Source: Escherichia coli
GTDB taxonomy: Bacteria > Pseudomonadota > Gammaproteobacteria > Enterobacterales > Enterobacteriaceae
Length of the DNA stretch: 64,000 nt
Assembly: GCF_030013205.1 (NCBI RefSeq)
Contig: NZ_CP122648.1
Reading direction: 5' to 3' (one strand)
The notes under the pieces were generated by a model that saw nothing but the letters and a program-made list of their open reading frames with translations, did not search any database and was not told where the DNA came from. This document shows positions 1-64,000 of this stretch, one piece after another; the stretch's first letter is position 1, and every line of letters starts with the position of its first letter. Made by a program: the position numbers and the translations under genes.

Positions 1-271
1 AAAGATCTTCGGGTTGATAAGCGTGAAACCAGTAACCTTTTTCTTCTTCGGGAGTTTCTGGTCCGTCGGCGCGGAAAGTGGTTACGGGAGGGATTTGTAT
101 ATACCCATAATGACAACGTGCAAACTCAGATATATTTTTCCTGATTTGTTGATAGGTGGCATTAAAAGCATGAAGAATCGCTTCGCCAGGTTTTTTGGGG
201 GTGATGATTTCACATTGTGATTTCTGAACAGCAGTAAGAGATTTACGCTCAAGTGTTTGCCGTAGATGTTC
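1..271 (-). CDS. Partial ORF of unknown function; 5' part cut off by IS1, 3' end beyond window
   Basis: The minus-strand frame stays open for about 90 codons from the IS1 boundary to position 1 (...ITPKKPGEAILHAFNATYQQIRKNISEFARCHYGYIQIPPVTTFRADGPETPEEEKGYWFHAYQPEDL). It is absent from the ORF track because it has no stop in the window. No family recognised. Confidence 0.4.
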
Positions 272-328
272 TGGGTGATGCTGCCAACTTACTGATTTAG
301 TGTATGATGGTGTTTTTGAGGTGCTCCA

Positions 329-604
329 GTGGCTTCTGTTTCTATCAGCTGTCCCTCCTGTTCAGCTACTGACGGGGTGGTGCGTAACGGCAAAAGCACC
401 GCCGGACATCAGCGCTATCTCTGCTCTCACTGCCGTAAAACATGGCAACTACAGTTCACTTACGCCGCCTCTCAGCCCGGTACGCACCAGAAAATCATTG
501 ATATGGCCATGAATGGCGTCGGATGTCGCGCCAGTGCACGCATTATTGGCGTTGGCCTCAACACGATTTTCCGCCACTTAAAAAACTCAGGCCGCAGTCG
601 GTAA
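329..604 (+). CDS. insA: IS1 InsA
   Basis: 91-aa [46 protein letters not shown]..., which is the IS1 InsA zinc-finger/HTH protein. An A6C slippery run lies at 580-586 near its 3' end. Confidence 0.9.
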
Positions 605-1026
605 CCTCGCGCATACAACCGGGCAGTGATGTGATTGTCTGCGCTGAAATGGACGAACAGTGGGGCTACGTCGGTGCTAAATCACGTCAGCGCTGGCTGT
701 TTTACGCGTATGACAGGATGCGGAGGACGGTTGTGGCGCACGTCTTCGGTGAACGCACTCTGGCCACACTGGAGCGTCTTCTGAGCCTGCTGTCGGCCTT
801 TGAGGTCGTGGTATGGATGACGGATGGCTGGCCGCTGTATGAATCACGCCTGAAGGGAAAGCTGCACGTTATCAGCAAGCGTTATACTCAGCGCATTGAG
901 CGGCATAACCTGAATCTGAGACAACATCTGGCAAGGCTGGGACGGAAGTCACTGTCGTTCTCAAAATCGGTGGAGCTGCATGACAAGGTCATCGGGCATT
1001 ATCTGAACATAAAACACTATCAGTAA
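523..1026 (+). CDS. insB: IS1 InsB frame (expressed as InsAB' transposase by -1 frameshift)
   Basis: 167-aa ORF ending ...[19 protein letters not shown]. It matches IS1 InsB from memory and overlaps the insA 3' end in the -1 frame. Confidence 0.85.
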
Positions 1027-1036
1027 GTTGGAGTCA

Positions 1037-1648
1037 TTACCCAATTTTTGAACTGTCTTTAAGATGAATATTACGGATAAGAAAACGAATGTAGTTATCG
1101 TTTTTAGATTCCCAGTGCGTATATTTACCAACTATGCTATTATTTTCTGACTGCCAGTGATCGAATGCTGTCTGTCCACTTATATTTTTATGATTAATGT
1201 CGCAACCAGCCTCAATTAGTGCATCGTACACATATCCTTCAAATGGAATGAAAAGAAAGGAATTGCCATAGCTATCTTTGGTATGGATATCTAGTCCTGC
1301 TTTGATAAGATATTTTACTAACCCTGGTGAAACATCAATATGTTGAATCGCAAGGGTGCCTGACTTATTCCGGTGGTTAACATTAATACCATTGCTGACA
1401 AGAAGTTCCACTGTTTCAACATTTTGAGCATAGAATAATGCATTATTACCGTCATTATCCAAGTGGTGAATGTCAATGTCAGCGTCAATCATTGCCTGTA
1501 TAGCTTCAGGTACATTACAGGTAAAAAGAGCAGTTTGACCTTTACTATTGCACATATTTATATCCATGCCAGCCTTAAGGCAACGAAGGACACCATTTTT
1601 AGACTTTACACGGAATAGGTTATTTTTATTATTTTCTCTTGATATCAT
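1037..1648 (-). CDS. Ankyrin-repeat protein (203 aa); its stop codon is supplied by the IS1 end
   Basis: Tandem ~33-aa ANK-like units (KGQTALFTC..., DGNNALFYAQNVETVELLVSNGINVNHRNKSGTLAI..., YGNSFLF..EAGCDINHKNISGQTAF). RBS aaggag lies 7 nt upstream of the ATG at 1648. The gene is AT-rich. The ORF crosses the IS1 boundary (1041/1042) two codons before its stop. Confidence 0.8.
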   Translation of the reverse strand: MISRENNKNNLFRVKSKNGVLRCLKAGMDINMCNSKGQTALFTCNVPEAIQAMIDADIDIHHLDNDGNNALFYAQNVETVELLVSNGINVNHRNKSGTLAIQHIDVSPGLVKYLIKAGLDIHTKDSYGNSFLFIPFEGYVYDALIEAGCDINHKNISGQTAFDHWQSENNSIVGKYTHWESKNDNYIRFLIRNIHLKDSSKIG

Positions 1649-2112
1649 TGTTTATCTCCTTTTTTGTTGTTTTCAAGATATTAATGACACCAGATTTTAC
1701 GGTATTCAAATTTATTTTTGTTTTATTAGGGGGTATCTGATTTGGTTTGCTTAAGGTTATTCTTAACTTAATGGAACATAGGGACGTTAAGGTTATCCTA
1801 TGTGATGTGGATTAACCATTTTCACAAGAATATTTATCCATATTGGAACTAATCTGTATAAAGGAGATAATTAGAGGCTCAGATATTAATACTATAGAGA
1901 GTAATGCTATAGGATATGGAAAAGATCATGTAATATAATGGTGGTTATTAATGTTCATCTTAATTTTGGAAATTAAATGAGTAGTGTTTTTTATGAGGTT
2001 TTTTGCTGTTGATAATTCTTATTAAAATTTGAAGAGCATCCTTTAAGTTATTCGGCTTGAGGATGCTCATTTAAAATTTAAGCAGCGTAGTCTTTTTCAA
2101 CAGCCAGGAAGG

Positions 2113-2847
2113 GGTGATGCTGCCAACTTACTGATTTAGTGTATGATGGTGTTTTTGAGGTGCTCCAGTGGCTTCTGTTTATATCAGCTGTCCCTCCTGT
2201 TCAGCTACTGACGGGGTGGTGCGTAACGGTAAAAGTACTGCCGGACATCAGCGCTATCTCTGCTCTCACTGCCGTAAAACATGGCAACTGCAGTTCACTT
2301 ACACCGCTTCTCAACCCGGTACGCACCAGAAAATCATTGATATGGCCATGAATGGCGTTGGCCTCAACACGATTTTACGTCACTTAAAAAACTCAGGCCG
2401 CAGTCGGCAACCTCGCGCATACAGCCGGGCAGTGACATCATCGTCTGCGCGGAAATGGACGAACAGTGGGGCTACGTCGGGGCTAAATCGCGGCAGCGCT
2501 GGCTGTTTTACGCGTATGACAGGCTCTGGAAGACGGTTGTTGCGCACGTATTCGGTGAACGCACTATAGCGACGCTGGAGCGTCTTATGAGCCTGCTGTC
2601 ACCCTTTGACGTGGTGATATGGATGACGGATGGCTGGCCGCTGTATGAATCCCGCCTGAAGGGAAAGCTGCATGTAATCAGCAAGCGATATACGCAGCGA
2701 ATTGAGCGGCATAACCTGAATCTGAGGCAGCATCTGGCACGGCTGGGACGGAAGTCGCTGTCGTTCTCAAAATCGGTGGAGCTGCATGACAAAGTAATCG
2801 GGCATTATCTGAACATAAAACACTATCAATAAGTTGGGACCATTACC
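2113..2847 (+). mobile_element. IS1 copy 2 (735 bp, internally deleted; same orientation as copy 1)
   Basis: It has the same terminal repeats as copy 1. It lacks 33 bp relative to copy 1 (the [11 protein letters not shown] segment of InsA), between short ggcgt repeats. The flanking 9-mers (ccaggaagg vs aaatagttt) differ. Confidence 0.9.
2168..2832 (+). pseudogene. Defective IS1 transposase genes (insA with 11-codon deletion and lost stop; insB frame)
   Basis: The insA stop TAA of copy 1 (cagtcggTAAcc) reads CAA here (cagtcggCAAcc). InsA therefore reads through to a 133-aa product. The insB frame only opens from an internal Met (2455). Confidence 0.7.
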
Positions 2848-2877
2848 AAATAGTTTATATGCTAAAAATTTAGGGAA

Positions 2878-5800
2878 TCATTTTCCTAATTCTCCAGCTA
2901 AAAGTTCAGCCTGCTTCAAAACAGTCTCTGTGGCGAGCAATGACATATCAGGCGGATAACCATATTTTTTGAGCAGACGTTTTACCACCACGCGAATTTT
3001 TGCTCTTGCTGCTTCTTTCACTGTCCAGTCAAGACTGACATTGTTGCGGATAGCCTCCGTAAGTACGACTGCCAGTTCTCGTAGTTTTTCCTTTTCCATT
3101 AACTCGCGAGCACTGTCGTTATCTGCAACAGCAGAATAGAAGGCATATTCATAAGCGCTGAGGTTTAACTGGCTGGCAAGGCTGTCAGATTCCTGGATAG
3201 TCTTGGCAAGCTTGATTAGCTCATCAATTACCTCCGCTGCGGTCAGTACCTTGTTCTGGTAGCCATTGATTGCAGAGGTCAGCATATCAATCAGTTTTTT
3301 GCCTTGGGTGATACTTTGATTCGAGCGAACCTTGATCTCGTCAGAAAGCAGTTTTTTAAGCGTTTCCAAAGCAATATTTCTGTGTTGGTAATCCTTCATT
3401 TCCTGAAGGAATTCTTCAGAAAGAACGGAAATATCAGGTTTTTGTATCCCAGCAGCGTCAAAAATATCAACAACTTTATCGGTAACCAGAGCCTGATCGA
3501 TAGTCTGTTTTACCCGAACTTCGAGACTGTCATTGTGTTCTTCTTCTGATCCGTCTGAGTTTTCAGTAAATTTATTCAGTCTGGCTTTTACTGCCTGGAA
3601 GAATGCTACTTCGGGTGCCGCTTCCATTGCTTTATCGTGCGGTGTCGCCAATGCAAATGCCTGCGATAAGGCTGCAACCGCAGCGAGGAAACGCATTTTA
3701 CCTTTACCGTTATCCAGCCCTAAAATATGGTTTTCTGATTCAAGAATAATTGTCAGGCGTTGTGAGGTAGTTGCGGCAAAGTAAGCTTTGTAATCGTATC
3801 CATGCATCATGCCTTCCAGGATTTCCAGCTTTTCCTGCATGAGCGTTACGGCTTCTTCCTGAACCTCAGCAGGATCTCCACGTCCACCTGCATCAGAGTA
3901 AAAGGAGAGGGCTTCTTTTAAATCAGAGGCAATGCCCAGATAGTCAACAACCAGACCGCCTATCTTATCTTTATACACACGGTTCACACGGGCAATTGCC
4001 TGCATAAGGTTGTGGCCTTTCATTGGTTTGTCGATATACAGCGTATGCATGCTGGGAGCGTCGAAGCCGGTTAACCACATATCACGCACTATCACCAGTT
4101 TCAGCTTGTCGTCGTCATCCTTCATACGGTTAGCCAGAACCTGACGTTCTTTTTTTGTGGTGTGGTGTTTGGCAATTTCTGGCCCGTCAGCAGCAGAAGA
4201 GGTCATGACGACTTTTATTATACCGTCATTTAAATCATCGCTGTGCCATTCAGGTTTTAAGGCTATGATTTCTTTATATAGTTCAGCAGCAATACGGCGG
4301 GACATGGTAACAATCATGCCCTTACCATGATCGGCATTGGATTTTAAGCGCTGCTCAAAGTGCAGAACCATATCCGCCGCAATCGCTTTAATACGTTTTG
4401 AACTGCCAATCAAACCTTCGATTCTGGCCCATTTAGAACGTTCTTTTTGCGTGAGCGTCAGTTCGTCCTCGTTAAACTCATCATCAAAGTCTTCAATAAG
4501 CTGACGACCTTCATCACTGATGGCAATTTTGGCAAGACGGCTTTCATAAAAGATACGAACTGTTGCACCATCTTCAACGGCCTGCGAGATATCGTAGATA
4601 TCAACATAGTTACCAAAAACAGCAGGCGTGTTGACGTCCGTTTTTTCTATGGGGGTTCCGGTAAAGCCGAGATAGGTCGCATTAGGTAAGGCATCACGCA
4701 TATATTTGGCAAAGCCGTAAACGGTGCGTTTACCTGTTACGTTGCCTTCGCTGTCTTTCACGTCAACTTCTTTGGCGCTGAAACCGTACTGGGAACGGTG
4801 TGCTTCATCAGCGATAACGACAATATTGGTTCTGTCTGACAACAACTCATAGATATTGCTGCCATCATCAGGCTGGAATTTTTGAATAGTAGTAAACACC
4901 ACACCGCCAGAGGCGACACGCAAATATTCTTTGAGTTCTTCCCGGTTGTTGGCCTGTTTTGGTGTCTGACGAAGTAGCTGGGTCGCGGAAGAGAACGTAC
5001 CGAATAGCTGATCATCTAAGTCGTTACGGTCAGTAATCACAACAACTGTCGGATTATCCAGCGCCAGCACAATTTTCCCGGTATAAAACACCATCGAAAG
5101 CGATTTACCGGAACCCTGAGTATGCCAGACTACGCCCGCTTTGCGATCTCCGGTTTTTTGCGCATTAACAAGATCTTTACTGTTACGTCCCTGCTGGCGC
5201 AGTGCCACTTCGGCAGAGGGGGAGTCCGCATTCACCGCTGAGGCACGAATAGTGGAAAGAACTGCTGCATTGACCGCGTAGTACTGGTGATAAGCCGCCA
5301 TTTTTTAACAGTACGGATACTGATAATCCCTTTGCTGTCTTCATGTTTGCTGGCCTCAAACACGATAAAGTGGCGGATTATATCCAGCAGCGTTACAGGA
5401 TTAAGCAACCCCTGTAATAAAACTTCAAGCTGTGGTTGGGTACTGGTGGCTTGCGTTTTACCGTTAGCAGTTTTCCACGTCATATAACGACTGAAATCGG
5501 CAGAAACCGTCCCCGCTTTGGCTTCCAGCCCGTCAGATATCACATTAAAAGCATTGTAGTTAAACAGACCGGGGATTTGGTTCTGATAGGTTTTAATCTG
5601 ATTATAGGCACCTGTTACCGTTGCATTTTCGTCAGCGGCATTTTTAAGTTCGATAACGACTAATGGCAGGCCATTGATGAATAAAATAAGATCAGGTCGG
5701 CGGGTATGGTTGCCTTCTTTGATGGTGAGCTGATTAATGACCAGAAATGCATTATTAGTGGGATCGTTAAAGTCGATCAGGCTGGCCAGTTCTCCTTGTG

Positions 5801-6116
5801 TATTACCATCCTTGCTGACTTCGATATTGATTCCTTCGGTCAAAAGGCGATGAAAGGTTAGATTGTTTGCCATTAGGTCAGGTGAGCTGATCTGCATCAC
5901 CTGTTTTAGAGCTTCTTCACACTTCTGCTCACTAAGGTGCGGGTTAATTCGTTGCAATGCTGTACGCACTTTATCTTCAAGGATAACCTGCTGATAGCTA
6001 CGTAACGGATTGATTCCACTGGGTTCAATGTCCGGGCCGTAAACATACTCATAGCCCAGCCCTTGCAGGTGCTCAATTGCCATTACTTCAATATCGGATT
6101 CGGTCATCTTTGCCAT
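2878..6116 (-). pseudogene. hsdR: Type I restriction enzyme R subunit HsdR, split by a frameshift in a homopolymer (fragments 5232-6116 and 2878-5301)
   Basis: The N-terminal fragment carries the PD-(D/E)xK nuclease motif (RRPDLILFINGLPLVVIELK). The C-terminal fragment carries helicase motifs ([25 protein letters not shown]). The frames join at ...SIRTVKK|[11 protein letters not shown] across a run of six T (plus strand 5301-5306). One extra base would give about 1079 aa. Confidence 0.85.
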
Positions 6117-6174
6117 GCGTACTGTCCTTATTGCCGCTTAACCAGAGAGCGGGCTGTACACCCGCATAATTATT

Positions 6175-7368
6175 TTATGCTACTGATGCGATTGCTTCTT
6201 CCGCATACTGAACCCGTACTTCGCCGCTCATCAGTTTGGGAAGGAGAGTGTCGCGCAGAGATTCTATGTTTTTAATTTGTGAGTTGTTAATACTTATTTT
6301 TTTCCAGAAGAAATCAATCTGTGTAGTGAATTCTTTCACCATACACTCCGGGGGGAGTTTGAATTCTGGGCGTTGTAATCCGTCAGCCGACAGCTGATTT
6401 ACAGTTGAACCGTTAGTTGCAGCAACAACTTGCTCATGCATATCTTTGGAGCAAAGTAAATAGTACAGAAAAGCATTGGTTAAGTAACTATCGTCATTGA
6501 TGCTGATTTTAAATAAATGATGCGTATATATGGATAATTCGCTTTCTGTTTTTGGAATTATAGCAGGATACCCTATGAGTCGATATTCATGGCCCTGTTC
6601 TGTATTGGCTACAATGATATCCCCAGGCTTTATAATATGCCTTTCTTTAAAATCACCATTGTAGTATTTTATACCTGCACTCTTATAACCACCGCCCTCA
6701 AGTACTGAGTTCAAACTAAAAAGTGGAATGCCGTTATCTGACGTGGTAAGGCCGGCTCCCTTGTAGCTTAATCCCTTAGCTACTGTAATATGACAATCAA
6801 GAGTCGTTATTTCCCAATCCGCATGCGTCTCTTCAATAAACCACTGTCTAAATAGGGTTTCTGCCATGGATTCCAGAGTTTTATTCTGGCGATGAAGCAG
6901 GTCTATTTTGTCTTTAAGAGAGGACAAAATAGAGGCGATGGCTTTTTGTTCAGATTCATCAATTGGTAAGTAAAGAGGAATCAAATTTAGCGATGCTTTA
7001 TTTAATTTTGGTTGAGCAGCACCTGTTAAATAAGGAGATAGATCAAGTTGTGAAAAATATTGGATTATCAATGCCGTTAAATGGGGCTTTTTAGCTTTAA
7101 GGACATGAGCGTGATTATTAACCCAAAATTTTCCAGTAGCTTCAAATGCTATAGGTGTTTTTCTGGACTTTAAGTTTTCTCCATCTTCAGAAATAAGGAT
7201 GTAGCTGCCATCAAAAATATAATTGTCGATATAATCGACAATTCCTGACGCTCCATAATATGGAAAATTTCCTTTCTTATGGGCTCGTTCCATAGCACTC
7301 AAAGGAATTCTTTGTGCGTTGCAAAAATCTGCTAATTCAGTTATACAAAAATTTCTCCACCTACTCAT
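6175..7368 (-). CDS. hsdS: Type I R-M specificity subunit HsdS
   Basis: 397 aa with two variable target-recognition halves. These are separated and followed by conserved coiled-coil spacers (...[26 protein letters not shown]... and ...[19 protein letters not shown]). The ATGA overlap with the hsdM stop is typical of the operon. Confidence 0.85.
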
Positions 7369-8912
7369 AAAACCACCTTCGCCAGATTATCAACGATGGC
7401 TCTGTTCAGACGCGCCTCTTCTTCCAGTTGCGCTTCAAACTCAGCTTTAAGAGCCGTAAAGCGTTCTTTAAAGTCGAAATCGTCTTCTTCATCAGCAAGA
7501 CCAACATAACGGCCAGGTGTCAGCACATAATCGAGTTTAGCAACTTCAGCAATGTCTACTGACGCACAGAAACCAGCGACGTCTTCGTAGTCGCCACCTT
7601 TGTTACGCCAGTTATGATAGGTATCAGCGATGGTTTTTATATCGTCGTCAGAAAGTACTTTGGTACGACGATTAATTAAATGACCGAGATTACGGGCATC
7701 AATAAACAGAATTTCTTTACTACGATCACGATACTGGTTGCTGTTATGACGGTCACGGCGCATAAACCATAATGCAGCAGGGATCTGAGTATTCAGGAAC
7801 AGCTTTGCCGGTAAGTTGACGATACAGTCAATCACATTGGCATCTTTTACCAGTGCAGCACGAATATCACCTTCACCAGAGCTTTTAGAAGTTAATGCCC
7901 CTTTTGCCAGAACAACACCCGCTTGCCCTTTAGGAGACAAGTGATACAAAAAATGTTGCATCCATGCAAAGTTAGCGTTGCCAGCAGGTGGAATGCCATA
8001 TTGCCAGCGGGCATCACCACGAAGCTGCTCACCAGACCAGTCGGAAACGTTAAACGGTGGGTTAGCTATGATAAAATCAGATTTCAAATCTTTGTGAGCA
8101 TCGTTAAGAAATGAACCTTCATTATTCCAGCGAACGTGTTCAGAATTAATCCCACGAATTGCCAGGTTCATTTTTGCCAGACGCCAAGTGGTCTGGTTGG
8201 ACTCCTGCCCATAGATCGAAATATCGTCAATATTTCCCTGATGTGCTTCTACAAATTTTTCTGACTGAACGAACATACCACCAGAACCACAGCAGGGATC
8301 AAAGACACGGCCTTTATAGGGTTCCAGCATGTTAACCAGCAGGCTTACAATAGATTTTGGCGTATAGAACTGGCCGCCTTGTTTGCCTTCTGCCAGTGCA
8401 AATTCACCTAGGAAGTATTCGAATACGTGACCTAAAACGTCAGCAGAGCGTGCTTTGGCATCTCCTAGTGCAATGTTGCCAATCAGATCTATCAGCTCAC
8501 CCAGAACAGTGGCGTCGAGGTTTTGTCGGGCATAGACTTTCGGCAACACACCTTTTAACTGTGGATTGCCCGCTTCGATAAGCTCCATCGCATCATCAAC
8601 CATCTTACCGATTTCAGGAAGCTTGGCCTTAGAAATCAGATAGTTCCAACGTGCAAGCTCAGGGACAAAGAAAACGTTGTAAGCGGTGTACTCGTCTTTG
8701 TCTTCCGGATCAGCACCTGCGAACTCGCCTTTACCGGCTTTCAGCAACTCATAATGAGATTCAAAAGAATCAGAAATGTACTTAAGGAAAATGAGGCCTA
8801 GTACGACGTGCTTGTACTCGGCTGCATCAATGTTTTTACGCAGTTTGTCTGCCGCTTTCCACAGGATGACCTCTAACGGGTCTGTTTTGATTTCTTTAGG
8901 TTTTCTGGCCAT
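7365..8912 (-). CDS. hsdM: Type I R-M N6-adenine DNA methyltransferase HsdM
   Basis: 515 aa. It has the HsdM N-terminal region (LWKAADKLR...[16 protein letters not shown]), the SAM motif [10 protein letters not shown] and the catalytic NPPF. Confidence 0.93.
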
Positions 8913-9074
8913 TAGCGTAACCTTATGAAGGGGGAAGATGGCCCTATTTTGCCTTAAAGTTCCGCTTGTTACGAGCTTATACAGCGATTAATTATTATCT
9001 GGTTTTAGTGTGTTCGTGTAGCTCAGCAAGTGCAATGACTCATGGAGTAAATGCTTTGTAGCGGGATTGTAGAT

Positions 9075-9422
9075 GTCAGGTCATTGCCGTCAATGGAGCC
9101 AGTGTCATTGGCATAATTGCTGCACAGCCGATGCCACGCGCACATTCGCTAGTTCACTGTGGTTCATCGTGTGTACTACACCAGTACGCAGTCCGGGAAG
9201 TAACGGCATGGCAGAATCGTTTGTAAAGACGTTCAAGCGGGATTATGTGTACGTAGATGATCTGCTGGATGCAGTCTAAATGATGGAAACAATGGCAGAA
9301 TAGATAGAGGATTATAATAATCTGCATCCACACAAGGGGTTGAACATGAAATCGCCACGCGAATATCGTGATGCCATATTAGCAGTTAATTAGCCGTGTC
9401 CGTTTTAGCAGGGACAACTCCA
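9075..9422 (+). pseudogene. Remnant of an IS3-family (IS2-like) transposase 3' end with terminal repeat
   Basis: ...TRTFASSLWFIVCTTPVRSPGSNGMAESFVKTFKRDYV..., then after a stop/frame break ...EDYNNLHPHKGLNMKSPREYRDAIL. This parallels the IS2 OrfB C-terminus ([23 protein letters not shown]...HPHSALGYRSPREY). The element ends ...gggacaactcCA at 9422 (IS3-family TG...CA end). The 5' two-thirds of the IS is missing. Confidence 0.7.
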
Positions 9423-9733
9423 GTATTCAAAAAAGCTTTCTTAGTGCATATGCATGAGGTGAATAGATGTACAGGCTATGACAAACCATAGTTGTAATTT
9501 TTAATGTTTAAAATTCTCCGTTACAGTAGGACATTCCTTGTACATTAAATTCCATCTAAGGTTGAATTTTTAATTTAATAAGGTCGCAATCTAAAATGAT
9601 GTGTATGGGGTTATTTGTAAGATGATTTTTTATTTTTGATAGTGGTGATTAAGGGAGCGGGTAATGTTTGTCTATTCAAAAATATAGAGATTCAAGGTTG
9701 GTAGCAGTTTGGCTTCTTTTATAACCGAAGGGC

Positions 9734-9798
9734 AGAAAAGCAAGGGGAACTCGAAGAAGCAAGCGCAGCGGCTTCGCAGAGTTAGCCCTTGCTTCTCT
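9734..9798. repeat. Extended imperfect hairpin (about 65 nt) in an AT-rich spacer
   Basis: agaaaagcaaggg (9734-9746) pairs with cccttgcttctct (9786-9798) with one mismatch. Inner helices are aactc/gagtt and gaagc/gcttc. It is locally GC-richer than its surroundings. Confidence 0.6.
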
Positions 9799-9833
9799 TA
9801 TAATTGGCATTATTCATTCAAGAACAATAGGAT

Positions 9834-9853
9834 CTTCGCTTGTACAAGCGAAG
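9834..9853. repeat. Perfect 20-bp palindrome CTTCGCTTGT|ACAAGCGAAG
   Basis: Read directly from the sequence. It shares the gcttg/caagc core with the hairpin about 40 bp upstream. Confidence 0.85.
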
Positions 9854-10508
9854 CTATAATAAAAACAATCAATTAATAATTTTAAAAGTATTAAACAAGA
9901 ACCTATTGACATTCATAAAATACAAGTTATTTATAATGTATGCCATAAATAAAAAGTTTTATGTCATATGTATCCTGCACTATGTGCAGTTAATGTACCA
10001 CTTGTCCCATAGATGGGAATATTGGAAAGGTTACTTTGTTTTGAAGTAGCCTTTCGTCCTTCAATATTAACGATTACTTATTGCTATTACCAAGTCCAGT
10101 CGAATCGAAGAACATCTTTTATCTGAAACGACTCCTAATACCCGGTTAAAGCCACAATATCTCTCGCATACGTAGACCAAAGAAAAATTATGATATTAAC
10201 TATGTGATTTTTTTTAGTGTTAAGTTGAATAATTAAATACTGGAGAGTTTTCTGTGCACTACCAATTGCTGGTTCATCTGTTCTGCCGCTGATGTTTCTG
10301 ACGAATCTCCCGGTGACACAGAACTGTCCCTCTCTACCAGCCTTTATTCGACTCAATGTCCGGCTGCTGATACGCAGTTATCCCTTCGTATCAATGACTG
10401 ACACTTAAACGTAATGCTTTGGTTGCTGGCGTATCTGACAGCTTCTTCGGCGTGAAGGTCGTTGTGTAAGTATACTTCTTGGTTTATTTAGGCTATATAA
10501 AACCATGA

Positions 10509-11405
10509 CTATGACTTGCTGTTTTCAGTAAGAGTCTTATCATCCAAAGAATTTATTCTAGAAATTCTTTTTAACTCATTAAGATAATCAACCTCGTTTT
10601 CTAAGAACCAATGAAGAACTTTAGAATTGCCAAGTAATTTATTAATATATGACTGGATTATAACGAATTTCAACATATCTGAACCATACTCGGTTTGAAG
10701 CTTTTTCGTTTCTTCCGAAGTTGTTGCCATTTCTTGTTCCAGACGAAGTATGGTTTTTTTTATGTCCTTTTTATAGGGAGTGTTTTTCCCTTTATTTACT
10801 ATCATCGATGCCGGTGTTGCATCCAAGATGCTCATTGCAAATTTTTTACTATAATTATCAAAATTAATCATTGTACCGACTGCTTCAATTTGGCGAATTG
10901 GCTTCATTTTCCTCAAAACGTCAAATGTAGCCTTAGGTATAGGTTTATCAGAAAGTTTCGCAATTACACTTGGATCTATGCCGTTCATCACATTCGCTTT
11001 ATCTTTTATGGCATCAACAGATATGCCCAAAGCAGCACTAAGTTTTTCAATTGATACTTTTGCCAGAGACTTAATTATCATTCTATGTTCTTCAACTACA
11101 TTTATATGATTCACTTGTTTGTTAGGAGTGAAAGCATCATCTATGCTCGAAAGTATACATGGAGCTTTTTCTATACCTAAGTCTTTTAAAGCCTCAACCC
11201 TTAAATGGCCATCAAGTATCTTAGTGACATCTTTATCTTTGTCATAGAATACTATTATTGGTTCAATAATACCTAAGCTTTCGATAGAGGTAACTATTTG
11301 ATGATATTTATGGCTTCGCTTTACGTTTTCTAATAATTCCTTAGATGGAATTAACTTATTAGTTTCCAGGTAAATAAAATTATCGCCAAAACGTATCTGA
11401 ATCAT
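10509..11405 (-). CDS. ParB/Srx-fold protein B (298 aa)
   Basis: N-terminal ParB-like nuclease/NTPase-type motif ...KILDGHLRVEALKDLG.... The central region is HTH-like (SIEKLSAALGISVDAIKD) and the C-terminal half is helical. Its start overlaps the upstream stop (ATGA at 11402-11405). Confidence 0.7.
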   Translation of the reverse strand: MIQIRFGDNFIYLETNKLIPSKELLENVKRSHKYHQIVTSIESLGIIEPIIVFYDKDKDVTKILDGHLRVEALKDLGIEKAPCILSSIDDAFTPNKQVNHINVVEEHRMIIKSLAKVSIEKLSAALGISVDAIKDKANVMNGIDPSVIAKLSDKPIPKATFDVLRKMKPIRQIEAVGTMINFDNYSKKFAMSILDATPASMIVNKGKNTPYKKDIKKTILRLEQEMATTSEETKKLQTEYGSDMLKFVIIQSYINKLLGNSKVLHWFLENEVDYLNELKRISRINSLDDKTLTENSKS

Positions 11406-12298
11406 TTTAATACCTCTTTGTTTACTGGGGTTAATATCTGAGATGGTAGTTCTGAAAGATTCTCTTGTTCAAGTATATGTTGAAAGCTTTTATTTATCAT
11501 TATGATGTTAAAAATCTCATTTACTATTAGTAGGTTGGTTTTTATGAATTTTGAGTTGTTATAAACAGATTTATGTTCAGCGATACTATTTTCATAAAGC
11601 TCAATCAACTCCTCTGCAGTCATCCTTTTTGATGGTTTGTGATAATAAAATCCGGCTGCTTTTGCACCTTTATTCCCAACTGTTCTTTGATTTAGAATGT
11701 GTTTTATCTTTATAATGTCCCGACTTTTTATTAATTTTTTATCATATGCTTCGGTAAGAATATCTTGTGCTTCCTCAGTTTCACATCTTGCAAATTGCAC
11801 TGCGAGATACAGAGGCAAATTACCCCGTTCGACTGCTGAGAGAAGTTTATGCTCTCCCTTATCAAGTAGCATATTAATACTGCTCACCCAGTTCGATGAA
11901 TATCCAGTAATCTCACTTATTTCGGAGTCTGAAAGTCCTCTGATTTTCATGTCTTTAATCACCTGTAATAACTCATTAGAACGTGGTCTTCTCCTTGCAA
12001 TGTTTTCAACTAAACTCATAACGTAAGCATCTTCTTCTGATACATCTCTTATAATTGCTGGAATAATAGTTTCACCTAATGCAACGAGAGCCTCTATTCT
12101 CCCTTGACCACAAATTAAAGCATATTTGAAATCGCCTTCATCAATAGCTCTTACGCTTATTGGCTTGCTTAATCCTCTTTTTTTTATGCTTTCCTTTATT
12201 TCTTCATGCACTACCTTATTTCTTGTTCGTGGGTTAAGAAATTTTATTTTTGCAATCTCAATTTGAATTATTGGGAATTCATTTTTTTCAGGCAGCAT
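11402..12298 (-). CDS. ParB/Srx-fold protein A (298 aa)
   Basis: ParB N-terminal domain motifs ...YALICGQGRIEAL... and ...SLVENIARR.... An HTH follows (LSDSEISEITGYSSNWVSSI). It overlaps the recombinase 3' end by 11 nt. Confidence 0.75.
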   Translation of the reverse strand: MLPEKNEFPIIQIEIAKIKFLNPRTRNKVVHEEIKESIKKRGLSKPISVRAIDEGDFKYALICGQGRIEALVALGETIIPAIIRDVSEEDAYVMSLVENIARRRPRSNELLQVIKDMKIRGLSDSEISEITGYSSNWVSSINMLLDKGEHKLLSAVERGNLPLYLAVQFARCETEEAQDILTEAYDKKLIKSRDIIKIKHILNQRTVGNKGAKAAGFYYHKPSKRMTAEELIELYENSIAEHKSVYNNSKFIKTNLLIVNEIFNIIMINKSFQHILEQENLSELPSQILTPVNKEVLK

Positions 12299-13844
12299 AT
12301 AGTTCCCTCACTTTCATGCGAGTAATAATTTGTAGAAGTTTATCAAGATTATCAAATCTATAGAGATCTAATCGAATGTTGTTTGTTTCCGTCATGCACA
12401 TTTTATTATATTCGTTTTCAATCTTTGGTATGATATAAAAATCAAGAGGTGAAATATTTTGTGAATTCATTCGTATAACAATTGTTATGTCTGCTTTCTG
12501 TGAGTTATCAAACCGGACTTTCCATCTAAGTTTACCTGATTTCATATGTATGCATTTAGTAACAAGGACGGAAATTAAAAACTCATCATTGATGTAAAGC
12601 ATTGGGGCATATTTATACTCGTCTATATGACAGTTACTTTTTAAAATTTCACCCTTAAAATCCTCAATTATCTCTGAGTAAAATGATCTTAGTGCTTCAT
12701 TTATTTTGAGATAGCTGTAATCATGTTCTGGCTTATAACCAATCAAAGTATATGCTCTTAAAAGACCACCAAATCGGGTTCTATAAACAGAAGATGAAGG
12801 GCCTGTATCATCTTCATCAATGATAAAGCCTGATAGTTTTCCATTAGATTCTAATTTTTGTTTTAGTTTTTCTAATAGATCTTCATTAGTCAAATGAATG
12901 GATCGGAGCTGAATTATTTCTTGAGCTTTATTGTATTTTTTCTTTGAAATAATAGGTTTATATGCCTTGTCACATCTAACCCATTCATGTTTGGGGTTTT
13001 TTACAAGCCTACTTTTTAATTTAGATGAGGTTTTGTTATATATGTTGTTTCCAATATATTTTTCATTTGTCAAAATTTGATGTATTTTTGCACGAGTCCA
13101 TAATGTTCCATTTTCTGCAGGTATGTTCTGTTCATTTAATCTCTCAGCAATAATGAATTCTGGGACGTTATTATCTATAAAGAGATCATATATTCTATTT
13201 ACAATTTTTATTTCATTTTTTGGTCCCGGAATTAATATTACCCTATCTGTTTGAATACTCTTTCTTTTGCGGAAACTCAATATTTCTTTAGCTATGCCAT
13301 TTTCGTCTACTAAAAGACGTCTCAGCCCATAACCAGCCATACCGCCTTGATGATAACCAAGCTTTATTAAATTTACTTGCCCTATAAATACCTTTTCAGA
13401 TAGATTCCTGCTGTGATATGCAGCACTAGATCTTTTTATATTCAGTATAACAGAGGACTCTAAAGGGAAATCTTTAGTGGGTATAGGTTCGGAACAATAT
13501 ATAAGATCTACACCATTTCTCTCAAATAGAAAGGAATAATATGCCGCTTCATCACTATTTTGAAAACGACCAAAACGGCTCACATCATAAAATAATACAG
13601 CCTGTATATCTATTTTCTTTTGTTCTACATCGCTAAGTAACTGCTGCAAAGAATGCCTGCCTACGATACTGACTCCGCTCTTACCTGCATCATCGTAGGT
13701 ATAAGCGATTTCCATATTGTTCTTTTCAGCATAATCTTTGATATATTCGGACTGATTATGTAAAGAATATTGCTGATGGTCGGTAGACATCCTCAAGTAC
13801 TGCGCGACCCTAACTCTATGATTTTTGTCATTTTCGCTAGCCAT
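12288..13844 (-). CDS. Large serine recombinase (518 aa) lacking an obvious zinc ribbon
   Basis: Resolvase-type catalytic N-terminus (RVAQYLRMSTDHQ..., DVSRFGR). The 'recombinase' domain is present (LWTRAKIHQILTNEKYIGNNIYNK). The C-terminal ~200 aa contain only isolated Cys and no CxxC pairs. RBS gagg lies 8 nt upstream of the ATG. Confidence 0.85.
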   Translation of the reverse strand: MASENDKNHRVRVAQYLRMSTDHQQYSLHNQSEYIKDYAEKNNMEIAYTYDDAGKSGVSIVGRHSLQQLLSDVEQKKIDIQAVLFYDVSRFGRFQNSDEAAYYSFLFERNGVDLIYCSEPIPTKDFPLESSVILNIKRSSAAYHSRNLSEKVFIGQVNLIKLGYHQGGMAGYGLRRLLVDENGIAKEILSFRKRKSIQTDRVILIPGPKNEIKIVNRIYDLFIDNNVPEFIIAERLNEQNIPAENGTLWTRAKIHQILTNEKYIGNNIYNKTSSKLKSRLVKNPKHEWVRCDKAYKPIISKKKYNKAQEIIQLRSIHLTNEDLLEKLKQKLESNGKLSGFIIDEDDTGPSSSVYRTRFGGLLRAYTLIGYKPEHDYSYLKINEALRSFYSEIIEDFKGEILKSNCHIDEYKYAPMLYINDEFLISVLVTKCIHMKSGKLRWKVRFDNSQKADITIVIRMNSQNISPLDFYIIPKIENEYNKMCMTETNNIRLDLYRFDNLDKLLQIITRMKVRELYAA

Positions 13845-14014
13845 GCACGAAACCTCATGGATGATTCAATACAATGTAGTGGATAAAATTGATCAAATTT
13901 CAACCGAATTCAACTGTTTTATCATTGATTAGAGCGAATTTGGTAGATCTTCGAGGTGTATGATAATCGAGAAGAGATGTGAATTATTTAGCTGATATGA
14001 CCGACAGCTTTCGT

Positions 14015-14064
14015 TATGTGGACTCAATGTCCCCATTTGTAAATGGCTATGCTTAGTCCACATA
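14015..14064. repeat. 50-bp dyad-symmetric site upstream of the serine recombinase gene
   Basis: The outer 10-bp arms tatgtggact (14015-14024) and agtccacata (14055-14064) share one centre with the inner ccattt-gt-aaatgg (14033-14046). That centre is the gt dinucleotide at 14039-14040. Confidence 0.75.
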
Positions 14065-14126
14065 GGTTAATGGTGTGATTATTAATTCTTTAACTAAATC
14101 AAGATAGTTAATCCATCATGGGAGAG

Positions 14127-15356
14127 TTATGCGGCCATAACTTTGCATTTTTGAGACGAAACATAGTCACTCCACCATTGCATGAGAACCACCCGTTCAG
14201 TGAGATACTCTGCACGATTGTAGGCTGCAATTATTTCATCTTTCTTCGAGTGGGCAAGGGCGGCTTCTAAGACATCAGTCCTAAACTTGCCAGACTCCTC
14301 AGCAGCCGTTCTAGCAATGGATCGCATACCGTGAGCTACAAGCTCACCTCCGAAACCCATACGGATTATGGCCGCATTAGCTGTTTGTTCATGCATGTGA
14401 TTGAGTGGAGCTTTGATACTGGGGAACACCCACTCTCTATGCCCGCTGATGACTTTCATTAAATCCAAAACTCGCAAAGCTTCTTTGCTCAGTGGAACTT
14501 TGTGAGGCTTCTTCATTTTCATAAACTCCGCCGGGATGTTCCACATGCCAGTTTCAATATCAATATCTGACCATCTTGTGCGAACAGCTTCACCTGGGCG
14601 AACCCATGTGAGAAGTTGCCACTCAATCAGTAGCCTTGTTTCCAAACGGATAGAAGCATTGTTTAGAGCAACCAAGAAGCGAGGGAGTTCGGAAGGGGGT
14701 AATGCTGGCATATTCTGTTTTTTTGGCTTGCTGAACCGTTGCCCCAGGTTGTCTGCCGGGTTGAATTCTATGAGTTCTTCTGTTGCTGCATAGCGGAAAA
14801 TTTCATTCAGGCGGGATATGATGCGGCGAAGTGTTTCAAGGACACCTCGTTTTTCTATGGGTTCTAAATGCTGTTTAAGCATTTTAGGGCGAATCTCCTT
14901 AATTGGGGTATCACCCAATGTGGAAAAGATATTTCTCTCTAGGCTTCGCCAGATGTCGTTAGCATGATCTTGGGAGATGCCTGACGTTTTGACTTTCTCA
15001 TCAAGCCACTTCTTGGCTACTGCTTGAAATGTATGTTCCGTGGCATCTTTCAGTGCATTGGCTTTTTGGTTGTTATGAACTTGGGGGTCTATACCATTTG
15101 TAAGCAACGACAAGTATTCATCACGTAAAGCTCGTGCCTTCGCAAGTGTAAGGTGAGGATAGGTTCCTAAGCTCACCTTAGTTCGCTTTTTGGTCACAGG
15201 CACTGCATATCTGAAATACCAATTTTTCTTCCCTCCCTTCGCCAGGGGAGCGATTCGCAACAGCAAACCATCGCCGTCAAAAAGGTTAACCTCTTTTTCG
15301 GCAGGTTTGGTGCTTTTGATTTCAGTGTCAGTGAGCTTCTTAGCGATTTTGGCCAT
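14127..15356 (-). CDS. P4-type tyrosine integrase (ssrA-specific, CP4-57 IntA-like)
   Basis: The N-terminus MAKIAKKLTDTEIKSTKPAEKEVNLFDGDGLLLRI...WYFRY parallels K-12 IntA (MARKTKPLTDTEIKAAKP...). The C-terminal catalytic region has ...HGMRS...AALAH...Y. It lies directly next to the tmRNA 3' end. An upstream in-frame start at 15437 is less likely. Confidence 0.9.
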   Translation of the reverse strand: MAKIAKKLTDTEIKSTKPAEKEVNLFDGDGLLLRIAPLAKGGKKNWYFRYAVPVTKKRTKVSLGTYPHLTLAKARALRDEYLSLLTNGIDPQVHNNQKANALKDATEHTFQAVAKKWLDEKVKTSGISQDHANDIWRSLERNIFSTLGDTPIKEIRPKMLKQHLEPIEKRGVLETLRRIISRLNEIFRYAATEELIEFNPADNLGQRFSKPKKQNMPALPPSELPRFLVALNNASIRLETRLLIEWQLLTWVRPGEAVRTRWSDIDIETGMWNIPAEFMKMKKPHKVPLSKEALRVLDLMKVISGHREWVFPSIKAPLNHMHEQTANAAIIRMGFGGELVAHGMRSIARTAAEESGKFRTDVLEAALAHSKKDEIIAAYNRAEYLTERVVLMQWWSDYVSSQKCKVMAA

Positions 15357-15454
15357 GTTTGGGACCCTCGATTTTAGGACCCATCTTCGTGGGTCCCATT
15401 CAGGGTGCCATAACTCGTAGTTCTCAGCAATTCTCACTAGACTACAATAGACGT

Positions 15455-15488
15455 AAAAAAGCCCGCAGAGCTTGTGCTGTGCGGGCTT
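15455..15488 (-). terminator. Rho-independent terminator downstream of ssrA
   Basis: The minus strand reads aagcccgcacagcacaagctctgcgggcttttttac, a GC stem followed by a T-run. Confidence 0.7.
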
Positions 15489-15522
15489 AGTAGACTTTAC
15501 TGAACTTCAGTACATCAATATT

Positions 15523-15885
15523 TGGTGGAGCTGGCGGGAGTTGAACCCGCGTCCGAAATTCCTACGTCCTCGGTACTACATGCTTAGTCAGTCTTTACAT
15601 TCGCTTGCCAGCTGCGGACGGACACGCCACTAACAAACTAGCCTGATTAAGTTTTAACGCTTCAACCCCAGGCAGGGCTTCCACGCGATCTCTTTTGGGT
15701 TTGACCTCTCTTGATCCCCGTCCTAAGAGCGGAGGCTAGGGAGAGAGGGCTCTAAGCAGGTTATTAAGCTGCTAAAGCGTAGTTTTCGTCGTTTGCGACT
15801 ATTTTTTGCGGCTTTTTACGAGGCCAACCGCCCCTCGGCATGCACCTTGGGTTTCGCAAATCCCGTCGAATCCAGAATCAGCCCC
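15523..15885 (-). ncRNA. ssrA: tmRNA (SsrA), 363 nt
   Basis: The reverse complement begins GGGGCTGATTCTGGATTCGACGGGATTTGCG and ends ...GGTTCAACTCCCGCCAGCTCCACCA. It contains the tag reading frame GCAAACGACGAAAACTACGCTTTAGCAGCTTAA (ANDENYALAA). Confidence 0.97.
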
Positions 15886-16099
15886 AATGTGTAACGGCAA
15901 GTATACCAGATTTATGAGCGCCATGACCAGCCTCAATGGCGTTATCGTTAAAGATTTAGCACCCATGTAGCCTGATTTTTATTCGATTAAGCAATGGGAT
16001 GGCAACATTTGTGTCGGATGTGATAGCCAATAAGATGTTCATTCGCGCCGCCGGAGAGGGAGGCGCGGTGAGGAACTGGTCAATAATTGGAGTGCAGGT

Positions 16100-16582
16100 T
16101 TAACGGTGGGCGTTTTTCATGATACGCGCTTTATCCACCTGCCATTCGCGCTCTTTGATATCTGAACGTTTATCGTGCTGTTTCTTACCTTTGGCGACGC
16201 CGATTTTCACTTTGCACCAGGCATTTTTCCAGTACAGGGAGAGCGCCACTACGGTATAGCCTTCTCGATTGACGCGACCGTACAATGAGTCCAGTTCGCG
16301 CTGGTTGAGAAGTAACTTGCGGGTACGGGTAGGATCGCACACCACATGCGTGGAGGCCACGGCCATTGGCGTGATGTTAGCGCCAAACAGAAATGCCTCT
16401 CCGTCACGCAGAAGGACGTAGCTGTCGCTGATATTGGCTTTTCCTGCGCGCAGGGATTTAACCTCCCAGCCTTGCAGGGCAAGTCCCGCTTCGAACTCTT
16501 CTTCGATAAAGTATTCGTGACGGGCGCGCTTGTTAAGCGCGATGGTCGCTGAACCAGGTTTATGTGCTTTTTTCTTCGTCAT
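16100..16582 (-). CDS. smpB: SsrA-binding protein SmpB
   Basis: 160 aa, [48 protein letters not shown].... This is the K-12 SmpB sequence, in the expected position upstream of ssrA. Confidence 0.97.
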
Positions 16583-16713
16583 AAGCGTCGTGAATCATCG
16601 GTAATCTGAAATCGAAAACACCCCATATCAATCCTGCGGGGGACAAGGCTCTATCTTAGCATGAACCCGATGTTACCCAGCGCCGGGATAGCGTTTTTTT
16701 TACAGCAGGATAA

Positions 16714-17190
16714 ATGATATTATTTGTTGGATTTTTGTTGATGGAAATTGTTATGCCTCAGATTAGCCGGACCGCACTGGTACCCTACAGCGCGGAGCAA
16801 ATGTATCAGTTAGTGAATGACGTTCAGTCTTATCCTCAGTTTTTGCCGGGTTGTACCGGAAGTCGGATTCTGGAGTCCACTCCTGGGCAGATGACTGCGG
16901 CGGTAGATGTCTCTAAGGCTGGGATCAGCAAAACGTTTACTACCCGCAACCAGTTGACCAGTAACCAAAGTATTCTTATGAATCTGGTGGATGGGCCGTT
17001 CAAGAAATTGATCGGTGGCTGGAAGTTTACGCCGCTGAGTCAGGAGGCGTGCCGTATCGAGTTTCATCTCGATTTTGAGTTTACCAATAAGTTGATTGAA
17101 CTCGCCTTTGGCCGCGTGTTTAAAGAGCTGGCGGCTAATATGGTCCAGGCTTTTACGGTTCGTGCGAAAGAGGTTTACAGTGCCAGGTAA
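16714..17190 (+). CDS. ratA: RatA/PasT (SRPBCC/START-fold, ribosome-association toxin family)
   Basis: 158 aa. It matches K-12 YfjG/RatA from memory (…[34 protein letters not shown]...). Synteny fits. Confidence 0.9.
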
Positions 17191-17470
17191 AATTGCCGTT
17201 GAGGTGGCTTATGCGCTACCTGAGAAGCAGTACCTGCAGCGCGTGACGCTGCAGGAGGGTGCGACGGTTGAAGAAGCTATTCGCGCCAGTGGCTTGCTGG
17301 AATTGCGTACCGATATCGATTTAACTAAAAACAAAGTCGGCATTTATAGCCGTCCGGCAAAACTGAGCGATAGTGTGCATGATGGCGATCGGGTGGAGAT
17401 TTATCGCCCTCTCATTGCCGATCCGAAAGAGCTGCGCAGGCAACGAGCAGAAAAATCAGCGAATAAATAA
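17180..17470 (+). CDS. ratB: RatB (UPF0125/YfjF)
   Basis: A GTG start at 17180 gives 96 aa, (M)[33 protein letters not shown].... It overlaps the ratA 3' end as in K-12. Confidence 0.85.
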
Positions 17471-17476
17471 CAGACA

Positions 17477-17506
17477 GAAAAAAGGTGCTCATTGAGCACC
17501 TTTTTT
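17477..17506. terminator. Bidirectional terminator between convergent ratB and bamE
   Basis: aaaaaaaggtgctcattgagcacctttttt: a perfect 7-bp stem flanked by an A-run and a T-run. Confidence 0.8.
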
Positions 17507-17531
17507 AACGTCTTTGAGAGCAACTTTATTA

Positions 17532-17873
17532 TTAGTTACCACTCAGCGCAGGTTTGTTATCAATGTTGGTCAACACACCGCTACTGTTAAAGGTCAGCGT
17601 CAGCGTTTGCTGCGTTACACCTTCATGACCTGGTTGCTGGCGGAAGACATAGAACCAGGTATTCGTACCAAATGGATCGGACATCAACGGTGTACCCAAT
17701 GCGTACGCAACTTGTTGTTGCGTCATGCCAACGCGTATTTTGGATACGTCGTTAGCGGTCAGATAATTCCCCTGGTTGATGTCAGGACGGTAAACCACTC
17801 GCTCCAGAGTGGAACAGCCTGCGGTCAACATCAATAGTACTGCTGCTGCAGCAGTCAGCGTTTTACAGCGCAT
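17532..17873 (-). CDS. bamE: Outer-membrane protein assembly factor BamE (SmpA)
   Basis: 113 aa with lipoprotein signal [38 protein letters not shown]... Confidence 0.95.
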
Positions 17874-18021
17874 AGTGATTTGATTCCTTTTCGGGCCCGA
17901 GCAGTACGTGGCTCATCTGTAATATGCCGATGATAATAGACCTTTCGTCACTTTAAAACCTTTTGCTTTCCGGTCTTACGGCGTTTTGCTGTTTACTCTG
18001 ACCGTGAAGCAGGAAAAAAGT

Positions 18022-19683
18022 TTACGCCGCAAGCAGTTCTTTCGCATTCGCCAGTGTGTTACGTGTGACTTCACTGCCACCAAGCAGGCGCGCCAGCTCT
18101 TGTAACCGCGCTTTTTTATCCAGGGATTGCATATGCGTTTCTGTCATCGCACCATCGGTTTCTTTGCTGACAAAATAGTGTTGATGACCACATCCCGCGA
18201 CTTGTGGCAAGTGGGTAACACACATCACCTGAGTTGATTCGCCAAGTTGACGCAGCAGTTTGCCGACAACTGCCGCTGTTGGACCGCTAATCCCTACATC
18301 CACTTCATCAAAAATCAGTGCCGGGGTTTCCATTTTACGCGCCGTGATGACCTGAATTGCCAATGCGATGCGGGACAATTCACCACCGGATGCAACTTTG
18401 GCAATAGGCTGCATTGGCTGACCTGGGTTGGTGGTTACCCGAAACTCAATACGATCAGCGCCGTCAGCGCCCAGGTGATGCTCGTCAAATTTAATATCGA
18501 TCGTAAACTGCCCATGTGGCATAGAGAGCGCATGCATACTTTTGGTGATCAGCTGTGCCAACTCATTTGCATAATGCTGGCGTTGCAGGTGTAATGCGTG
18601 CGCGGTTTCCAGTGCCTGCTGATGATGTTTCGTTACCGCCAGCGCGAGCGTTTCTTGTGAGTCGGCCTGATCGTCCAGTTGCTGCTGTTCTTCCAGTAGC
18701 GACTGGTAATACTGTGGCAATGCCTCAGGGCTGACGTGATGTTTACGTGCCAGCGAAATCTGTTTTGAGATGCGCTGTTCAAGTTCAAACAGTCGGTTGG
18801 GATCGAGATCCAGACGATCGCAGTAGTGGCGCAGTTCATCGCTGGCTTCAGTAATCTGGATGGTAGCTTCTTCCAGCATATCAAGTACGCCGGACAGTTT
18901 GCTGTCCATGCCAATCAATTCGCTCACCAGTTGTTTAGCCGTGTAAAGCTGACTTTGCAGGTTTGCGTCTTCACCGTCGGCCATTACTGCCAATGCATTC
19001 TGGCTGGTAGTCAGCAATTGACCGCTGTTCGCCAGACGTTTGTACTCTTCGTCGATTTGCTCAAACTCTCCGGGCTGCGGATTAAATTCGTTAAGTTCTT
19101 TTAATTGGTATTGCAGCAGTTCTGCACGGGCGGCGCGTTCCTGACTTAACTGTTGATGATGCGCGAGGTCACGGCAGCTTTGATGCCACAACTGATAACG
19201 TGCGGTCATTTCCTGGAGTAGAGAGGTTTCATTGGCATAGCCATCAAGCAGGAATTTTTGGTGCTCGGGTTTGGTGAGTAACTGATGAGCGTGCTGACCA
19301 TGGATCTGAATCAGCAACTGACCCAGTTCGCGCAGTTGTGAAAGAGGAACCGCTGTACCGTTGATAAAACCACGGGAGCGACCATCGCTGCTGATTACGC
19401 GACGAAGCAAACATTCATGCCCGTCTTCAAGCTGGTTTTCTTCCAGCCAGCGCAGGGCCGCTGGCGTATCTTTCAGAGAAAAACGGGCGCACAGGTCGGC
19501 ACGAGCAGCGCCGGTACGCACCATGTCGGCTTCAGCGCGACCACCGAGACAAAGGCCGAGGGCATCTATTGCAATAGATTTACCCGCGCCGGTCTCGCCA
19601 GTTATTACGGTCATGCCGCTATGAAAATCAATCTCAAGCTCACGAACGATAGCAAAGTTGCTGATGGTCAGTTGTGCCAACAT
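18022..19683 (-). CDS. recN: DNA repair protein RecN
   Basis: 553 aa. [36 protein letters not shown] (Walker A), long coiled-coil region, C-terminal SGGE signature. Confidence 0.97.
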
Positions 19684-19711
19684 AGTTGTTTTCCTGTATG
19701 AAAAACCATTA

Positions 19712-19749
19712 CTGTTATTGTGTACAGTATAAACTGGTTTTATATACAG
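19712..19749 (-). promoter_or_regulatory. Two LexA (SOS) boxes in the recN promoter
   Basis: CTGTtattgtgtACAG (19712-19727) and CTGGttttatatACAG (19734-19749) match CTGT-N8-ACAG, 30-65 bp upstream of the recN start. Confidence 0.85.
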
Positions 19750-19768
19750 TAAAGAGGCTGGCGTAAAA

Positions 19769-20647
19769 TTAGAATAATTTTTTTGACCAGCCGAGCTTGG
19801 TGCTTAATGTATTGAAATAACTGTAATCTTTCGGATGAATCAGATTCAGATGGTAATCACAGCGACGAATCAGGACATCTTCACCTTCCTGAATCGGCAG
19901 TGCTATCTGGCTGTCGCAACTGATTTCCAGGTCGTTACGGCGATGCGAAAAACGCAGACGGATCGTGCTGCTGCTGTTTATCACCAGCGGTCGCGCTGAC
20001 AACGTATGCGGGAACATGGGCACCAGGGTAATCGCATCCAGAGAGGGTGTCAGAATAGGACCGCCCGCAGAGAGGGAATAGGCGGTGGAGCCTGTTGGCG
20101 TCGAAATAATCAGGCCATCAGAACGCTGAGAAAACGCAAAGATCTCGTCGATATACACTTCGAACTCAATCATATGCGCCACTTTGCCAGGATGAAGTAC
20201 CACTTCGTTAATCGCCGTGCTGATGCGTTTCTGGCAATCTTGCTGACAAACTTGCGCTTCCAGCAAAAAACGTTTCTCGCTGATGTAGTGGCCTTCCAGC
20301 ACATCGGCTAATTGTTGCTGGGCGTTATCGGGATCAAGGTCGGTCAGGAAACCCAGGTTGCCACGGTTGATTCCAATAACTTTAATATCGTAACGGGCGA
20401 GTGTGCGTGCCGCGCCCAGCATATTACCGTCGCCACCAACGACTACCGCGAGATCAGCCAGTTGTCCAATCTCCGCGAGCGTGCCAGTTTTCACATTCTT
20501 CAGTTGCAGTTCGTGAGCGATTTGCTGCTCAACGATGACCTCGTAACCTTTTGTGCACAGCCAGCGGTAGAGCATTTCATGTGTTGTCAGTGCAGTGGGG
20601 TGCCGTGGGTGTCCCACAATGCCAATACACTTGAAATGATTATTCAT
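19769..20647 (-). CDS. nadK: NAD kinase
   Basis: 292 aa. [17 protein letters not shown]...[14 protein letters not shown]...; GGDG motif; K-12 synteny. Confidence 0.96.
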
Positions 20648-20694
20648 TTTTCCGAGGTCCTTGTTGCGAAGATTGATGACAATGTGAGTGCTTC

Positions 20695-20724
20695 CCTTGA
20701 AACCCTGAAACTGATCCCCATAAT
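20695..20724 (+). promoter_or_regulatory. Sigma-32 heat-shock promoter of grpE
   Basis: CTTGAAA (20695-20701), a 14-nt spacer, then CCCCATAAT (20716-20724). This matches the sigma-32 consensus CTTGAAA-N13-15-CCCCATNT. Confidence 0.85.
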
Positions 20725-20736
20725 AAGCGAAGTTAG

Positions 20737-21363
<627 letters not shown>

Positions 21364-21384
21364 TTTCTGCTTTCGTAATAAATC

Positions 21385-21416
21385 ACGGCCCAGCATGCGA
21401 ATGCCGGGCCGTTTTC
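21385..21416 (+). terminator. grpE terminator
   Basis: acggccc...gggccgtttt: a stem-loop followed by a T-run, 22 nt after the grpE stop. Confidence 0.65.
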
Positions 21417-21417
21417 G

Positions 21418-22680
21418 TTACTCCGCCACACTCTCGCGCAGCGGTTTCACAGGAAAAACTTTTACCTGTTTAATCATATTGTCCTGTACGTCGAGAATAT
21501 CGATATCGTACTCGCCAATACGTACACGGGTGCCCGCGACCGGGATCTCTTCCAGTGCCTCAAGAATGACGCCATTAACCGTTCGTGCATCATCTTCCGG
21601 TAGATGCCAGTTAAAGGCTTTGTTGATTTCCCGCACGTTGGCGGTGCCATCAATAATCACCGAACCGTCGTTTTGCGGCGTGACCTCTTCGGCAAGTGTT
21701 GGCGACATGGACGTGGTGAAATCACCGACGATCTCTTCCAGAATATCTTCAACCGTCACCAGTCCCTGAATGTCTCCATACTCGTTGACGACCAGGCCGA
21801 CTTTCTTTTTGTTGCGCTGAAACTTCACCAACTGCGTGCTGAGGGGCGTACCTTCCGGGACAAAATAGATCTCGTCCGCGGCGCGCAGCATGGTTTCTTT
21901 GGTGAACTCTTTTTTCTCCGACATCAACCGCCAGGCTTCACGTACTCGCAGCATACTGATGGCGTCGTCCAGCGAATCACGGTAGAGCACGATGCGCCCG
22001 TGAGGTGAGTGGGAGAGTTGGCGCAGAATCGATTTCCAGTCATCGTTGATATCAATACCGATAATTTCACTGCGCGGCACCATGATGTCATCAACGGTCA
22101 TCTTTTCCAGATCGAGCACAGACAGCAGCATATCCTGATTGCGACGGGAAATTTGTGAGCGCGACTCATGCACGATAGTGCGCAACTCTTCTTTGCTCAA
22201 AGAGCCGCTAACCACGATATCGGTTTTGATACCCATCATGCGCATCAGCATACGGGTGATAGCATTCAGCAACCAGACCAGCGGCATCATCAAAATTTGC
22301 AGCGGAGCCAGCAGAAAACTACTCGGATAAGCGACTTTTTCCGGGTACAGCGCGGCAATGGTTTTCGGCAATACCTCAGCAAAAACCAGAACGACAAAAG
22401 TCAGCACACCAGTCGCAATTGCCACGCCCGCATCGCCGTACAAACGCATCCCAACAATAGTGCCGAGCGCGGAGGCAAGAATATTGACCAGGTTATTGCC
22501 GATTAACACCAGGCTTATCAGGCGGTCTGGCTTACGCAGCAATTTTTCGACGCGTTTGGCCGAGCGATTACCCTGTTTCGCCATATGTCGCAGACGATAG
22601 CGGTTGAGGGTCATCATTCCGGTTTCGGACCCGGAAAAATAGGCTGAAATGACCACCATGATGATCAGAATAATGATCAA
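21418..22680 (-). CDS. yfjD: DUF21-CBS-CorC/HlyC-type inner-membrane protein YfjD
   Basis: 420 aa. N-terminal TM region, then a CBS pair, then a C-terminal transporter-associated domain (…DGTANVREINKAFNWHLPEDDARTVNGVILE...). K-12 synteny. Confidence 0.9.
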   Translation of the reverse strand: MIIILIIMVVISAYFSGSETGMMTLNRYRLRHMAKQGNRSAKRVEKLLRKPDRLISLVLIGNNLVNILASALGTIVGMRLYGDAGVAIATGVLTFVVLVFAEVLPKTIAALYPEKVAYPSSFLLAPLQILMMPLVWLLNAITRMLMRMMGIKTDIVVSGSLSKEELRTIVHESRSQISRRNQDMLLSVLDLEKMTVDDIMVPRSEIIGIDINDDWKSILRQLSHSPHGRIVLYRDSLDDAISMLRVREAWRLMSEKKEFTKETMLRAADEIYFVPEGTPLSTQLVKFQRNKKKVGLVVNEYGDIQGLVTVEDILEEIVGDFTTSMSPTLAEEVTPQNDGSVIIDGTANVREINKAFNWHLPEDDARTVNGVILEALEEIPVAGTRVRIGEYDIDILDVQDNMIKQVKVFPVKPLRESVAE

Positions 22681-22724
22681 CGTAGTAGTAGAAATGTGTT
22701 CCAGGGGAAACTCCTTTTCTGGGT

Positions 22725-23516
22725 TTAGCTGATTAACTGCTGGACAATTCGGCTGCCGAAGTAGGCCAGTGTCAGGATGACTGCACCCGCAACGTTAAAC
22801 CAGACGACGCGGCGTCCACGCCATCCTTCATGATAATGTCCCCACAGCAGCACAATATAGACAAACCACGCCACGATAGAGAGCACGGCCTTGTCGATAT
22901 TTTCCATGCTAAATAAGTTGTGCATGTAGAACAGGCCAGTGCAAAGCGTGAGCGTTAGCAGCACCACGCCAATCTGCGTGATGTGGAACATTTTACGCTC
23001 GATACTCATCAATGGCGGCATTTCCTGGTTAAATGCCAGCTTCTTGTTCTTCAATTGGTAATCAATCCACGCCAGTTGCAGCGCGTACAGGGCGGCGATA
23101 ATTAGCGTGGCATAGGAAAAGAGCGATAAGCCAATGTGCACCAGCATCCCAGGCGTTGCTTCCAGATGGGTGATGTATTCATTGGGCATGAAGGTCGCCA
23201 GCGCCAGGTTGATAAGCGCAAAGGCATAGACAATGGGTAGCAGCAACCAGCCACGATTGCGAGAAGCCACAATGGTCATTACCGTACAGATCATCAAACT
23301 GACCAATGAACCAACGTTCAGCAGGCTGAGGTTTTGTCCGCTATCACCGTCGGGCAGGATGCGGGCTTCCAGAGCGATTGCGTGGCAGACCAGCGCAATG
23401 ACCGCAGAAATAATAGCCATGCGCCGCCAGCCGCCGTTTTTTTGCAGCAGACCGGGAACAATCAGCGCAAGACTGACGGAGTAGGCGACAAGCGCGAGCA
23501 GAGCAAAAACGGGCAT
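22725..23516 (-). CDS. ypjD: Inner-membrane cytochrome-c-assembly-family protein YpjD
   Basis: A start at MPVFALLALVAYSVS gives 263 aa, as in K-12. The protein is polytopic and hydrophobic. The ORF-track start at 23591 adds 25 aa. Confidence 0.85.
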   Translation of the reverse strand: MPVFALLALVAYSVSLALIVPGLLQKNGGWRRMAIISAVIALVCHAIALEARILPDGDSGQNLSLLNVGSLVSLMICTVMTIVASRNRGWLLLPIVYAFALINLALATFMPNEYITHLEATPGMLVHIGLSLFSYATLIIAALYALQLAWIDYQLKNKKLAFNQEMPPLMSIERKMFHITQIGVVLLTLTLCTGLFYMHNLFSMENIDKAVLSIVAWFVYIVLLWGHYHEGWRGRRVVWFNVAGAVILTLAYFGSRIVQQLIS

Positions 23517-23682
23517 AGTAATGTCGACAGTTTGAGCAATAAGAAAGAGAAGCAGTATAGCGTCAGGTGAACGCTGCTCCAACCGTTGCATAACAACAAA
23601 GACGCCTTCATGTTATACTGCGGCAAAATACTGATGATGTGTCGCGATTGCGGCCAACCGTTTCCACCCCAGGCGAGAGACA

Positions 23683-25044
23683 ATGTTTGATAATTTAACC
23701 GATCGTTTGTCGCGCACGCTGCGCAATATCAGTGGCCGTGGACGCCTCACTGAAGACAACGTAAAAGATACGCTGCGCGAAGTGCGCATGGCGCTGCTGG
23801 AGGCGGACGTCGCTCTGCCGGTAGTGCGTGAGTTTATCAATCGCGTAAAAGAGAAAGCGGTTGGTCATGAAGTTAATAAGAGCCTGACGCCGGGGCAGGA
23901 GTTCGTCAAAATCGTCCGTAACGAACTGGTTGCGGCGATGGGCGAAGAGAACCAGACCCTGAACCTGGCTGCGCAACCGCCTGCGGTCGTGCTGATGGCG
24001 GGCCTGCAAGGTGCCGGTAAAACAACCAGCGTTGGTAAACTCGGTAAGTTCCTGCGCGAGAAGCACAAGAAGAAAGTGCTGGTGGTTTCCGCCGACGTTT
24101 ATCGCCCGGCGGCAATCAAACAGCTTGAGACGCTGGCAGAGCAGGTGGGCGTTGATTTCTTCCCTTCTGATGTTGGTCAGAAGCCGGTAGATATCGTTAA
24201 CGCGGCGCTGAAAGAAGCCAAACTGAAATTCTACGACGTGCTGCTGGTGGATACCGCTGGTCGTCTGCACGTTGACGAAGCGATGATGGATGAGATCAAA
24301 CAAGTCCATGCGTCGATTAATCCGGTTGAAACCCTGTTTGTGGTTGACGCCATGACCGGTCAGGATGCGGCCAATACGGCAAAAGCATTCAATGAAGCGT
24401 TACCGCTTACCGGTGTAGTGTTGACCAAAGTGGACGGCGATGCCCGCGGCGGTGCGGCGCTCTCTATTCGTCACATCACTGGCAAACCGATCAAGTTCCT
24501 CGGTGTTGGCGAGAAAACTGAGGCGCTGGAGCCGTTCCATCCGGACCGCATCGCGTCGCGTATTCTCGGTATGGGCGACGTACTGTCACTGATCGAAGAT
24601 ATCGAAAGCAAAGTTGACCGCGCGCAGGCAGAGAAATTAGCCAGCAAGCTGAAAAAAGGCGACGGCTTCGATCTCAACGACTTCCTTGAGCAACTGCGCC
24701 AGATGAAAAATATGGGCGGCATGGCCAGCCTGATGGGCAAACTGCCGGGCATGGGGCAGATCCCGGATAACGTCAAGTCGCAGATGGACGATAAAGTGCT
24801 GGTGCGTATGGAAGCCATCATCAACTCAATGACGATGAAAGAGCGCGCTAAGCCAGAAATCATAAAAGGTTCGCGTAAGCGTCGTATTGCTGCCGGTTGC
24901 GGTATGCAGGTGCAGGACGTTAACCGTCTTCTGAAACAGTTCGACGACATGCAGCGCATGATGAAGAAAATGAAGAAGGGCGGAATGGCGAAGATGATGA
25001 GAAGCATGAAGGGGATGATGCCGCCGGGATTTCCTGGTCGCTAA
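23683..25044 (+). CDS. ffh: Signal recognition particle protein Ffh
   Basis: 453 aa. MFDNLTDRLSRTLRNISGRGRLTEDNVKDTLREVRMALLEADV..., GLQGAGKTT, Met-rich C-terminal M domain. Confidence 0.98.
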   Translation: MFDNLTDRLSRTLRNISGRGRLTEDNVKDTLREVRMALLEADVALPVVREFINRVKEKAVGHEVNKSLTPGQEFVKIVRNELVAAMGEENQTLNLAAQPPAVVLMAGLQGAGKTTSVGKLGKFLREKHKKKVLVVSADVYRPAAIKQLETLAEQVGVDFFPSDVGQKPVDIVNAALKEAKLKFYDVLLVDTAGRLHVDEAMMDEIKQVHASINPVETLFVVDAMTGQDAANTAKAFNEALPLTGVVLTKVDGDARGGAALSIRHITGKPIKFLGVGEKTEALEPFHPDRIASRILGMGDVLSLIEDIESKVDRAQAEKLASKLKKGDGFDLNDFLEQLRQMKNMGGMASLMGKLPGMGQIPDNVKSQMDDKVLVRMEAIINSMTMKERAKPEIIKGSRKRRIAAGCGMQVQDVNRLLKQFDDMQRMMKKMKKGGMAKMMRSMKGMMPPGFPGR

Positions 25045-25189
25045 TCGGCCTGGCTTGTTTGTCATTTTGGCACCGGGGTGTGCTCGTCATCCTCACGTAC
25101 TGCGTGTACGCTCCGGTGACTGCGCGCACTCCGGCACCAAACTGGCTGCACCGCCGACGGCCTTTTACAGCAGAGTTAGCAACTGTTGA

Positions 25190-25541
<352 letters not shown>

Positions 25542-25559
25542 TCTGTCACGGTGGTCATG

Positions 25560-26108
25560 ATGAGCAAACAACTCACCGCGCAAGCACCTGTTGATCCCAT
25601 CGTTTTGGGAAAAATGGGTTCGTCTTACGGTATTCGTGGGTGGCTCAGAGTGTTTTCTTCCACCGAAGACGCCGAAAGCATTTTTGACTATCAGCCCTGG
25701 TTTATCCAGAAGGCGGGTCAGTGGCAGCAAGTCCAGCTGGAAAGCTGGAAGCACCACAATCAGGACATGATCATCAAGCTGAAAGGCGTTGACGATCGTG
25801 ATGCGGCGAACCTGCTGACGAATTGTGAAGTTGTCGTGGATTCATCGCAGCTGCCTCAGCTTGAAGAGGGTGACTACTACTGGAAAGACCTGATGGGCTG
25901 CCAGGTAGTAACCACTGAAGGCTACGATCTCGGTAAAGTCGTCGATATGATGGAAACCGGATCTAATGACGTTCTCGTCATTAAGGCAAACCTGAAAGAT
26001 GCGTTTGGTATCAAGGAACGTCTCGTACCGTTCCTCGATGGGCAGGTTATCAAGAAAGTCGATCTCACTACTCGTTCAATTGAAGTAGATTGGGATCCTG
26101 GTTTTTAA
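25560..26108 (+). CDS. rimM: 16S rRNA processing protein RimM
   Basis: 182 aa from [33 protein letters not shown].... The ORF-track start at 25551 adds 3 aa. Confidence 0.95.
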
Positions 26109-26138
26109 ACCACCGGATAAACGGTAAAAGACGGCGCT

Positions 26139-26906
26139 ATGTGGATTGGCATAATTAGCCTGTTTCCTGAAATGTTCCGCGCAATTACCGATTACGGGGT
26201 AACTGGCCGGGCAGTTAAAAATGGCCTGCTGAGCATCCAGAGCTGGAGTCCTCGCGACTTCACGCATGACCGGCACCGTACCGTGGACGATCGTCCTTAC
26301 GGCGGCGGACCGGGGATGTTAATGATGGTGCAACCCTTGCGGGACGCCATTCATGCAGCAAAAGCCGCGGCGGGTGAAGGCGCAAAGGTGATTTATCTGT
26401 CACCACAGGGACGCAAGCTTGATCAAGCGGGCGTCAGCGAACTGGCAACGAATCAAAAATTGATTCTGGTGTGCGGTCGCTACGAAGGTATAGATGAGCG
26501 CGTGATCCAAACCGAAATTGACGAAGAATGGTCAATCGGCGATTACGTTCTCAGTGGTGGTGAGTTACCAGCAATGACGCTGATTGACTCCGTTTCCCGG
26601 TTTATTCCGGGAGTACTGGGACATGAAGCTTCGGCAACGGAAGATTCCTTTGCTGAAGGATTGCTGGATTGCCCGCACTATACGCGGCCTGAGGTGTTAG
26701 AAGGAATGGAAGTTCCGCCAGTGTTACTGTCGGGCAACCATGCCGAGATACGTCGCTGGCGTTTGAAACAGTCGCTGGGCCGTACCTGGCTTAGAAGACC
26801 TGAACTTCTGGAAAACCTGGCTCTGACTGAAGAGCAAGCAAGGTTGCTGGCGGAGTTCAAAAAGGAACACGCACAACAGCAACATAAACATGATGGGATG
26901 GCGTAA
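26139..26906 (+). CDS. trmD: tRNA (m1G37) methyltransferase TrmD
   Basis: 255 aa. [31 protein letters not shown]... Confidence 0.98.
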
Positions 26907-26944
26907 GCCCCCGAGATATCAGTTTACCCAGGATAAGAGATTAA

Positions 26945-27295
<351 letters not shown>

Positions 27296-27325
27296 GGTTT
27301 CGCTTAAGCGACATCCTGTTAAGAA

Positions 27326-27356
27326 GGGCTGGCCAATTGGCTGGCCCTTTTTTATC
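27326..27356. terminator. Terminator after rplS (between convergent rplS and yfiB)
   Basis: gggctggcc-aatt-ggctggccc stem (with two G-U pairs) followed by tttttt. Confidence 0.75.
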
Positions 27357-27370
27357 TGTTTGCTCGTGTT

Positions 27371-27853
27371 TTAAGGGGTTGTAATCACCACTGCGACGCG
27401 GCGGTTCTCGGCGCGGCCCTGGGCGGTCTTGTTACTGGCTATGGGATATTTTTTTCCTAAACCCTGTGTGGTGAGATTGCTGCGTGGAATTTGTCCACCC
27501 ATAGCCCATGCATCGGCCACGACATTCGCCCGTTTCAATGATAAGCCTTCGTTGTAACTGTCTTCACCATAGTTATCGGTGTGTCCATCCATACGGGCAT
27601 GTGTTAGCCCTGTCGAGGCCAATTTGGCTGCCATGGTTTGGATCTGTTGCTGGCTTTCCGGGAGCAATTTGTAGTCATTTTTTGCGAACAGAATGGCATC
27701 TGATAAGCCCAGCGACCAGTCGCCGGCGGATTCAGTAAATCCATAAGATTGCATAGCGACGACTTGCTCAGGAGTAAACTTTCCCTGAGGGGACTGGCAG
27801 CCAGTCAGTACTAGCGAGGTGAAAATCAGGGGTGCTACCAGGTGCTTTATCAT
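27371..27853 (-). CDS. yfiB: OmpA-family lipoprotein YfiB
   Basis: 160 aa. Lipobox LVLTGCQS. The C-terminal OmpA-like peptidoglycan-binding region has GHTDNYG...NRRV. Confidence 0.93.
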   Translation of the reverse strand: MIKHLVAPLIFTSLVLTGCQSPQGKFTPEQVVAMQSYGFTESAGDWSLGLSDAILFAKNDYKLLPESQQQIQTMAAKLASTGLTHARMDGHTDNYGEDSYNEGLSLKRANVVADAWAMGGQIPRSNLTTQGLGKKYPIASNKTAQGRAENRRVAVVITTP

Positions 27854-27868
27854 ATCGATATATCCTTG

Positions 27869-29095
27869 TTATCTCACCAGCTTTTCGGCACGCTGGTGTT
27901 TGGCCTGATACATATTGTGATCGGCCAGCTCTTGTAATTTTTCCGCAGAAGCGTGCGCAATGGTCATTGCGTAACCAATGCTTAATGTCATGGTGGTCTG
28001 ATGGCCATTATGAAGATCAAACGGGCGATTAAAGATTTGTGTCAGTGCTGAGCATATCTGCTGCACTTCAGATTCCGACTGTACATCATAGAGCACCATC
28101 GCGAATTCATCGCCGCCCAGGCGGTATGCTTTATGTTGCAGCCCGCCAAATTCAGCTAACCGTTTTGCGATTTCAATCAAGACTCTATCGCCCGTCGCAT
28201 GACCCTAGGTATCATTGATATATTTGAAATTATCGCCATCAAGAAATAGTAACGCCGACGTTTTTCGGGCATCGGAACTGTTCATCAACGTGTTGATACC
28301 GCTACGAAACGCTGCGCGGTTAGCCAGCCCGGTTAATGGGTCATGTAGTGCGGTACGTAGAAGCTGCGCATTTTTGGCCTGTAAACGAAGCTGCCACTCT
28401 TCCATTTCATCCAGCAGACTGTTGAAGTCGAGAGCGAAGCGGTGAAACTCTGCGATACGTTCTTCCGAAACTCGTCGGGAAAAATTGCGGTTGGAACGCA
28501 CATCATGTACGACATCGGTGATGTTTTTTAACGCTTCAACCAGACCATTGTGCAAATGGCGGGTGAGGGTAATTGCGATGCCTGATGCCAGCAGAATGCA
28601 GGCGGTCAGGACAGCGAGCGAAAACCAGATGAAATGGCTGATTGAACTGTCGCGAGCGGTTAAGCGAACTTCGCCAATGGTTTCACCATTGTGACGAATC
28701 GGCTGAACGATGGGGGCAGGGAAGAGCCAGTGGCTTATGAAATTACTGAAAGTATCGCCTGGATCCTTACGGGTGTAATGCCAGGATGCCAGAATATTTT
28801 GCTGCTTATCACGCACTTCTGCAGTTGAAAATTGGCCTTGCTGCCCCAGCGCTGCCAGTGTTTCAGTTGCTGCAGAGCCATCGGCAAAAACGACCGCTGC
28901 TTCCAGACTGTAAGTCATTGTTGCTGCTGTCAGTGCCAGGTTTTTTTGCGCGTACTGTTTCAGGGTCAGCACCGAGGTCACGGAAAGCAGCAACCAGATC
29001 AGCATCATAGTGATAAATATGCTGGTCATACTGATGTTGCGTAATGCTCTTTTAAACGTGGGGCGCTTATTAAGAGAATTATCGTTATCCATCAT
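27869..29095 (-). pseudogene. dgcN: Diguanylate cyclase DgcN (YfiN) interrupted by an in-frame amber codon
   Basis: 1227 nt, i.e. 408 codons plus stop, the same length as K-12. Codon 297 is TAG (plus-strand cta at 28205-28207) in ...FLDGDNFKYINDT*GHATGDRVL.... The GGDEF active site (RLGGDEF) lies downstream of the stop. The ORF track shows 296-aa and 103-aa pieces. Confidence 0.85.
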
Positions 29096-29603
29096 TTTTC
29101 TTCCGTGCGAGCATTAAGACATCCGGGTTGACCTTTACTCCGCTACGCGATAAGGCATCCAGGTTTACGGCAAATCTGACGTCATTATTGTGGATGATCA
29201 GACAAAAGGCGCTACCAATAATGCACTCGGTATTTTGTTCGGCAATTAATAATAACGCCCTTGACGGATATTGTTCGGTTAATTCCATCTGGAATGTCGG
29301 TGACTCGTTGCCAAAATAAAAACCATTGCAGCCTGAAATCATCACCTCTTGTTGAGTGTGAATGATGACAGGCAGATAAGGCAAAGATGTCGCGGCATTC
29401 TCTTGTAGGGCGGTACTAAAACGTGAAGATGAAAAGATACATAACTTTGGTGGCCCTGATAGCGCAGGCCAGCGGGTGTAACTGACAATACCGGAAACCA
29501 TCATACGCACGTTTTTCGCAACGTCAGAAGATTCCTGAGCGAGTATTGGTGCTCCCGTCAGCAGGAGAATCAGCAGTAAGAACAGTCGGTGAGAAAAACG
29601 CAT
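29085..29603 (-). CDS. yfiR: Periplasmic DgcN inhibitor YfiR
   Basis: 172 aa with signal peptide [24 protein letters not shown]. It overlaps the dgcN start as in the K-12 yfiRNB operon. Confidence 0.93.
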
Positions 29604-29751
29604 TCAGGGATCCTCACCATCTTCGCTCGAAATGCATCGATATTTTTTCAGAATGCTCATTAAAATATCATTCTTTCATGCGGTCGTCATCAATGTGAGA
29701 AATAAAACACAATGAGCAAAATCTCATGTTTAATTTATTTGTGGGGGTTAA

Positions 29752-30117
29752 TTAATTTAATCGTATTGTGCTGGCATTTTCATCAGCCCCTTTTTGCCAT
29801 ACTTCATGCAGTTGGCTGGCATTTTCAACATTGTTGCAGCTGGCAGGAAAGCTTTTACCGGAAAGTCCTCGGGCATAAGTAAAATCGGTCTGGCAAGTTT
29901 TCTTTTGTCCTTCGGCATATCCTTTAAGGTATAGACCGCGATCCGCCTGTGAATCGCTAAATGCATCGTCATCTTTTATGGCGTTGCCCGATATCGCATC
30001 TTCCATACCAACATCATACCAGTCGGTGCTGGTCAAGGTTGGCGCGTGAGTATAAGGGTCAATCTGACATCCGCTAACCAGTAAAGCCAACAAGGGGGCG
30101 ATAAACTTTTTCATCAT
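29752..30117 (-). CDS. yfiL: Lipoprotein YfiL
   Basis: 121 aa from MMKKFIAPLLALLVSGCQIDPYTH.... The ORF-track start at 30156 adds 13 aa. Confidence 0.85.
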   Translation of the reverse strand: MMKKFIAPLLALLVSGCQIDPYTHAPTLTSTDWYDVGMEDAISGNAIKDDDAFSDSQADRGLYLKGYAEGQKKTCQTDFTYARGLSGKSFPASCNNVENASQLHEVWQKGADENASTIRLN

Positions 30118-30162
30118 TTCTTTCTCCTTTTTCAAAGCATAGCGGATTGTTTTCAAAGGCGG

Positions 30163-30255
30163 TGTAAATTTATTTATACATAAACAAGGGTTAAAAGCGC
30201 GAATAAATTGCTTGTGTAAAGAAAAATGTACGAAATGTGGATTGAAAACTTTACT
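30163..30255 (+). promoter_or_regulatory. aroF promoter region with TyrR boxes
   Basis: TGTAAAtttattTATACA (30163-30180) and TGTAAAgaaaaaTGTACG (30215-30232) fit TGTAAA-N6-TTTACA. TGGATTgaaaacTTTACT (30238-30255) is a weaker fit. Confidence 0.75.
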
Positions 30256-30326
30256 TTATGTGTTATCGTTACGTCATCCTCGCTGAGGATCAACTATCGC
30301 AAACGAGCATAAACAGGATCGCCATC

Positions 30327-31397
30327 ATGCAAAAAGACGCGCTGAATAACGTACATATTACCGACGAACAAGTTTTAATGACTCCGGAACAACTGAAGGC
30401 CGCTTTTCCATTAAGCCTGCAACAGGAAGCCCAGATTGCTGACTCGCGTAAAACCATTTCAGATATTATCGCCGGGCGCGATCCTCGTCTGCTGGTAGTA
30501 TGTGGTCCTTGTTCCATTCATGATCCGGAAACTGCTCTGGAATATGCTCGTCGATTTAAAGCCCTTGCCGCAGAGGTCAGCGATAGCCTCTATCTGGTAA
30601 TGCGCGTCTATTTTGAAAAACCCCGTACCACTGTCGGTTGGAAAGGGTTGATTAACGATCCCCATATGGATGGCTCTTTTGATGTAGAAGCCGGGCTGCA
30701 GATCGCGCGTAAATTGCTGCTTGAGCTGGTGAATATGGGACTGCCACTGGCGACGGAAGCGTTAGATCCAAATAGCCCGCAATACCTGGGCGATCTGTTT
30801 AGCTGGTCAGCAATTGGTGCTCGTACAACGGAATCGCAAACTCACCGTGAAATGGCCTCCGGGCTTTCCATGCCGGTTGGTTTTAAAAACGGCACCGACG
30901 GCAGCCTTGCAACGGCAATTAACGCTATGCGTGCCGCCGCCCAGCCGCACCGTTTTGTTGGCATTAACCAGGCAGGGCAGGTTGCGTTGCTACAAACTCA
31001 GGGGAATCCGGACGGGCATGTGATCCTGCGCGGTGGTAAAGCGCCGAACTATAGCCCTGCGGATGTTGCGCAATGTGAAAAAGAGATGGAACAGGCGGGA
31101 CTGCGCCCGTCTCTGATGGTAGATTGCAGCCACGGTAATTCCAATAAAGATTATCGCCGTCAGCCTGCGGTGGCAGAGTCCGTGGTTGCTCAGATCAAAG
31201 ATGGTAATCGCTCCATTATTGGTCTGATGATTGAAAGTAATATCCACGAAGGTAATCAGTCTTCCGAACAGCCGCGTAGCGAAATGAAATACGGCGTGTC
31301 TGTAACCGATGCCTGCATTAGTTGGGAAATGACCGATGCCTTGCTGCGTGAAATTCATCAGGATCTGAACGGGCATCTGACGGCTCGCGTGGCTTAA
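30327..31397 (+). CDS. aroF: Tyr-sensitive DAHP synthase AroF
   Basis: 356 aa from [42 protein letters not shown].... The ORF-track start at 30258 adds 23 aa. Confidence 0.97.
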
Positions 31398-31407
31398 GAG
31401 GTTTATT

Positions 31408-32529
31408 ATGGTTGCTGAATTGACCGCATTACGCGATCAAATTGATGAAGTCGATAAAGCGCTGCTGAATTTATTAGCGAAGCGTCTGGAACTGGTTGCT
31501 GAAGTGGGCGAGGTGAAAAGCCGCTTTGGACTGCCTATTTATGTTCCGGAGCGCGAGGCATCTATGCTGGCCTCGCGTCGTGCAGAGGCGGAAGCTCTGG
31601 GTGTACCGCCAGATCTGATTGAGGATGTTTTGCGTCGGGTGATGCGTGAATCTTACTCCAGTGAAAACGACAAAGGATTTAAAACGCTTTGTCCGTCACT
31701 GCGCCCGGTGGTTATCGTCGGTGGTGGCGGTCAGATGGGACGTCTGTTCGAGAAGATGCTGACACTCTCGGGTTATCAGGTGCGGATTCTGGAGCAACAT
31801 GACTGGGATCGAGCGGCTGATATTGTTGCCGATGCCGGAATGGTGATTGTTAGTGTGCCCATCCACGTTACTGAGCAAGTTATCGGCAAATTACCGCCTT
31901 TACCGAAAGATTGTATTCTGGTCGATCTGGCATCGGTGAAAAATGGACCATTACAGGCCATGCTGGCGGCGCATGATGGTCCGGTGCTGGGGTTACACCC
32001 GATGTTCGGCCCGGACAGCGGTAGCCTGGCAAAGCAAGTTGTGGTCTGGTGTGATGGACGTAAGCCGGAAGCATACCAATGGTTTCTGGAGCAAATTCAG
32101 GTCTGGGGCGCTCGGCTGCATCGTATTAGCGCCGTCGAGCACGATCAGAATATGGCGTTTATTCAGGCTCTGCGCCACTTTGCTACTTTTGCTTATGGGC
32201 TGCACCTGGCAGAAGAAAATGTTCAGCTTGAGCAACTTCTGGCACTTTCTTCGCCGATTTACCGCCTTGAACTGGCGATGGTTGGGCGACTGTTTGCTCA
32301 GGATCCGCAGCTTTATGCCGACATTATTATGTTGTCAGAGCGTAATCTGGCGTTAATCAAACGTTACTATAAGCGTTTCGGCGAGGCGATTGAGTTGCTG
32401 GAGCAGGGCGATAAGCAGGCGTTTATTGACAGTTTCCGCAAGGTGGAGCACTGGTTCGGCGATTACGCACAGCGTTTTCAGAGTGAAAGCCGCGTGTTAT
32501 TGCGTCAGGCGAATGACAACCGCCACTAA
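31408..32529 (+). CDS. tyrA: Chorismate mutase / prephenate dehydrogenase TyrA
   Basis: 373 aa. [54 protein letters not shown]... Confidence 0.97.
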
Positions 32530-32536
32530 TAATCCA

Positions 32537-32569
32537 GTGCCGGGTGATTCACATCATCCGGCACCTTTT
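32537..32569. terminator. Terminator between convergent tyrA and pheA
   Basis: gtgccgg...ccggcac stem followed by cttttc, immediately after the tyrA stop and abutting the pheA stop. Confidence 0.7.
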
Positions 32570-32571
32570 CA

Positions 32572-33732
32572 TCAGGTTGGATCAACAGGCACTACGTTCT
32601 CACTTGGGTAACAGCCCAATACCTTCATCGAACGGGTGATGTCCCCTAACTCTTTCAATGCTTTTTGCATTTCCGCTGATTCAAGATTGGCCTGAATATC
32701 CAGATAAAACATCTCTTCCCATGGATTACCGTGAATCGGGCGTGACTCCAGACGGGTCATAATCAGATTGTGGTTGCGCAGTACCAGCAACGCTTCAACC
32801 AGCGCACCAGCTTGTTGCCCGGTCGCCATTAACAACGTCGTTTTCGCTGGAACCTGGTCAGACACGTTAATGGCTTTACGTGCCAACACCACAAATCGGG
32901 TGAAGTTTTGTCGCTGATTCGCTTCAATACGCTCCAGTACCTGCAAACCGTACAAAGTGCCGCCAGCTTCGCTTCCCAACGCAGCAACATGCGGTGATTT
33001 TGCCTGTGCAACCTTTTCCATTGCCGCAGACGTACTTTCGGTATATTCAATCTTCCAGTGCGGATAACGATTAAGGAATTTGCTGCATTGCTGGAATGGC
33101 TGCGGATGGCTGTAGACCGTATTGATGGTGGATAAATCAGTAGTGCCGGAGACCAACAAACAATGGTCGATAGTTAACGTCATCTCGCCAACAATCGACA
33201 AACTGGTATGTTGCAGCAGATCGTAAACGTCATTTATGGCACCGGAGCTGGTATTTTCAATCGGTACGACGGCATAGTCGGCCTGGCCGGTTTCCACCTG
33301 ATTAAAAATATCGGCAAATTTGGCGCAGCCACTTTCAATGAATTGCTCAAAGTGACGGGCAGCGTACTGACGAGCGGCAAGATGTGAATAGGAGCCTTTG
33401 GGGCCGAGAAAAGCAATGCGGGCAGAGTGTGGATTAATTTTATTGAGATGTTGCTGGAGCAAAGCCTGCTGAGTTAATACGGAATCTTCAATGATGAGCT
33501 GGAACAGGCGAGTAATGTAATGGGCGTCCAGATGGTGCGCTTTACCGAGCGTAATTAATCTTTCCAGCAAATCGCGTTCACGATCAATATCACGTACCGG
33601 GCGATGCGAGAGCAGTTTGGCTTTTCCCACCTCGACGGCCAGTTCGCGCCGCTCTGCCAGTAATGCTAATAATTTTTCATCCAGCGCGCTGATTTTCTCT
33701 CGCAGCGCCAGTAACGGGTTTTCCGATGTCAT
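32572..33732 (-). CDS. pheA: Chorismate mutase / prephenate dehydratase PheA
   Basis: 386 aa. [56 protein letters not shown]... Confidence 0.98.
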
Positions 33733-33755
33733 AGTGTTGCCTTTTTGTTATCAAT

Positions 33756-33782
33756 AAAAAAGGCCCCCCGATTTGGGAGGCC
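33756..33782 (-). terminator. pheA attenuator terminator
   Basis: The minus strand reads aaggcctcccaaatcggggggcctttttta, lying between pheL and pheA. Confidence 0.85.
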
Positions 33783-33830
33783 TTATTGTTCGTCTTCGCA
33801 TTCTGTTTCACACGACGAAACGCCTCCCAT

Positions 33831-33878
33831 TCAGGGGAAGGTAAAAAAGAATGCGAAGAAAAACGGTGTGTGTTTCAT
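33831..33878 (-). CDS. pheL: pheA leader peptide PheL (15 aa, MKHTPFFFAFFFTFP)
   Basis: The minus strand reads ATGAAACACACACCGTTTTTCTTCGCATTCTTTTTTACCTTCCCCTGA, a Phe-rich leader. It is too short for the ORF track. Confidence 0.95.
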   Translation of the reverse strand: MKHTPFFFAFFFTFP

Positions 33879-33894
33879 GTTTGTTTCCTTAAGT

Positions 33895-33956
33895 GACTTT
33901 AGTACAGTACCCGTACTGTTTTCACGCTGTCAACAAAAAACGCGCCCGAAGGTGCG
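33895..33956 (-). promoter_or_regulatory. pheL-pheA promoter preceded by an upstream terminator hairpin
   Basis: On the minus strand the hairpin cgcaccttcgggcgcg followed by tttttt (33935-33956) precedes TTGACA (33928-33933) and ...gtactgtactaaag. This matches the K-12 pheA promoter region as I recall it. Confidence 0.65.
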
Positions 33957-34045
33957 TTGTAAAACCCACTGAATTCAATGTTTTCCCTTTGTTTTCAGTG
34001 GGTTTTGTTATTGGTGGGGGTTACTGATTACCCTATAAAACCCAC

Positions 34046-35035
34046 TTATGTGGATGAAATGTGGATGCCTCCTTTTAATGGATTAAGTGAAATTGCATCC
34101 TGGAGGAAATCAGGAGCGAGGTGCGCATAGGTCATAGTTTGCTGGATCGTGGCGTGCCCCATAATTCGCTGGAGCGTAAGTATATTTCCTCCATTAATCA
34201 TAAAGTGAGCAGCAAAGGTATGGCGTAGAACATGTACAGCCTGTCCTTTTGGTAGGTCTGGCTTAACACTGCGAAGCACCTTGCGATATTCTTCATAATT
34301 GACGTCAAACAAAAGGCCGGATTTCTTTGTTTTGATCTCACTAACAACTTCATCAGAGACAGGAATAATTCGAACTTTTCCGTTTTTAGTTTTGTTAAAC
34401 GTCACGCGATTATTGATGATGTGTTCCGCGCGCAGATTTTTCGCTTCTCCCCATCTCGCCCCAGTACTGAGACAAAGTAGCGTAATCCGCCGAGCATCAC
34501 CGCTTACTGCATCCAGCAATTTGGCGATTTCTTCCGTAGTGAGGTACGTCATTTCGGGTGATTTTCGTTTCAAAGAGGGGAGGGCGCGGAGTGGATTTTC
34601 TCCGTGAAATTCTCCGGCATTTGCCAGGAGTGTAAACATTCCTCCGAGATCCGACTCATCACGCCGAACAGTAGACTCTTTTACTCCCAAGGATAAACGG
34701 GAGCTTCGATAAGCTGCCATGAAACGAGCATTAATCTGGCTAACCCTTGGATCATTCATTTCTTTGATGATTTTTTTCAATCTGGTTAGAACGCCGTTAG
34801 CATATGGCTTATTGCGTCCACCCAATTCCCACCATAACGGAAGCAGATCTGAGAGATGACGTTGCTCTGTTGGCTTTTCAAGCCATTCCTTATCGTGCAT
34901 GTGGCTGAGAACATAGCGCTCAAAGGCCACTGCATCTGCCTTTTTCTTAAAAATCCGCTGGATCCGACGTCCACTTCGGCCACGCGGTCTAACATCCACT
35001 TTATACCGTCCACCATCGAGTGCTTTAATTGCCAT
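34046..35035 (-). CDS. int: Phage tyrosine integrase (P2 Int-like)
   Basis: 329 aa from MAIKALDGGRYKVDVRPRG.... The catalytic region has ...TGARWGEA...HVLRHTFAAHF...GHATIQQTMTYAHL (R...HxxR...Y). The ORF-track start at 35068 adds 11 aa. Confidence 0.9.
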   Translation of the reverse strand: MAIKALDGGRYKVDVRPRGRSGRRIQRIFKKKADAVAFERYVLSHMHDKEWLEKPTEQRHLSDLLPLWWELGGRNKPYANGVLTRLKKIIKEMNDPRVSQINARFMAAYRSSRLSLGVKESTVRRDESDLGGMFTLLANAGEFHGENPLRALPSLKRKSPEMTYLTTEEIAKLLDAVSGDARRITLLCLSTGARWGEAKNLRAEHIINNRVTFNKTKNGKVRIIPVSDEVVSEIKTKKSGLLFDVNYEEYRKVLRSVKPDLPKGQAVHVLRHTFAAHFMINGGNILTLQRIMGHATIQQTMTYAHLAPDFLQDAISLNPLKGGIHISST

Positions 35036-35101
35036 TGGCAAGCCCTCCGGTGAAACGAGGAAAGACATTTCCAGTTTGTAAAACGTAAGAATAATAAAGG
35101 G

Positions 35102-35404
35102 TTAACCAATTTTCCTTTCGGATGGGGGTAAATCCGTTGGTTCTTGCCCATAGTGTGCGAGAGCCGGAGCTATCTGCCCGGATTCAGGCGCAATTTTTCC
35201 AGTCATAAACCACAACGCATATTTCTCAAATCTGGGGTTGTTTAGTATTTGCTCAATTACTTCAGCATTAGGGATAGTTTTACCGCTTTCATATCTCCAC
35301 AGAGCATCACGGTTTAAACCAAGCATTTTTGCTGTATCCGGGAGGCTAGTAAGTCTCTCGCTTTCACGCATGATTTTTATGCGCTCTCCAATAGTCATAC
35401 GCAT
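35102..35404 (-). CDS. Immunity repressor, P2 C homolog
   Basis: 100 aa. ...KYALWFMTGKIAPESGQIAPALAHYGQ... closely parallels P2 C (...YTLWFMTNQIAPESGQIAPALAHFGQ...). It has an HTH N-terminus. The ATG at 35404 is preceded by ggaga. Confidence 0.88.
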   Translation of the reverse strand: MRMTIGERIKIMRESERLTSLPDTAKMLGLNRDALWRYESGKTIPNAEVIEQILNNPRFEKYALWFMTGKIAPESGQIAPALAHYGQEPTDLPPSERKIG

Positions 35405-35499
35405 GTTGCAATTCTCCAACGTCTGTATTAATGTTTATACAAATGAGTTTGATTTGGGGCATCCGTCGCAAGAAATACCCCAAACAGGGAGATTATCAC
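35405..35499. promoter_or_regulatory. Divergent lysogenic/early promoter-operator region (analog of P2 Pc/Pe)
   Basis: Called from its position between the divergent C-like and Cox-like genes. It contains the inverted repeat tttgggg...ccccaaa. The individual promoters are not resolved. Confidence 0.5.
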
Positions 35500-35826
35500 A
35501 TGAATGAAGAACTATTGAGGGCATTGTTTAAGATCCCGGACCCCATCACCGTCGATGAGTTTTCCCGCCGCACAGGTAAGACCGAATCAGCCGTAAGAAA
35601 GTTGGTAGAGCGTCGACTCATCCCTCTAACTACTGAGCGCGAGGTTTTAGGCGAGGAAGGGAGTTCGCGCCGTCTTCTCATCCTTTGGAATGAGTGGCTC
35701 GAAATGGTCTATGACGCAACGAAACAGCTTCCTCCTGAGCGTAAAGATTGGCGCAATCACTGGCTTAAGAAAGCCAAGAAGCTGGCGGAAGATTTGGGAT
35801 TAGGCTTCCTTAATTTTGCTGCATGA
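35500..35826 (+). CDS. Cox-like excisionase/early repressor
   Basis: 108 aa. ...TVDEFSRRTGKTESAVRKLVERRLIPL... and ...ILWNEWLEMVY...RKDWRNHWL parallel P2 Cox (EFAKLIGKSTGAVRRMIDKGKLPV...RDGWLMWLG). It is the first gene of the rightward operon. Confidence 0.75.
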   Translation: MNEELLRALFKIPDPITVDEFSRRTGKTESAVRKLVERRLIPLTTEREVLGEEGSSRRLLILWNEWLEMVYDATKQLPPERKDWRNHWLKKAKKLAEDLGLGFLNFAA

Positions 35827-35844
35827 GATGCAGGGAGTTTTGAT

Positions 35845-36186
35845 ATGAAACAGCAACGTAATTCACGCTTTCGTAATGGTGCTGAACGCCACGCTAACCG
35901 TTTCGCTACCAGTGCATCACGCAGCAACATCCGCTACAGCCTGAGCGAAACACACGCAACGCCGGATGGCTACCCAGTAAAACAAATCGGCGAGCACGCC
36001 TGGTTGATTGAGAAAGCTGGAATCGTGGTCCACAAATGCCCACACAATCCGTTTACCGGAAACCGCATTTTTGCACTAAGCAGCGGCGACAATCAGTTCG
36101 GACAGGATTTCACATTGTACGAAGCACTTCGTACAGTTGATCGTCTGCTTCGCGGACAAAGTTTTATTAAACAGGCTGATTTATAA
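35845..36186 (+). CDS. Early-operon hypothetical protein (113 aa)
   Basis: An ORF with tight spacing in a co-directional early gene string. No family recognised. Confidence 0.6.
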   Translation: MKQQRNSRFRNGAERHANRFATSASRSNIRYSLSETHATPDGYPVKQIGEHAWLIEKAGIVVHKCPHNPFTGNRIFALSSGDNQFGQDFTLYEALRTVDRLLRGQSFIKQADL

Positions 36187-36196
36187 CAGGTGCTTT

Positions 36197-36475
36197 ATGA
36201 CCAAAGAGCATGCACAAGGTGTATTTATCCGTTTTATTGATTTTCGCGGTGAACTGTTATTACGCGCATCGGCTATTGATGCTGTAGTTCCGGCAGAAAA
36301 AGATGTGGCCACTTACCTTTATCTGAACGGCACGCGATTGTTTGTGGAACTTCCGTACCAGACCGTACGCGAAATCATTAACGAAGCTGAAAAGGCACGT
36401 CAGGTTAATGGCGATGAACCATATATCGAAATTATCTGCATGGATTCAGAAACTGAAATTCAGAAAGCAGATTAA
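36197..36475 (+). CDS. Early-operon hypothetical protein (92 aa)
   Basis: The ATG at 36197 (MTKEHAQGVFIRF...) follows the previous stop by 10 nt. The ORF-track start at 36137 overlaps the previous gene. Confidence 0.55.
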   Translation: MTKEHAQGVFIRFIDFRGELLLRASAIDAVVPAEKDVATYLYLNGTRLFVELPYQTVREIINEAEKARQVNGDEPYIEIICMDSETEIQKAD

Positions 36476-36486
36476 AGGGCGTTGCG

Positions 36487-36729
36487 ATGGGCAAAGAATA
36501 TAAAACTCTCATTAACAAAGCACTTGAGCGTTTTTATTTTCGCTTAAGTGCATCAGGCGCTCATGCTGAACGTGCAGCCCGCGACTCATTGACCAGGGCA
36601 ATTCGGAGTCTGTATGACGTGGCTTTTTACGCTGATGATCTGGATGCACTTAACGAACTTTCCGAGCTGATCTGTGCCGCAGAATGCGGGGAACATATTG
36701 AACCGTATAAGCTGGGGAATATTGCATGA
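36487..36729 (+). CDS. Early-operon hypothetical protein (80 aa)
   Basis: ORF in the early gene string. No family recognised. Confidence 0.55.
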   Translation: MGKEYKTLINKALERFYFRLSASGAHAERAARDSLTRAIRSLYDVAFYADDLDALNELSELICAAECGEHIEPYKLGNIA

Positions 36730-36839
36730 GTATATTTATCTCATGGCTTGTTCTGATTATTTCGGTGGCCTGCGCCATTGGGATTATGCGAATTATTAAT
36801 TCAGTAAAAAAGATTGAACGCTTTTTCACTGGTGAATAA
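36726..36839 (+). CDS. Possible small membrane protein (37 aa, MSIFISWLVLIISVACAIGIMRIINSVKKIERFFTGE)
   Basis: ATGA overlap with the preceding stop. It has a single hydrophobic helix followed by a basic tail. It is below the ORF-track size cut-off. Confidence 0.4.
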   Translation: MSIFISWLVLIISVACAIGIMRIINSVKKIERFFTGE

Positions 36840-36925
36840 CAGCGCAAATAAAACCACAGGTTAAATAAGAAAATGTAAAAACAATCCGCATTCGCGGAGG
36901 TATTCGCACACGCCAAGGAGGCGCA

Positions 36926-37129
36926 ATGGCAATTAAGCATTTTCCCGTCGTTCGTTTCACTTCCAGAGGACGTGAATACGAGGTCGACGAACGCCTGATT
37001 ACCACAATCGACAAACACCGTTCAGAACAGGATGCACATCACATCTATCTCACTGACGGCACTTACTTCTGCGCCACGAATGTGGTGCGGGTGAACCTTA
37101 TCCGACAGGTACAGGAGTCACGCAGATGA
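36926..37129 (+). CDS. Early-operon hypothetical protein (67 aa)
   Basis: Strong RBS aaggagg 6 nt upstream of the ATG. Confidence 0.6.
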   Translation: MAIKHFPVVRFTSRGREYEVDERLITTIDKHRSEQDAHHIYLTDGTYFCATNVVRVNLIRQVQESRR

Positions 37130-37371
37130 CCATTCTGGACTACATCGCCGCCAATCCGGGTTGTAGCGGTGGAGAAATCGCCGCAGCACTGAATACCCCA
37201 ACCACAGCCATTAATGCGGAGTTACGCCGACTCTGGCGCAGCGGTTCAGTCATAAGAAAAGAGCGCAAAACAGGCGGTCGCTTTTCTTACCAGATAAACC
37301 CGATGCCGTTCGGGTGCGGCAATCCACTTACCAACATGTTTAACCAGCTACTGAAGGAAGCCAGAGCATGA
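37126..37371 (+). CDS. Small winged-helix-like DNA-binding protein (81 aa)
   Basis: MTILDYIAANPGCSGGEIAAALNTPTTAINAELRRLWRSGSVIRKE... shows a MarR/wHTH-like pattern. ATGA-type overlaps occur on both sides. Confidence 0.55.
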   Translation: MTILDYIAANPGCSGGEIAAALNTPTTAINAELRRLWRSGSVIRKERKTGGRFSYQINPMPFGCGNPLTNMFNQLLKEARA

Positions 37372-37667
37372 GCGCCATCAACCACCAGGAATTACGCGAA
37401 CTGGCGACTGACCTGCAACGAATGGCAACGCCTCAAAAATTACTGGCGTTTCGCGCAATGCTCTCGCCGTCTGCTGTGCTGGCGCTGCTGGATGAGCTGG
37501 AGCACGCCAGAACCACACCTCTCGCCATTCGCCTGACGCTCCATCATGAAATCGCTGATTTCTGCGCGACATTGGAGGCGCCAGGCGAACCGGAAACGCC
37601 GGAAGCAATACAGCAAGAGCTGCTGCAACGCATTGACAAGGTTTTTGATTTTTTTCTGAACCACTAA
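37368..37667 (+). CDS. Early-operon hypothetical protein (99 aa)
   Basis: ORF overlapping the previous stop. No family recognised. Confidence 0.55.
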   Translation: MSAINHQELRELATDLQRMATPQKLLAFRAMLSPSAVLALLDELEHARTTPLAIRLTLHHEIADFCATLEAPGEPETPEAIQQELLQRIDKVFDFFLNH

Positions 37668-37789
37668 GAAACCAGAACATGCACACACAAAAAAACCGCT
37701 TGCCATGCCGTAATCAGTCAGGTTACATTTCCGCTGCACCTCATAAAACGGGTGCCGGGATTCTCAACCCGATACAGAGCAAAGCGCAT

Positions 37790-37810
37790 AACCGCGCCAG
37801 CGGTTTTTTT
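37790..37810 (+). terminator. Intrinsic-terminator-like hairpin inside the early operon
   Basis: aaccgc-gcca-gcggtt followed by seven T. The same T-run and agcgg can alternatively pair with aaaaaaaccgct at 37689-37700. Confidence 0.55.
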
Positions 37811-37989
37811 GTGCGTACTGTATTGCCACGTCTTTTTCGCGTCAGAATTATGGCGGGGCGTACGGGGCCGACTTCGGTCGGGCCGGATTCTTTGCTCTCC
37901 GGTGTTGAGAACCCTGTACGTCTCGCCACCCCGAGATTCTCAACTCTGGATGGTGAGTTATTTCTATCACCGAGCAAAGAGGCCACACC

Positions 37990-38220
37990 ATGGCAAACCG
38001 CAAACAGCACCGCGCATACGCTGCGCGTCGTCACATCCAGACTGAAATCAACCGCAGACTTTCCCGCGCATTCCGCGTCGCTAAAATCATGCACATCAAT
38101 ATGCTGCATGAGCGTAGCTGCGAACTTTCAAACCTCTATTCATCCGCTGTTTTCAGCTATCTGGCGGATGATCTGCGCGAGCTTCAGCAGCTCTTCCAGC
38201 AGCAAAACAAACCCCATTAA
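37990..38220 (+). CDS. Early-operon hypothetical basic protein (76 aa)
   Basis: RBS agagg 7 nt upstream. MANRKQHRAYAARRHIQTEINRRLSRAF.... It is more protein-like than the overlapping 205-aa ORF. Confidence 0.55.
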   Translation: MANRKQHRAYAARRHIQTEINRRLSRAFRVAKIMHINMLHERSCELSNLYSSAVFSYLADDLRELQQLFQQQNKPH

Positions 38221-38292
38221 TTCCTGTTCCGGGCCTTTCCTGCACCTTGCGGCGGGAGGCCTTCGCACATCTGTAGTAAAGAGAATTGCAGC

Positions 38293-38682
38293 ATGATTGA
38301 CGCTCATGACTTCACAAGATGGGTGCGCACACAGGACACCCGTCTGGCTCCCGTTCTTCAGGGATTATTTGATCTCTACATCCGTGGTCGTGACAACAGA
38401 GCACGCACCACAAAACCGGAGAATGCAGACACCCTTTATTTCACAGTAGACGACTGCTACCGCGTGGACTTCACACCACACGGGCTGGCGTTGCACTGCC
38501 TGACACCACACGGCGAATCACTACTGGCGTATTACGACTCCCCGGCCTCCGTATTTGCGGCAATGCTGGCGCATCGCACTGCTGGCGGGTGTGCCTCGCT
38601 GAGTGAATACACCGCTGAATTTGACCGCCTTTCCGCCATCTTCTCGCAGGAGTGGCAGCGCGTGACGGGATACCAGCCATGA
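38293..38682 (+). CDS. Early-operon hypothetical protein (129 aa)
   Basis: The ORF's stop overlaps the gpA start (ATGA at 38679-38682). Confidence 0.6.
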   Translation: MIDAHDFTRWVRTQDTRLAPVLQGLFDLYIRGRDNRARTTKPENADTLYFTVDDCYRVDFTPHGLALHCLTPHGESLLAYYDSPASVFAAMLAHRTAGGCASLSEYTAEFDRLSAIFSQEWQRVTGYQP

Positions 38683-41504
38683 GTGAGTTTGCATGGAGCT
38701 GGAATGAACCACGACCAGCCATTGATCCGGCCAGATTTACGGAGCGCAGGCAGGAAACTGAAACCGACTTGCAACGCGCCATCCGTTACTACCTTGAGGC
38801 GGACAAAAAGGCCCGGGAAGAACAGGAAGCGAAGGAGGAAGCCTTTTTCGCACAATCCGCCATGGGTAAAAAACTCATGGCATCCCTTGAGGAAGCCGGA
38901 CAGCGTGAAAAGCTGGCACAGAGCATCATCAGTAAGCGCCGGGCAACAGAACAAGACCCAGTAGCCCGTGCCTTTGCCACACTAAAGGCACTACCTGTTT
39001 ATCTGCGTGAACCACTGAGCCGCCACCTCTCTTTCCTGCGCAAAAAACAGGAAGCCGATCGCCAGAAAGGCAAAAAGAGCTGGCAGGCGGAACGCTATGC
39101 ACGCGGAACCCTGCGCAAAATATTCGAACGTCTAGATCGCACTGACGGACGCTGGCTGACACCGGGTTATCGCTCCCTTGCCGGGCGCGAACGCCTGGAC
39201 GATTTGCTTTACCTGCCGCAGCTCAACAAGCACCAGATACAGACGCTGGCCACCATGACCGCGGCGATGTTCAGCAGCACCTTCGAAACACTCTGCGATG
39301 GCTTTGGTGCCAGAGATGGCGAGCTGACCATGGATGTAATGTTGAAGGCTTACCGGATGCTGGCTCGTATCGCATTACGCCTGCACATCATGCCGCCACA
39401 TTACGAAGCCCTGAACAAGAGCGAACCGGATACGGAACTGCTGCCGGGCGCAATCCTTCGCCTGACCTGTGCGGACTGGTGGAAACGCAAACTGTGGCTG
39501 TTACGTTGCGAGTGGAGAGAAGAACAACTCCGCGCCGCCTGTCTGGTTTCCAGAAAAACATCACCCTATCTGAGCCAGGACGCGTTAAGCGAGTTTCGCG
39601 CACAGCGCGAGAAAACACGCGATTTCCTGAAAAGTTTCATGCTGGAAAATGAAGACGGGTTCACGATTGATCTCGAGACGGTGTATTACGCGGGAGTAAG
39701 TAACCCGGTTCACCGTAAGGCAGAAATGATGGCCACCATGAAGGGACTGGAACTTCTGGCCGAAGCCCGTGGCGACAGAGCGGTGTTTCTGACTGTCACC
39801 TGCCCGTCAAAATACCACGCAACAACGGAGAACGGTCATCCGAATCCCAAATGGAACGGGGCCACCATGCGCGACTCCAGCGATTACCTGGTTAACACGT
39901 TTTTTGCGGCGGTCCGCAAGAAACTGAACCGCGACGGCCTGCGCTGGTATGGCATCCGCACGGTGGAGCCTCACCATGACGGCACCGTGCACTGGCATAT
40001 GATGGTCTTTGCCCATCCGGAAGAAATCGACACCATTGTGTCCCACACCCGCGATATTGCCATTCAGGAAGATCGTCACGAGCTGGGCGATGATATTACT
40101 CCGCGCTTTAAGGCGGAGTATGTAGACGGCTCAAAAGGCACGCCAACCAGCTACATCGCCACCTACATCGGAAAGAACCTGGACAGCCGCGCCGTGGATG
40201 GCATCGACCCGAAAACAGGCAAACCACGCGTTGACCACGAAACCGGAAAATCAATGGCCGAGAGCGTGGAGCGCGCCATCGGCTGGGCGCGCCTTCACCG
40301 GGTCCGCCAGTTCCAGTTCTTTGGCATCCCATCCCGTCAGGTGTGGCGTGAACTGCGCCGCCTTGCCAGCCAGATGGCACGCAACCCGGAAGGCCCGCAA
40401 CGGCTGAAGGATGACGCAATGGACGCGGTTCTTGCTGCCGCTGATGCCGGATGTTTTGCCACCTACATTGAGAAACAGGGCGGCGTACTTGTTCCACGCA
40501 AAGACTACCTGATTCGCACCGCCTACGACCTCGCAGATGAGCTGAACGATTACGGCGAACAGAGCGTACAGATTTACGGGATCTGGTCACCACTCATCGG
40601 GGAATCCTCCCGTGTGTGCACGCACCCGGATAACTGGAAGCTGGTAAGACGTAAACCGGAAGCGGAAGACAGCACCCGCGAAAATGGTTTTGACCTTCAG
40701 GGCGGCCCTGCCGCCCCTTGGACTCGTGGCAATAACTGTCCCCGTGTACAGGAAGCAGGCAACAGCGGGACAGAACTGTCGGAAGAGCAACCAACACCGT
40801 GGCCGCAGATCCCTGACGGCGTTGATGTGGATGAATGGATGCGCTCACTGAAACGGCACGAACGCCGGGCGCTGATGCGTTCGCTGCGTGACAAACAGGC
40901 AAAAAACAGCAGTGATGAAATGCAGAGCTGGACACAGAGCCGCAAACAGCAGCGGCCTTTGCCTGATAACCACGAATTACTCGCTAAAGAATGGCGGGAG
41001 TCTGCCGAATCTCTCGGCCTGCATATCGGTGAACAGCAGATGCAGCACCTGTTACGGGGCGGCAGCCTGTACGTTGACGGCAGCATCATTGCACCGCAGG
41101 GATTTGAAATTGTACGCAAACCGGATACCCGCCCGGACAGCCGAATCACGCAGCTCTGGCAGCGCCTGAGCCGTAATCATGGCGTAAGCAGCACGGAGAT
41201 CCGCCATAACCCGGTCGCCAGCTATCTGACACAGCTGGGGGCATCAGACCCTGAAGCCGCCGCACGCCTGGCATCCACACTTCAGCAGGACCAGAACACC
41301 ATGAAAACCCCCGTTACCGTGCTTTCTGACATGCTGCGCGCCATCCGTGACGCAGAGCACGCACAGAGAATCAGTGAAACAACTGAACGCGCCCGCCGCA
41401 AAGCAGACCTGCTGCGGGGTGGCCTGATCAGTGGAAACAAAAAACAGACAGAAACGGGATTCACAAATCCCGTAAATGAGCAAAAAACGTGCCGCGATGT
41501 ATGA
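38679..41504 (+). CDS. Rolling-circle replication initiator (P2 gpA family, HUH endonuclease) with long C-terminal extension
   Basis: 941 aa. HUH motif GTVHWHMMVF. The paired catalytic tyrosines lie in KGTPTSYIATYIGKNL (YxxxY). It occupies the last position of the early operon, as in P2 and 186. Confidence 0.85.
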   Translation: MSEFAWSWNEPRPAIDPARFTERRQETETDLQRAIRYYLEADKKAREEQEAKEEAFFAQSAMGKKLMASLEEAGQREKLAQSIISKRRATEQDPVARAFATLKALPVYLREPLSRHLSFLRKKQEADRQKGKKSWQAERYARGTLRKIFERLDRTDGRWLTPGYRSLAGRERLDDLLYLPQLNKHQIQTLATMTAAMFSSTFETLCDGFGARDGELTMDVMLKAYRMLARIALRLHIMPPHYEALNKSEPDTELLPGAILRLTCADWWKRKLWLLRCEWREEQLRAACLVSRKTSPYLSQDALSEFRAQREKTRDFLKSFMLENEDGFTIDLETVYYAGVSNPVHRKAEMMATMKGLELLAEARGDRAVFLTVTCPSKYHATTENGHPNPKWNGATMRDSSDYLVNTFFAAVRKKLNRDGLRWYGIRTVEPHHDGTVHWHMMVFAHPEEIDTIVSHTRDIAIQEDRHELGDDITPRFKAEYVDGSKGTPTSYIATYIGKNLDSRAVDGIDPKTGKPRVDHETGKSMAESVERAIGWARLHRVRQFQFFGIPSRQVWRELRRLASQMARNPEGPQRLKDDAMDAVLAAADAGCFATYIEKQGGVLVPRKDYLIRTAYDLADELNDYGEQSVQIYGIWSPLIGESSRVCTHPDNWKLVRRKPEAEDSTRENGFDLQGGPAAPWTRGNNCPRVQEAGNSGTELSEEQPTPWPQIPDGVDVDEWMRSLKRHERRALMRSLRDKQAKNSSDEMQSWTQSRKQQRPLPDNHELLAKEWRESAESLGLHIGEQQMQHLLRGGSLYVDGSIIAPQGFEIVRKPDTRPDSRITQLWQRLSRNHGVSSTEIRHNPVASYLTQLGASDPEAAARLASTLQQDQNTMKTPVTVLSDMLRAIRDAEHAQRISETTERARRKADLLRGGLISGNKKQTETGFTNPVNEQKTCRDV

Positions 41505-41549
41505 AGCGCGCACAAAACAGGCAAAAGCGGGATTCCAGAATCCCGTAAA
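41455..41549 (+). repeat. Two imperfect direct repeats, each with an internal palindrome, immediately upstream of parM
   Basis: cgggattcacaaatcccgtaaa (41455-41476) and cgggattccagaatcccgtaaa (41528-41549). The preceding aaaacag.caNaaNcggg context is also similar, giving units of about 40 bp spaced 73 bp apart. Confidence 0.8.
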
Positions 41550-41580
41550 CGGTTAATTAATCAACATAAGGAAAATCGAC

Positions 41581-42540
41581 ATGAAAATTTGTATCGACGA
41601 CGGCTCCACCAACATCAAGCTGGCATGGACTGAGAACGGCGAACGCCGCAACGCCATCAGCCCGAACAGCTTCAAGTCGGAATGGTCTGCGCCGTTCGGT
41701 GGCTCGCAGCCTGCGAACTACATGCTTGATGGCGTGCGCTATGGTTTTGATCCGGTCAGCGATCGCTTTGTCCAGACGACCGACACGCAATACCAGTACA
41801 GCGATGTGAATGTCATTGCCATTCATCACGCGCTGGTCAAATCAGGCATCACGCCTCAGGAGGTGGATGTGGTTGTCACCCTGCCACTGAGCGAGTATTT
41901 CGACACAAACGCACAGCCAGACATGGCCAACATCAACCGCAAAAAAGCGAACGTTATGCGCCCGGTGGAGTACCAGAACGGCGAAGCATTCACTATCCGT
42001 AACGTGCGGGTTATGCCTGAATCCATTCCGGCTGGTTTTAAGGCACTGGCTGACATGAGTCCGTTTGAATCCCTGCTGATTGTGGATTTGGGCGGAACCA
42101 CGCTGGATGTGGCAAAGGTTCAGGGGCAACTGGCAGGTATCAGCCAGGTGTTTTGCGATCCACACGTAGGCGTTTCTCTGATGGCTGATGCCGTGCTGTC
42201 GGTGATGGCCACTAACGGTATGCGTACCAGTCACCACATCGCCAATACCATTATTGAGCACCGTCACGATGAAGCCTGGCTACGCCAGCACATTCACAAT
42301 GACGCGCATTACAACAGCCTGATGGCGGTTATTCGTGAAAAGGAGGAAACACTGAAACAACGCGTGATCCGCGCGCTGGCGGGTTTTTCGGGTTACGGGC
42401 GGGTGATGGTTGTAGGTGGAGGAGCGGAGATTGTGGCACCCGCTATCCGCGAAGCCTGCGGAGTTAATGCGACTTTCATCGCGGACGGGGTGCCACAGTT
42501 TGCTCTGGTTAATGGGCTGTACGCAATGGACAAGGAGTAA
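41581..42540 (+). CDS. parM: Actin-like plasmid segregation ATPase ParM (StbA)
   Basis: 319 aa, collinear with plasmid R1 ParM as I recall it: MKICIDDGSTNIKL, SPNSFKSEW, YSDVNVIAIHHAL, TLPLSEYFD, NRKKAN, VRVMPESIPAG, SLLIVDLGGTTLD, VVGGGAE, LVNGLY. Confidence 0.9.
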   Translation: MKICIDDGSTNIKLAWTENGERRNAISPNSFKSEWSAPFGGSQPANYMLDGVRYGFDPVSDRFVQTTDTQYQYSDVNVIAIHHALVKSGITPQEVDVVVTLPLSEYFDTNAQPDMANINRKKANVMRPVEYQNGEAFTIRNVRVMPESIPAGFKALADMSPFESLLIVDLGGTTLDVAKVQGQLAGISQVFCDPHVGVSLMADAVLSVMATNGMRTSHHIANTIIEHRHDEAWLRQHIHNDAHYNSLMAVIREKEETLKQRVIRALAGFSGYGRVMVVGGGAEIVAPAIREACGVNATFIADGVPQFALVNGLYAMDKE

Positions 42541-42544
42541 ATCA

Positions 42545-42859
42545 ATGACGACACCAACCAGACGGATAAGTTTCTATCTGAAGCCCGCCGTCGTCAAGAG
42601 CGAACGGGAGGCGTGCAGTTACCTCGACAGCCTGCCAGCCTCCGAACGCAGCCGCGCACAACGCGCGGCTTTTCTGGCCGGACTGGCTCTTATAAAACGC
42701 ATCCCCGCGTTGGCGTATTCGCTGGCAGAATGGTCAGAAGACGAAATAAGGATGCCACCGCTACCAGTACAGCCTGAAAAACCGGCGAAACCAGCAGCAG
42801 ACAGCGCCCCCCATATGCAGCAGGTGAAGAAGAATATTCAGGCGTTTTTTCCGAAGTGA
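42545..42859 (+). CDS. parR: ParR-like centromere-binding adaptor
   Basis: 104 aa from the ATG at 42545 (RBS aaggag). RRISFYLKPAVVKSEREACSYLDSLPASERSRAQRAAFLAGLAL parallels R1 ParR (RRTIAFKLNP...LDSIPQGERSRLNRAALTAGLAL). Confidence 0.8.
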   Translation: MTTPTRRISFYLKPAVVKSEREACSYLDSLPASERSRAQRAAFLAGLALIKRIPALAYSLAEWSEDEIRMPPLPVQPEKPAKPAADSAPHMQQVKKNIQAFFPK

Positions 42860-42873
42860 AAACAGGAGTAACT

Positions 42874-43161
42874 ATGTCCACCATTACCAAAGAATGGTTA
42901 CAACGTAAAATCACAGAGTTTAAATCGTGGCGCGAAGACATCCCGTTCGGTCTTGATGAAGACGATCACAATATGTTAATCGCACTGGAAATCGCACTTG
43001 CATCACTGGAAGCAGAGCCAGTGGCATGGATGCACGCAAATAATCCTATTGGAATACCGGCGATAACAAGAAGTAAAGATGTTGCAGACAGCTGGCGCTC
43101 TAAGGGATGGAATGTATTGCCTCTTTATTCACTGACCCGCTCCATCAATTTATGCCATTAA
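42874..43161 (+). CDS. Hypothetical protein (95 aa)
   Basis: RBS aggag then the ATG at 42874. No family recognised. Confidence 0.5.
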   Translation: MSTITKEWLQRKITEFKSWREDIPFGLDEDDHNMLIALEIALASLEAEPVAWMHANNPIGIPAITRSKDVADSWRSKGWNVLPLYSLTRSINLCH

Positions 43162-43172
43162 TGGAAGTAATC

Positions 43173-43532
43173 ATGATGAAAGATAATTCCGGAAGCCAGC
43201 GTGCATCAGTTGCAGTTATGGTAATGATTAAATTTGTGAAACAGTACACCGGAAAGCCAATCTCGCTCCGGCAATTAAGCAAAGAAACCGTTTCACTGTC
43301 ATATCTGGAGCAAATATTCAGATATTTACGGGAAAGTAGCCTGGTAAAAGCCACACGCGGCCCGGGTGGTGGATATATCCCAACAAAAGAAAATTACAGT
43401 GTTGGTGATATTGTCCGGGCAATGAAATGTTCCGGATTATATACACAGCACGTTATTCTGGCTGCACTGGATAATATTTCTTTAACCAGCCTGCAGGAAG
43501 ACACAAATTATCAGTTGTCTGCCATTGAATAA
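43173..43532 (+). CDS. Rrf2-family transcriptional regulator (no Fe-S Cys triad)
   Basis: 119 aa. The hallmark ...SLSYLEQIFRYLRESSLVKATRGPGGGYIP... is present. There is only one Cys in the C-terminal half. Confidence 0.8.
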   Translation: MMKDNSGSQRASVAVMVMIKFVKQYTGKPISLRQLSKETVSLSYLEQIFRYLRESSLVKATRGPGGGYIPTKENYSVGDIVRAMKCSGLYTQHVILAALDNISLTSLQEDTNYQLSAIE

Positions 43533-43535
43533 GAA

Positions 43536-43580
43536 AACCCGGAACGGGTGCGCAAATTCTTTGTGCGCCCGTTCCGGGTT
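43536..43580. terminator. Long (19-bp stem) hairpin between convergent Rrf2 gene and ogr
   Basis: aacccggaacgggtgcgca-aattctt-tgtgcgcccgttccgggtt. The flanking U-runs are weak, so function as a terminator is inferred from position. Confidence 0.6.
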
Positions 43581-43600
43581 GGACAAGCGAAGCGCGTCAG

Positions 43601-43858
43601 CTATCCGGCCTGCAACAACTCCAGAGCCATTTGTTTTTCTTCCGGACGCATCCGCTCAATCAACAGCTTTAACACACCATTCTCCAGCCCGCTGGGCACC
43701 AGTGTGTGCGAGTAGGTCAGATTCATCACCCAGGTATGTCCGCACTCGAGACGGGTGCAACGGTAATACACATCAGCAAACTGATCGGTTTTCCAGGCTG
43801 TTTTCTCAATCACTGCATGTGCACCGCAGCAATGACATCGCGCTTTCTGTCTGCGCAT
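43601..43858 (-). CDS. ogr: Ogr/Delta-type zinc-finger late-gene activator
   Basis: 85 aa from MRRQKARCHCCGAHAV...YYRCTRLECGHTW (CxxC...Cx4C). RBS ggagg lies 6 nt upstream. The ORF-track start at 43927 adds 23 aa. Confidence 0.8.
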   Translation of the reverse strand: MRRQKARCHCCGAHAVIEKTAWKTDQFADVYYRCTRLECGHTWVMNLTYSHTLVPSGLENGVLKLLIERMRPEEKQMALELLQAG

Positions 43859-43923
43859 TTTCCACCTCCCGGAACAGCGTTTTACTGCCACCGATTTTAC
43901 CCGCTCTTTCCCCATACCGCACA

Positions 43924-44958
43924 TCACTCCGTGGATTCGTTAAATTCAAGAATAAATTCCACCTGCCCCAGCCGTCTGATATCCGGATCGCTGTTGATCC
44001 CCTCCATAATCAGACGGCGCATCGGAATAACCTCATCTCTGTAATATGCCTCGCGGGATTTCAGTGGGTCACCAAGCCCGGCCGTATTTGCGGGAATGAT
44101 GCCGGCAAGTCCGGGTGGAAAACGGTGCGCAACGAGCTGATCCTGGGCACTGATGGTTTTTATATTCAGGAACTCATCTTTTGTGCCTGAATCCCCGATA
44201 GGGATCACCTTAACGCCTTCTTTGTCTCCGCCCGGTATATTGATAAACATGGATTTAAAATTGCCCGCCCCTTTTGACGCCTCTATCTTTTTACGGAATT
44301 CCGCCTCGAGCTCGGGATCCATGTCCGGGTCAGTGGAATACAGGATATAACCAAGATGTGCGCCGTTCTTGTAATACTTGCGGCGAAAGCGGGTGGCATC
44401 CACATTCAGCATGGCGGATTCCATCCCGTGAATATAATCCGGGACACCGTAAACCTGCTGTTGCGGGTCATAAATGGCCACGAACACCACTTCGCCTGGC
44501 GGGTAAACGAGATCTTCCAGTGCTGCCTGCACAATCACCGTGCCACCCTCGTTGTTACGCCGCAGGTACAGAGAAGGTAACGTATGCAGGCGCACCACGC
44601 GACCGAAGCCATTGCGCACTTTAAGCAACCCCATATCCCCGAATATCAGCAGATTGGTTACTGCTGCCGCCATGGCGGCGTGTGTCATACCACCACCACC
44701 CCGAAAACCCTGCATGATCATATTGACGCGCGCACGCAATACCGCGCCGTGATACGGTGCGATATTGGACAACATGGCGAGATCCATGCGCTCAATTGGC
44801 GGCGTGTACCAGCCGTTATAGCCATCCCAGAGCGAGCCGTAATAACAGCCCCATGCAGCGACCGGTTCCGGGTCACCAAATTCAATAAACGTCATTTTGC
44901 TGGCTGTTTTTTTTGCCACGCCATCGTGTAACACGGGGTATTTTTTCTTTTTACTCAT
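43924..44958 (-). CDS. Portal protein (P2 gpQ-like)
   Basis: 344 aa, the same size as P2 Q. It overlaps the terminase gene, and its position and strand match the P2 Q-P arrangement. Confidence 0.85.
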   Translation of the reverse strand: MSKKKKYPVLHDGVAKKTASKMTFIEFGDPEPVAAWGCYYGSLWDGYNGWYTPPIERMDLAMLSNIAPYHGAVLRARVNMIMQGFRGGGGMTHAAMAAAVTNLLIFGDMGLLKVRNGFGRVVRLHTLPSLYLRRNNEGGTVIVQAALEDLVYPPGEVVFVAIYDPQQQVYGVPDYIHGMESAMLNVDATRFRRKYYKNGAHLGYILYSTDPDMDPELEAEFRKKIEASKGAGNFKSMFINIPGGDKEGVKVIPIGDSGTKDEFLNIKTISAQDQLVAHRFPPGLAGIIPANTAGLGDPLKSREAYYRDEVIPMRRLIMEGINSDPDIRRLGQVEFILEFNESTE

Positions 44959-46738
44959 CTGACAGGATCCATGTTGATTTGCGCTTGTGCTTATAGTTCA
45001 GGGGTTCATTACTTGCGGCATGAGCTATGGCAAAGAAGATGTCAGCGTGCCCGGTTTCTTCGCTACGTTCGGCGGTGAAAGTGACTTTATTGCCGCTGTT
45101 GGTGGATTCCTGACGAATGGCCAGGAACGATGCCGGAATATCCGTGGCTTCTTCATCCCACTCAATACGGTTGGCGTAAATCAGATCCAGCATCTTCATC
45201 ACCAGGCGGTTTTTGGATTCCACGCTGTAATGAATGGCCACTGTTTCACGGCGGGCAAATCCCTGAACCAGCTCAAAGACACCGTAGCCAAGACCGGTGA
45301 CGTCAATGCCGATAAATGTCATGTTATAGCGCGCCTTAATGCTGCGGATACGCTCTGCCATAAACTGGAATGACATGCTGCGCCAGTGGTGTTTTTCCAG
45401 CACGCGGAATCGTTCTGCCGCAACCAGCGGCGGTGCCAGCACAACAAATGTGGCGTTATCGCCGGAGCGCGCAGGGTCAAAGCCGCCCCACACTTCACGG
45501 TTACCAAATGGCATGGGCTCTTCCGGGTGAAAATCCTCCCACGTACTGACATCAACACCACAACGCACAAGATCATCGAATTTAAAGACGCTCTCTTTGT
45601 CATCCACAAACACACACATAAACAGCATATTGAACGCTGTTTCGTTGTATCGCTCGCGCAGCTCGTTGATGTCAGCAAGGTTAAAGCCGCCGGCAATGGC
45701 ATCTTCCAGCGTAACCACATAGCGCCACTGACCATCCGGACATTCACGCCCACCATCGCGCAGCTCATCAAAGGACGGAAACTCAACCCCTTTTCGTTTC
45801 GGATCGCCTTTGCGCCATTCATCGCCAGACCAGAACGGGTAACCCTGGTGTGTTTTGGATGACGGCGTGGAGAAATAGGTAATGCGCCAGTGTTTATGGG
45901 TGGCCATCCCTGATGCCACTTCATTGAGACGGCGAAAACCGGGGATCCACAGGTATTCATCAATATACAGGTGGCCGCTGTTTGACTGCGCTGTGTTACT
46001 GTTGGTCGCCAGAAAATACAGTTCAGCCAGATTACTTAACTTAACCGGATTGCCTTTAATGGGAATGCCAAACTCTGTTTGTGCAATTTTTACAATATAA
46101 GTACGGAACACTTCGGCCTGACGTTTTGATGCCGATAAAAATATCTGTGTGTCGCCGGTTAATACTGCATCTTCAAATGCCTCAAACGCGAAGTAATACG
46201 TCGCCCCAATCTGGCGGGATTTAAGCAGGTTGCGTACACGGCGGAATTTGTTTTCACGCAGATGCAACTGATAAGCAAACAACTTTTTCGTAAACGGCTC
46301 AAAACTTTCAGCAGTCAGTCCGGAAACGTCATTAGTTTTGCGGGGACGCTCTTTCTTACCTGCACCTTTTTCTCCGCGTTCTTCTTTTCCATAACGGCCA
46401 GGCTGGGGGATGTCCACTCCCATTCGCGCAATCTCAGCCATTCGTTCTGTATGCTTGTTTCTGACCGACATCAGTTTGACGTGATGACCAATCAGGCGAT
46501 CAAGCTCATCGTGTTCTTCCTGGGTCTTATGGTCACGTTCCGCCAGTACAGCGAGACGCCGGGCGATAACATCCTCCACGCCTTCCGTATTGAGCTGCGT
46601 GTACCACTCAAACTTTGTCGCCCAGTAATAAACAATTCGCGGACTGTTCAGTCCGAGTTTCTTTTGTATTTCTTTTGGTGTGTGCCTTTTCAGATAGAGT
46701 GATTTTGCTGCGGCAATCACCTCATCAGAATACGCCAT
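44951..46738 (-). CDS. Terminase large (ATPase) subunit (P2 gpP-like)
   Basis: 595 aa, divergent from the scaffold/capsid genes as in P2. It has a Walker-like segment (LKSRQIGATYYFA) and a C-terminal nuclease region. Confidence 0.85.
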   Translation of the reverse strand: MAYSDEVIAAAKSLYLKRHTPKEIQKKLGLNSPRIVYYWATKFEWYTQLNTEGVEDVIARRLAVLAERDHKTQEEHDELDRLIGHHVKLMSVRNKHTERMAEIARMGVDIPQPGRYGKEERGEKGAGKKERPRKTNDVSGLTAESFEPFTKKLFAYQLHLRENKFRRVRNLLKSRQIGATYYFAFEAFEDAVLTGDTQIFLSASKRQAEVFRTYIVKIAQTEFGIPIKGNPVKLSNLAELYFLATNSNTAQSNSGHLYIDEYLWIPGFRRLNEVASGMATHKHWRITYFSTPSSKTHQGYPFWSGDEWRKGDPKRKGVEFPSFDELRDGGRECPDGQWRYVVTLEDAIAGGFNLADINELRERYNETAFNMLFMCVFVDDKESVFKFDDLVRCGVDVSTWEDFHPEEPMPFGNREVWGGFDPARSGDNATFVVLAPPLVAAERFRVLEKHHWRSMSFQFMAERIRSIKARYNMTFIGIDVTGLGYGVFELVQGFARRETVAIHYSVESKNRLVMKMLDLIYANRIEWDEEATDIPASFLAIRQESTNSGNKVTFTAERSEETGHADIFFAIAHAASNEPLNYKHKRKSTWILSDE

Positions 46739-46812
46739 AAATAAACCTCACCTGCTGATGCAATTTTAATTTATGCATTTTCAGCAAAGGCTTTTTTAAA
46801 AACGAATATCGC

Positions 46813-46859
46813 TTTTCGGTATTTTTCGGATATATGCGCATATCCGAAAGTACCGGAAA
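46813..46859. repeat. 47-bp imperfect palindrome in the divergent late-promoter region
   Basis: ttttcggta-ttt-ttcggatat-atgcgc-atatccgaa-a-gtaccggaaa. The inner 9-bp arms are perfect. Confidence 0.75.
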
Positions 46860-46932
46860 TTAATCAGATGACGACGTTTTCATTTCTCCGTTAAATAACG
46901 CCAGTTTAATTTTTATCAGCGGATTAATTCAG

Positions 46933-47829
46933 ATGACGAAGCAGAAAACAGACTGGGTTGTGGTTGCCACATCAGGCCCCACCATCGACGGTCGGGAAAT
47001 TGATCCGAAGTGGCTGACGGATGCCGCCGAGGTTTACAACCCGGACGAGCGAGCCGCCATGCTCTGGCCATATCACGCCGATTCCGGATGGCGTGCCTTC
47101 ACCAATAACTACGGCATTGTTGATGCCCTGAAAGTCGAAAAATTTGGTGAAAAGGTGCAGCTTAAAGCACGCCTGATCCCAAATCGCTTCCTGATTGAAG
47201 CCAATAAGGCCGGGCAGAAACTTTTTACCTCCATTGAAGTGCGGGAAAACTATCTGGGCACGGGCAAATTCTTTGTGTCCGGTATCGCCGTGACGGATAC
47301 CCCAGCCAGCATTAACACTACACGCCTGCAGTTTTCCATGGGGGAAGCCATCCATATGGGCAACGCAGAGGCGCTGAATTTTACGCTGCAGCCTGATGAT
47401 GAGCAGGCCAAGCGCAACTTCTTCTCCCGCTTCTTCTCATCTGACAATCACCAACAGGGAATTTACCAAGCCATGAACGAAGAACAGTTCAGCCAGTTAA
47501 TGGGTGCCATTAATAAAACCAGTGAACGCCTGGACGAGCTGGAAAAAAACGTCGCGCAGTTCAGCGCGAAGGATGCCCCGAAAGATACCGGTGATAACAA
47601 GCCGGAAGGCAGCACCGGCGATCAGGGGCAGGACAACGCAGAACAGAACAACAAGGACGACAAAACCTTCACGCTGACCACCGAGCAGGGCGAAAAGCTG
47701 TTCTCCACAGTGAACGCCATCGCGGAGAAGGTTACCAGTATGGAAACCGCATTTGCTGAACTCAGCAAGGACGCCACGAAGCTGCCGGGCAACAATCCGG
47801 CCGGTGGCGAAACTTTTAACCTGGTGTAA
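46933..47829 (+). CDS. Capsid scaffolding protein/protease (P2 gpO-like)
   Basis: 298 aa. ...GPTIDGREI...LIEANKAGQKLFTSIEV...GIAVTDTPAS parallels P2 O (...CDGRVI...LIAMNKAAQKVYTSMEI...GLAVTDDPAS). Confidence 0.85.
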   Translation: MTKQKTDWVVVATSGPTIDGREIDPKWLTDAAEVYNPDERAAMLWPYHADSGWRAFTNNYGIVDALKVEKFGEKVQLKARLIPNRFLIEANKAGQKLFTSIEVRENYLGTGKFFVSGIAVTDTPASINTTRLQFSMGEAIHMGNAEALNFTLQPDDEQAKRNFFSRFFSSDNHQQGIYQAMNEEQFSQLMGAINKTSERLDELEKNVAQFSAKDAPKDTGDNKPEGSTGDQGQDNAEQNNKDDKTFTLTTEQGEKLFSTVNAIAEKVTSMETAFAELSKDATKLPGNNPAGGETFNLV

Positions 47830-47843
47830 CCGGAGAGAACACA

Positions 47844-48857
47844 ATGAACATGACACCAGAAGCACAAAAGCTGGTTAATCAGTACATCAGCGAACTGCAA
47901 AAAACATTCAGCGACTGCGGAAAATCAAGCGATCGTTTCTTTTCGCTGACCGAACCACGCAGTATTGCTCTGCGTAAAGCCCTGCTGGAAAGCACGGAGT
48001 TTCTGAGTTTCATCACCTGCATGGACGTTCCGCACCCGCAGGGGCAGGTCGTCACCGTGGGCGAATCCACGCTGCGCACCGGTCGCGTGAAAAGCGGTCG
48101 TTTCGCTAAAGGTTCGGGCATCAAAGGCAACGAATTTAAACTCGTTGAAACTGATTCCTGCTGCGTGATCACCTGGGAACAACTCGCCATCTGGGCGAAT
48201 GCCGGTAGCCCGCAGGAATTTTTCAACCTGATGAACTCCGCCGCCGTCACCAACTTTGCGCTGGATATGCTGCGCATTGGCTTTAACGGTAAAACAGCAG
48301 CGGAAAACTCTGACCCGGAAAGTCACCCGAACGGCGAAGACGTCAACATCGGCTGGCATGAAATCGCCAAAAAGTGGGGAGAACAGCCCGGCAATACCTC
48401 CCGTATTCTGACGGACGCCGTTACCCTGGGCGAAGGCGGTGATTATGTCAGCCTTGATGCCATGGCCTCAGACCTGATCCGCACTTATATCCCGGCGCAA
48501 TATCACAACGATCCTCGCCTTACTGTACTGGTTGGCGCAGACCTTGTGGCTGCTGAAGAACTACGCCTCTACAACAAAGAGGACAAGCCCACCGAAAAAG
48601 TGGCCGCACAGTTGCTGACGAAGAACATCGCAGGCCGCAAGGCCATCATTCCGCCGTTTATGCCGGGTAAGCGTATGGTGGTGACCATGCTGCCAAACCT
48701 GCAGATCCTGACGCTGAAGGGTTCCCGCCGTCGTAAAGCGGAAGATGTGGGCGATCGCAAACAGTTCGAAAACTCATACTGGCGTTACGAGGGGTACGCC
48801 CTGGGCGATCCGGATTTATATGCTGCCGTGGATGAGTCTGCGGTCACCATCGCCTGA
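47844..48857 (+). CDS. Major capsid protein (P2 gpN-like)
   Basis: 337 aa. ...LDMLRIGFNGKTAAENSDPESHPNGEDVNIGWHE...GGDYVSLDAMASDLI parallels P2 N (...LDFIMAGFNGVKRAETSD...DVAVGWLQ...GGDYASLDALV). Confidence 0.88.
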   Translation: MNMTPEAQKLVNQYISELQKTFSDCGKSSDRFFSLTEPRSIALRKALLESTEFLSFITCMDVPHPQGQVVTVGESTLRTGRVKSGRFAKGSGIKGNEFKLVETDSCCVITWEQLAIWANAGSPQEFFNLMNSAAVTNFALDMLRIGFNGKTAAENSDPESHPNGEDVNIGWHEIAKKWGEQPGNTSRILTDAVTLGEGGDYVSLDAMASDLIRTYIPAQYHNDPRLTVLVGADLVAAEELRLYNKEDKPTEKVAAQLLTKNIAGRKAIIPPFMPGKRMVVTMLPNLQILTLKGSRRRKAEDVGDRKQFENSYWRYEGYALGDPDLYAAVDESAVTIA

Positions 48858-48874
48858 TAAACGGAGCGCACGGT

Positions 48875-49585
48875 ATGCCAACGCCAATGCAGCGACAACG
48901 TGCCCGACAGATGGATGAGCGCCGTGCGGCGCTCATGACCAGAACGGACGGGCGCGCCGTCAGCACAGAGAGTCAGCACATTAAGCTGCTGGCACTGGAT
49001 AACGATGTCAGACAACTGCACAACATGGAGCTGCTGTCTGACAAGCTGGAATTCAAACGGAACACGCTGCTGCCCCGCTGGCTGCCACACGCACAGGCTT
49101 ATCTGGAGGGGGAACGCGTCTATCAGAATCCCATTCTGGTGTACTGCATCATCTGGCTGTTCGATACCGGGCAGTTTGAGATGGCGCTGCGGTGGGCTGA
49201 CATTGCCATTGAGCAGGGACAAAAGACGCCGGAGAACTTCAAAAGCGAGCTGCCAACGTTTGTGGCCCATTTCATTCTTGAATGGGCAGAAACCGAAGCT
49301 GAACGCGGGAACAGTATCGCGCCATATTTTCAGCAGGTGTTTGAAAAAATCCGCGACAAATGGCGCGTGAATGAACGCCTTGCTGCCCGCTACTGGCGCT
49401 TTGCAGGCATCCTGCTGCTGCGCGGCGATGACGGCAAGCCACAGGCCAGCGCAATTAACGATCCGGAGAGACTGCAACAGGCCGACCAGTGCCTGGAACG
49501 GGCTGCCTGGCTGCATCCCAAAATTCAGGTGAAAACCCTGCGCCAGCGCATTGCCGCAAGACTGCGCGCGTTGCAGGGCACGTAA
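48875..49585 (+). CDS. Terminase small/endonuclease subunit (P2 gpM-like)
   Basis: 236 aa. Called from position after the capsid gene and from size, both matching P2 M. Confidence 0.7.
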   Translation: MPTPMQRQRARQMDERRAALMTRTDGRAVSTESQHIKLLALDNDVRQLHNMELLSDKLEFKRNTLLPRWLPHAQAYLEGERVYQNPILVYCIIWLFDTGQFEMALRWADIAIEQGQKTPENFKSELPTFVAHFILEWAETEAERGNSIAPYFQQVFEKIRDKWRVNERLAARYWRFAGILLLRGDDGKPQASAINDPERLQQADQCLERAAWLHPKIQVKTLRQRIAARLRALQGT

Positions 49586-49683
49586 ACGACTCCCAACAAC
49601 CGGGCGGGCGCGGTGGAGGTGTGCCGGCAAAAGCCATCAGCACACTGCGGAAACCGGTCAGCCCGCCTTTCCCCGGAGTGAGC

Positions 49684-50178
49684 ATGTTTGACGGGAAAAG
49701 CATTCACTATCAGCAGGCCATTATTCAGAACGATGGATTCTGGCCGGATATTGATGCCGGCGATTTTGAAAAGAGCCGCAGTATCCCCGCCGTCACGTCA
49801 CACGAAACGGTGCTGACGGCTCTGCTTTGCGCAGTAACAGAGATTAACACTGAACTGGCTGCACGCCGTGAATACTGGCAGGAACAGGGCCACACCCGAG
49901 CCGCAGATATTCCGGGTTACACCGTGTTGCAACCAGAGCCACGCAATACGGATGCACAACCTGAACGGATGCAGAACCACATTACAGCACTGTACACCAA
50001 GGCTGTGTATGCACGCGCAAAGGCCGATCTTTTGCCGGAATCTGCCAGCGTGGGGCGGCGCGAGGCGCAGCCATCATCAGAAGCCAGCGAGAGCCGCCGG
50101 TCGTTGCTGGCTGAAGCGGCCATGGCGGTGCGGGCGCTGCTGGGCCGACCGCGTGCATCCATCGCACTGATTGATTAA
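49684..50178 (+). CDS. Head completion/stabilisation protein (P2 gpL-like)
   Basis: 164 aa from the ATG at 49684 (RBS ggag). ...GFWPDIDAGDFEKSR...VTEINTELAARREYWQEQG... parallels P2 L (...FFFPDIDPKRVRER...ETNAELYEYREQK...). The start is uncertain. Confidence 0.75.
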   Translation: MFDGKSIHYQQAIIQNDGFWPDIDAGDFEKSRSIPAVTSHETVLTALLCAVTEINTELAARREYWQEQGHTRAADIPGYTVLQPEPRNTDAQPERMQNHITALYTKAVYARAKADLLPESASVGRREAQPSSEASESRRSLLAEAAMAVRALLGRPRASIALID

Positions 50179-50187
50179 GGAAATGGT

Positions 50188-50661
50188 ATGACGCAACTCG
50201 CCAGCCTGACGGCATTCATTGAAAACAATCTGCCGGCACGCGCACGCATTCCGTTCACCAGTGACATGGATGACATCACACTCGTTCCGTTTACGAAGTC
50301 GCTGGGGCACGGGCAGTTATGCACGCAGGTCCGAAAATATACGGCTTTTCTGCGATGGGACGCATGGCCCTATCGTCAGCTCAATCCGGATTTGGTGTTT
50401 TCTCTGGTTGAGGCCTGGCTGGCAGACAACGGCGGCGACCTGCGCCAGCGCCTGGCACCGGATGCGCCAGCCGTTGACGTCGAAGTGGATGATGAAAATG
50501 AAGTGGCATGGCTGGAAATCAGTCTGCCGCTGGTTGATCCCATCACCCTGGTTGAGGACGAAAACGGCCCCATCCCCAGAGGCGGGAAACGTTACCAGCT
50601 GGAAAAGCCTGAAATCTGGGTGGCCCAGACGCATCAGCTCCATTGCCAGGTAACGTCATGA
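50188..50661 (+). CDS. Tail completion protein (P2 gpR-like)
   Basis: 157 aa. Size, position and the ...LVFSLVEAWLADNGGDL... segment resemble P2 R (...LIVPVLAWLRENQPDI...). Confidence 0.6.
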   Translation: MTQLASLTAFIENNLPARARIPFTSDMDDITLVPFTKSLGHGQLCTQVRKYTAFLRWDAWPYRQLNPDLVFSLVEAWLADNGGDLRQRLAPDAPAVDVEVDDENEVAWLEISLPLVDPITLVEDENGPIPRGGKRYQLEKPEIWVAQTHQLHCQVTS

Positions 50662-51380
50662 TTCATTTTAACCTTAATCAGCCACATCTCAGGGATGTGC
50701 TGCGTGCCATTAACGAGGCGGAGTTATCACCGGCAAAGGCCAGGAAACTACTGGTTCGTATTGCGAAATACGGTTTGATCCCCGCAGCAAAGCGTAATGT
50801 GAAGAACCAGCGGACACCGGAGGGCGTCGCCTGGGCACCACGAAAAAGGCCGGATAAAGCCAGCGGCAAATATAAAAACAAAATGCTGCTGGGACTGCCG
50901 AAATTGATGGCCATCAGGGCTGACAATGACGGAAAAACGGTTCGCATCTATTTCAAAAAAGGGGATTACGCAACCCGCGTGCACGCAGGGGCAATTGCTC
51001 AGATACAGCAGAACGGAACCCGTATCACCCACAGAGGAAGCAGAAAGTGGAGTGCCGGCGTAATGGAAACCATGCGCGAACAACCGGCCACACGACGGCA
51101 GGCTCACCGCTTACTCTCGCTGGGATTTCTCGCCCCAACAGGAGCGGTCAACAAAAAAACCGGCCGCAGAAATTCTCGGAAACCATCCCTGAAATGGATT
51201 ATGGAAAACATGAGCAGACTACAGGCAGGTACGGTGATCAACATTCTTAAAGCTGAAGAAGCAAGGAATACCTGGGAAATCACCATTCCGGCCAGGACAT
51301 TCCTCGGAGCCAGCGGCGAAGAGTTTACCCGCATGCTGGAGGCGCAGCTGCGCAGCCTGCATCACGGCGGCACGAGATAA
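50658..51380 (+). CDS. Virion morphogenesis/tail completion protein (gpS-like, enlarged)
   Basis: 240 aa. ATGA overlap with the previous gene. The call rests on position after the R-like gene and on a basic composition. Confidence 0.5.
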   Translation: MIHFNLNQPHLRDVLRAINEAELSPAKARKLLVRIAKYGLIPAAKRNVKNQRTPEGVAWAPRKRPDKASGKYKNKMLLGLPKLMAIRADNDGKTVRIYFKKGDYATRVHAGAIAQIQQNGTRITHRGSRKWSAGVMETMREQPATRRQAHRLLSLGFLAPTGAVNKKTGRRNSRKPSLKWIMENMSRLQAGTVINILKAEEARNTWEITIPARTFLGASGEEFTRMLEAQLRSLHHGGTR

Positions 51381-51398
51381 CAAAATCAGGAGACAACC

Positions 51399-52547
51399 AT
51401 GACTTGGCCATCTGTCACGATTGAACAGTACAACACATTCAGCAGTTCACCGGACGGCGTGGAAAATACACTGCTGTTTGTGGGCAACGCACAAAACAAC
51501 AAAGGTAAGGTTCTGCCGGTTAACGCTAACAGCGATCTGGATGAACTGCTGGGAACAAACGCCAGCCCACTGAAGAATTTCCTTCAGTCCGCACTGACCA
51601 ATGCCGGACAAAATGCCTTTTTCTATGTTGCCATTCTGCCGGAAGCAGGCAAAGGCAAAGAAGCGACGCCAGCCTGCCAGGCATGGCAGAACGCCATACT
51701 GGCCGCTCAGGAAACTGTTTCAGTGGAAGGCGTGGTGATCACCGAACCGGTCAGCACGAAGGATGACATCAACGCCATACAGGCGTTACGTCAGACCATC
51801 ATCAATAAATATCAGCGCCGCATCTGGTTCATCCTGACCATCGCCGCCAACGACGGCAGTAAAACCTGGGCGGACTACGTTGCCGAACTGACCACGCTAC
51901 AGAAAGGTATTGCAGCCCCGCAAATCATGCTGGTTCCGGAAATTTTTGGCTTTGAACCGGGCGTTCTCGCCGGCCGTCTGTGTAACAGCGCCGTCACCAT
52001 TGCTGACAGTCCGGCGCGTGTGGCAACCGGGGCGCTGTCCGCACTGAAAACCACAGAGCGCCCGAAGGACAGCGCAGGGCAGGCAATTGATCTCGCCACC
52101 CTGCAGGCGCTGGCAACCGCCCGCTACAGCGTGCCCATGTGGTATGCCGACTATGACGGCCTTTACTGGGCCGATGGTGTGACACTTGAGGTGGAAGGCG
52201 GGGACTACAACGTCATTGAGCATGTCCGCATTGCTGACAAGGTGGCACGCCGCGTGCGGCTGATGGCCATCCCCAAAATTGCCGACCGCTCGCTGAACAG
52301 CACGCCGGGTAGCATTGCCGCACATGAAACGCTGTTTGCCCGCCCACTGCGTGCCATGGCGAAATCCACGCAAATTAACGGCATCACGTTTCCGGGCGAA
52401 GTGAAATCCCCCCAGAAAGGCGACGTGGTTATCACCTGGCAGGACGAAAAGACGGTCAGCATCAGCATTGTCGTCCGCCCTTACGCCTGCCCCAAAACCA
52501 TTAAGGTGGGCATTCAGCTGGATAAATCTCTGGAGGAGAACGCATGA
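51399..52547 (+). CDS. Putative tail sheath protein
   Basis: 382 aa. It lies immediately upstream of, and overlaps, a 151-aa tube-sized gene. It has no obvious similarity to P2 FI, so the call comes from synteny and size only. Confidence 0.5.
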   Translation: MTWPSVTIEQYNTFSSSPDGVENTLLFVGNAQNNKGKVLPVNANSDLDELLGTNASPLKNFLQSALTNAGQNAFFYVAILPEAGKGKEATPACQAWQNAILAAQETVSVEGVVITEPVSTKDDINAIQALRQTIINKYQRRIWFILTIAANDGSKTWADYVAELTTLQKGIAAPQIMLVPEIFGFEPGVLAGRLCNSAVTIADSPARVATGALSALKTTERPKDSAGQAIDLATLQALATARYSVPMWYADYDGLYWADGVTLEVEGGDYNVIEHVRIADKVARRVRLMAIPKIADRSLNSTPGSIAAHETLFARPLRAMAKSTQINGITFPGEVKSPQKGDVVITWQDEKTVSISIVVRPYACPKTIKVGIQLDKSLEENA

Positions 52548-52999
52548 CGACCCGCATTAACGGCATGGCCTTTGACGTTTATATCGGCGGAACGGATATC
52601 CACGTGAAAAACATTTCACTGGACATCAGCGATGAAAGCGCCGTTGCCAAAACCCGTGGCATCCCTGACGGCAAACTGCGCGGCCCTGTCAGTGCCGAAG
52701 GTGAAATTGAAATGAGTACCCGCAGCTTTAACCAACTCGGGGAAGTGGCTGCTCAGGCGGGATCGTGGCGCGATCTGCCGCCCATGGATTTTGTGTTTTA
52801 CGCCAATACGGGCACCGAAGAAATCCGCGTTGAAGCCTTCGGTTGCGAGCTGATGCTTTCCGGCCTGTTAAGCATTGACACCGAGAGCACAGATCTGACC
52901 ACGCACAAAATCAAGTACGTGGTGGCAAGCCCTGACTTTGTGCGTATCAACGGCGTGCCCGTTCTCTCAGAGAACGACGTGCGCGGACTGATGGGGTGA
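52544..52999 (+). CDS. Putative tail tube protein
   Basis: 151 aa. The call rests on synteny (after the sheath-sized gene) and size. Confidence 0.5.
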   Translation: MTTRINGMAFDVYIGGTDIHVKNISLDISDESAVAKTRGIPDGKLRGPVSAEGEIEMSTRSFNQLGEVAAQAGSWRDLPPMDFVFYANTGTEEIRVEAFGCELMLSGLLSIDTESTDLTTHKIKYVVASPDFVRINGVPVLSENDVRGLMG

Positions 53000-53002
53000 A
53001 CC

Positions 53003-53299
53003 ATGCAGGAGCATGAGCGCACCATTATCACCCTGGGCATTCTGGGCGGAATCGCTGCCGCAAGTCGGGTGCTGGCTGGCGCAGAGCCGATTACGTTGCG
53101 GTTGTTTGTGGGGCGAACCCTGCTGGGGAGCGCGCTGGGTGTTTCTGCCGCTGCCCTGCTGGTTCGTTACCCGAACCTTGACCCACTGGCCATTGCCGGC
53201 GCAGGCACTGCAATGGGCGTTGCCGGTTACCAGATTGTTGAAATCTTCCTGCGTCATATGCGCCGGAAGCTGAGCGAGAAAGAGAACAAAGAGGAGTAA
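53003..53299 (+). CDS. Putative holin
   Basis: 98 aa with 2-3 hydrophobic segments (IITLGILGGIAAA, LLGSALGVSAAALLV, LAIAGAGTAMGVAGY) and a charged C-terminal tail. It lies just upstream of the endolysin. Confidence 0.6.
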   Translation: MQEHERTIITLGILGGIAAASRVLAGAEPITLRLFVGRTLLGSALGVSAAALLVRYPNLDPLAIAGAGTAMGVAGYQIVEIFLRHMRRKLSEKENKEE

Positions 53300-53304
53300 C
53301 AGCA

Positions 53305-53412
53305 ATGCTGTCCCGCAGGGAACAAAAAGCTGCTGCCATTGCCTGGAAAATTATCCGGGCACTGTGGTACTGGCTGCGCAAACCTCAGCAACCTCATAAG
53401 GAGCAAAAATGA
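53305..53412 (+). CDS. Possible small lysis-cassette ORF (35 aa, MLSRREQKAAAIAWKIIRALWYWLRKPQQPHKEQK)
   Basis: It is wedged between the holin and the endolysin, with an ATGA overlap to the endolysin start. It is below the ORF-track cut-off. Confidence 0.35.
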   Translation: MLSRREQKAAAIAWKIIRALWYWLRKPQQPHKEQK

Positions 53413-53750
53413 AACTCTCCGATAAGCAACAACAATTTACCGTCATGATCGGAAAACTCATCCAGTTTGCCCATCAGCGCGGTTATGGCCTGACGTTCGG
53501 TGAGGCGTACCGCACGCCAGAACAGGCAAAACTCAACGCACAAAAGGGATCCGGCATTGCCAACAGCCTGCACTGCCAGCGGCTGGCCGTGGATTTTAAT
53601 CTGTTTATTAACGGTGAATATCAGACCCGCACAGAGGCCTACCGCGAGCTGGGCGAGTACTGGGAATCCCTTGGTGGCGCATGGGGCGGTCGTTTTAAAA
53701 ACCGCCCGGATGGCAATCATTTCAGCCTTGAGCACGACGGCGTGCGCTGA
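53409..53750 (+). CDS. Endolysin, peptidase M15 (L-Ala-D-Glu / D-Ala-D-Ala peptidase type)
   Basis: 113 aa. ...GEAYRTPEQA...SLHCQRLAVDFNLF...GGRFKNRPDGNHFSLEH shows an H...D...H zinc-ligand pattern typical of small phage M15 peptidases. Confidence 0.8.
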   Translation: MKLSDKQQQFTVMIGKLIQFAHQRGYGLTFGEAYRTPEQAKLNAQKGSGIANSLHCQRLAVDFNLFINGEYQTRTEAYRELGEYWESLGGAWGGRFKNRPDGNHFSLEHDGVR

Positions 53751-53814
53751 TTTTACGCTTAATAAGCCTTCCTGCAGGCTTATTAAGCCCTCTTATTCTT
53801 GACTTTAAAAGGAA

Positions 53815-54108
53815 ATGATGATGAACGATAAAAACACCCAGACTACCGCAGAGAACACCATCACTTTACAGGTCGGCGAGCATGAACTGACGTTTATCCC
53901 GACCGTAAAAGCCTACAACGACCTGCAGAACGACTTCATGCCGGATAACAAAATCGCGCCGCTGAAAAACTACCTGCGCCGTATCGTGATTAAAGAGCAC
54001 CGCGATCTGCTTAACCAGTTGCTGGAAAAACCAGGAATGCCGGCCAGCCTGGCAACAGCCGTGAATAACGAGTTTGTGCCGGAAGTGGAAATCACCGTAA
54101 AAAAATAA
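53815..54108 (+). CDS. Tail assembly chaperone (gpE/G-like), short form
   Basis: 97 aa directly upstream of the tape-measure gene. It ends ...gta aaa aaa taa, within a 7-A slippery run. Confidence 0.75.
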   Translation: MMMNDKNTQTTAENTITLQVGEHELTFIPTVKAYNDLQNDFMPDNKIAPLKNYLRRIVIKEHRDLLNQLLEKPGMPASLATAVNNEFVPEVEITVKK

Positions 54109-54296
54109 AAAGCCATCTGGGGGCCATTGATCGCAATGACCTTACCCGGATGCTGATTCTGCGCCGCCACTGGCTGCCCGGCGAGGATGACTCGCCGCAG
54201 TCACTGGCTGCCGCCGTCTGGCTGGATAACCACTACTGGGAAAATATGAGCATCGCCGTCAATAACGGCATTATCCGTGCTTTTAAGGGATCGTAA
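53815..54296 (+). CDS. Tail assembly chaperone, -1 frameshift-extended form (gpE+E'/GT-like)
   Basis: Slippery heptamer A AAA AAA at 54099-54105. The -1 frame is open from there (…KKIKSHLGAIDRNDLTRMLILRRHWLPGEDDSPQSLAAAVWLDNHYWENMSIAVNNGIIRAFKGS) to the TAA at 54294-54296, which overlaps the tape-measure ATG. Confidence 0.7.
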
Positions 54297-56470
54297 TGTC
54301 ACAACAGCGCCTTGAATTACTTCTTGAACTGACAGACCGCCTGACAAGGCCGTTGCGTGCAGCCGGGCGACAGGTTCAGGGATTTGCTGCAACAAGTCGG
54401 GGAGCCTTTCGGGACATTGCTACCGGAGGCGCTGCACTCTGGGGAGTGGGTGCAGCCATTCAGGGTGCACTGATGCCAGCCATTGAAATGGACAGGGCGC
54501 TCGGTGAGGTAAAATCACTGGGCGTCGCAGAGTCCGGACTGCGAAAACTCAGCCGCGCCGCCGTTGATTTCACTATGGAATACGGCGGGGCTGCGCAGGA
54601 TTTTGTGCGTGCTTCTTACGACATCCAGTCAGCCATTGCCGGCTTAACTGACGATGAGCTGTCCCGCTTCACCACCGCATCAGCAACGGTGGCAGCAGCA
54701 ACCAAATCCAGCAGCCAGACCATTACCGCCTACATGGGCACCATGTACGGCATCTTTAAAGACCAGGCTGATGCCATGGGAAAAAGCAAATGGGTGGAGC
54801 AGGTCGCCGGGCAAACCGCCACCGCCGTGCAAATGTTTAAAACCACCGGCGATAACATGTCAGCAGCGTTCACCACGCTGGGTGCCAGCGCAAAAGCGGC
54901 AGGTATTGATGCGGCTGAACAGTTCGCCGTGCTGGGACAACTGCAGGCCACCATGAGTGGCAGCGAGGCCGGGACAAAGTACAAGGCATTTCTTGCCGCA
55001 GTAGGCAGCGCCCAGAAAAAGCTGGGGCTTAATTTCGTGAATAAAGACGGCACCATGAAAAGTGTTGTCGAGATCATGAAACTTATCAGGGGCAAATTTG
55101 GTGATCTGTCAAAAGTAGCTGATTCCGATTTGTTGAAAAGCGCCTTTGGCTCCGATGAAGCTGTGGCCATGATTAAATTACTCAATGCGAATATTGACGG
55201 ACTTGAAAAGAACATCAACACGCTGGGCAATATCAAAGGTATGGATAAGGCTGTCGAAATGGCGCAGGCCATGGCTGATCCATGGGAACAGGCCGCCGCA
55301 ATTATTAACGGCATTCGCATTGAAATTGGCACACAGTTGTTGCCCGTTCTGTACCCGTTCATCCAGAAAAGCAACGAAGGCGGCAAATCCTTTGTTGCCT
55401 GGTTACGTCTGTATCCAAACATCACGCGCGCAATTGGTTTACTGGCGGGGACTTTTCTTAGCCTCGCAACCGTTGGCGCTCTCAGCAATATCATCATGGG
55501 ACTGTTCAGCTTTGTAACAAAAGGGCTGATTGCCCCCGTAACAGGCTTAATAAAGCTTCTCAGGTTAAGCGCATTGCGAAATACACTGGCCGCTGCTGCA
55601 ACAGGGGCTTATGCCGCTGCACAACAATATCTGAACAGGGTCATGCTGGTTTCAATGCTGACAGGACGCGGCTTTCTTACCACCATGCTGATGATGAGCG
55701 GGCCCATTCTGCTTATTGGTGCAGCCATTGCAGCAGTTGTTGCTCTTGTCTGGAAATTCTGGGAACCCATCAAAGCGTTTTTCAGCGGATTCATTCAGGG
55801 GTTCAGCGATGCATGGAAGACTATTTCACTTGGCTCTCCCATTCTGGCCGATATCGGCGCTGTTTTTGGTTTTGTATGGGATGCCATCAAAACAGCATTT
55901 AACTGGCTGATGAATTTACTCACACCGGTAGAACTGACGGGCGAAGCGTTCGGACGCGCCAGCGATGCCGGTGCGTCTTTTGGCCGTATCGTTGCCACAG
56001 CAATCAACTGGATCCTGACGCCAACTGAAATCATGCTCGGACTGTTATCAAAAGTGTGGCAGGCCCTGCTCATTATTCTGCAGGGGTATAAGGATATCTG
56101 GAACAGCCTGGATATTACTCACCCTCTGGATTCACTGAAAAATCTGGCTTCCGGGATCCTGGCTATTTTCAGCAACCTCTGGGAACTGGTGAAACAGTCC
56201 TTCAGTGATTCATGGGGCTGGATTGTGGACAAACTCAACATGATCCCCGGCGTTAACATCGGCACATCAGAAAGCACAGGAAGTGGCGAAGGTTCCGTAT
56301 TAACCGGCGGTAAAGCTATCAGCGCAGGGCCGGGTGGCATTGCGGCAGAGATGCAGAGCAACAGCGAAAACCAGACCACAATCGACAACTCCCGTCGTGT
56401 GGTCAACGTTAACGTACAGGATCCCTCCCCAGCCCGTCTTAACGAGTGGATGGAGCTACATGCATACTGA
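54296..56470 (+). CDS. Tail tape-measure protein
   Basis: 724 aa, Ala/Gly/Leu-rich with a hydrophobic central region. It sits after the chaperone pair. Confidence 0.88.
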   Translation: MSQQRLELLLELTDRLTRPLRAAGRQVQGFAATSRGAFRDIATGGAALWGVGAAIQGALMPAIEMDRALGEVKSLGVAESGLRKLSRAAVDFTMEYGGAAQDFVRASYDIQSAIAGLTDDELSRFTTASATVAAATKSSSQTITAYMGTMYGIFKDQADAMGKSKWVEQVAGQTATAVQMFKTTGDNMSAAFTTLGASAKAAGIDAAEQFAVLGQLQATMSGSEAGTKYKAFLAAVGSAQKKLGLNFVNKDGTMKSVVEIMKLIRGKFGDLSKVADSDLLKSAFGSDEAVAMIKLLNANIDGLEKNINTLGNIKGMDKAVEMAQAMADPWEQAAAIINGIRIEIGTQLLPVLYPFIQKSNEGGKSFVAWLRLYPNITRAIGLLAGTFLSLATVGALSNIIMGLFSFVTKGLIAPVTGLIKLLRLSALRNTLAAAATGAYAAAQQYLNRVMLVSMLTGRGFLTTMLMMSGPILLIGAAIAAVVALVWKFWEPIKAFFSGFIQGFSDAWKTISLGSPILADIGAVFGFVWDAIKTAFNWLMNLLTPVELTGEAFGRASDAGASFGRIVATAINWILTPTEIMLGLLSKVWQALLIILQGYKDIWNSLDITHPLDSLKNLASGILAIFSNLWELVKQSFSDSWGWIVDKLNMIPGVNIGTSESTGSGEGSVLTGGKAISAGPGGIAAEMQSNSENQTTIDNSRRVVNVNVQDPSPARLNEWMELHAY

Positions 56471-56810
56471 TAAACCGCTTTACATTGATTTGCTCATCAC
56501 CGGTCGCAATCTCACGCTGAACAGCGCCAGTGAGCCGGTGTTATGCAACAACAGAGAAAGTATTGCCCAGGACTGCCAGCACGCCATCATTGAGAGCGGA
56601 CTGGCAACGCGCCTGCTGGCTGAAAAAAGTCCGACGCTTCGTGCCGACATCATGATGCAGATGACGCTGCTGATTGAAGATGATGAGCGCATCACACCCG
56701 GCACGGTCAGTGTGACAGAAGAAACCCCGCTTTCTGGTCGCCTGCTGATTAGCGCCCACACCGAAGATTTTTTTGATCCCCTGACTTTTACGGTATCTCT
56801 TGATGATTAA
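56460..56810 (+). CDS. Small baseplate protein (gpW/gp25-position)
   Basis: 116 aa from the ATG at 56460. It lies directly upstream of, and overlaps, the J-like gene. The size matches P2 W. The call rests on position. Confidence 0.5.
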   Translation: MHTDKPLYIDLLITGRNLTLNSASEPVLCNNRESIAQDCQHAIIESGLATRLLAEKSPTLRADIMMQMTLLIEDDERITPGTVSVTEETPLSGRLLISAHTEDFFDPLTFTVSLDD

Positions 56811-57987
56811 CGGCAAACCCACCGCAGATTACGAGCGCATTCTGGCTGATAACGGCATGCCGGTAACAGAAGAACAGGCGCGCGCTGAATTTGAAGCCAT
56901 TGTCAAAGACGAAGGGCTTATCACCAACACATCCCACATGTCGCCGTTCTGGCGACTGATTACAGCTATCGCCACAAAACCCGTGATGTGGCTGAAAGAT
57001 GCGCTGGTTAATGTGGTGATGAAAAACCTGTTTCTGGCCGATGCCAGCGGTGTATTCGTTGATGTTTTTGCCTGGGCGGTAAACCTGCAACGCAAGGCCG
57101 CCACGCACGCAGCCGGCGTGATTCGTTTCACCAAGAACGACATTGATCGCGCAGTTACCGTGCCGGCCGGTACGCAGATTCAGACAGAACGCATTAACGG
57201 CGTGATTTATACGCTGACCGTTGTCAGGGATACCGTTATTCCGGCAGGAACACTCAGCATGAACATCGATGTTTCTGCGGAACAGGCCGGAGCCGGCTTT
57301 AACCTTGCGCCGGGATATTACCGCATCCTTCCGGTGGCGATTGATGGTATTGCCGGTGTTGAGAACGATGAAAACTGGCTGACCACACCGGGTGCCAACG
57401 AAGAAAGCGATGACGAGCTGCGTGATCGTGTTCGCAATCAGTTTAATCTTGCCGGCGCTTATCACACCGATGCAGTTTACCGGGGGTTAATTGCCGGCGT
57501 TGCCGGCATCAGTGCCGACCGCATCTATTTTCTGCATGACGCACCACGCGGCCCCGGCACAGCAAATGCTTACATTCTGCTGGATACCGGCATCGCATCC
57601 GAACCGTTCGTTGATGCAGTAAACGCATTCATTAACGATGAAGGTCATCACGGGCACGGTGATGATCTGCGCTGTTTTTCCATGCCTGAAACGCGCCACA
57701 CCCTGACCGTGACTCTCTGGCTGTATGCAACACTGAACCTCAGCGATGAGGAAATTCAGATGTTATTGCGCAATGTGGAAAACCTGGTTCGCTGCGCATT
57801 TCGCGAAAACAGCGATTATGACGTTCAGAAAACATGGCCGTACAGCCGTTTCAGCATGTCCAGACTGGGCGAAGAGATCCACCAGGTATTTCCACAGGTG
57901 GAGTCGGTTACGTTTTCTCTTCCGGATATTCTCAGTGATCTGGCCGTTCCTCGTCTGGAATCCCTTACTGTGGAGGTGAGCGCGTGA
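56800..57987 (+). CDS. Baseplate wedge protein (gpJ-like)
   Basis: 395 aa, between the W-position and I-like genes. The call rests on synteny. Confidence 0.65.
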   Translation: MMINGKPTADYERILADNGMPVTEEQARAEFEAIVKDEGLITNTSHMSPFWRLITAIATKPVMWLKDALVNVVMKNLFLADASGVFVDVFAWAVNLQRKAATHAAGVIRFTKNDIDRAVTVPAGTQIQTERINGVIYTLTVVRDTVIPAGTLSMNIDVSAEQAGAGFNLAPGYYRILPVAIDGIAGVENDENWLTTPGANEESDDELRDRVRNQFNLAGAYHTDAVYRGLIAGVAGISADRIYFLHDAPRGPGTANAYILLDTGIASEPFVDAVNAFINDEGHHGHGDDLRCFSMPETRHTLTVTLWLYATLNLSDEEIQMLLRNVENLVRCAFRENSDYDVQKTWPYSRFSMSRLGEEIHQVFPQVESVTFSLPDILSDLAVPRLESLTVEVSA

Positions 57988-58619
57988 AACTTCCGGAGAT
58001 CCCTGAATTTCCGCTCCCCACCTGGATGAATAAAGGCGAGCCGTTAACGCTGGCACATTCATCGCATCGCTACTGGGAAAAGGTATACAGCTGGCTGACG
58101 TGGCCACTACAGCAGATTGATGTCGACACCTGCGCAGAGCCTTTACTTAACCTGCTGGCTTATCAGCGCAATATCACCCGATTTAAAGGTGAGCCGGTTT
58201 CGTTATTTCGCTTAAGAGTGAAACACGCGTTTATTAACGCTCAGGACTCTGGCGAACGCGCCGGCTTCGAACGCATCTTTAAGCGTCTTGGCGTGGGAGA
58301 CGTTAAAACACTGGAACGGCAACTGCAGCATGACTGGGACGTTATTTTACTGCGCATTAATGACACCCAGTTAAGTGAAAACAACGCGCTGATGATGCAG
58401 CTCGTGCGCCAGTATGGTCGTACCTGCAGGCGCTATTTCTTTCAGGTAATCAATACAACCACTGCCCGGCTGACAGCCGGCACATTTGATGGCCATTACA
58501 GGTATCACACAGCAGAAGCAACGGTGAGAAAGGACACCATCTGGTTAACCGCTTCGCTACAGGCAGGACATTACGGCCTGTCCGTGGAACATTACACATT
58601 ACAGGCAGATGAAGCATGA
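57984..58619 (+). CDS. Baseplate/tail protein (gpI-like)
   Basis: 211 aa. It overlaps both neighbours and immediately precedes the tail fibre gene, as P2 I does. Confidence 0.6.
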   Translation: MKLPEIPEFPLPTWMNKGEPLTLAHSSHRYWEKVYSWLTWPLQQIDVDTCAEPLLNLLAYQRNITRFKGEPVSLFRLRVKHAFINAQDSGERAGFERIFKRLGVGDVKTLERQLQHDWDVILLRINDTQLSENNALMMQLVRQYGRTCRRYFFQVINTTTARLTAGTFDGHYRYHTAEATVRKDTIWLTASLQAGHYGLSVEHYTLQADEA

Positions 58620-60544
58620 GCACGATTATTACTGAACAGTACGAACACTGGTGCGCAAATCAAATCATCAGTGGAAAACCTGCGCGCCCGGATACATTTG
58701 TTTTTGCATATATTCCGGGACAGGATGAATCCGCAGAGATCCCCTGCGATGAGATACTCCCTGATGAATCCATGATTCAGTATCGTGCGCCGGTCACCCA
58801 GTACGGCCTCCTGTCGCCGAACGCGACCGCGTTTTCCATCATTCTGGACACGACAGTCGGCGACTTCGAATACAACTGGATCGGTCTGCTGAACGAAGAA
58901 AGTGGCGTGCTCTGCATGATTGCACACACACCTCGTCAGCAAAAAATTAAAACAGCGAACGGCGTGCAGGGAAACAACCTGATCCGCACATTTTCCATGG
59001 AGTTTGACGGCGCAGCCGCAGCAATGCATATCGATGTCAGCGCCGATGTCTGGCAGATTGATTTCACTGCACGCCTGGCCGGAATGGATGAAGCCCGCCG
59101 ACTGCTGGCATTTGATCACTATGGTGAAGCCGCTTTTCTGGGGGATGGTTTTCAGGTCAGCTATCAGGATGGTACCGCCACTGTTGCCGCCGGCATCGGG
59201 TATGTGGGAGGTCTGCGCGTCAGCCTGCGCGAACCTTACAGCCTGCCGGCTGCTGTCGGGGATACCCTCTGGATTGATGCAAGCTGGCAGGGATTTGTTA
59301 CCGGCGAATGGAGCACCGTTTTTACGTTCTGCGCTCGCAAGGAACACGCGCCCTATACAGACGGGAACGGTTTCCAACACTTTGTCGCGCCACTTGCAAA
59401 ACTGACAGCAGGTGGCCCACAGGATTTACGCCCACAGACGCCCGACGAAGAGCAAAGCAACGCGCTGGCAGAACACGAAAAATCCCGCAGACACCCGGAT
59501 GCCACGCTGACCGAAAAAGGCTTTGCGCAGTACAGCAACGCCACCGACAGCGATGCAGAAGACCGCGCCGCCACGTCAAAAGCGGTAAAAATCGCAATGG
59601 ATAACGCCAACGCACGTCTTGCGAAAAATCGCAACGGCAGCGACATTCCCAATAAACCGCTGTTTATTGAAAACGTCGGACTGAAACCCACCGTTGATAA
59701 AGCTGAAAGCGCCGTTCAACGCGCTGGCGACACCATGACCGGGGAACTGAAAATCCGTGGTGTTAATGCACTGAGGATTTTCAACGAAGCCTTTGGTCTG
59801 ATTTTTCGTCGCTCGGAAGAGTGCCTGCACCTTATCCCTACCAGTGAAGGTCAGGGCGAGAATGGCGATATTGGCCCACTGCGGCCCATTTCCATTAACC
59901 TGCGCCAGGGCGATGTGGTTATTGGTGACAGGATTGGCATCGGTAATGAGAACAATCTGGGTGAAAAATCACTCACGCTCTGTGATAGCAATACCGGTTT
60001 TAAGTGGGGCGGACGCGGTGTTATTAATGTGTTTGCAGAGGGACACAACGCCTTTCGTTTTACAAAAAACGGTGTGCTGGCATTAGAAAATCTCTCGACC
60101 GGCAATTTAAGAAAGTTCACGCTGTCGTGTGACAGTTCTTCCACGAAGAGTGCAAGATTTAATCTATGGGGAAATTCCTCAAGGCCTGTTGTTGCAGAGC
60201 TTGGTGATGATTCTGGCTGGCATTTTTACAGTCAGAGGAATACGGATAACAGCATAACGTTTGCCGTAAACGGGCAGATGGTTCCATCAAACTACGGAAA
60301 CTTTGATGCCCGCTATCAGCAGCGAAATGGCGGCGTGCAGGATGTGCGTTATGGTTCCGAAATGTATTACAACCCGGGAGGTAACCAGGTATCCTGGACA
60401 TTTCGCTCACCTTCAGGCCACGGGTTATCCGGTATTAATGTGCAGGAAACCGGAAGTAATTCGGCAGATAACATCGGCGGCGTGTATTACCGTCCGCTTC
60501 AGAAACTGATTAACGGCACCTGGTATAACGTGGCGAGTGTTTAA
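58616..60544 (+). CDS. Tail fibre protein 1
   Basis: 642 aa. It has an N-terminal P2 H-type baseplate-attachment region (…PARPDTFVFAYIPGQ…YNWIGLLNEESGVLCMIAH…), Gly/Asn-rich repetitive middle and distal parts, and is followed by a chaperone gene. Confidence 0.85.
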   Translation: MSTIITEQYEHWCANQIISGKPARPDTFVFAYIPGQDESAEIPCDEILPDESMIQYRAPVTQYGLLSPNATAFSIILDTTVGDFEYNWIGLLNEESGVLCMIAHTPRQQKIKTANGVQGNNLIRTFSMEFDGAAAAMHIDVSADVWQIDFTARLAGMDEARRLLAFDHYGEAAFLGDGFQVSYQDGTATVAAGIGYVGGLRVSLREPYSLPAAVGDTLWIDASWQGFVTGEWSTVFTFCARKEHAPYTDGNGFQHFVAPLAKLTAGGPQDLRPQTPDEEQSNALAEHEKSRRHPDATLTEKGFAQYSNATDSDAEDRAATSKAVKIAMDNANARLAKNRNGSDIPNKPLFIENVGLKPTVDKAESAVQRAGDTMTGELKIRGVNALRIFNEAFGLIFRRSEECLHLIPTSEGQGENGDIGPLRPISINLRQGDVVIGDRIGIGNENNLGEKSLTLCDSNTGFKWGGRGVINVFAEGHNAFRFTKNGVLALENLSTGNLRKFTLSCDSSSTKSARFNLWGNSSRPVVAELGDDSGWHFYSQRNTDNSITFAVNGQMVPSNYGNFDARYQQRNGGVQDVRYGSEMYYNPGGNQVSWTFRSPSGHGLSGINVQETGSNSADNIGGVYYRPLQKLINGTWYNVASV

Positions 60545-60546
60545 CA

Positions 60547-61098
60547 ATGTTGCATTTAAAAAATATTACTGCAGGCCATCCGAAAACCGCAGAACAATAT
60601 CAGATGACAAAACAACATGGTATCACCTGGCTTTTTTCGGAAGATGACAAAAACTGGTATGAAGAGCTGAAAAATTTTGCCAGTGACACCATAAAAATGG
60701 TTTACACCGGAGACGGGCGCGTGGTGTGGGTCGGTAAGGATGTGACAGGCATTGAACCCCGTAACGCCAGTGTTATTGAAGTTCCTGATATTACCGCTAA
60801 CCGCCGTATTACCGTGCCTGGTTACTGGTTTTACCGCGACGATAAATTTGTCTTCGACTACAAACTTAAAGCGGAAGATGAGCGTGATGCCCTGTTACAA
60901 CAGGCCAGCATCATGACCAGCGAATGGGAAAAAGACCTGCTGCTGGGATTAATCAGTGACGAAGACAGGGAAAAACTGAAAGCATGCCGTATTTATGCAA
61001 AAGCACTACAGCAGATGACTTTCAGCCAGGTTACAGATAAAGCATCGTATGCCGCGATTGTATGGCCAGAATTACCGCAGAACATTAGCGAGAATTAA
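60547..61098 (+). CDS. Tail fibre assembly chaperone 1 (Tfa/gpG-like)
   Basis: 183 aa. The C-terminal ...SEWEKDLLLGLISDEDREKLKACRIYAKALQQM...IVWPELP pattern is typical of Tfa proteins. Confidence 0.8.
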   Translation: MLHLKNITAGHPKTAEQYQMTKQHGITWLFSEDDKNWYEELKNFASDTIKMVYTGDGRVVWVGKDVTGIEPRNASVIEVPDITANRRITVPGYWFYRDDKFVFDYKLKAEDERDALLQQASIMTSEWEKDLLLGLISDEDREKLKACRIYAKALQQMTFSQVTDKASYAAIVWPELPQNISEN

Positions 61099-61104
61099 GA
61101 AGTA

Positions 61105-62397
61105 ATGAGCGCACTGTTGACGAAAGCATTTGAAAAGTGGGTTGCTGAATGCGCAGCCAGTAATTTACCTGCACGCCCTGACGCTATTATTTTTGCTCTG
61201 ATGGAGCGGGAACCAACGCGCGAAGATAATACCGTTCCGGAAGAAAAAATCACATATGCTGTGAATGAACTGACCTATGGCCAGTTAAACCCGAACAATA
61301 TTGTGTGTAGCGCGGTTGTTCCTGATGACTGTGCATTCAGCTATGACTGGATTTGCCTCATCCATCAGGCCAGTGGAACACTATGCGGCGTAATAAAAAC
61401 GTCTGTTCAACAAAAAGTAACAGGCGAGTCACTTATTCGTAATTTCACGATTATATACAGCGGCATTGCTCAGGCTGCGCAAATTACCGTTCCTCCACAG
61501 AGCTGGCAGGTGGATATTACCCCCGAGCTGAAATCAATGCTGAAAGCTCCTAACCGACTGTCAGAAATTGCAGCAGAGGGGGAAGAGGCGCAACAGGAAT
61601 CCCGAGACAATCTGGGGTTGAAAGGTGCTGCTTTGCTTGATGTTCAGAGCGATATCTACGACCGCACCGCAGGCCGTCTGGCGTTACCCGGTGCATTCGG
61701 ATACGGGCATTTATTCTCTTCGTCGGAAGTCGTGTATTTCAGCGCGCAAAATGGCCCCGCCGAATTTCTTAAATGGGTATTTGAGGTCACACCAGGGCGT
61801 TATGCGGTAACGCAGTACGGTGGTTCTGGTAATTGGTATAACCCCATCATTGCTTATGATGGGGGGAATGTATATTTCAGGGGGCTTGTAGATATAGAAA
61901 TACGAAGTGGAATGGCCACTAATGGCACCGAAAGCAATGGTCGGTGGGTAACCTTTCATGGCGATGCCGAATACACTGGCCAGTATGGTGAGGGGCCGGC
62001 TAAGTATCAGGTATTGGTTACAAAATCAATGTCTTCGGCGACACTTCCCGGGGCATGGTCGCGGCTATTCTGGTCACGCGACCGACTGAGACAACTGTTA
62101 TGTGCAGGAGATACTACATCACAGCGTGCTCCGCAACCGGGTAGCCTGGTTCTTGCCGCATACCTGCCAGATAGCGGCAGCAGTGATGTTGCGTTACTTC
62201 GTGTACAAGCTGTGCCGGGCTCAAGGCTCCGGCAGGTGGTCTTCGAAGCGGAGTACCGCAGCTCGGGATTTAGTGCCGCTGCCAGGTCGTTTGTCTATGG
62301 GAGTACCCTGCCTGGCACATACTTCGCTTTATCAGGAGGCCCGGATGTCACGTTTTATAATCGGGGACTGGTTTCTTTGTTTGTGAGGGCTACATGA
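61105..62397 (+). CDS. Tail fibre protein 2 (same N-terminal anchor domain, unrelated distal part)
   Basis: 430 aa. Its N-terminal ~150 aa align with fibre 1 (PARPDAIIFAL…YDWICLIHQASGTLCGVIK…QQK…LIRNFTI…WQVDIT). The C-terminal part is different. Confidence 0.8.
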   Translation: MSALLTKAFEKWVAECAASNLPARPDAIIFALMEREPTREDNTVPEEKITYAVNELTYGQLNPNNIVCSAVVPDDCAFSYDWICLIHQASGTLCGVIKTSVQQKVTGESLIRNFTIIYSGIAQAAQITVPPQSWQVDITPELKSMLKAPNRLSEIAAEGEEAQQESRDNLGLKGAALLDVQSDIYDRTAGRLALPGAFGYGHLFSSSEVVYFSAQNGPAEFLKWVFEVTPGRYAVTQYGGSGNWYNPIIAYDGGNVYFRGLVDIEIRSGMATNGTESNGRWVTFHGDAEYTGQYGEGPAKYQVLVTKSMSSATLPGAWSRLFWSRDRLRQLLCAGDTTSQRAPQPGSLVLAAYLPDSGSSDVALLRVQAVPGSRLRQVVFEAEYRSSGFSAAARSFVYGSTLPGTYFALSGGPDVTFYNRGLVSLFVRAT

Positions 62398-62969
62398 TGC
62401 AGATTAAAGATATTAAAAACCCTCGTTACCTGGAATCTGGCGCGATTGACTGCGAGGTGCTTTTGGAAGGGATGGATGAAGCCGTTCCCTACACAGCCAC
62501 GCCAGAAGACACAGCAACAACAGGCCAGAAAATTTGGCAGGAGCTGCAAAGCGGCAAATGGGGCGAAATCGCCCCGTTCACCGTCACGCCGGAACTTATC
62601 GCTGCGGCAAAAGATGCCAAAAAGCGGGAAATCGAGGCGTGGCGTACAGAACAGGAAGCACTGCCGTTCACGTTCGAATGGAACGGTCGCACCTGGAACG
62701 CTGGCCCCGACTCAATGGCCCGTCTTTATCCGGTAGTAATGGCGGCGAAATCTGACACGGCGCGGGACGTTATGGCGTGGGGTGACGTCGATAATCAACA
62801 GGTGAGACTGTCAATGCCGGAACTGGAAGAACTGGCGACAGCAATGGCGCAGGCACAGGTCGATCGCAATGACGAGATTTATCGCCGTCAGCGACAGATG
62901 AAGGACGTGCTGGATAGCCTTAATAATCTTGCCGACATCCGCGCTTTTCAGGCTGGAGAGTCAGAATGA
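62394..62969 (+). CDS. Tail fibre assembly/chaperone-like protein 2
   Basis: 191 aa. It overlaps the fibre 2 stop. ...ALPFTFEWNGRTWNAGPDSMARL...ELEELATAMAQAQVDRNDEIYRRQRQ... resembles the second class of fibre chaperones. Confidence 0.65.
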   Translation: MMQIKDIKNPRYLESGAIDCEVLLEGMDEAVPYTATPEDTATTGQKIWQELQSGKWGEIAPFTVTPELIAAAKDAKKREIEAWRTEQEALPFTFEWNGRTWNAGPDSMARLYPVVMAAKSDTARDVMAWGDVDNQQVRLSMPELEELATAMAQAQVDRNDEIYRRQRQMKDVLDSLNNLADIRAFQAGESE

Positions 62970-63679
62970 AATGGGAAAAGGCAATTCTGCGCCCGTCAGC
63001 CATGAACATTAAATGCTCTGTGGTTTGCCTTCATCCATGGTCAGAAAATACCGGAAACATCAAACCATCGGGGCGTTATCTCAGCCCCGAAAATGCTGTA
63101 TCTGCACTTTTACCCTATCTGAAAGAAAGCACAGAAAAAGACATTGTGGCGCTGTTGTTTTGCGCTCCTTCTGCTGGCGAGTTTTTATCACTCACCAGAC
63201 AATTTTCATGTGCATTTCCGTTGCCAGAGGTGGGACGAATGTCCCGCATGATATCCAGTCAGCTTTCGCTGGCCATCAGCAAAATGCAAATCCCCGCCAG
63301 ACCGGTAACAGCACTTCCGGAACCAATAACGCTGTCGACACAGACCACTCGCAGCATGTCACTGGCGGCAACCATTGCGCAGGCAGCCACTCCTGCCGCC
63401 ATATCACCGGAAACACTGTCATCATCACTGCGCCAGTTCATGAATGCGAGAGATAAAGCACTACAGGAAATCGCCGATCAGCAGGCCGCGCTCCGGCAGA
63501 AATTTTGCCCGGTGTGGCGTTTTTGCTGCAAAGGAGCCCTGAGCCAGGCCGCCGCGCTGATACAAAAAAACATTCCACACCCGGAGTGGGTTTTTACAGC
63601 TGTGATGCTGTTCGTCGGCGATGATCTCTCATCACTAAGGGAAGCACTACATGACCCAGATGATTGTCCTTGCGCTTGA
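62966..63679 (+). CDS. Hypothetical protein (237 aa)
   Basis: The ORF overlaps both neighbours. It is Ser/Ala-rich in the middle and has several Cys at the C-terminus. No family recognised. Confidence 0.5.
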   Translation: MKWEKAILRPSAMNIKCSVVCLHPWSENTGNIKPSGRYLSPENAVSALLPYLKESTEKDIVALLFCAPSAGEFLSLTRQFSCAFPLPEVGRMSRMISSQLSLAISKMQIPARPVTALPEPITLSTQTTRSMSLAATIAQAATPAAISPETLSSSLRQFMNARDKALQEIADQQAALRQKFCPVWRFCCKGALSQAAALIQKNIPHPEWVFTAVMLFVGDDLSSLREALHDPDDCPCA

Positions 63680-64000
63680 CGGGGAAGCCATTCTGCTGCG
63701 CAACATCACCGTCAGCGCCACCATGCAACTACCGGACAAAGATATGTCCGGACAGTCAACCAGCACCACGAGCGCCCAGCAGGGAAACAAGGCTAAAGAG
63801 CTGCGCGTTTCGGGGGTTATTGATTTTAACGATGAAGCCATTCTGACCCGTATTTTTCAGCTTGCGGAAGCAACAGAAAGCAACGGCGCTAAAAAAACAT
63901 ATCGCATTGCTAACGCTACCGCGAAGGCAATCAATATGCGACAGGGGATATTTTCTGGTGGCATTGATGCCACGGAACAACAGGGAAAAATGCACTGGCA
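63651..64000 (+). CDS. Hypothetical phage protein, partial (runs off right edge)
   Basis: The ATG at 63651 (MTQMIVLALDGEAILLRNITVSATMQLPDKDMSGQS...) opens a frame that stays open to the end of the window. It is absent from the ORF track because it has no stop. Confidence 0.5.
   Translation, partial: MTQMIVLALDGEAILLRNITVSATMQLPDKDMSGQSTSTTSAQQGNKAKELRVSGVIDFNDEAILTRIFQLAEATESNGAKKTYRIANATAKAINMRQGIFSGGIDATEQQGKMHW

What the first reader, a model, noticed from the sequence alone, without database searches (positions are those of the whole stretch)
9423..10508. 1.1-kb AT-rich non-coding stretch downstream of the ParB genes, packed with a perfect 20-bp palindrome and several hairpins
Seen:
- There is no convincing ORF between the IS2-like end (9422) and the ParB-B stop (10509).
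- It contains an about 65-nt extended hairpin (9734-9798).
- A perfect palindrome CTTCGCTTGTACAAGCGAAG (9834-9853) shares the gcttg/caagc core with that hairpin.
- Three consecutive short hairpins follow (9975-9989 ctgcac-tat-gtgcag; 10005-10018 tcccat-ag-atggga; 10025-10055 gaaaggttac...gtagcctttc).

Established knowledge: ParB-family proteins load at about 16-bp palindromic parS sites.

Inference: the palindrome and hairpin could be the cognate loading site(s) for the two orphan ParB-fold proteins. Alternatively the region encodes a structured RNA belonging to the module.
Basis: partly seen in the sequence, partly recalled or inferred. Interest (0 to 1): 0.5.

Follow-up and report, generated by a model that had tools for sequence, protein, structure and literature searches.

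The report
Orphan transfer-origin hairpins, not ParB sites
The non-coding stretch beside the ParB genes is a patchwork left from the backbone of a mobilizable genomic island: a conserved two-hairpin element that looks like an orphan origin of conjugative transfer, a conserved three-hairpin unit that may be a small RNA gene, and a dead insertion-sequence fragment; nothing ties it to ParB loading.

Summary
The ParB-loading reading does not hold. The palindrome and long hairpin are missing from divergent rec-ParB-ParB operons and from many E. coli strains with intact ParB genes. They are present in islands that have no ParB genes.

The stretch is a mosaic.
- **9716-9794** is a conserved two-hairpin element. 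8 of its 25 base pairs show compensatory changes. In 27 of about 64 copies examined, a mobC-like gene, usually followed by a MOBP-like relaxase gene, lies within about 5 kb. It is always on the same side and in the same orientation, most often 100-200 nt away. No mob genes are present in this island, so this copy is a candidate orphan oriT.
- **9906-10059** carries an invariant TTGACAT followed by three covarying hairpins. It occurs as three divergent types. One type lies directly after ParB-B and ends in a canonical terminator. It is a candidate small RNA with no Rfam match.
- **10318-10459** is an IS3-family transposase remnant.
- **13886-13899**, a separate palindrome upstream of the recombinase gene, is a better operator candidate for the ParB module.

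All functions are inferred from comparison.

The parts
9423..9713 (.). AT-rich spacer of unknown origin between the IS fragment end and the conserved element
   Evidence: It is found only in window-type and XJ6.2-type ssrA islands (297 E. coli genomes), and nothing is annotated under it. The conserved backbone ends at 9714, and at least eight different sequences abut that point in other islands.
9716..9794 (+). Conserved two-hairpin element, a candidate orphan origin of transfer (oriT). Hairpin A pairs 9717-9722 with 9734-9739 and has an inner CC-GAA-GG mini-stem at 9725-9731. Hairpin B pairs 9740-9746 with 9786-9792, 9748-9752 with 9779-9783, and 9756-9760 with 9771-9775.
   Evidence: Covariance model R1 hits 9716-9794 at 105 bits. 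Across 21 distinct variants, 96.6% of cells are paired and 8 of 25 pairs carry changes on both sides; 0 of 500 shuffles reach this, and slid controls give 0-1 such pairs. A mobC-like gene, usually with a MOBP-like relaxase gene, lies on the low-coordinate side, on the minus strand, in 27 of about 64 copies examined and never on the other side.
9834..9853 (.). Perfect 20-bp palindrome CTTCGCTTG-TA-CAAGCGAAG, function unknown. It is a candidate protein-binding site in the region flanking the candidate oriT.
   Evidence: It is unique in the window, and 10 of 5000 shuffles produce an equivalent. Both arms are kept intact in L061-L063, whose surrounding DNA is 83% identical; only the centre changes, TA to CA. 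XJ6.2 carries the half-site in direct repeats and a degenerate copy of the palindrome. It does not co-occur with divergent ParB trios.
9906..10059 (+). Conserved structured unit, a candidate small RNA gene. It comprises an invariant TTGACAT (9906-9912), an imperfect hairpin at 9939-9968, and hairpins 1-3 at 9975-9989, 10005-10018 and 10025-10055.
   Evidence: Twelve variants were aligned. 98.9% of cells are paired and 3 pairs have changes on both sides. G-U pairs point to the + strand as the structured strand. Model R2 hits 9970-10062 and finds divergent copies in L027, L028 and L053. Those copies have a fully re-coded hairpin 1 and a canonical terminator. There is no Rfam match.
10060..10317 (.). 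Spacer of unknown function
   Evidence: The 83%-identical alignment with L061-L063 (window 9716-10211) covers this spacer only up to 10211. No integrase remnant was detected.
10318..10459 (+). Decayed internal fragment of an IS3-family transposase gene (orfB N-terminal region)
   Evidence: DNA is 71% identical to ISSen4. tblastx aligns FGCWRI*QLLRREG with FGYRRIWQLLRREG. RefSeq annotates a partial, frameshifted 'IS3 family transposase' here in some genomes.
10461..10508 (-). 3' flank of ParB-B containing a short inverted repeat (GGTTTTAT...ATAAACC). It is the only part of the stretch that stays linked to ParB-B in close relatives.
   Evidence: It is 95.7% identical in L011 and L012, and similarity to the window stops at 10461.
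13886..13899 (.). Palindrome AAATTGATCAAATT about 42 nt upstream of the recombinase start codon. It lies outside the finding and is the better candidate for the cognate operator of the rec-ParB-ParB operon.
   Evidence: AAATTGATCAATTT, with at most one mismatch, sits at the same position upstream of rec in the window clade and in L011, L012, L022, L023, L036, L038, L040, L041, L042 and L055, where ParB-B is 43-97% identical to the window's.

Best explanation
**Setting (shown).** The window is E. coli chromosome with a genomic island inserted at ssrA. All genes listed here are on the minus strand. Going down in coordinates the order is tmRNA, P4-type integrase, large serine recombinase, ParB-A, ParB-B, this 1.1-kb stretch, an IS fragment, and a type I restriction-modification system.

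**What the stretch is (shown).** It is a mosaic of at least six pieces with separate evolutionary histories.

**What it most likely does (inferred).**
1. Window 9716-9794 is a self-contained two-hairpin DNA element. In related islands it sits about 100-200 nt upstream of a mobC-like accessory gene and a MOBP-like relaxase gene. That is the position and form of an origin of transfer. Here the mob genes are gone, so the element would be an orphan oriT. It would let the island be nicked and mobilized in trans by a relaxase from a related element together with a helper conjugative system. This is the 'iOriT' kind of island described in bioRxiv 10.64898/2026.01.13.699239.
2. Window 9906-10059 is a separate conserved unit. 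It has an invariant -35-like TTGACAT and three stem-loops kept by compensatory change, structured on the + strand. It is most likely a small RNA of about 120 nt, transcribed convergently towards ParB-B. Its target is unknown.
3. The 20-bp palindrome between these two is probably a binding site for a dimeric protein acting in the oriT-flanking region. It is not the ParB site.
4. Window 10318-10459 is dead IS3 coding sequence.

The ancestral island backbone appears to be int, rec-ParBA-ParBB, cargo, element, mobC, relaxase.
For: **Mosaic structure**
- XJ6.2 shares window 8000-9804 and then diverges. It lacks 9805-14160.
- Islands in other genera share 9714-10508 at about 98% identity, and similarity then stops.
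- L061 shares 9716-10211 at 83% identity in an island next to ygbA in which no ParB genes were found.

**The two-hairpin element**
- nhmmer finds 38 copies, 26 of them distinct.
- The structure-aware count gives 96.6% of cells paired and 8 of 25 pairs with changes on both sides. 0 of 500 shuffles reach that, and slid controls give 0-1.
- The top of hairpin B varies in length while pairing is kept.

**Link to mobilization genes**
- Among the 38 copies from complete genomes and viral contigs, 10 have mob genes within 4.5 kb. All 10 are on the same side and the same strand, 100-2300 nt away.
- In an independent metagenome scan, 17 of 26 true copies have the mobC-like gene on that side, 15 of them with the relaxase. 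In 16 of the 17 the distance is 108-196 nt. None has mob genes on the other side.
- The relaxase matches Pfam Relaxase (PF03432) and NCBIfam TraI/MobA(P). The accessory protein matches NikA-like only weakly.

**Selection without neighbouring mob genes**
- Copies with no mob genes nearby still show compensatory changes, for example ACTC/GAGT to ACCC/GGGT in L004.

**Backbone**
- L011, L012, L036, L038, L042, L080, L121 and L172 carry the element. In seven of them the ParB trio lies on the high-coordinate side; it was not checked for L080. Mob genes are detected on the low-coordinate side in L012, L036, L038, L080 and L172. In L011, L042 and L121 the fetched DNA ends 196-323 nt beyond the element, so mob presence could not be assessed.

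**The three-hairpin unit**
- Hairpin 1 is CTGCAC/GTGCAG in type A, CTGTAC/GTACAG in type B and CAGCCC/GGGCTG in type C.
- The hairpin-2 motif TTGYCCCA-N4-TGGGRA occurs nowhere else in about 900 kb of held sequence.
- Type C ends in GGAAAGGGCC-TTAC-GGCCCTTTTCTATTTTAT.

**IS remnant**
-.
Against: **Untested steps**
- No nick site, transfer or transcript has been observed. Every function here is inferred from comparison.

**Against the oriT reading**
- No known MOBP or MOBQ nick consensus is present next to the inverted repeat. RP4-type ATCCTG is absent. CTG-CCCTT on the minus strand only loosely resembles the MOBQ core GCG-CCCT. This comparison is from my own knowledge, not a tool test.
- The element has no DNA homolog on any plasmid or phage.
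- It is not detected upstream of the closest plasmid relaxases, which are 50-60% identical.
- On both strands hairpin B is flanked by an A-run and a T-run, as a bidirectional terminator would be.

**Against the small-RNA reading**
- The TATAAT box lies 20 nt from TTGACA and is not conserved (TTTAAT, CTTAAT and TATTAA in variants).
- The window's terminal hairpin has no U-tract.
- Only three lineages supply the covariation, and many sequences were collected with a pattern that required hairpin 3.
- The unit's orientation relative to ParB-B differs between the window (convergent) and L027 (tandem).
Confidence: 0.6

Rival explanations
1. The palindrome at 9834-9853 and the long hairpin would be the parS-like loading sites of the two orphan ParB-fold proteins encoded next door.
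For: The sites lie within 700 nt of the ParB-B stop codon, and the palindrome is statistically unusual. Both proteins have ParB_N plus RepB C-terminal domains. The element and the ParB trio recur in the same islands: L011, L012, L036, L038, L042, L121 and L172.
Against: The palindrome is absent from all divergent trio loci, L015-L055. It is also absent from L011 and L012, where ParB-B is 97% identical. The ParB genes stay intact in strains where IS elements deleted both sites; 8 of 40 evenly spaced rows begin beyond the palindrome. L061-L063 carry both sites, and XJ6.2 carries the hairpin and a degenerate palindrome, without ParB genes in the DNA fetched. There is only one copy, and it has no similarity to the chromosomal parS consensus TGTTNCACGTGAAACA (from my own knowledge). 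A different palindrome upstream of rec does track the trio.
Confidence: 0.06
2. The two-hairpin element would be a bidirectional transcription terminator or insulator at a module boundary of the island, not an origin of transfer. It would stop read-through between cargo genes and the mob or ParB operons.
For: Hairpin B has a GC-rich base (GCAAGGG/CCCTTGC). AGAAAA precedes it and TTCTCTT follows it on the + strand, and TTTTCT follows it on the - strand, in all variants. It sits between differently oriented modules, and homology breakpoints fall at both of its ends.
Against: The terminator scan finds nothing in 9300-10700. The stem is about 25 bp long with internal loops, far longer than typical terminators. 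A second hairpin with an almost invariant 11-nt loop (AACCGAAGGGC) and a covarying stem has no role in a terminator. Sequence conservation of 73-87% across otherwise unrelated flanks, and a fixed side and spacing relative to the mobC-like gene in 27 copies, are what an oriT predicts and are not expected of a terminator.
Confidence: 0.17
3. The three-hairpin unit would act as single-stranded DNA, not as RNA. It would be a priming signal or single-strand promoter in the leading region that enters the recipient first after nicking at the neighbouring oriT, analogous to G4-type ssi signals or Frpo of conjugative plasmids.
For: The unit lies 110-600 nt from the candidate oriT, on the side away from the mob genes, in types A and B. 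G-T-tolerant pairing is confined to the + strand, which would be the transferred strand if the mob genes enter last. Folds with DNA parameters give z -4.3 to -6.6. The -10 box is not conserved, which weakens the case for an ordinary promoter. The resemblance to three-hairpin G4-type signals is from my own knowledge only.
Against: Type C copies (L027, L028, L053) have no detectable two-hairpin element in the 7 kb of flank held, and they end in a canonical RNA terminator with a T-run. There is no sequence similarity to any phage record, a collection that would be expected to include G4-like phages. The transferred strand is not known.
Confidence: 0.15
4. The stretch would have no function. It would be decaying junk between an IS scar and the ParB operon, and the hairpins would be inherited relics.
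For: The stretch contains an IS3 remnant. It is bordered by another IS fragment. It is repeatedly truncated by IS1 or IS3 in natural strains with no visible effect on neighbouring genes.
Against: Compensatory base changes in both structured elements across genera show purifying selection on pairing. The element keeps sharp conserved boundaries while its flanks are replaced.
Confidence: 0.08

Closest known systems
Origins of transfer of MOBP-type mobilizable elements (RP4/R64-type oriT: an inverted repeat beside a nick site, upstream of an RHH accessory gene and the relaxase gene)
   Same: An inverted-repeat element lies 100-200 nt upstream of a small NikA-like accessory gene followed by a MobA/VirD2-fold relaxase gene. 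The relaxase carries the HxDxxxxHxH motif (LHDDEDGQHIHII). Side and orientation are fixed in all 27 copies that have mob genes nearby.
   Different: There is no ATCCTG-type nick sequence. The element has two hairpins, including a long bulged one of about 50 nt, rather than a 17-19-bp repeat. It has no DNA similarity to any plasmid. In this window the relaxase and accessory genes are absent.
iOriT islands: genomic islands that carry an oriT but no relaxase (Ares-Arroyo et al., bioRxiv 10.64898/2026.01.13.699239)
   Same: This is an integrase-bearing island at a tRNA-like gene (ssrA). No relaxase was found from ssrA to the core boundary. It carries a copy of a sequence that elsewhere lies upstream of relaxases. 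A restriction-modification system sits close to the candidate oriT, as that paper reports for oriT neighbourhoods.
   Different: I could not check whether this element belongs to one of that paper's 52 new oriT families. No helper element has been identified. Transfer is untested.
parS sites of ParABS partition systems
   Same: It is a perfect palindrome close to genes for ParB_N-domain proteins.
   Different: It is 20 bp long with an unrelated sequence. There is a single copy. There is no ParA. It does not co-occur with the ParB genes in relatives. It is found without ParB genes.
Island- and prophage-encoded small RNAs with an own promoter and a terminal hairpin shared with a convergent gene
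   Same: It has a -35-like box, a series of short GC-stem hairpins kept by compensatory change, and a terminal hairpin that abuts the stop codon of a convergent gene: int in XJ6.2 and a 986-aa ORF in L027.
   Different: It matches no Rfam family. The -10 box is not conserved. The window copy has no U-tract. There is no expression evidence.

Membership tests
parS / ParB loading site | Co-occurs with the cognate parB genes in related elements | tested here: not met
   The half-site is absent downstream of ParB-B in L011, L012 and L015-L055. It is present in L061-L063 and XJ6.2, where no ParB genes were found.
parS / ParB loading site | 16-bp palindrome related to a known parS consensus, usually in several copies near parB | tested here: not met
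   There is a single 20-bp palindrome in the 64-kb window. Its sequence is unrelated to TGTTNCACGTGAAACA (consensus from my own knowledge).
parS / ParB loading site | Bound by the ParB protein (CTP-dependent loading) | not testable with these tools
   This needs EMSA or ChIP-seq.
oriT of a MOBP-type relaxase | Lies in the first intergenic region upstream of the relaxase or accessory gene | tested here: met
   This is met in homologous copies: 10 loci and 17 of 26 metagenome copies, all on the same side and strand, most often 100-200 nt away. It is not met in the window itself, which has no mob genes within 4.5 kb.
oriT of a MOBP-type relaxase | Inverted repeat conserved as a structure | tested here: met
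   96.6% of cells are paired and 8 of 25 pairs have changes on both sides; 0 of 500 shuffles reach that.
oriT of a MOBP-type relaxase | Recognizable nick-site consensus a few nucleotides from the repeat | tested here: inconclusive
   ATCCTG is absent (read). The conserved candidates are the loop AACCGAAGGGC and GCTTAWT, which lies 3' of hairpin B. Neither matches a consensus I know.
oriT of a MOBP-type relaxase | Strand-specific nicking and mobilization in the presence of the relaxase and a helper | not testable with these tools
   This needs a conjugation assay and nick mapping.
iOriT genomic island | Integrative island with an integrase and an att-site gene, and no relaxase or mating-pair-formation genes | tested here: met
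   The integrase lies next to tmRNA (15523-15885). RefSeq annotation from ssrA to the alpha-amylase pseudogene lists no relaxase. tblastn with mob proteins finds nothing in the window.
Intrinsic terminator | Short GC-rich stem-loop directly followed by a U-tract | tested here: inconclusive
   The scan finds none in 9300-10700. Hairpin B is followed by TTTTCT on the - strand and TTCTCTT on the + strand, but its stem is much longer than the scan allows.
Described RNA family (Rfam 15) | Covariance-model match at or near the gathering score | tested here: not met
   The best matches have E 0.13-0.31 and are eukaryotic families, so they are chance hits. The type C copy in L027 also has no match.
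Bacterial small RNA gene | Own promoter, conserved secondary structure, and a terminator | tested here: inconclusive
   TTGACAT is invariant in 12 variants, but the -10 box is not conserved. The structure is supported: 3 pairs have changes on both sides, and hairpin 1 is fully re-coded in type C. A canonical terminator is present only in type C.
IS3-family transposase pseudogene | Translated similarity to IS3-family OrfB, interrupted by stops or frameshifts | tested here: met
   See (window 10318-10459).

The most novel reading that the evidence does not exclude
Two previously undescribed cis elements would sit side by side here.
1. A new oriT family specific to integrative elements. It would have two hairpins, including a GNA-triloop mini-hairpin with an invariant loop. 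It would let a relaxase-less ssrA island carrying a type I restriction-modification system be mobilized in trans.
2. A new island-borne structured RNA family (types A, B and C) that sits at convergent gene ends next to integrase, ParB or cargo genes.

Together with the widespread rec-ParB-ParB operon and its own upstream palindrome, these would define the backbone of an uncharacterized family of integrative mobilizable elements in Enterobacterales.
Probability: 0.35. Interest if true: 0.6.

Novelty: new member of a known kind. Interest (0 to 1): 0.45.

Why it matters
If the two-hairpin element is a working oriT, this common E. coli ssrA island and its restriction-modification cargo could move by conjugation without encoding any transfer protein. 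Part of the stretch is present in 639 of 5426 complete genomes. Near-identical copies of window 9714-10508 occur in Enterobacter, Leclercia, Phytobacter and, as far as the contig extends, Kluyvera. That spread is hard to explain otherwise. The element would then be a concrete, testable example of the recently proposed 'iOriT' class.

The three-hairpin unit is a cheap candidate for a new island-encoded small RNA.

For annotation, the result warns against assigning a nearby palindrome to ParB-like genes. The palindrome that actually tracks the rec-ParB-ParB operon lies upstream of the recombinase gene.

Tried and rejected
- **Rfam.** I searched window 8800-11000 and L027 7850-8300 with permissive thresholds and found only chance hits.
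- **Plasmid and phage DNA.** Searches with the stretch found nothing on plasmids, and one marginal 77-nt hit in a Salmonella record of the phage collection.
- **Integrase remnant.** I looked for one next to hairpin 3, as the XJ6.2 layout suggested, and found none.
- **ssrA/att repeat or tRNA-like remnant.** ARAGORN finds only the real tmRNA at 15523-15885.
- **Site for the serine recombinase.** I rejected this because the hairpin and palindrome occur in islands where no such recombinase gene was seen (L056-L058, L061-L063, XJ6.2), and no second copy flanks the rec module.
- **The element next to the closest plasmid relaxases.** OX345050.1 and a Pseudomonas plasmid give no significant R1 hit.
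- **Defence-system reading of the trio.** PADLOC gives no match to a defence-system protein.
- **Solved structures.** A sequence search with the relaxase N-terminus found no match.
- **More copies of the unit.** A viral-contig scan with the hairpin-2 motif returned only random matches beyond the known copies.
- **Literature.** A full-text search for the element's core sequence found only unrelated primer-like matches.
- **PIME elements** (bioRxiv 10.64898/2026.01.12.698999). These are a different family, with an IncP-like oriT and TraJ/TraI/RepA.
Full report
**1. Setting**

The window is E. coli chromosome. The 1086-nt stretch is 100% identical in many complete genomes, and part of it is present in 639 of 5426. 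It is always chromosomal and never on a plasmid.

In APEC O78 the RefSeq annotation places it inside an island inserted at ssrA. On the minus strand, in descending coordinates, the order is:
- tmRNA (window 15523-15885)
- a P4-type tyrosine integrase
- a 518-aa serine recombinase (12288-13844)
- ParB-A (11402-12298)
- ParB-B (10509-11405)
- the non-coding stretch
- a partial IS integrase-core pseudogene
- a type I restriction-modification system

Pfam shows ParB_N plus RepB C-terminal domains in both ParB proteins, and Resolvase plus Recombinase domains in the recombinase. PADLOC gives no match to a defence-system protein.

**2.

All four described features are at the stated coordinates.
- The 20-bp palindrome is the only perfect palindrome with arms of 9 nt or more in 64 kb. 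Only 10 of 5000 shuffles of the region produce one.
- Folding of 9700-9815 and 9965-10065 is better than dinucleotide shuffles. z ranges from -2.2 to -3.8 as RNA and from -4.3 to -6.6 for the hairpin cluster with DNA parameters.
- No ORF longer than 73 aa is present, and RefSeq annotates nothing in the best-matching genomes.

There is one correction. Window 10318-10459 is a decayed IS3-family transposase fragment. It is 71% identical in DNA to ISSen4. tblastx aligns FGCWRI*QLLRREG with FGYRRIWQLLRREG. Some RefSeq records annotate a partial IS3 pseudogene there.

**3. The stretch is a mosaic**

Different genomes share different sub-segments.
- XJ6.2 shares window 8000-9804. It then has 689 unrelated bases and runs straight into its integrase. 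It lacks 9805-14160, which includes the recombinase and both ParB genes.
- Enterobacter, Phytobacter and Leclercia genomes, one unclassified bacterial genome (L013) and many E. coli share 9714-10508 at about 98% identity, and similarity stops at 9714. A Kluyvera contig shares 9782-10508 and ends there.
- At least eight unrelated sequences abut that same point.
- L061-L063 share 9716-10211 at 83% identity in an island beside ygbA in which no ParB genes were found.
- L011 and L012, with ParB-B 97% identical, share only 10461-10506.
- IS1 or IS3 insertions truncate the stretch at 9906, 10129, 10165 and 10275 in KFu022, 2011EL-1370-2, BL21 and EC0885. All of these keep intact ParB genes.

**4. The long hairpin is half of a conserved two-hairpin element linked to mobilization genes**

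A distant search with 9700-9815 found copies at 75-87% identity in otherwise unrelated islands. In DEC5D, H10407 and p10B the copy lies upstream of a small gene followed by a 'relaxase/mobilization nuclease' gene.

The relaxase matches Pfam Relaxase (PF03432). It matches NCBIfam TraI/MobA(P) below the cutoff. It carries LHDDEDGQHIHII. The small protein matches NikA-like weakly.

The architecture is:
- **Hairpin A:** CTTTTCT, the loop AACCGAAGGGC, then AGAAAAG. Inside the loop is an inner CC-GAA-GG mini-stem.
- **Hairpin B:** GCAAGGG..AACTC..variable apex..GAGTT-AG-CCCTTGC.

A covariance model (R1) gave a structure-aware alignment of 22 copies. On it:
- 96.6% of cells are paired.
- 8 of 25 pairs have changes on both sides (31 cells).
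- 0 of 500 shuffles reach any of these values.
- Slid controls give 0-1 such pairs.

This alignment was fitted to the structure, which favours it. The changes are also plain in the raw sequences, for example CTTTACT/AGTAAAG in L012, GCAAGA/TCTTGC in L011 and L012, and ACTGAGC/GCTCAGT in L038 and L042.

Geometry relative to mob genes is constant.
- Whenever a mobC-like or relaxase gene lies within 4.5 kb, it is on the low-coordinate side, on the minus strand. This holds in 10 loci, at 100-2300 nt.
R1 confirmed 26 of them.
- 17 of those 26 have the mobC-like gene on that side, 15 of them with the relaxase. In 16 of the 17 the distance is 108-196 nt. None has mob genes on the other side.

This is the criterion used to define new oriT families in bioRxiv 10.64898/2026.01.13.699239. 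That paper also describes relaxase-less islands carrying such sequences, which it calls iOriTs.

The window has no mob genes. Its copy, and other copies without mob genes nearby, still show compensatory change (L004, L013, L010). This points to selection for a cis-acting role that does not need neighbouring mob genes.

I therefore read 9716-9794 as a candidate orphan oriT. Three points remain open:
- I could not identify the nick site.
- No known MOBP or MOBQ consensus is present.
- The element has no homolog on plasmids or next to the closest plasmid relaxases.

The main rival is a bidirectional terminator, because A-runs and T-runs flank hairpin B. That does not explain hairpin A with its invariant loop, or the fixed relation to the mobC-like gene.

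**5. The three short hairpins belong to a separate conserved unit**

Window 9906-10059 has homologs in three lineages:
- L061-L063, at about 90% identity
- XJ6.2, L074 and L077 (type B, 74% identity), where the last hairpin abuts the integrase stop codon

In 12 aligned variants TTGACAT is invariant. The three stems are 98.9% paired, and 3 pairs have changes on both sides:
- CG to UA in hairpin 1
- UA, UG and CG in hairpin 2
- UA to GU at the top of hairpin 3, where UG to CG also occurs as a one-sided change

The G-U pairs make the + strand the structured strand.

A second model (R2) found divergent type C copies in L027, L028 and L053, where ParB-B is about 44% identical. These copies lie directly downstream of ParB-B, on the same strand as ParB-B. 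In them:
- Hairpin 1 is fully re-coded (CAGCCC-AAT-GGGCTG).
- The hairpin-2 motif TTGCCCCA-N4-TGGGGA occurs twice.
- The unit ends in a canonical terminator, GGAAAGGGCC-TTAC-GGCCCTTTTCTATTTTAT.

L030 has a shorter version. The hairpin-2 motif is found nowhere else in about 900 kb of held DNA. Rfam has no match.

The simplest reading is a small RNA gene. The weak points are:
- The TATAAT box is 20 nt from TTGACA and is not conserved.
- The window copy has no U-tract.
- Only three lineages provide the covariation.
- The collection pattern required hairpin 3.

A function as single-stranded DNA in the leading region next to the oriT is a live alternative.

**6. The palindrome**

It lies 36 nt to the high-coordinate side of hairpin B.
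- Its arms are unchanged in L061-L063, although the surrounding DNA is 83% identical. Only the central TA becomes CA.
- XJ6.2 has the half-site CTTCGCTTG in two direct repeats, plus a degenerate copy of the palindrome.
- It therefore travels with the two-hairpin element, not with ParB.

I can only propose that it binds a dimeric protein acting in the oriT-flanking region. Nothing tests this.

**7. The ParB interpretation**

The rec-ParBA-ParBB operon is widespread. It is present in about 44 of 48 loci, from Enterobacterales to Alpha- and Betaproteobacteria. None of the divergent loci has the palindrome or the long hairpin directly after ParB-B.

The only palindrome that tracks the operon is AAATTGATCAATTT, about 40-55 nt upstream of the recombinase start. 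It is present with at most one mismatch in the window (13886-13899) and in L008-L014, L020, L022, L023, L036, L038, L040, L041, L042 and L055. That is the better operator candidate, and it too is untested.

There is a looser link. The ParB trio and the element recur in the same islands in one fixed order. In L011, L012, L036, L038, L042, L121 and L172 the trio lies on the high-coordinate side of the element. Mob genes are detected on the other side in L012, L036, L038 and L172, and in L080, where the trio was not checked. In L011, L042 and L121 the fetched DNA ends too close to the element to tell. So both probably belong to the backbone of one family of integrative mobilizable elements.

**8. 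Verdict**

The ParB-loading idea is not supported. The structured-RNA idea is partly supported.

The stretch is best described as the remnant of an integrative mobilizable element's backbone. It holds a candidate orphan oriT, a candidate small RNA gene, a palindrome of unknown role and an IS3 scar.

In kind this is known (oriT, iOriT islands, island small RNAs). The particular elements appear to be undescribed. All functional statements are inferences from comparative sequence evidence.

Noticed in passing
window 10509-13844; loci L008-L055: The three-gene operon (large serine recombinase, ParB-A, ParB-B) is conserved with overlapping or tightly spaced genes in about 44 of 48 loci, from Enterobacterales to Alpha- and Betaproteobacteria and a Sumerlaeia MAG. 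It has no match to a PADLOC defence-system protein and no ParA partner. Its function is unknown.
   Followed up: partly
window 13886-13899; e.g. L011 4507, L022 4516, L036 4533: A palindrome AAATTGATCAATTT with a central GATC Dam site lies about 40-55 nt upstream of the recombinase start. It is conserved in several lineages whose ParB-B is only 43-50% identical to the window's. It is a likely operator of the operon.
   Followed up: partly
L027 7886-7935; L053, L030 and L033 at the equivalent position: An 11-bp inverted repeat, ACTATGAACAA...TTGTTCATAGT, starts about 10 nt after the ParB-B stop codon. It is conserved in four lineages. It is absent from the window, which has a different short repeat at 10461-10508.
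   Followed up: no
L003 (XJ6.2) about 9420-9620: Between the two-hairpin element and the three-hairpin unit, XJ6.2 has direct repeats of GCTTCGCTTGCATTGATTTTAAAGCTTCTCTTGCAG. It also has a 32-codon Cys-rich ORF with a Shine-Dalgarno-like AAGGAAG upstream (MKRLFKCFACIDFKSFSCSAGSASNIHLRLCK). The degenerate copy of the window's palindrome overlaps the 3' end of that ORF.
   Followed up: no
window 9725-9731 (loop of hairpin A): The nearly invariant loop contains CC-GAA-GG, a C(GNA)G mini-hairpin of the kind known to be unusually stable in single-stranded DNA (from my own knowledge). Its outer pair covaries, CG to TA, in L011, L012 and L057. This suggests the element works as single-stranded DNA.
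   Followed up: partly
L002 (BL21), L005, L006, L007, L004: The stretch is a hotspot for IS1 and IS3 insertion with adjacent deletion. Laboratory strain BL21 keeps only window 10165-10508 and has lost the candidate oriT, the palindrome and the three-hairpin unit.
   Followed up: yes
L056-L058 (DEC5D, H10407, p10B): The relaxase-linked copies of the element sit in islands that begin with two or three tandem tyrosine recombinase genes plus a 'DNA-binding protein' gene. This layout resembles the GInt type of island (from my own knowledge). The cargo differs immediately beyond hairpin B.
   Followed up: no
L016 and L040 (MAGs labelled Neobacillus and Ureibacillus): These MAGs carry trio operons that are 43-62% identical to the enterobacterial ones. 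L016's non-coding flanks are about 89% identical to those of L015 (Scandinavium). The bins are probably contaminated or mislabelled.
   Followed up: no

What the first reader, a model, noticed from the sequence alone, without database searches (positions are those of the whole stretch)
10509..13844. Orphan three-gene operon: zinc-ribbon-less large serine recombinase plus two 298-aa ParB/Srx-fold proteins, with no ParA
Seen in the sequence:
- Three minus-strand genes have overlapping stops and starts (12288-12298; ATGA at 11402-11405).
- They are visibly far more AT-rich than their flanks.
- They lie directly downstream of the P4-type tyrosine integrase of the ssrA island, so two unrelated recombinases sit side by side. 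They are also about 1.6 kb from a type I R-M operon.
- The recombinase has the resolvase catalytic N-terminus (YLRMSTDHQ, DVSRFGR) and the 'recombinase' domain (WTRAKIHQILTNEKYIGN). Its last ~200 aa hold only isolated Cys and no CxxC pairs, unlike typical phage-type large serine integrases.
- Both downstream proteins carry ParB N-terminal-type motifs (A: ICGQGRIEA, LVENIARR plus an HTH; B: ILDGHLRVEAL). Their helical C-terminal halves are divergent.
- No Walker-type ParA, replication or conjugation gene accompanies them.

Inference: this could be a nested self-mobilising mini-element, a plasmid-derived resolution/partition remnant, or an uncharacterised ParB-clamp/nuclease-based system for defence or silencing of foreign DNA. 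I know of no characterised system with this composition.
Basis: partly seen in the sequence, partly recalled or inferred. Interest (0 to 1): 0.7.

Follow-up and report, generated by a model that had tools for sequence, protein, structure and literature searches.

The report
Serine recombinase plus twin-ParB module
A three-gene unit (a DNA cut-and-rejoin enzyme that lacks its usual zinc finger, plus two ParB-type DNA-binding proteins) is real, intact and inherited as one block in hundreds of bacterial species. It sits in mobile DNA islands next to a slot often filled with anti-virus defence genes, and I found no published account of what it does.

Summary
Three overlapping minus-strand genes (GC 0.33) lie just after the P4-type integrase of an ssrA island in E. 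coli.

The trio is not an orphan. LSR, ParB-A and ParB-B keep this order in 65 of 71 species-level loci, mostly Gamma-, Alpha- and Betaproteobacteria, and in 48 of 49 IMG/VR loci. A ParA-like motif lies within 10 kb in only 1 of 80.

The recombinase has intact catalytic and recombinase domains. Where the zinc ribbon and coiled-coil should be, it has a conserved domain starting with a divergent homing-endonuclease-associated repeat. ParB-A looks like a working ParB; ParB-B is degenerate.

The module occurs in integrated mobile elements and plasmids. The DNA just 3' of ParB-B often holds defence systems: type I and III R-M, Azaca, short pAgo, Hma, GmrSD.

One large clade adds a divergent HTH gene and an uncatalogued, strongly covarying structured RNA of about 140 nt.

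Best reading (0.45): an element-borne recombination and DNA-marking module. Main rival (0.25): an unrecognised defence system. I found no published description. It is present and intact in BL21(DE3).

The parts
12288..13844 (-). Large serine recombinase (518 aa). Catalytic domain with the nucleophile Ser20 in YLRMSTDHQ and the D87/R90/R93 motif, a recombinase domain, and a zinc-ribbon-less C-terminal domain (about residues 320-518) that starts with one divergent HNH_repeat-like unit.
   Evidence: Pfam Resolvase and Recombinase only. Invariant catalytic residues in 32 homologues. PDB profile hits cover positions 17-173 and 215-326 only. Foldseek matches SPbeta, Bxb1 and phiC31 integrases over about 320 columns. 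No Cys pairs. C-terminal domain linked to PF18780 repeats.
11402..12298 (-). ParB-A (298 aa). ParB N-domain with NPRxR, CG[QE]GRxE and VENxxR motifs, an HTH DNA-binding domain, and a helical RepB-type C-terminus.
   Evidence: Pfam ParB_N 1.5e-13 and RepB 8.7e-8. TIGR00180 passes its cutoff. Profile hit to Spo0J 1vz0 at 1.8e-19, also Noc and KorB. Motif alignment to GERR and ENLQR. Invariant columns.
10509..11405 (-). ParB-B (298 aa). Divergent ParB N-domain (DGHLR, no ENxxR box), a helical DNA-binding region, and a strong RepB C-terminal domain.
   Evidence: Pfam RepB 2.2e-24; ParB_N 25.8 bits, just under the 26.3-bit cutoff. Noc hit 4e-9 with the profile. Motif alignment. AF2 model with pLDDT 77.
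10461..10508 (-). Conserved 48-nt 3' tail of the operon. It contains a possible hairpin (TGGTTT...AAACCA) and the 10-bp palindrome AAGTATACTT (10468-10477). The conserved block ends sharply at 10461.
   Evidence: Homology between the window and L002/L003/L009 stops at 10461, with unrelated sequence beyond. The tail is single-copy in the window. The hairpin and palindrome were read directly from the sequence.
13886..13899 (.). Near-perfect 14-bp palindrome AAATTGATCAAATT centred on GATC, about 45 nt upstream of the recombinase ATG. Candidate operator or ParB loading site.
   Evidence: The motif is conserved upstream of the recombinase in L006, L013, L022 and L025. It is single-copy in the window. 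A match of this quality is not by itself rarer than chance, so the case for it rests on conserved position.
14015..14064 (.). 50-bp imperfect palindrome (outer 10-bp and inner 6-bp perfect arms, 2-nt centre) between the integrase stop and the recombinase. It could be the integrase terminator or a protein-binding site. Function unknown.
   Evidence: Inverted repeat I9. Sequence. Not followed up further.
14127..15437 (-). P4-type tyrosine integrase of the ssrA island, co-inherited with the trio in E. coli.
   Evidence: ORF. RefSeq annotation. The >=90% allele is in 647 genomes against 659 for the trio.
15523..15885 (-). ssrA (tmRNA), the integration site of the island.
   Evidence: ARAGORN. Rfam RF00023 at 292.8 bits.
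2878..8912 (-). Cargo beyond the module: type I R-M operon hsdM (7365-8912), hsdS (6175-7368) and hsdR (2878-6116; frameshifted in this window).
   Evidence: ORFs. Annotation of the identical locus L001. 1-nt deletion relative to L001.

Best explanation
The trio is a self-contained, horizontally mobile operon that works as a recombination and DNA-marking module of integrated mobile elements: mobilizable and conjugative islands, prophage- or GTA-adjacent regions, and accessory regions of plasmids.

Inferred mechanism. The recombinase carries out serine-type site-specific strand exchange on the element's own DNA, either integration/excision or resolution of its excised, plasmid-like form. It reads DNA through a helical homing-endonuclease-type repeat and an alpha/beta C-terminal domain instead of the zinc ribbon and coiled-coil. 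ParB-A has its NTP-pocket motifs and an HTH. It pairs with the degenerate paralogue ParB-B through the RepB-type C-terminal helices. The pair loads at a palindrome in front of the operon and supplies what the lost zinc-ribbon/coiled-coil would normally give: site choice, synapse architecture or directionality, and possibly silencing or tethering of the element.

The module brackets a slot just 3' of ParB-B in which unrelated cargo, mostly defence systems, is found.

Shown: domain content, intact catalytic residues, conservation as a unit, genomic company, absence of ParA.
Inferred: every functional step, the protein-protein pairing, the loading site, and which DNA the recombinase acts on.
For: Unit conservation: LSR, ParB-A and ParB-B in this order, intact, in 65 of 71 species loci and 48 of 49 IMG/VR loci. 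The recombinase aligns full-length at 42-62% identity. Genes overlap or abut, which suggests coupled expression.

Enzyme looks active: invariant R18, S20, D87, R90 and R93. Best structural relatives are integrases.

The C-terminal domain is conserved and related to HNH_repeat. Sister recombinases carry 3-7 such repeats in the same position.

ParB-A matches Spo0J, Noc and KorB through the N-domain and HTH and keeps GxxR and ENxxR. ParB-B has lost the ENxxR box.

Mobile-element company: directly after a P4-type integrase in E. coli, Enterobacter, Kluyvera, Leclercia, Dickeya and Rahnella. Integrase, HTH gene, then trio in five alphaproteobacterial species. Beside MobA/TraD. At the edge of a VirB-type T4SS element next to ordinary genes. 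Larger E. coli islands carry a relaxase. Zero to 4 kb from the end of many predicted proviruses and abutting tail genes.

In E. coli the same integrase-plus-trio backbone carries at least three different cargo sets. The integrase allele and the trio are almost perfectly linked.

Conserved cis motifs lie in front of the operon in two clades.
Against: No recombination sites were identified. There is no inverted symmetry between the module ends, no second copy of the boundary sequence or the palindrome in the window, and no recurrent target gene in the flanks.

The sharp right end coincides with a terminator-like hairpin, so it may be only a functional boundary.

Where a tyrosine integrase is adjacent, a second integrase is not needed for integration at ssrA.

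No cultured phage in GenBank carries the trio.

A compact operon with its own regulator and terminator, found in many contexts and usually beside defence genes, is also the signature of a defence system.

The ParB pairing and any recombinase-ParB contact are untested. Both AF2 models are of moderate confidence (pLDDT 77 and 67).
Confidence: 0.45

Rival explanations
1. The trio, plus the HTH regulator and RNA in the alphaproteobacterial clade, is itself an unrecognised anti-phage or anti-plasmid system. ParB-type clamps would sense or load on invading DNA. The recombinase would be the effector, for example by covalent double-strand cleavage without religation, or by scrambling or trapping the invader.
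For: It is a compact, portable operon with its own regulator, promoter motif and terminator, found in many unrelated contexts on chromosomes and plasmids.

The immediate neighbours are very often defence systems: Azaca in 11 of 80 species; short pAgo, type I REase, HmaA, GmrSD and a GajB-like helicase in 5 of 10 further species; type I R-M here; type III R-M; McrA-HNH; DndB or Dnd-like genes; AbiTii.

It is AT-rich and patchily distributed, in 11-12% of E. coli genomes. Serine recombinases are published markers of defence loci (PMC13552941).
Against: No PADLOC model matches beyond the generic ParB N-domain of methyltransferases. No defence system with a large serine recombinase effector is known to me (own knowledge). 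The tight linkage to one integrase allele, with changing cargo beyond it, looks like backbone rather than cargo. The recurrent adjacency to integrase, MOB and T4SS genes is equally explained by an element module sitting next to a cargo hotspot.
Confidence: 0.25
2. It is a KorB-like silencing or tethering module. The two ParBs form a sliding clamp that represses or tethers the island or its excised circle. The recombinase only resolves multimers of the replicating excised form, as in a plasmid stability module working without its own ParA.
For: ParB-A matches KorB and Noc as well as Spo0J. The RepB-type C-terminus is typical of plasmid partition proteins. The module is present on 103 alpha- and betaproteobacterial plasmid records. 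It co-occurs with separate integrases, relaxases and T4SS genes, which means elements with a plasmid-like stage. A palindrome sits in the promoter region.
Against: ParA is absent (1 of 80 loci). The two plasmid copies inspected lie among accessory genes, not at rep/par loci. Recombinases with a 'Recombinase' domain are typically integrases or transposases rather than resolvases (own knowledge; nearest structures). No res-like repeated sites were seen.
Confidence: 0.12
3. The trio is an autonomous mini-element, or an integron-like platform, in which the recombinase itself inserts the module or captures cargo cassettes at the site just 3' of ParB-B.
For: Right ends are sharp and shared: window 10461, and +57 to +63 nt after the RNA in more than ten species. 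Cargo starting at that point is variable. The module occurs in many contexts.
Against: In the RNA clade the right end coincides with a terminator-like hairpin. There is no inverted terminal symmetry. No partner site was found on the far side of the cargo in the window; inverted repeats in the window and L003 gave no convincing pair. The gene is single-copy in 657 of 659 E. coli genomes and always with the integrase. The junctions in BL21, ET881 and MLI105 are IS1 scars. The Sinorhizobium 'multi-copies' are decayed remnants.
Confidence: 0.08
4. It is an inert remnant of a plasmid resolution and partition locus with no current function.
For: The annotation names read 'plasmid partitioning protein RepB'. 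ParA is missing. The copies are decayed in Dickeya, Sinorhizobium and in 6 of 71 species loci.
Against: All three ORFs are intact in 65 of 71 species loci, with dozens of invariant residues including the catalytic set, over Gamma-, Alpha- and Betaproteobacteria. RefSeq annotates the three genes as intact CDS in every E. coli locus I inspected.
Confidence: 0.03

Closest known systems
Large serine integrases of phages and transposons (SPbeta SprA/YokA, phiC31, Bxb1, TP901-1, TnpX)
   Same: Catalytic serine-recombinase domain, long alpha-E helix and 'recombinase' domain. These are the best sequence and structure matches. Invariant catalytic residues. Carried on mobile elements.
   Different: No zinc-ribbon or coiled-coil domain. 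In those enzymes that domain reads the outer att motif and controls directionality (own knowledge; SPbeta structures in PMC11722253). Here it is replaced by one HNH_repeat-like unit plus an alpha/beta domain. The gene is always co-encoded with two ParB paralogues. No att sites are known.
Integration modules of SCCmec (CcrA/CcrB) and of Dehalococcoides ssrA genomic islands (DsiB/DsiA plus a ParBc protein; PMC3146451)
   Same: A serine recombinase module at the edge of a chromosomal island. The Dehalococcoides case is also at ssrA and also includes a ParB-domain protein. CcrB is the best, though weak, NCBIfam hit.
   Different: The Dehalococcoides module has six genes, including a second small recombinase, a RecF-like protein, Mom and a single 210-aa ParBc protein. 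Here integration at ssrA is explained by a P4-type tyrosine integrase. The CcrB score of 63 bits is far below the 900-bit cutoff.
ParB-family CTP-dependent clamps (Spo0J/ParB, Noc, KorB)
   Same: ParB-A aligns through the N-domain and HTH and keeps the GxxR and ENxxR boxes. The ParB-RepB fusion architecture is listed among the common ParB-fold fusions in a 2025 survey (10.1101/2025.10.10.680097).
   Different: No ParA or KorA partner. Two tandem paralogues, one of them degenerate. An obligatory link to a recombinase. No parS has been defined. Nucleotide binding is untested.
RK2/RP4 parCBA multimer-resolution and stability operon
   Same: A serine recombinase co-transcribed with two accessory proteins as a stability unit of a mobile replicon (own knowledge).
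   Different: The RP4 recombinase is a small resolvase and its 'ParB' is a nuclease unrelated to the ParB/Srx fold (own knowledge). The similarity is only conceptual.
Small serine recombinases as markers of defence loci (PMC13552941); integrase-adjacent defence hotspots of P4-like and other islands
   Same: A recombinase gene next to highly variable defence cargo.
   Different: That work concerns small invertase-type recombinases in Bacillota and Bacteroidota and does not mention ParB. Here the marker is a three-gene operon with a large recombinase.

Membership tests
Large serine recombinases / integrases | N-terminal catalytic domain with the serine nucleophile and the Arg/Asp/Arg set | tested here: met
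   Pfam Resolvase 7.7e-22. R18, S20, D87, R90 and R93 are invariant in 32 and in 50 homologues.
Large serine recombinases / integrases | 'Recombinase' domain following the alpha-E helix | tested here: met
   Pfam PF07508 at 6e-22, residues 210-312. Aligns to SPbeta YokA 189-305. Foldseek hits over about 320 columns.
Large serine recombinases / integrases | Zinc-ribbon domain with embedded coiled-coil | tested here: not met
   No Pfam hit after residue 312. No Cys or His pairs. No conserved Cys pair in the family. No PDB sequence match for positions 327-518. The AF2 model shows helices plus a beta-sheet. The first 55 aa relate to HNH_repeat PF18780.
Large serine recombinases / integrases | Defined att sites and demonstrated integration or excision | tested here: inconclusive
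   No partner sites or terminal symmetry found. Candidate palindromes only. Activity cannot be tested with these tools.
ParABS partition systems / ParB CTPase clamps | ParB N-terminal (ParB/Srx) domain plus HTH DNA-binding domain | tested here: met
   ParB-A: PF02195 at 1.5e-13, TIGR00180 above its cutoff, Spo0J 1vz0 over positions 22-204. ParB-B: weaker, at 25.8 bits against a 26.3-bit cutoff; Noc 4e-9.
ParABS partition systems / ParB CTPase clamps | Nucleotide-pocket motifs (GERRxR box II, ENLQR box III) | tested here: inconclusive
   ParB-A has GQGR and VENIARR aligned to GERR and VENLQRE, and they are invariant in the family. ParB-B has GHLR but no box III. Binding and hydrolysis cannot be tested here.
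ParABS partition systems / ParB CTPase clamps | Cognate ParA ATPase encoded alongside | tested here: not met
   No KGGxGK[ST] ORF in window 1-16000, and one in only 1 of 80 species loci within 10 kb. None in the Pfam-annotated neighbourhoods.
ParABS partition systems / ParB CTPase clamps | Centromere-like parS site | tested here: inconclusive
   Single palindrome AAATTGATCAAATT upstream of the operon, with positional conservation in four other enteric loci. A different conserved motif is present in the alphaproteobacterial clade. Binding is untested.
repABC-type RepB plasmid partition proteins | Full-length match to the RepB equivalog and location in a repABC operon | tested here: not met
   TIGR03454 scores 35.5 and 12.1 bits against a 201.5-bit cutoff. 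Only the C-terminal Pfam RepB domain matches. No repA or repC neighbours were seen.
Catalogued anti-phage defence systems (PADLOC-DB 2.0) | Match of the component proteins to a system model | tested here: not met
   Recombinase: no hit. ParBs: only the ParB N-domain part of a type II methyltransferase model.
Integron-like cassette platforms | Recombinase-adjacent attachment site plus a recombination site at the distal end of each cassette | tested here: not met
   Sharp proximal boundary, but no related site distal to the cargo in the window. Inverted repeats in the window and L003 gave no convincing pair. In the RNA clade the boundary coincides with a terminator-like hairpin.
Rfam RNA families (for the RNA element of the related clade) | Score at or above a family's gathering threshold | tested here: not met
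   No family at gathering threshold in six loci. Only chance-level hits at E<=10 on the element itself.

The most novel reading that the evidence does not exclude
The trio defines a new class of DNA-manipulating system. In it, a large serine recombinase has traded its zinc-ribbon/coiled-coil for a homing-endonuclease-type repeat and depends on a heteromeric ParB clamp, and in one large clade also on a dedicated structured RNA, to choose or license its DNA substrate. It would act either as an accessory-protein-directed integrase that moves defence cargo between elements, or as a defence system whose effector is a recombinase.
Probability: 0.3. Interest if true: 0.85.

Novelty: new variant of a known kind. 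Interest (0 to 1): 0.68.

Why it matters
Large serine integrases are major genome-engineering tools, and their site choice and directionality rest on the zinc-ribbon/coiled-coil domain. This is a very large natural family that lacks that domain and is always coupled to two ParB-type proteins. It could show a different way to control a serine recombinase.

It is also a case of ParB-fold proteins working without ParA and outside chromosome segregation.

The module marks a slot that holds many different defence systems. That makes it a practical flag for finding new defence genes, and possibly part of how such genes move.

The associated RNA is a new, well-supported structured RNA with no assigned function.

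Because the intact operon is in E. coli B/BL21(DE3) and about 11% of sequenced E. coli, all of this can be tested with routine genetics.

Tried and rejected
1. ssrA-derived direct repeats to show tandem island accretion: none found in window 1-16000.

2. 'Empty-site' comparison in E. coli. The integrase-only genome (MLI105), ET881 and BL21 all turned out to be IS1-mediated deletions, so they say nothing about natural boundaries.

3. The 7.5-kb 'Bacteriophage sp.' record as a free mini-element. It has no terminal overlap and is 97.5% identical to part of a 50-kb contig.

4. Multi-copy hits on Sinorhizobium megaplasmids as evidence of transposition. They are frameshifted ParB-B remnants beside IS66.

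5. Guide or bridge-RNA idea for the structured RNA. The loops vary at only about 3 nt.

6. Inverted terminal repeats between the module ends: only 8-11-nt chance matches at scattered positions.

7. A partner for the boundary sequence or the upstream palindrome elsewhere in the window: none.

8. A promoter and terminator scan of the window gave nothing above the shuffled expectation.

9. The first LSR homology search returned only hits at >=96% identity and was useless for modelling. It was replaced by a profile search.

10. My crude ORF clustering produced many antisense shadow ORFs in high-GC loci.

11. A strict inequality in my census script miscounted the E. coli-type loci as incomplete. 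I corrected this by hand.

Full report
THE OBSERVATION

The window is E. coli chromosome around ssrA. ARAGORN and Rfam find the tmRNA gene at 15523-15885 on the minus strand. It is followed by a P4-type integrase ORF (14127-15437) and then three minus-strand ORFs of 518, 298 and 298 aa at exactly the coordinates given. The first pair overlaps by 11 nt and the second by 4 nt (ATGA).

GC is 0.328 across the three genes, against 0.461 for the integrase, 0.439 for the hsd genes and 0.505 for the core genes. The type I R-M operon starts 1.6 kb further on, after an IS3 remnant.

Pfam finds Resolvase and Recombinase in the first protein and nothing after residue 312. It finds ParB_N plus RepB in the other two. 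The recombinase has five scattered cysteines and no CxxC-type pair. No ParA-type Walker motif occurs in the island.

NOT AN ORPHAN

The 3.8-kb segment is in 659 of 5426 complete E. coli genomes, always chromosomal.

In the 80 best loci, each from a different species, tblastn shows LSR, ParB-A and ParB-B in this order wherever upstream DNA exists. The recombinase aligns over its whole length at 42-62% identity. After correcting a script artefact, the trio is intact in 65 of 71 such loci. The other six are visibly decayed by frameshift, IS insertion or truncation. In IMG/VR it is intact in 48 of 49 loci.

The hosts are Gamma-, Alpha- and Betaproteobacteria, plus a few MAGs assigned to other phyla and a low-GC (39%) gut contig. 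A profile search for the recombinase found 6589 proteins at E<=1e-30 among the 8000 candidates scored. A ParA-like motif lies within 10 kb in only 1 of 80 species.

THE PROTEINS

Recombinase. The catalytic set (R18, S20, D87, R90, R93) is invariant. Sequence and fold searches hit large serine integrases (SPbeta, Bxb1, phiC31, TP901-1, TnpX), but only over the catalytic and recombinase domains.

Residues from about 320 to 518 are strongly conserved within the family, with the motif LSGxIIDE..PSSSxYxxRFGxLLRAYxLxGY and invariant W441, R458, D468, P473 and Y495. They have no conserved Cys pair and no PDB sequence match. The AF2 model is only moderate (pLDDT 67). It shows helices followed by a beta-sheet domain.

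An exhaustive search with this region alone found 1359 cluster representatives. It showed that its first ~55 residues recur as 3-7 tandem copies in other recombinases. Pfam identifies those copies as the 'homing endonuclease associated repeat' PF18780. The enzyme belongs to a wider, undescribed branch of large serine recombinases that use this helical repeat where the zinc ribbon normally sits.

ParB-A. It is a genuine ParB. It aligns to Spo0J, Noc and KorB through the N-domain and HTH. It keeps NPRxR, a GxxR box II and the ENxxR box III.

ParB-B. It keeps GHLR but has lost box III. It has the stronger RepB-type C-terminal helical domain. A working ParB paired with a degenerate paralogue is my inference.

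THE COMPANY IT KEEPS

Within E. coli, the integrase allele at >=90% identity (647 genomes) and the trio (659 genomes) are almost perfectly linked, and everything from ssrA to window position 10461 is one conserved block.

Beyond 10461 the cargo differs:
- type I R-M here;
- an integrase remnant, then TIGR04141 and the Hxs system plus a relaxase and more in other strains;
- another relaxase-bearing set;
- IS1 scars.

Elsewhere the module lies:
- right after a P4-type integrase (Dickeya, Rahnella);
- after an integrase plus a divergent HTH gene (five alphaproteobacterial species);
- beside MobA/TraD;
- at the edge of a VirB-type T4SS element next to ordinary genes;
- among accessory, toxin and defence genes in the two plasmids inspected, out of 103 plasmid records with a match;
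- 0-4 kb from the end of predicted proviruses, abutting tail-gene clusters, some of which look to me like gene-transfer-agent clusters.

No cultured phage in GenBank has the trio.

The gene just downstream is strikingly often a defence gene:
- Azaca ZacABC in 11 of 80 species;
- short pAgo, type I REase, HmaA, GmrSD and a UvrD/GajB-like helicase in 5 of 10 further species sampled;
- type III R-M, McrA-HNH, DndB, Dnd-like genes, a restriction endonuclease and AbiTii in other loci.

EXTRA PARTS IN THE LARGEST CLADE

In 45 of the 80 species loci the ParB-B stop is followed by a conserved ~140-nt element on the operon strand.

An alignment of 24 sequences gives 34 pairs in six helices. 97.5% of cells are paired, against 30-43% when the partner column is slid. 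There are 52 doubly compensated cells against 14 in shuffles (0 of 500 shuffles reach the observed value). G-U pairs work only on the operon strand. No Rfam family matches.

A covariance model finds the element only in that position. It does not find it in the window, the enteric loci or the betaproteobacterial loci.

Two more hairpins follow. The last is a GC-rich, terminator-like stem, and homology between species stops exactly at its 3' base. The same clade has a divergent HTH gene and a conserved promoter or operator motif upstream. So the unit that travels is regulator, promoter, three genes, RNA and terminator.

In the window's clade I found only a GATC-centred palindrome about 45 nt upstream of the recombinase, positionally conserved in four other enteric loci, and a conserved 48-nt 3' tail.

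WHAT IT MOST LIKELY IS

I favour an element-borne recombination and DNA-marking module, with confidence 0.45. The reasons are these:
- the enzyme is an intact integrase-type recombinase;
- the module is backbone rather than cargo in E. coli;
- it recurs beside integrases, relaxases and T4SS genes, often near element ends;
- ParB-fold clamps are DNA-marking devices.

The lost zinc-ribbon/coiled-coil would normally give site discrimination and directionality. Two co-translated DNA-binding proteins are plausible substitutes. None of these steps is shown.

Against it, I could identify no att sites and no terminal symmetry. A second integrase also seems redundant at ssrA.

The main rival, at 0.25, is that the operon is itself a defence system. 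Its portability, its own regulator and its constant defence neighbours fit that reading. PADLOC does not know it.

Lesser rivals are a KorB-like silencing or resolution module (0.12), an autonomous or integron-like element (0.08) and an inert remnant (0.03).

WHAT IS KNOWN

I found no paper describing the trio.

The nearest items are these:
- the Dehalococcoides ssrA-island module, which has a CcrB-like recombinase plus one ParBc protein among six genes (PMC3146451);
- a Paracoccus prophage survey in which the largest cluster of serine 'integrases' has no identifiable att site (PMC6536676). These are possibly this family, but I did not verify that;
- a ParB-fold survey that lists ParB-RepB fusions as common without noting a recombinase partner (10.1101/2025.10.10.680097);
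- a study using small serine recombinases as defence markers (PMC13552941).

VERDICT

This is a real, very widespread three-gene system, and I found no published characterisation of it. It is built from known families in an unprecedented and strictly conserved combination. It has a new recombinase C-terminal architecture and, in one clade, a new structured RNA. I class it as a new variant of a known kind, with interest 0.68. It is intact in BL21(DE3), so the decisive experiments are simple.

Noticed in passing
L027:10900-11040 and the same position in 44 other loci (for example L080:10906-11045, L032:9377-9517); absent from the window: A structured RNA-like element of about 140 nt, absent from Rfam, lies directly 3' of ParB-B on the operon strand. 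It has six helices, 97.5% pairing, 11 pairs with double compensatory changes and strand-specific G-U pairs. It is strictly linked to the trio. Its function is unknown, and it is not a guide (loops vary at about 3 nt).
   Followed up: yes
L080:6751-7380 (-), L086:6735-7361 (-), L004:7041-7424 (-) and many other alphaproteobacterial loci: A divergently transcribed gene (about 110-240 aa; the 209-aa form has a C-terminal DeoR/WYL-like HTH) ends 115-180 bp upstream of the recombinase. The intergenic region holds a conserved motif (...CTTGCCCTTTTTCGGAAAC...TTCCG...). It is probably the operon's regulator. The window has no equivalent.
   Followed up: partly
P0365, P0377, P0386, P0392, P0408 (proteins): A clade of large serine recombinases has the architecture Resolvase + Recombinase + 3-7 tandem 'homing endonuclease associated repeats' (PF18780) instead of a zinc ribbon. 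I found no paper on this architecture.
   Followed up: partly
window 2878-6116: The hsdR gene of the type I R-M cargo is split into two ORFs by a 1-nt deletion near window 5301, relative to the intact 1079-aa allele in strain K_EC180. The restriction subunit is probably inactive in this strain, while hsdM and hsdS look intact.
   Followed up: yes
window 273-1040 and 2112-2880: Two IS1 copies (90-96% identical repeats) lie at the far end of the island next to hsdR. IS1 has also made the deletions that leave integrase plus trio alone in BL21(DE3), ET881 and MLI105. The island's distal end is therefore eroded and its original attR is not identifiable.
   Followed up: partly
L003:14712-15017, L002:14715-14996, L009:4337-4624, L116-L119 (about 10930-11250); also a fragment in L018:10928-11254: In a second cargo type, a 3' remnant (about aa 335-436, 64-71% identity) of another P4-type integrase lies 30-50 bp after ParB-B on the same strand. 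It may be a relic of tandem island accretion or of recombination between integrase genes. Unexplained.
   Followed up: partly
window 14015-14064: A 50-bp imperfect palindrome with perfect outer (10 bp) and inner (6 bp) arms around a 2-nt centre lies between the integrase stop and the recombinase. It could be the integrase terminator or a recombinase or ParB site.
   Followed up: no
window 9300-10460: About 1.1 kb of very AT-rich DNA (GC 0.32-0.39) lies between the IS3 remnant and the trio's 3' tail. It has no convincing ORF and no Rfam hit. BL21 keeps about 300 bp of it. Its content is unknown.
   Followed up: no
L003:9529-14552 and L002:9529-14552: The alternative cargo behind the same integrase-plus-trio backbone is the His-Xaa-Ser radical-SAM system (hxsDBCA) plus a TIGR04141 'sporadically distributed' protein, within an island that also carries a MOB relaxase.
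   Followed up: no
L151:7485-14769, L126:3209-9853: In several alphaproteobacterial genomes the trio abuts a tail-gene cluster (a ~1300-aa tail or host-specificity protein, tail assembly, endolysin, glycoside hydrolase). In my reading this looks like a gene-transfer-agent or siphovirus tail module. IMG/VR provirus borders are often drawn inside or next to the trio.
   Followed up: partly

What the first reader, a model, noticed from the sequence alone, without database searches (positions are those of the whole stretch)
41581..42859. Complete R1-type ParM/ParR (type II, actin-like) partition cassette inside an integrated P2/HP1-like prophage
Seen:
- A 319-aa protein is collinear with plasmid R1 ParM across all actin-fold ATPase motifs (IDDGSTNIKL, DLGGTTLD, VVGGGAE, VMPESIPAG).
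- It is followed, with a strong RBS, by a 104-aa ParR-like ribbon-helix-helix protein (LDSLPASERSRAQRAAFLAGLAL).
- The pair occupies the accessory slot between the replication initiator gpA and ogr/portal. This is the position of tin/old-type cargo in P2 (established knowledge).
- The same element has an integrase and is integrated here.

Inference: the phage may be able to persist as a low-copy episome, with a phage-plasmid lifestyle or a carrier state after excision. Alternatively the cassette has been co-opted, for example for positioning replicating genomes or for incompatibility/exclusion against ParMR plasmids. I am not aware of ParMR being described as part of P2-like phages.
Basis: partly seen in the sequence, partly recalled or inferred. 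Interest (0 to 1): 0.6.

Follow-up and report, generated by a model that had tools for sequence, protein, structure and literature searches.

The report
ParM/ParR partition genes in P88-like prophage
A real plasmid-type (actin-like ParM plus ParR) DNA-segregation gene pair sits in an integrated P2-family prophage of E. coli, but it is a long-conserved, already annotated part of the P88-like phage lineage found in about a quarter of complete E. coli genomes, and what it does for an integrating phage has never been tested.

Summary
parM (41581-42540, 319 aa) and parR (42545-42859, 104 aa) are intact and match the ParM and ParR Pfam families strongly. They lie between the replication initiator gpA and ogr/portal of a prophage integrated beside pheA.

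It is not new. The cassette is 94-100% identical to the annotated ParM/ParR genes of Escherichia phage P88 and other Xuanwuvirus records. It occurs in 1303 of 5426 complete E. coli genomes. Pfeifer et al. [quoted passage not shown]

It is not recently captured plasmid DNA:
- Every plasmid ParM is at most about 52% identical.
- parM dN/dS is 0.03.
- The gpA-parM-parR order recurs in Plesiomonas, Hafnia, Serratia and Enterobacter P2-like prophages.

What I add:
- A candidate minimal centromere/operator of two GGG-N10-CCC palindromes 73 bp apart, conserved in three lineages. It is unlike R1 parC.
- No detectable promoter or terminator between gpA and parM.
- A mosaic, linker-variable ParR.

The phage-plasmid reading is weakly supported: 1440 chromosomal places against 2 on plasmids, and one 34.5-kb circular record. 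Most likely the system acts on the extrachromosomal phage circle after infection or excision. This is inferred.

The parts
38682..41504 (+). gpA-type replication initiator (rolling-circle endonuclease), the last large gene of the early operon. Its 3' end contains palindrome 1.
   Evidence: Pfam Phage_GPA E 3.9e-130. Annotated 'replication endonuclease' in the 100%-identical K_EC180 record. Always adjacent to parM in E. coli hits.
41438..41476 (+). Copy 1 of a 39-nt direct repeat. It contains palindrome 1, CGGGATTCACAAATCCCG (41455-41472), at -125 from the parM ATG and inside the gpA coding end. Candidate ParR binding site (parC-like).
   Evidence: Repeat D1. The pattern is found only twice in 64 kb, expected 0.02. 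GGG-N10-CCC lies at equivalent positions in the Plesiomonas and Hafnia cassettes (alignment A2).
41511..41549 (+). Copy 2 of the 39-nt repeat, with palindrome 2, CGGGATTCCAGAATCCCG (41528-41545), at -52 from the parM ATG in the 76-bp gpA-parM spacer. It lies 73 bp (about 7 helical turns) from copy 1. Candidate ParR site/operator.
41556..41561 (+). ATTAAT box about 20 nt upstream of the parM start codon, conserved in divergent lineages. Possibly a weak -10 element. Function unknown.
   Evidence: Invariant block in alignment A2. It does not meet the sigma-70 consensus scan.
41581..42540 (+). parM: actin-fold ATPase of a type II partition system, 319 aa.
   Evidence: Pfam StbA_N and ParM C-terminal domain. 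46.7% identical to R1 ParM. dN/dS 0.034 against P88. 99.4% amino-acid identity to P88 ParM.
42545..42859 (+). parR: centromere-binding adaptor, 104 aa. It has an N-terminal strand TRRISFYLKP plus helices, a variable Pro-rich linker (about residues 66-92), and a conserved C-terminal tail N-I-x-A-F-F-P. A recombination breakpoint to the P88-type allele lies at about 42600.
   Evidence: Pfam PF10784 E 7e-24. 2jd3 E 0.01. Alignments A1 and A3. Breakpoint. AF2 model.
42874..43532 (+). Variable cargo downstream of parR: a 95-aa ORF (42874-43161) and an Rrf2-family regulator (43173-43532). Not part of the partition system.
   Evidence: Pfam Rrf2 E 4e-13. K_EC180 annotation. Other cassettes carry different cargo here, such as YafO, HicAB and KAP NTPase.
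34046..35068 (-). Prophage tyrosine integrase at the left end, next to the Phe leader/pheA. It shows that the element is integrated.
   Evidence: Pfam Int_N and Phage_integrase. Rfam Phe_leader at 33754-33879.

Best explanation
This is a working type II (ParM/ParR) DNA-segregation module. It is a fixed component of the early/replication block of P88-like (Xuanwuvirus-type) P2-family temperate phages. Here it sits in a hybrid prophage integrated beside pheA in a swine-type E. coli.

Proposed mechanism; every step below is inferred, and none was shown here or in any paper I found:
1. parM and parR are transcribed as the distal end of the early operon that also makes gpA. They are therefore produced when the phage genome is extrachromosomal and derepressed, that is, after infection or after excision.
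2. ParR dimers bind the two GGGATT-N4-AATCCC palindromes that straddle the gpA stop codon.
3. ParM-ATP filaments capture the ParR-DNA complexes through the conserved ParR C-terminal tail. They push or position sister phage circles apart.
4. This keeps the non-integrated circular genome distributed or inherited until it integrates or is packaged, and may aid replication as AlpA/AlpC do for prophage CGP3. P2-type replication yields monomeric circles, which is established knowledge for P2 recalled from memory.

The module is dispensable for the integrated prophage. That fits the common truncated parM alleles.
For: Identity:
- Pfam and PDB matches.

Selection and age:
- parM dN/dS is 0.034-0.045 at dS 0.09-0.12.
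- No plasmid ParM is more than about 52% identical.
- The gpA-parM-parR-(cargo)-ogr/portal order recurs in Plesiomonas (ParM 63%), Hafnia (62%), Serratia (58%) and Enterobacter (54%) prophages.
- The P88+Hafnia+Plesiomonas ParM clade has 100/100 bootstrap support.

Linkage to the replication block rather than the virion block:
- The window shares only 35835-42704 with P88. Its late genes match no phage record.
- An identical ParM is found with different ParR alleles and different cargo.

Cis sites:
- Two palindromes 72-73 bp apart lie at -125/-52, -131/-59 and -128/-55 in three lineages whose flanks are otherwise poorly conserved.
- They keep their distance to parM even where a 167-aa ORF separates gpA from parM. 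They therefore belong to the par cassette, not to gpA or ori.

Adaptor logic:
- The ParR strand R6-P14 and tail N97/I98/F102/P103 are invariant across 45 alleles, while the linker varies.
- The AF2 model gives a helical N-terminal domain, a disordered linker and a C-terminal helix.

Timing:
- There is no consensus promoter and no plus-strand terminator in the 76-bp gpA-parM spacer.

Integrated default state:
- 1440 chromosomal against 2 plasmid places.
- PhiSM integrates (PMC6456863).

Precedent:
- An integrated prophage's actin-like protein plus adaptor are early-induced and needed for efficient replication of the excised circle (PMC4446434).
Against: - There is no expression, binding, filament or stability data for this cassette in any paper I could find.
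- Two binding sites are far fewer than in characterised type II centromeres (R1 has ten iterons; recalled from memory). The palindromes could be only an operator. On the minus strand they also look like terminators.
- A weak own promoter (the conserved ATTAAT box) cannot be excluded, so expression in lysogens is possible.
- A lytic or transient role would be expected to tolerate loss. Truncated ParM alleles are indeed frequent (P0009, P0017), which also fits 'little benefit'.
- Monophyly of all phage-borne ParMs is weakly supported (32/100).
Confidence: 0.5

Rival explanations
1. Facultative phage-plasmid. The phage can establish stable lysogeny either integrated or as a low-copy circular plasmid, and ParMR provides plasmid-prophage stability. 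2021.
For: [quoted passage not shown]
- pZ1323PEC0009-2 is a 34,461-bp circular 'plasmid' record that is a whole P88-like genome. It is 99.9-100% identical to a prophage integrated at pdxB in strain Z1323HEC0067.
- The lineage also carries a Hok/Gef toxin gene, another plasmid-style stability trait.
- D6, a true plasmid prophage, uses a related StbA/StbB pair (47.8% identical).
Against: - In 5426 complete E. coli genomes the cassette lies on chromosomes 1440 times and on plasmid records twice.
- The other PLSDB hits are 227 kb to 1.4 Mb replicons or fragments. Of the two inspected, one is an IS26-rearranged piece inside an IncC plasmid and one is a linear Shigella fragment.
- The single circular record is linearised exactly at the att junction. 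That pattern is expected if an assembler resolved excised circles from a spontaneously inducing culture.
- The integrase is intact here, and PhiSM lysogens are integrated.
- Replication depends on the gpA rolling-circle initiator in the repressor-controlled early operon. No plasmid-type copy-control replicon was seen. This is an inference.
Confidence: 0.15
2. Interference or exclusion function. Prophage-made ParR (with or without ParM) acts in trans on incoming related phages or on plasmids carrying matching sites. It would silence them or mis-segregate them, as in incompatibility or superinfection exclusion.
For: - The cassette sits at the slot where P2-like phages keep lysogenic-conversion or exclusion cargo (established knowledge for P2 tin/old, from memory).
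- About 10% of positive genomes carry 2-3 copies.
- ParR shows many alleles (more than 60 clusters at 90% identity, against about 4 for ParM).
Against: - ParR variability is concentrated in the disordered linker. The DNA-contact strand and the palindrome arms do not co-vary with the ParR allele. There is thus no sign of specificity diversification.
- The palindrome motif occurs nowhere else in the window.
- Plasmid ParR/ParM are too distant for cross-talk (at most 52% for ParM).
- No promoter for lysogenic expression was found.
Confidence: 0.08
3. Hitch-hiking or decaying passenger. The genes are intact by descent but contribute nothing measurable to the phage. The palindromes are transcription terminators or RNA hairpins unrelated to ParR.
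For: - Frequent C-terminally truncated ParM alleles (P0009 has a frameshift near residue 224; P0017 stops at 188).
- The palindromes score as minus-strand terminator-like sites.
- Only two sites are present.
Against: - Strong purifying selection on parM (dN/dS 0.03).
- Retention of the parM-parR pair and of the two sites across lineages down to 62% ParM identity.
- Invariant functional ends of ParR.
- No minus-strand gene reads into the palindromes. The nearest minus-strand transcription unit ends at a terminator at 43537-43549.
Confidence: 0.1

Closest known systems
Escherichia phage P88 / Citrobacter phage PhiSM and other Xuanwuvirus (Peduoviridae) ParM-ParR genes
   Same: The same cassette in the same place (gpA-parM-parR). 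parM is 97% identical in nucleotides and 99.4% in amino acids. The same two palindromes lie upstream. The genes are already annotated as ParM/partition protein.
   Different: - The window carries a different parR allele (56% amino-acid identity after codon 15).
- The cargo downstream differs.
- The late/tail module is unrelated at DNA level. That module is seen in only 41 of 5426 E. coli genomes.
Plasmid R1 ParMRC (type II partition; PDB 1mwk and others)
   Same: The gene order parM then parR, the actin-fold ATPase with all nucleotide-binding motifs, full-length collinearity, and a ParR with an N-terminal DNA-binding domain and a C-terminal tail.
   Different: - ParM is only 46.7% identical.
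- The upstream region is a 76-bp spacer plus the end of gpA with two palindromes. R1 has an AT-rich promoter region with ten 11-bp iterons (R1 anatomy recalled from memory).
- No consensus promoter was found.
- The host replicon is an integrating phage.
pB171 ParR (StbB, PDB 2jd3) / Pfam PF10784 Plasmid_stab_B
   Same: The ParR N-terminal region aligns (residues 6-61), including the strand and the LAG-AL helix. The Pfam match is strong.
   Different: The direct sequence match is weak (E 0.01). The protein is shorter (104 aa against 130). A fold comparison of the monomer model gave nothing.
Phage D6 StbA/StbB (P1-like circular plasmid prophage)
   Same: A phage-borne ParM/ParR pair, with ParM 47.8% identical. 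The D6 record itself notes similarity to the P88 StbA protein.
   Different: D6 is a genuine plasmid prophage. Its cassette has a roughly 260-bp AT-rich upstream region with several ATTCTCAA-type repeats. It is not next to a gpA gene.
AlpC/AlpA of Corynebacterium glutamicum prophage CGP3
   Same: An integrated prophage encodes an actin-like ATPase and a DNA-binding adaptor whose sites lie upstream of the operon. The genes are early-induced on excision and are needed for efficient replication of the circular phage DNA (PMC4446434; PMC5539076). This is the best functional analogy.
   Different: It is a different actin-like family and a different host phylum. The sequence relationship was not tested here. 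No experiment exists for the P88-type system.

Membership tests
Type II (ParMRC) partition system | Actin-fold ATPase ParM with intact nucleotide-binding motifs | tested here: met
   Pfam StbA_N 2e-82 and ParM C-terminal domain 1.4e-68, both full length. Collinear with R1 ParM, E 7e-93. Motifs read directly.
Type II (ParMRC) partition system | ParR adaptor gene immediately downstream, with an N-terminal ribbon-helix-helix DNA-binding domain | tested here: met
   Sequence level: PF10784 E 7e-24; 2jd3 E 0.01; invariant strand R6-P14. The fold was not verified: AF2 monomer pLDDT is 67 with the strand not formed, and Foldseek gave no hit.
Type II (ParMRC) partition system | ParR C-terminal tail that binds ParM | tested here: inconclusive
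   The tail N-I-x-A-[FL]-F-P is conserved from phage to plasmid ParRs (A1; A3) and is predicted as a C-terminal helix. Binding itself cannot be tested with these tools.
Type II (ParMRC) partition system | Cis-acting centromere parC: an array of repeats upstream of parM overlapping an autoregulated promoter (R1: 2 x 5 iterons of 11 bp) | tested here: inconclusive
   No iteron array is present. Instead there are two 18-bp palindromes 73 bp apart, conserved in position in three lineages. No sigma-70 consensus promoter was found. As an R1-type parC the feature is not met. As a centromere in general it remains open.
Type II (ParMRC) partition system | Stabilises an unstable replicon in cis | not testable with these tools
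   Needs a plasmid-stability assay with window 41430-42859 cloned.
Phage-plasmid (as in Pfeifer et al. 2021) | Phage virion/lysis genes together with plasmid-type partition or replication genes | tested here: met
   Head, terminase and tail genes together with ParM/ParR. P88 was listed on this basis.
Phage-plasmid (as in Pfeifer et al. 2021) | Maintained as an extrachromosomal replicon in lysogens | tested here: not met
   - The element is integrated here (int next to pheA).
- There are 1440 chromosomal against 2 plasmid places in complete E. coli genomes.
- There is one phage-sized circular record, of uncertain meaning.
- This is a distribution test, not a physical one.
Xuanwuvirus / P88-like phages (Peduoviridae) | Genome-wide nucleotide similarity to P88 | tested here: not met
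   Only 35835-42704 (the early region through the parR 5' end) matches P88, at 88-95%. The late region 43900-58000 has no megablast match of more than 2% coverage in 50,697 phage records. The prophage is a hybrid that carries the P88-type early block.
P2-family temperate phage | gpA replication protein, Cox/C switch, ogr/delta, and P2-type portal/terminase/scaffold/capsid genes | tested here: met
   Pfam Phage_GPA, Phage_Cox, HTH repressor, Ogr_Delta, Phage_GPO, Phage_cap_P2 and Phage_term_smal. The tail module differs (DUF2586).

The most novel reading that the evidence does not exclude
The most novel reading not excluded is this. In a widespread family of integrating P2-type phages, a type II actin-like segregation machine works with a minimal two-palindrome centromere. 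It serves the phage's transient extrachromosomal phase (pre-integration inheritance, or positioning of replicating monomer circles for packaging) rather than plasmid lysogeny. That would be the first ParMR system shown to serve an integrative phage of Gram-negative bacteria, and a natural minimal centromere for ParR.
Probability: 0.4. Interest if true: 0.6.

Novelty: already known. Interest (0 to 1): 0.3.

Why it matters
Roughly one in four complete E. coli genomes carries an intact plasmid-style segregation machine inside an integrated prophage. These include O157:H7, O26, ST131 and EPEC reference strains. Nobody has shown what the machine is for.

If it acts on the excised or infecting phage circle, it would extend the AlpAC idea of cytoskeleton-assisted phage DNA handling to enterobacterial P2-type phages. 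It would also help explain how such phages survive the window between circularisation and integration.

If it supports true episomal lysogeny, a very common prophage family would need re-classifying as facultative phage-plasmids.

As a discovery from this window it adds little. The genes are already annotated and the hypothesis is already in print.

Tried and rejected
- Recent plasmid capture flanked by IS scars: rejected. No plasmid ParM is more than about 52% identical apart from six records that hold the phage cassette itself. No IS flanks the cassette in the window. The synteny is conserved in other genera.
- R1-like iteron array upstream of parM: looked for and not found. D6 and an IncF plasmid do have long AT-rich repeat regions there.
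- The palindromes as part of gpA/ori: rejected. In Hafnia they stay at -128/-55 from parM although a 167-aa ORF separates gpA from parM.
- ParR hypervariability as specificity diversification: rejected. The variation sits in the linker. The DNA-contact strand and the site arms are constant across alleles.
- Structure route for ParR:
  - The model built from database homologues had pLDDT 67.
  - Foldseek against the PDB gave no meaningful hit.
- PLSDB 'plasmid' hits as evidence of episomes:
  - The Shigella 26.7-kb record is a linear IS-ridden fragment.
  - The IncC hit is an IS26-rearranged prophage piece.
  - The chromosome record guessed for strain Z1323PEC0009 (accession NZ_CP148286.1) is not in the collections, so an empty attB could not be checked.
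- Contig-length distribution for the exact ParM: not informative about circular forms.
- Literature searches for experiments on ParM in P2-like phages found none. The P88 paper does not mention partition.
- Monophyly of all phage-borne ParMs: only 32/100 bootstrap, so a single acquisition is not established beyond the P88/Hafnia/Plesiomonas clade.
Full report
**1. What is there**

The finding's coordinates run exactly from the start codon of a 319-aa ORF (41581-42540, + strand) to the stop codon of a 104-aa ORF (42545-42859).

The first protein matches both halves of the ParM family:
- Pfam StbA_N, E 2e-82.
- Pfam ParM C-terminal domain, E 1.4e-68.
- It aligns over its full length with the solved R1 ParM (1mwk, E 7e-93), at 46.7% identity.

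The second protein follows an AAGGAG box by 7 nt. It matches the ParR family PF10784 (E 7e-24) and, weakly, pB171 ParR (2jd3, E 0.01).

The surroundings are as follows:
- Upstream lies a gpA-type replication initiator (Phage_GPA, E 4e-130).
- Downstream lie a 95-aa ORF, an Rrf2-family regulator, then ogr/delta, portal and terminase on the other strand.
- The left end of the element has a tyrosine integrase (34046-35068) next to the Phe leader and pheA.

The prophage is therefore integrated.

**2. Where it comes from**

The window is E. coli.
- The cassette is 100% identical to the chromosome of strain K_EC180. That strain has the same pheA-side prophage in a deleted form.
- The late genes are 100% identical to strains ETEC4079 and RM10740.
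- The stretch 35835-42704, from downstream of cox to the first part of parR, is 88-95% identical to Escherichia phage P88 and its relatives (genus Xuanwuvirus, Peduoviridae).
- The late region 43900-58000 has no DNA relative among 50,697 phage records. It occurs in only 41 of 5426 complete E. coli genomes.

The prophage is thus a hybrid. It combines a P88-type early/replication block, including parMR, with a different virion module: P2-type head genes and a DUF2586-type tail.

**3. It is already known**
- All 14 P88-like phage records carry the same gene pair between the replication endonuclease and the portal gene. Most annotated records label one or both genes as partition or ParM genes.
- PGAP labels it 'plasmid segregation protein ParM' and 'plasmid partitioning/stability family protein' in RefSeq genomes.
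- The cassette is present in 1303 of 5426 complete E. coli genomes. In the listed hits it lies beside the replication endonuclease gene. Carriers include O157:H7 EC4115, O26:H11 11368, JJ1886 (ST131) and an O127:H6 strain.
- The phage D6 record cites the 'phage P88 StbA protein'.
- Pfeifer et al. 2021 put P88 among putative phage-plasmids. [quoted passage not shown]

I found no experimental work on the cassette.

**4. It is a conserved phage module, not captured plasmid DNA**
- In tblastn against 72,556 plasmids, six records have ParM at 95% identity or more. The best-scoring 5000 records otherwise hold ParM below 60%, and at most about 52% in the rows listed. The records matching the cassette at DNA level are phage-sized or very large replicons.
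- Among phages, only the P88 group and D6 (47.8%) have a close ParM.
- Between the window and P88, parM has dS 0.12 and dN 0.004, giving dN/dS 0.034.
- In the 5.8-billion-protein set, identities fall from 92-99% (the Escherichia/Salmonella/Citrobacter clade) straight to 63%.
- The hits at 63% (Plesiomonas), 62% (Hafnia), 58% (Serratia) and 54% (Enterobacter) are all P2-like prophages with the order gpA-(0 to 2 ORFs)-parM-parR-cargo-(ogr)-portal-terminase.
- Hits at 50% or less that I inspected are an integrated plasmid and an ICE.
- A neighbour-joining analysis gives 100/100 support for a P88+Hafnia+Plesiomonas clade. Support for uniting all phage-borne ParMs is only 32/100.

**5. The cis region**

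Only 76 bp separate the gpA stop from the parM start. A 39-nt direct repeat occurs twice, 73 bp apart (41438-41476 and 41511-41549).
- Each copy holds an 18-bp palindrome: CGGGATTCACAAATCCCG and CGGGATTCCAGAATCCCG.
- The first copy lies inside the end of gpA.
- The 22-nt pattern occurs only at these two places in 64 kb, against an expectation of 0.02.

The same layout recurs in other lineages. Two GGG-N10-CCC sites 72-73 bp apart lie at -125/-52 in the window and P88, at -131/-59 in Plesiomonas, and at -128/-55 in Hafnia. The surrounding sequence is otherwise poorly conserved (alignment A2).

In Hafnia a 167-aa ORF lies between gpA and parM, yet the sites keep their distance to parM. They therefore belong to the par cassette.

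Serratia and Enterobacter cassettes have a different layout: 14-20-nt inverted arms 26-28 nt apart.

This is unlike the repeat-rich, AT-rich regions upstream of D6 stbA or of an IncF parM. It is also unlike the ten iterons of R1 parC (from memory).

I take the two palindromes as the candidate ParR site(s). Whether they form a centromere or only an operator is open.

On transcription:
- The scan finds no consensus sigma-70 promoter and no plus-strand terminator between gpA and parM.
- A conserved ATTAAT box about 20 nt before the start codon could be a weak -10.
- On the minus strand the palindromes score as terminator-like, but no minus-strand gene reads into them.

**6. ParR anatomy and variation**

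The window's ParR is only 56% identical to P88 ParR, although ParM is 99.4% identical.
- Nucleotide identity to P88 drops from 98% to 67% at about 42600. The first 15 codons are identical. For codons 1-67, dS is 0.71 and dN/dS is 0.32. This marks a recombination breakpoint.
- The exact window ParM is also found with the 103-aa P88-type ParR and different cargo.
- In Escherichia, ParR splits into more than 60 clusters at 90% identity, against about four for ParM.
- The variation sits in a Pro-rich linker (about residues 66-92). The strand R6-P14 and the tail N97, I98, F102 and P103 are invariant.
- The palindrome arms do not change with the ParR allele.
- An AlphaFold model (pLDDT 67) shows helices 20-61, a disordered linker and a C-terminal helix 89-101. 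Foldseek found nothing useful.

This is the architecture expected of a ParR adaptor: DNA-binding head, flexible linker and ParM-binding tail. The comparison with R1/pB171 ParR rests on established knowledge.

**7. Episome or not**

In complete E. coli genomes the cassette lies on chromosomes 1440 times and on plasmid records twice.

Seven records in PLSDB match at DNA level:
- One is phage-sized: pZ1323PEC0009-2, 34,461 bp, circular, a whole P88-like genome with an integrase.
- One is a linear Shigella fragment.
- The other five are replicons of 227 kb to 1.4 Mb. The one I inspected is an IS26-rearranged prophage piece inside an IncC plasmid.

The circular record is 99.9-100% identical to a prophage integrated next to pdxB in strain Z1323HEC0067. 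The two strain names share the prefix Z1323, so they may come from one collection; I did not check this. The record is linearised exactly at the att junction. That fits true circles, but it equally fits an assembler resolving excised DNA from a spontaneously inducing culture.

PhiSM lysogens are integrated. Stable plasmid lysogeny is therefore possible but is not the norm.

Truncated ParM alleles are common: P0009 has a frameshift near residue 224, and P0017 stops at residue 188. The integrated prophage evidently does not need the system.

**8. Most likely function (inferred)**

The evidence bearing on function is:
- The cassette travels with the gpA block.
- It has no evident promoter of its own.
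- It is under purifying selection in the compared intact copies.
- It is dispensable in the integrated state.

I therefore think it is expressed with the early genes and acts on the extrachromosomal circular genome after infection or excision. It would distribute or position sister circles until integration or packaging. This is analogous to AlpA/AlpC of the integrated prophage CGP3. Those genes are early-induced, bind sites upstream of their operon, and are needed for efficient replication of the excised circle (PMC4446434).

My estimates are:
- About 0.5 for this explanation.
- 0.15 for facultative plasmid lysogeny.
- About 0.1 for a passenger of no measurable benefit.
- About 0.08 for exclusion or incompatibility.

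**9. Verdict**

The claim of novelty fails, and the specific phage-plasmid interpretation is already published and only weakly supported by distribution data.

What this analysis adds:
- The two-palindrome cis element, conserved across three lineages.
- The linkage of parMR to the replication block across different virion modules.
- The ParR mosaic and linker variability.
- The chromosomal-to-plasmid count of 1440:2.

Interest is modest (0.3). The open functional question is genuine and easy to test in P88 or PhiSM.

Noticed in passing
window 2878-15885: A genomic island lies next to the tmRNA gene ssrA (15523-15885, minus strand). It holds a tyrosine integrase (14127-15437), a large serine recombinase (12288-13844), two ParB_N/RepB-like ORFs (10509-12298) and a type I restriction-modification system. 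In that system hsdR is split into two overlapping ORFs (5232-6116 and 2878-5301).
   Followed up: no
window 37736-37933 (+): Inside the prophage early region, Rfam finds an isrK Hfq-binding sRNA (37736-37810, 62.8 bits) followed directly by a C4 antisense RNA (37846-37933, 78.5 bits). This is a P1/P7-type antisense immunity element in a P2-family early operon.
   Followed up: no
window 43900-58000: The prophage is a hybrid. Its late genes have no DNA match of more than 2% coverage among 50,697 phage records, whereas its early block is P88-like. The late genes are a P2-type portal, terminase, scaffold and capsid, with a DUF2586 tail protein and a different tape measure. This late module occurs in 41 of 5426 complete E. 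coli genomes, and several of the eight listed hits are swine ETEC strains.
   Followed up: partly
window 42590-42859: There is a sharp recombination breakpoint inside parR: 98% nucleotide identity to P88 before about 42600 and 67% after. The ParR linker is hypervariable across Escherichia, while ParM is nearly invariant. An identical ParM is found paired with different ParR alleles and different cargo.
   Followed up: yes
window 41478-41558 (+): A 26-codon ORF (MSKKRAAMYEARTKQAKAGFQNPVNG) overlaps the gpA stop and palindrome 2. The two DNA repeat copies encode similar peptides (GFTNPVN and GFQNPVN) in different frames. This is probably a by-product of the DNA repeat rather than a gene.
   Followed up: partly
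L001 (NZ_CP148288.1) and L004/L005 (NZ_CP148378.1): A 34,461-bp circular 'plasmid' from a cat E. coli isolate is the same phage (99.9-100% identity) as a prophage integrated at pdxB in a human isolate whose strain name shares the prefix Z1323. The plasmid record begins and ends exactly at the att junction.
   Followed up: partly
proteins P0009, P0017 (database clusters): C-terminally truncated ParM alleles are common in public E. coli data. P0009 has a frameshift near residue 224 (649 member sequences) and P0017 ends at residue 188 (555 members). The cassette is therefore often inactivated in resident prophages.
   Followed up: partly
L011 (NZ_JBQPOM010000071.1, 'Vagococcus sp. WN89Y'): A contig labelled Vagococcus (Firmicutes) carries a 97%-identical ParM with the enterobacterial gpA-parM-parR context. 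This is most likely contamination or mislabelling of the assembly.
   Followed up: no
L003 30742-30882; L002 34928-35068; L001 1291-1431: Three related prophage or phage records (K_EC180, P88 and pZ1323PEC0009-2) carry a Hok/Gef family toxin gene near the att-distal end. This is a second plasmid-style stability trait. In the window's prophage that position lies beyond base 64000.
   Followed up: no
L015 7887-7940; L016 5883-5950: The Serratia and Enterobacter gpA-linked parMR cassettes have a different upstream cis layout from the GGG-N10-CCC pair of the P88/Hafnia/Plesiomonas clade. They have 14-20-nt inverted arms of the form ATAGAAAAAT/ATTTTTCTRT, 26-28 nt apart.
   Followed up: partly
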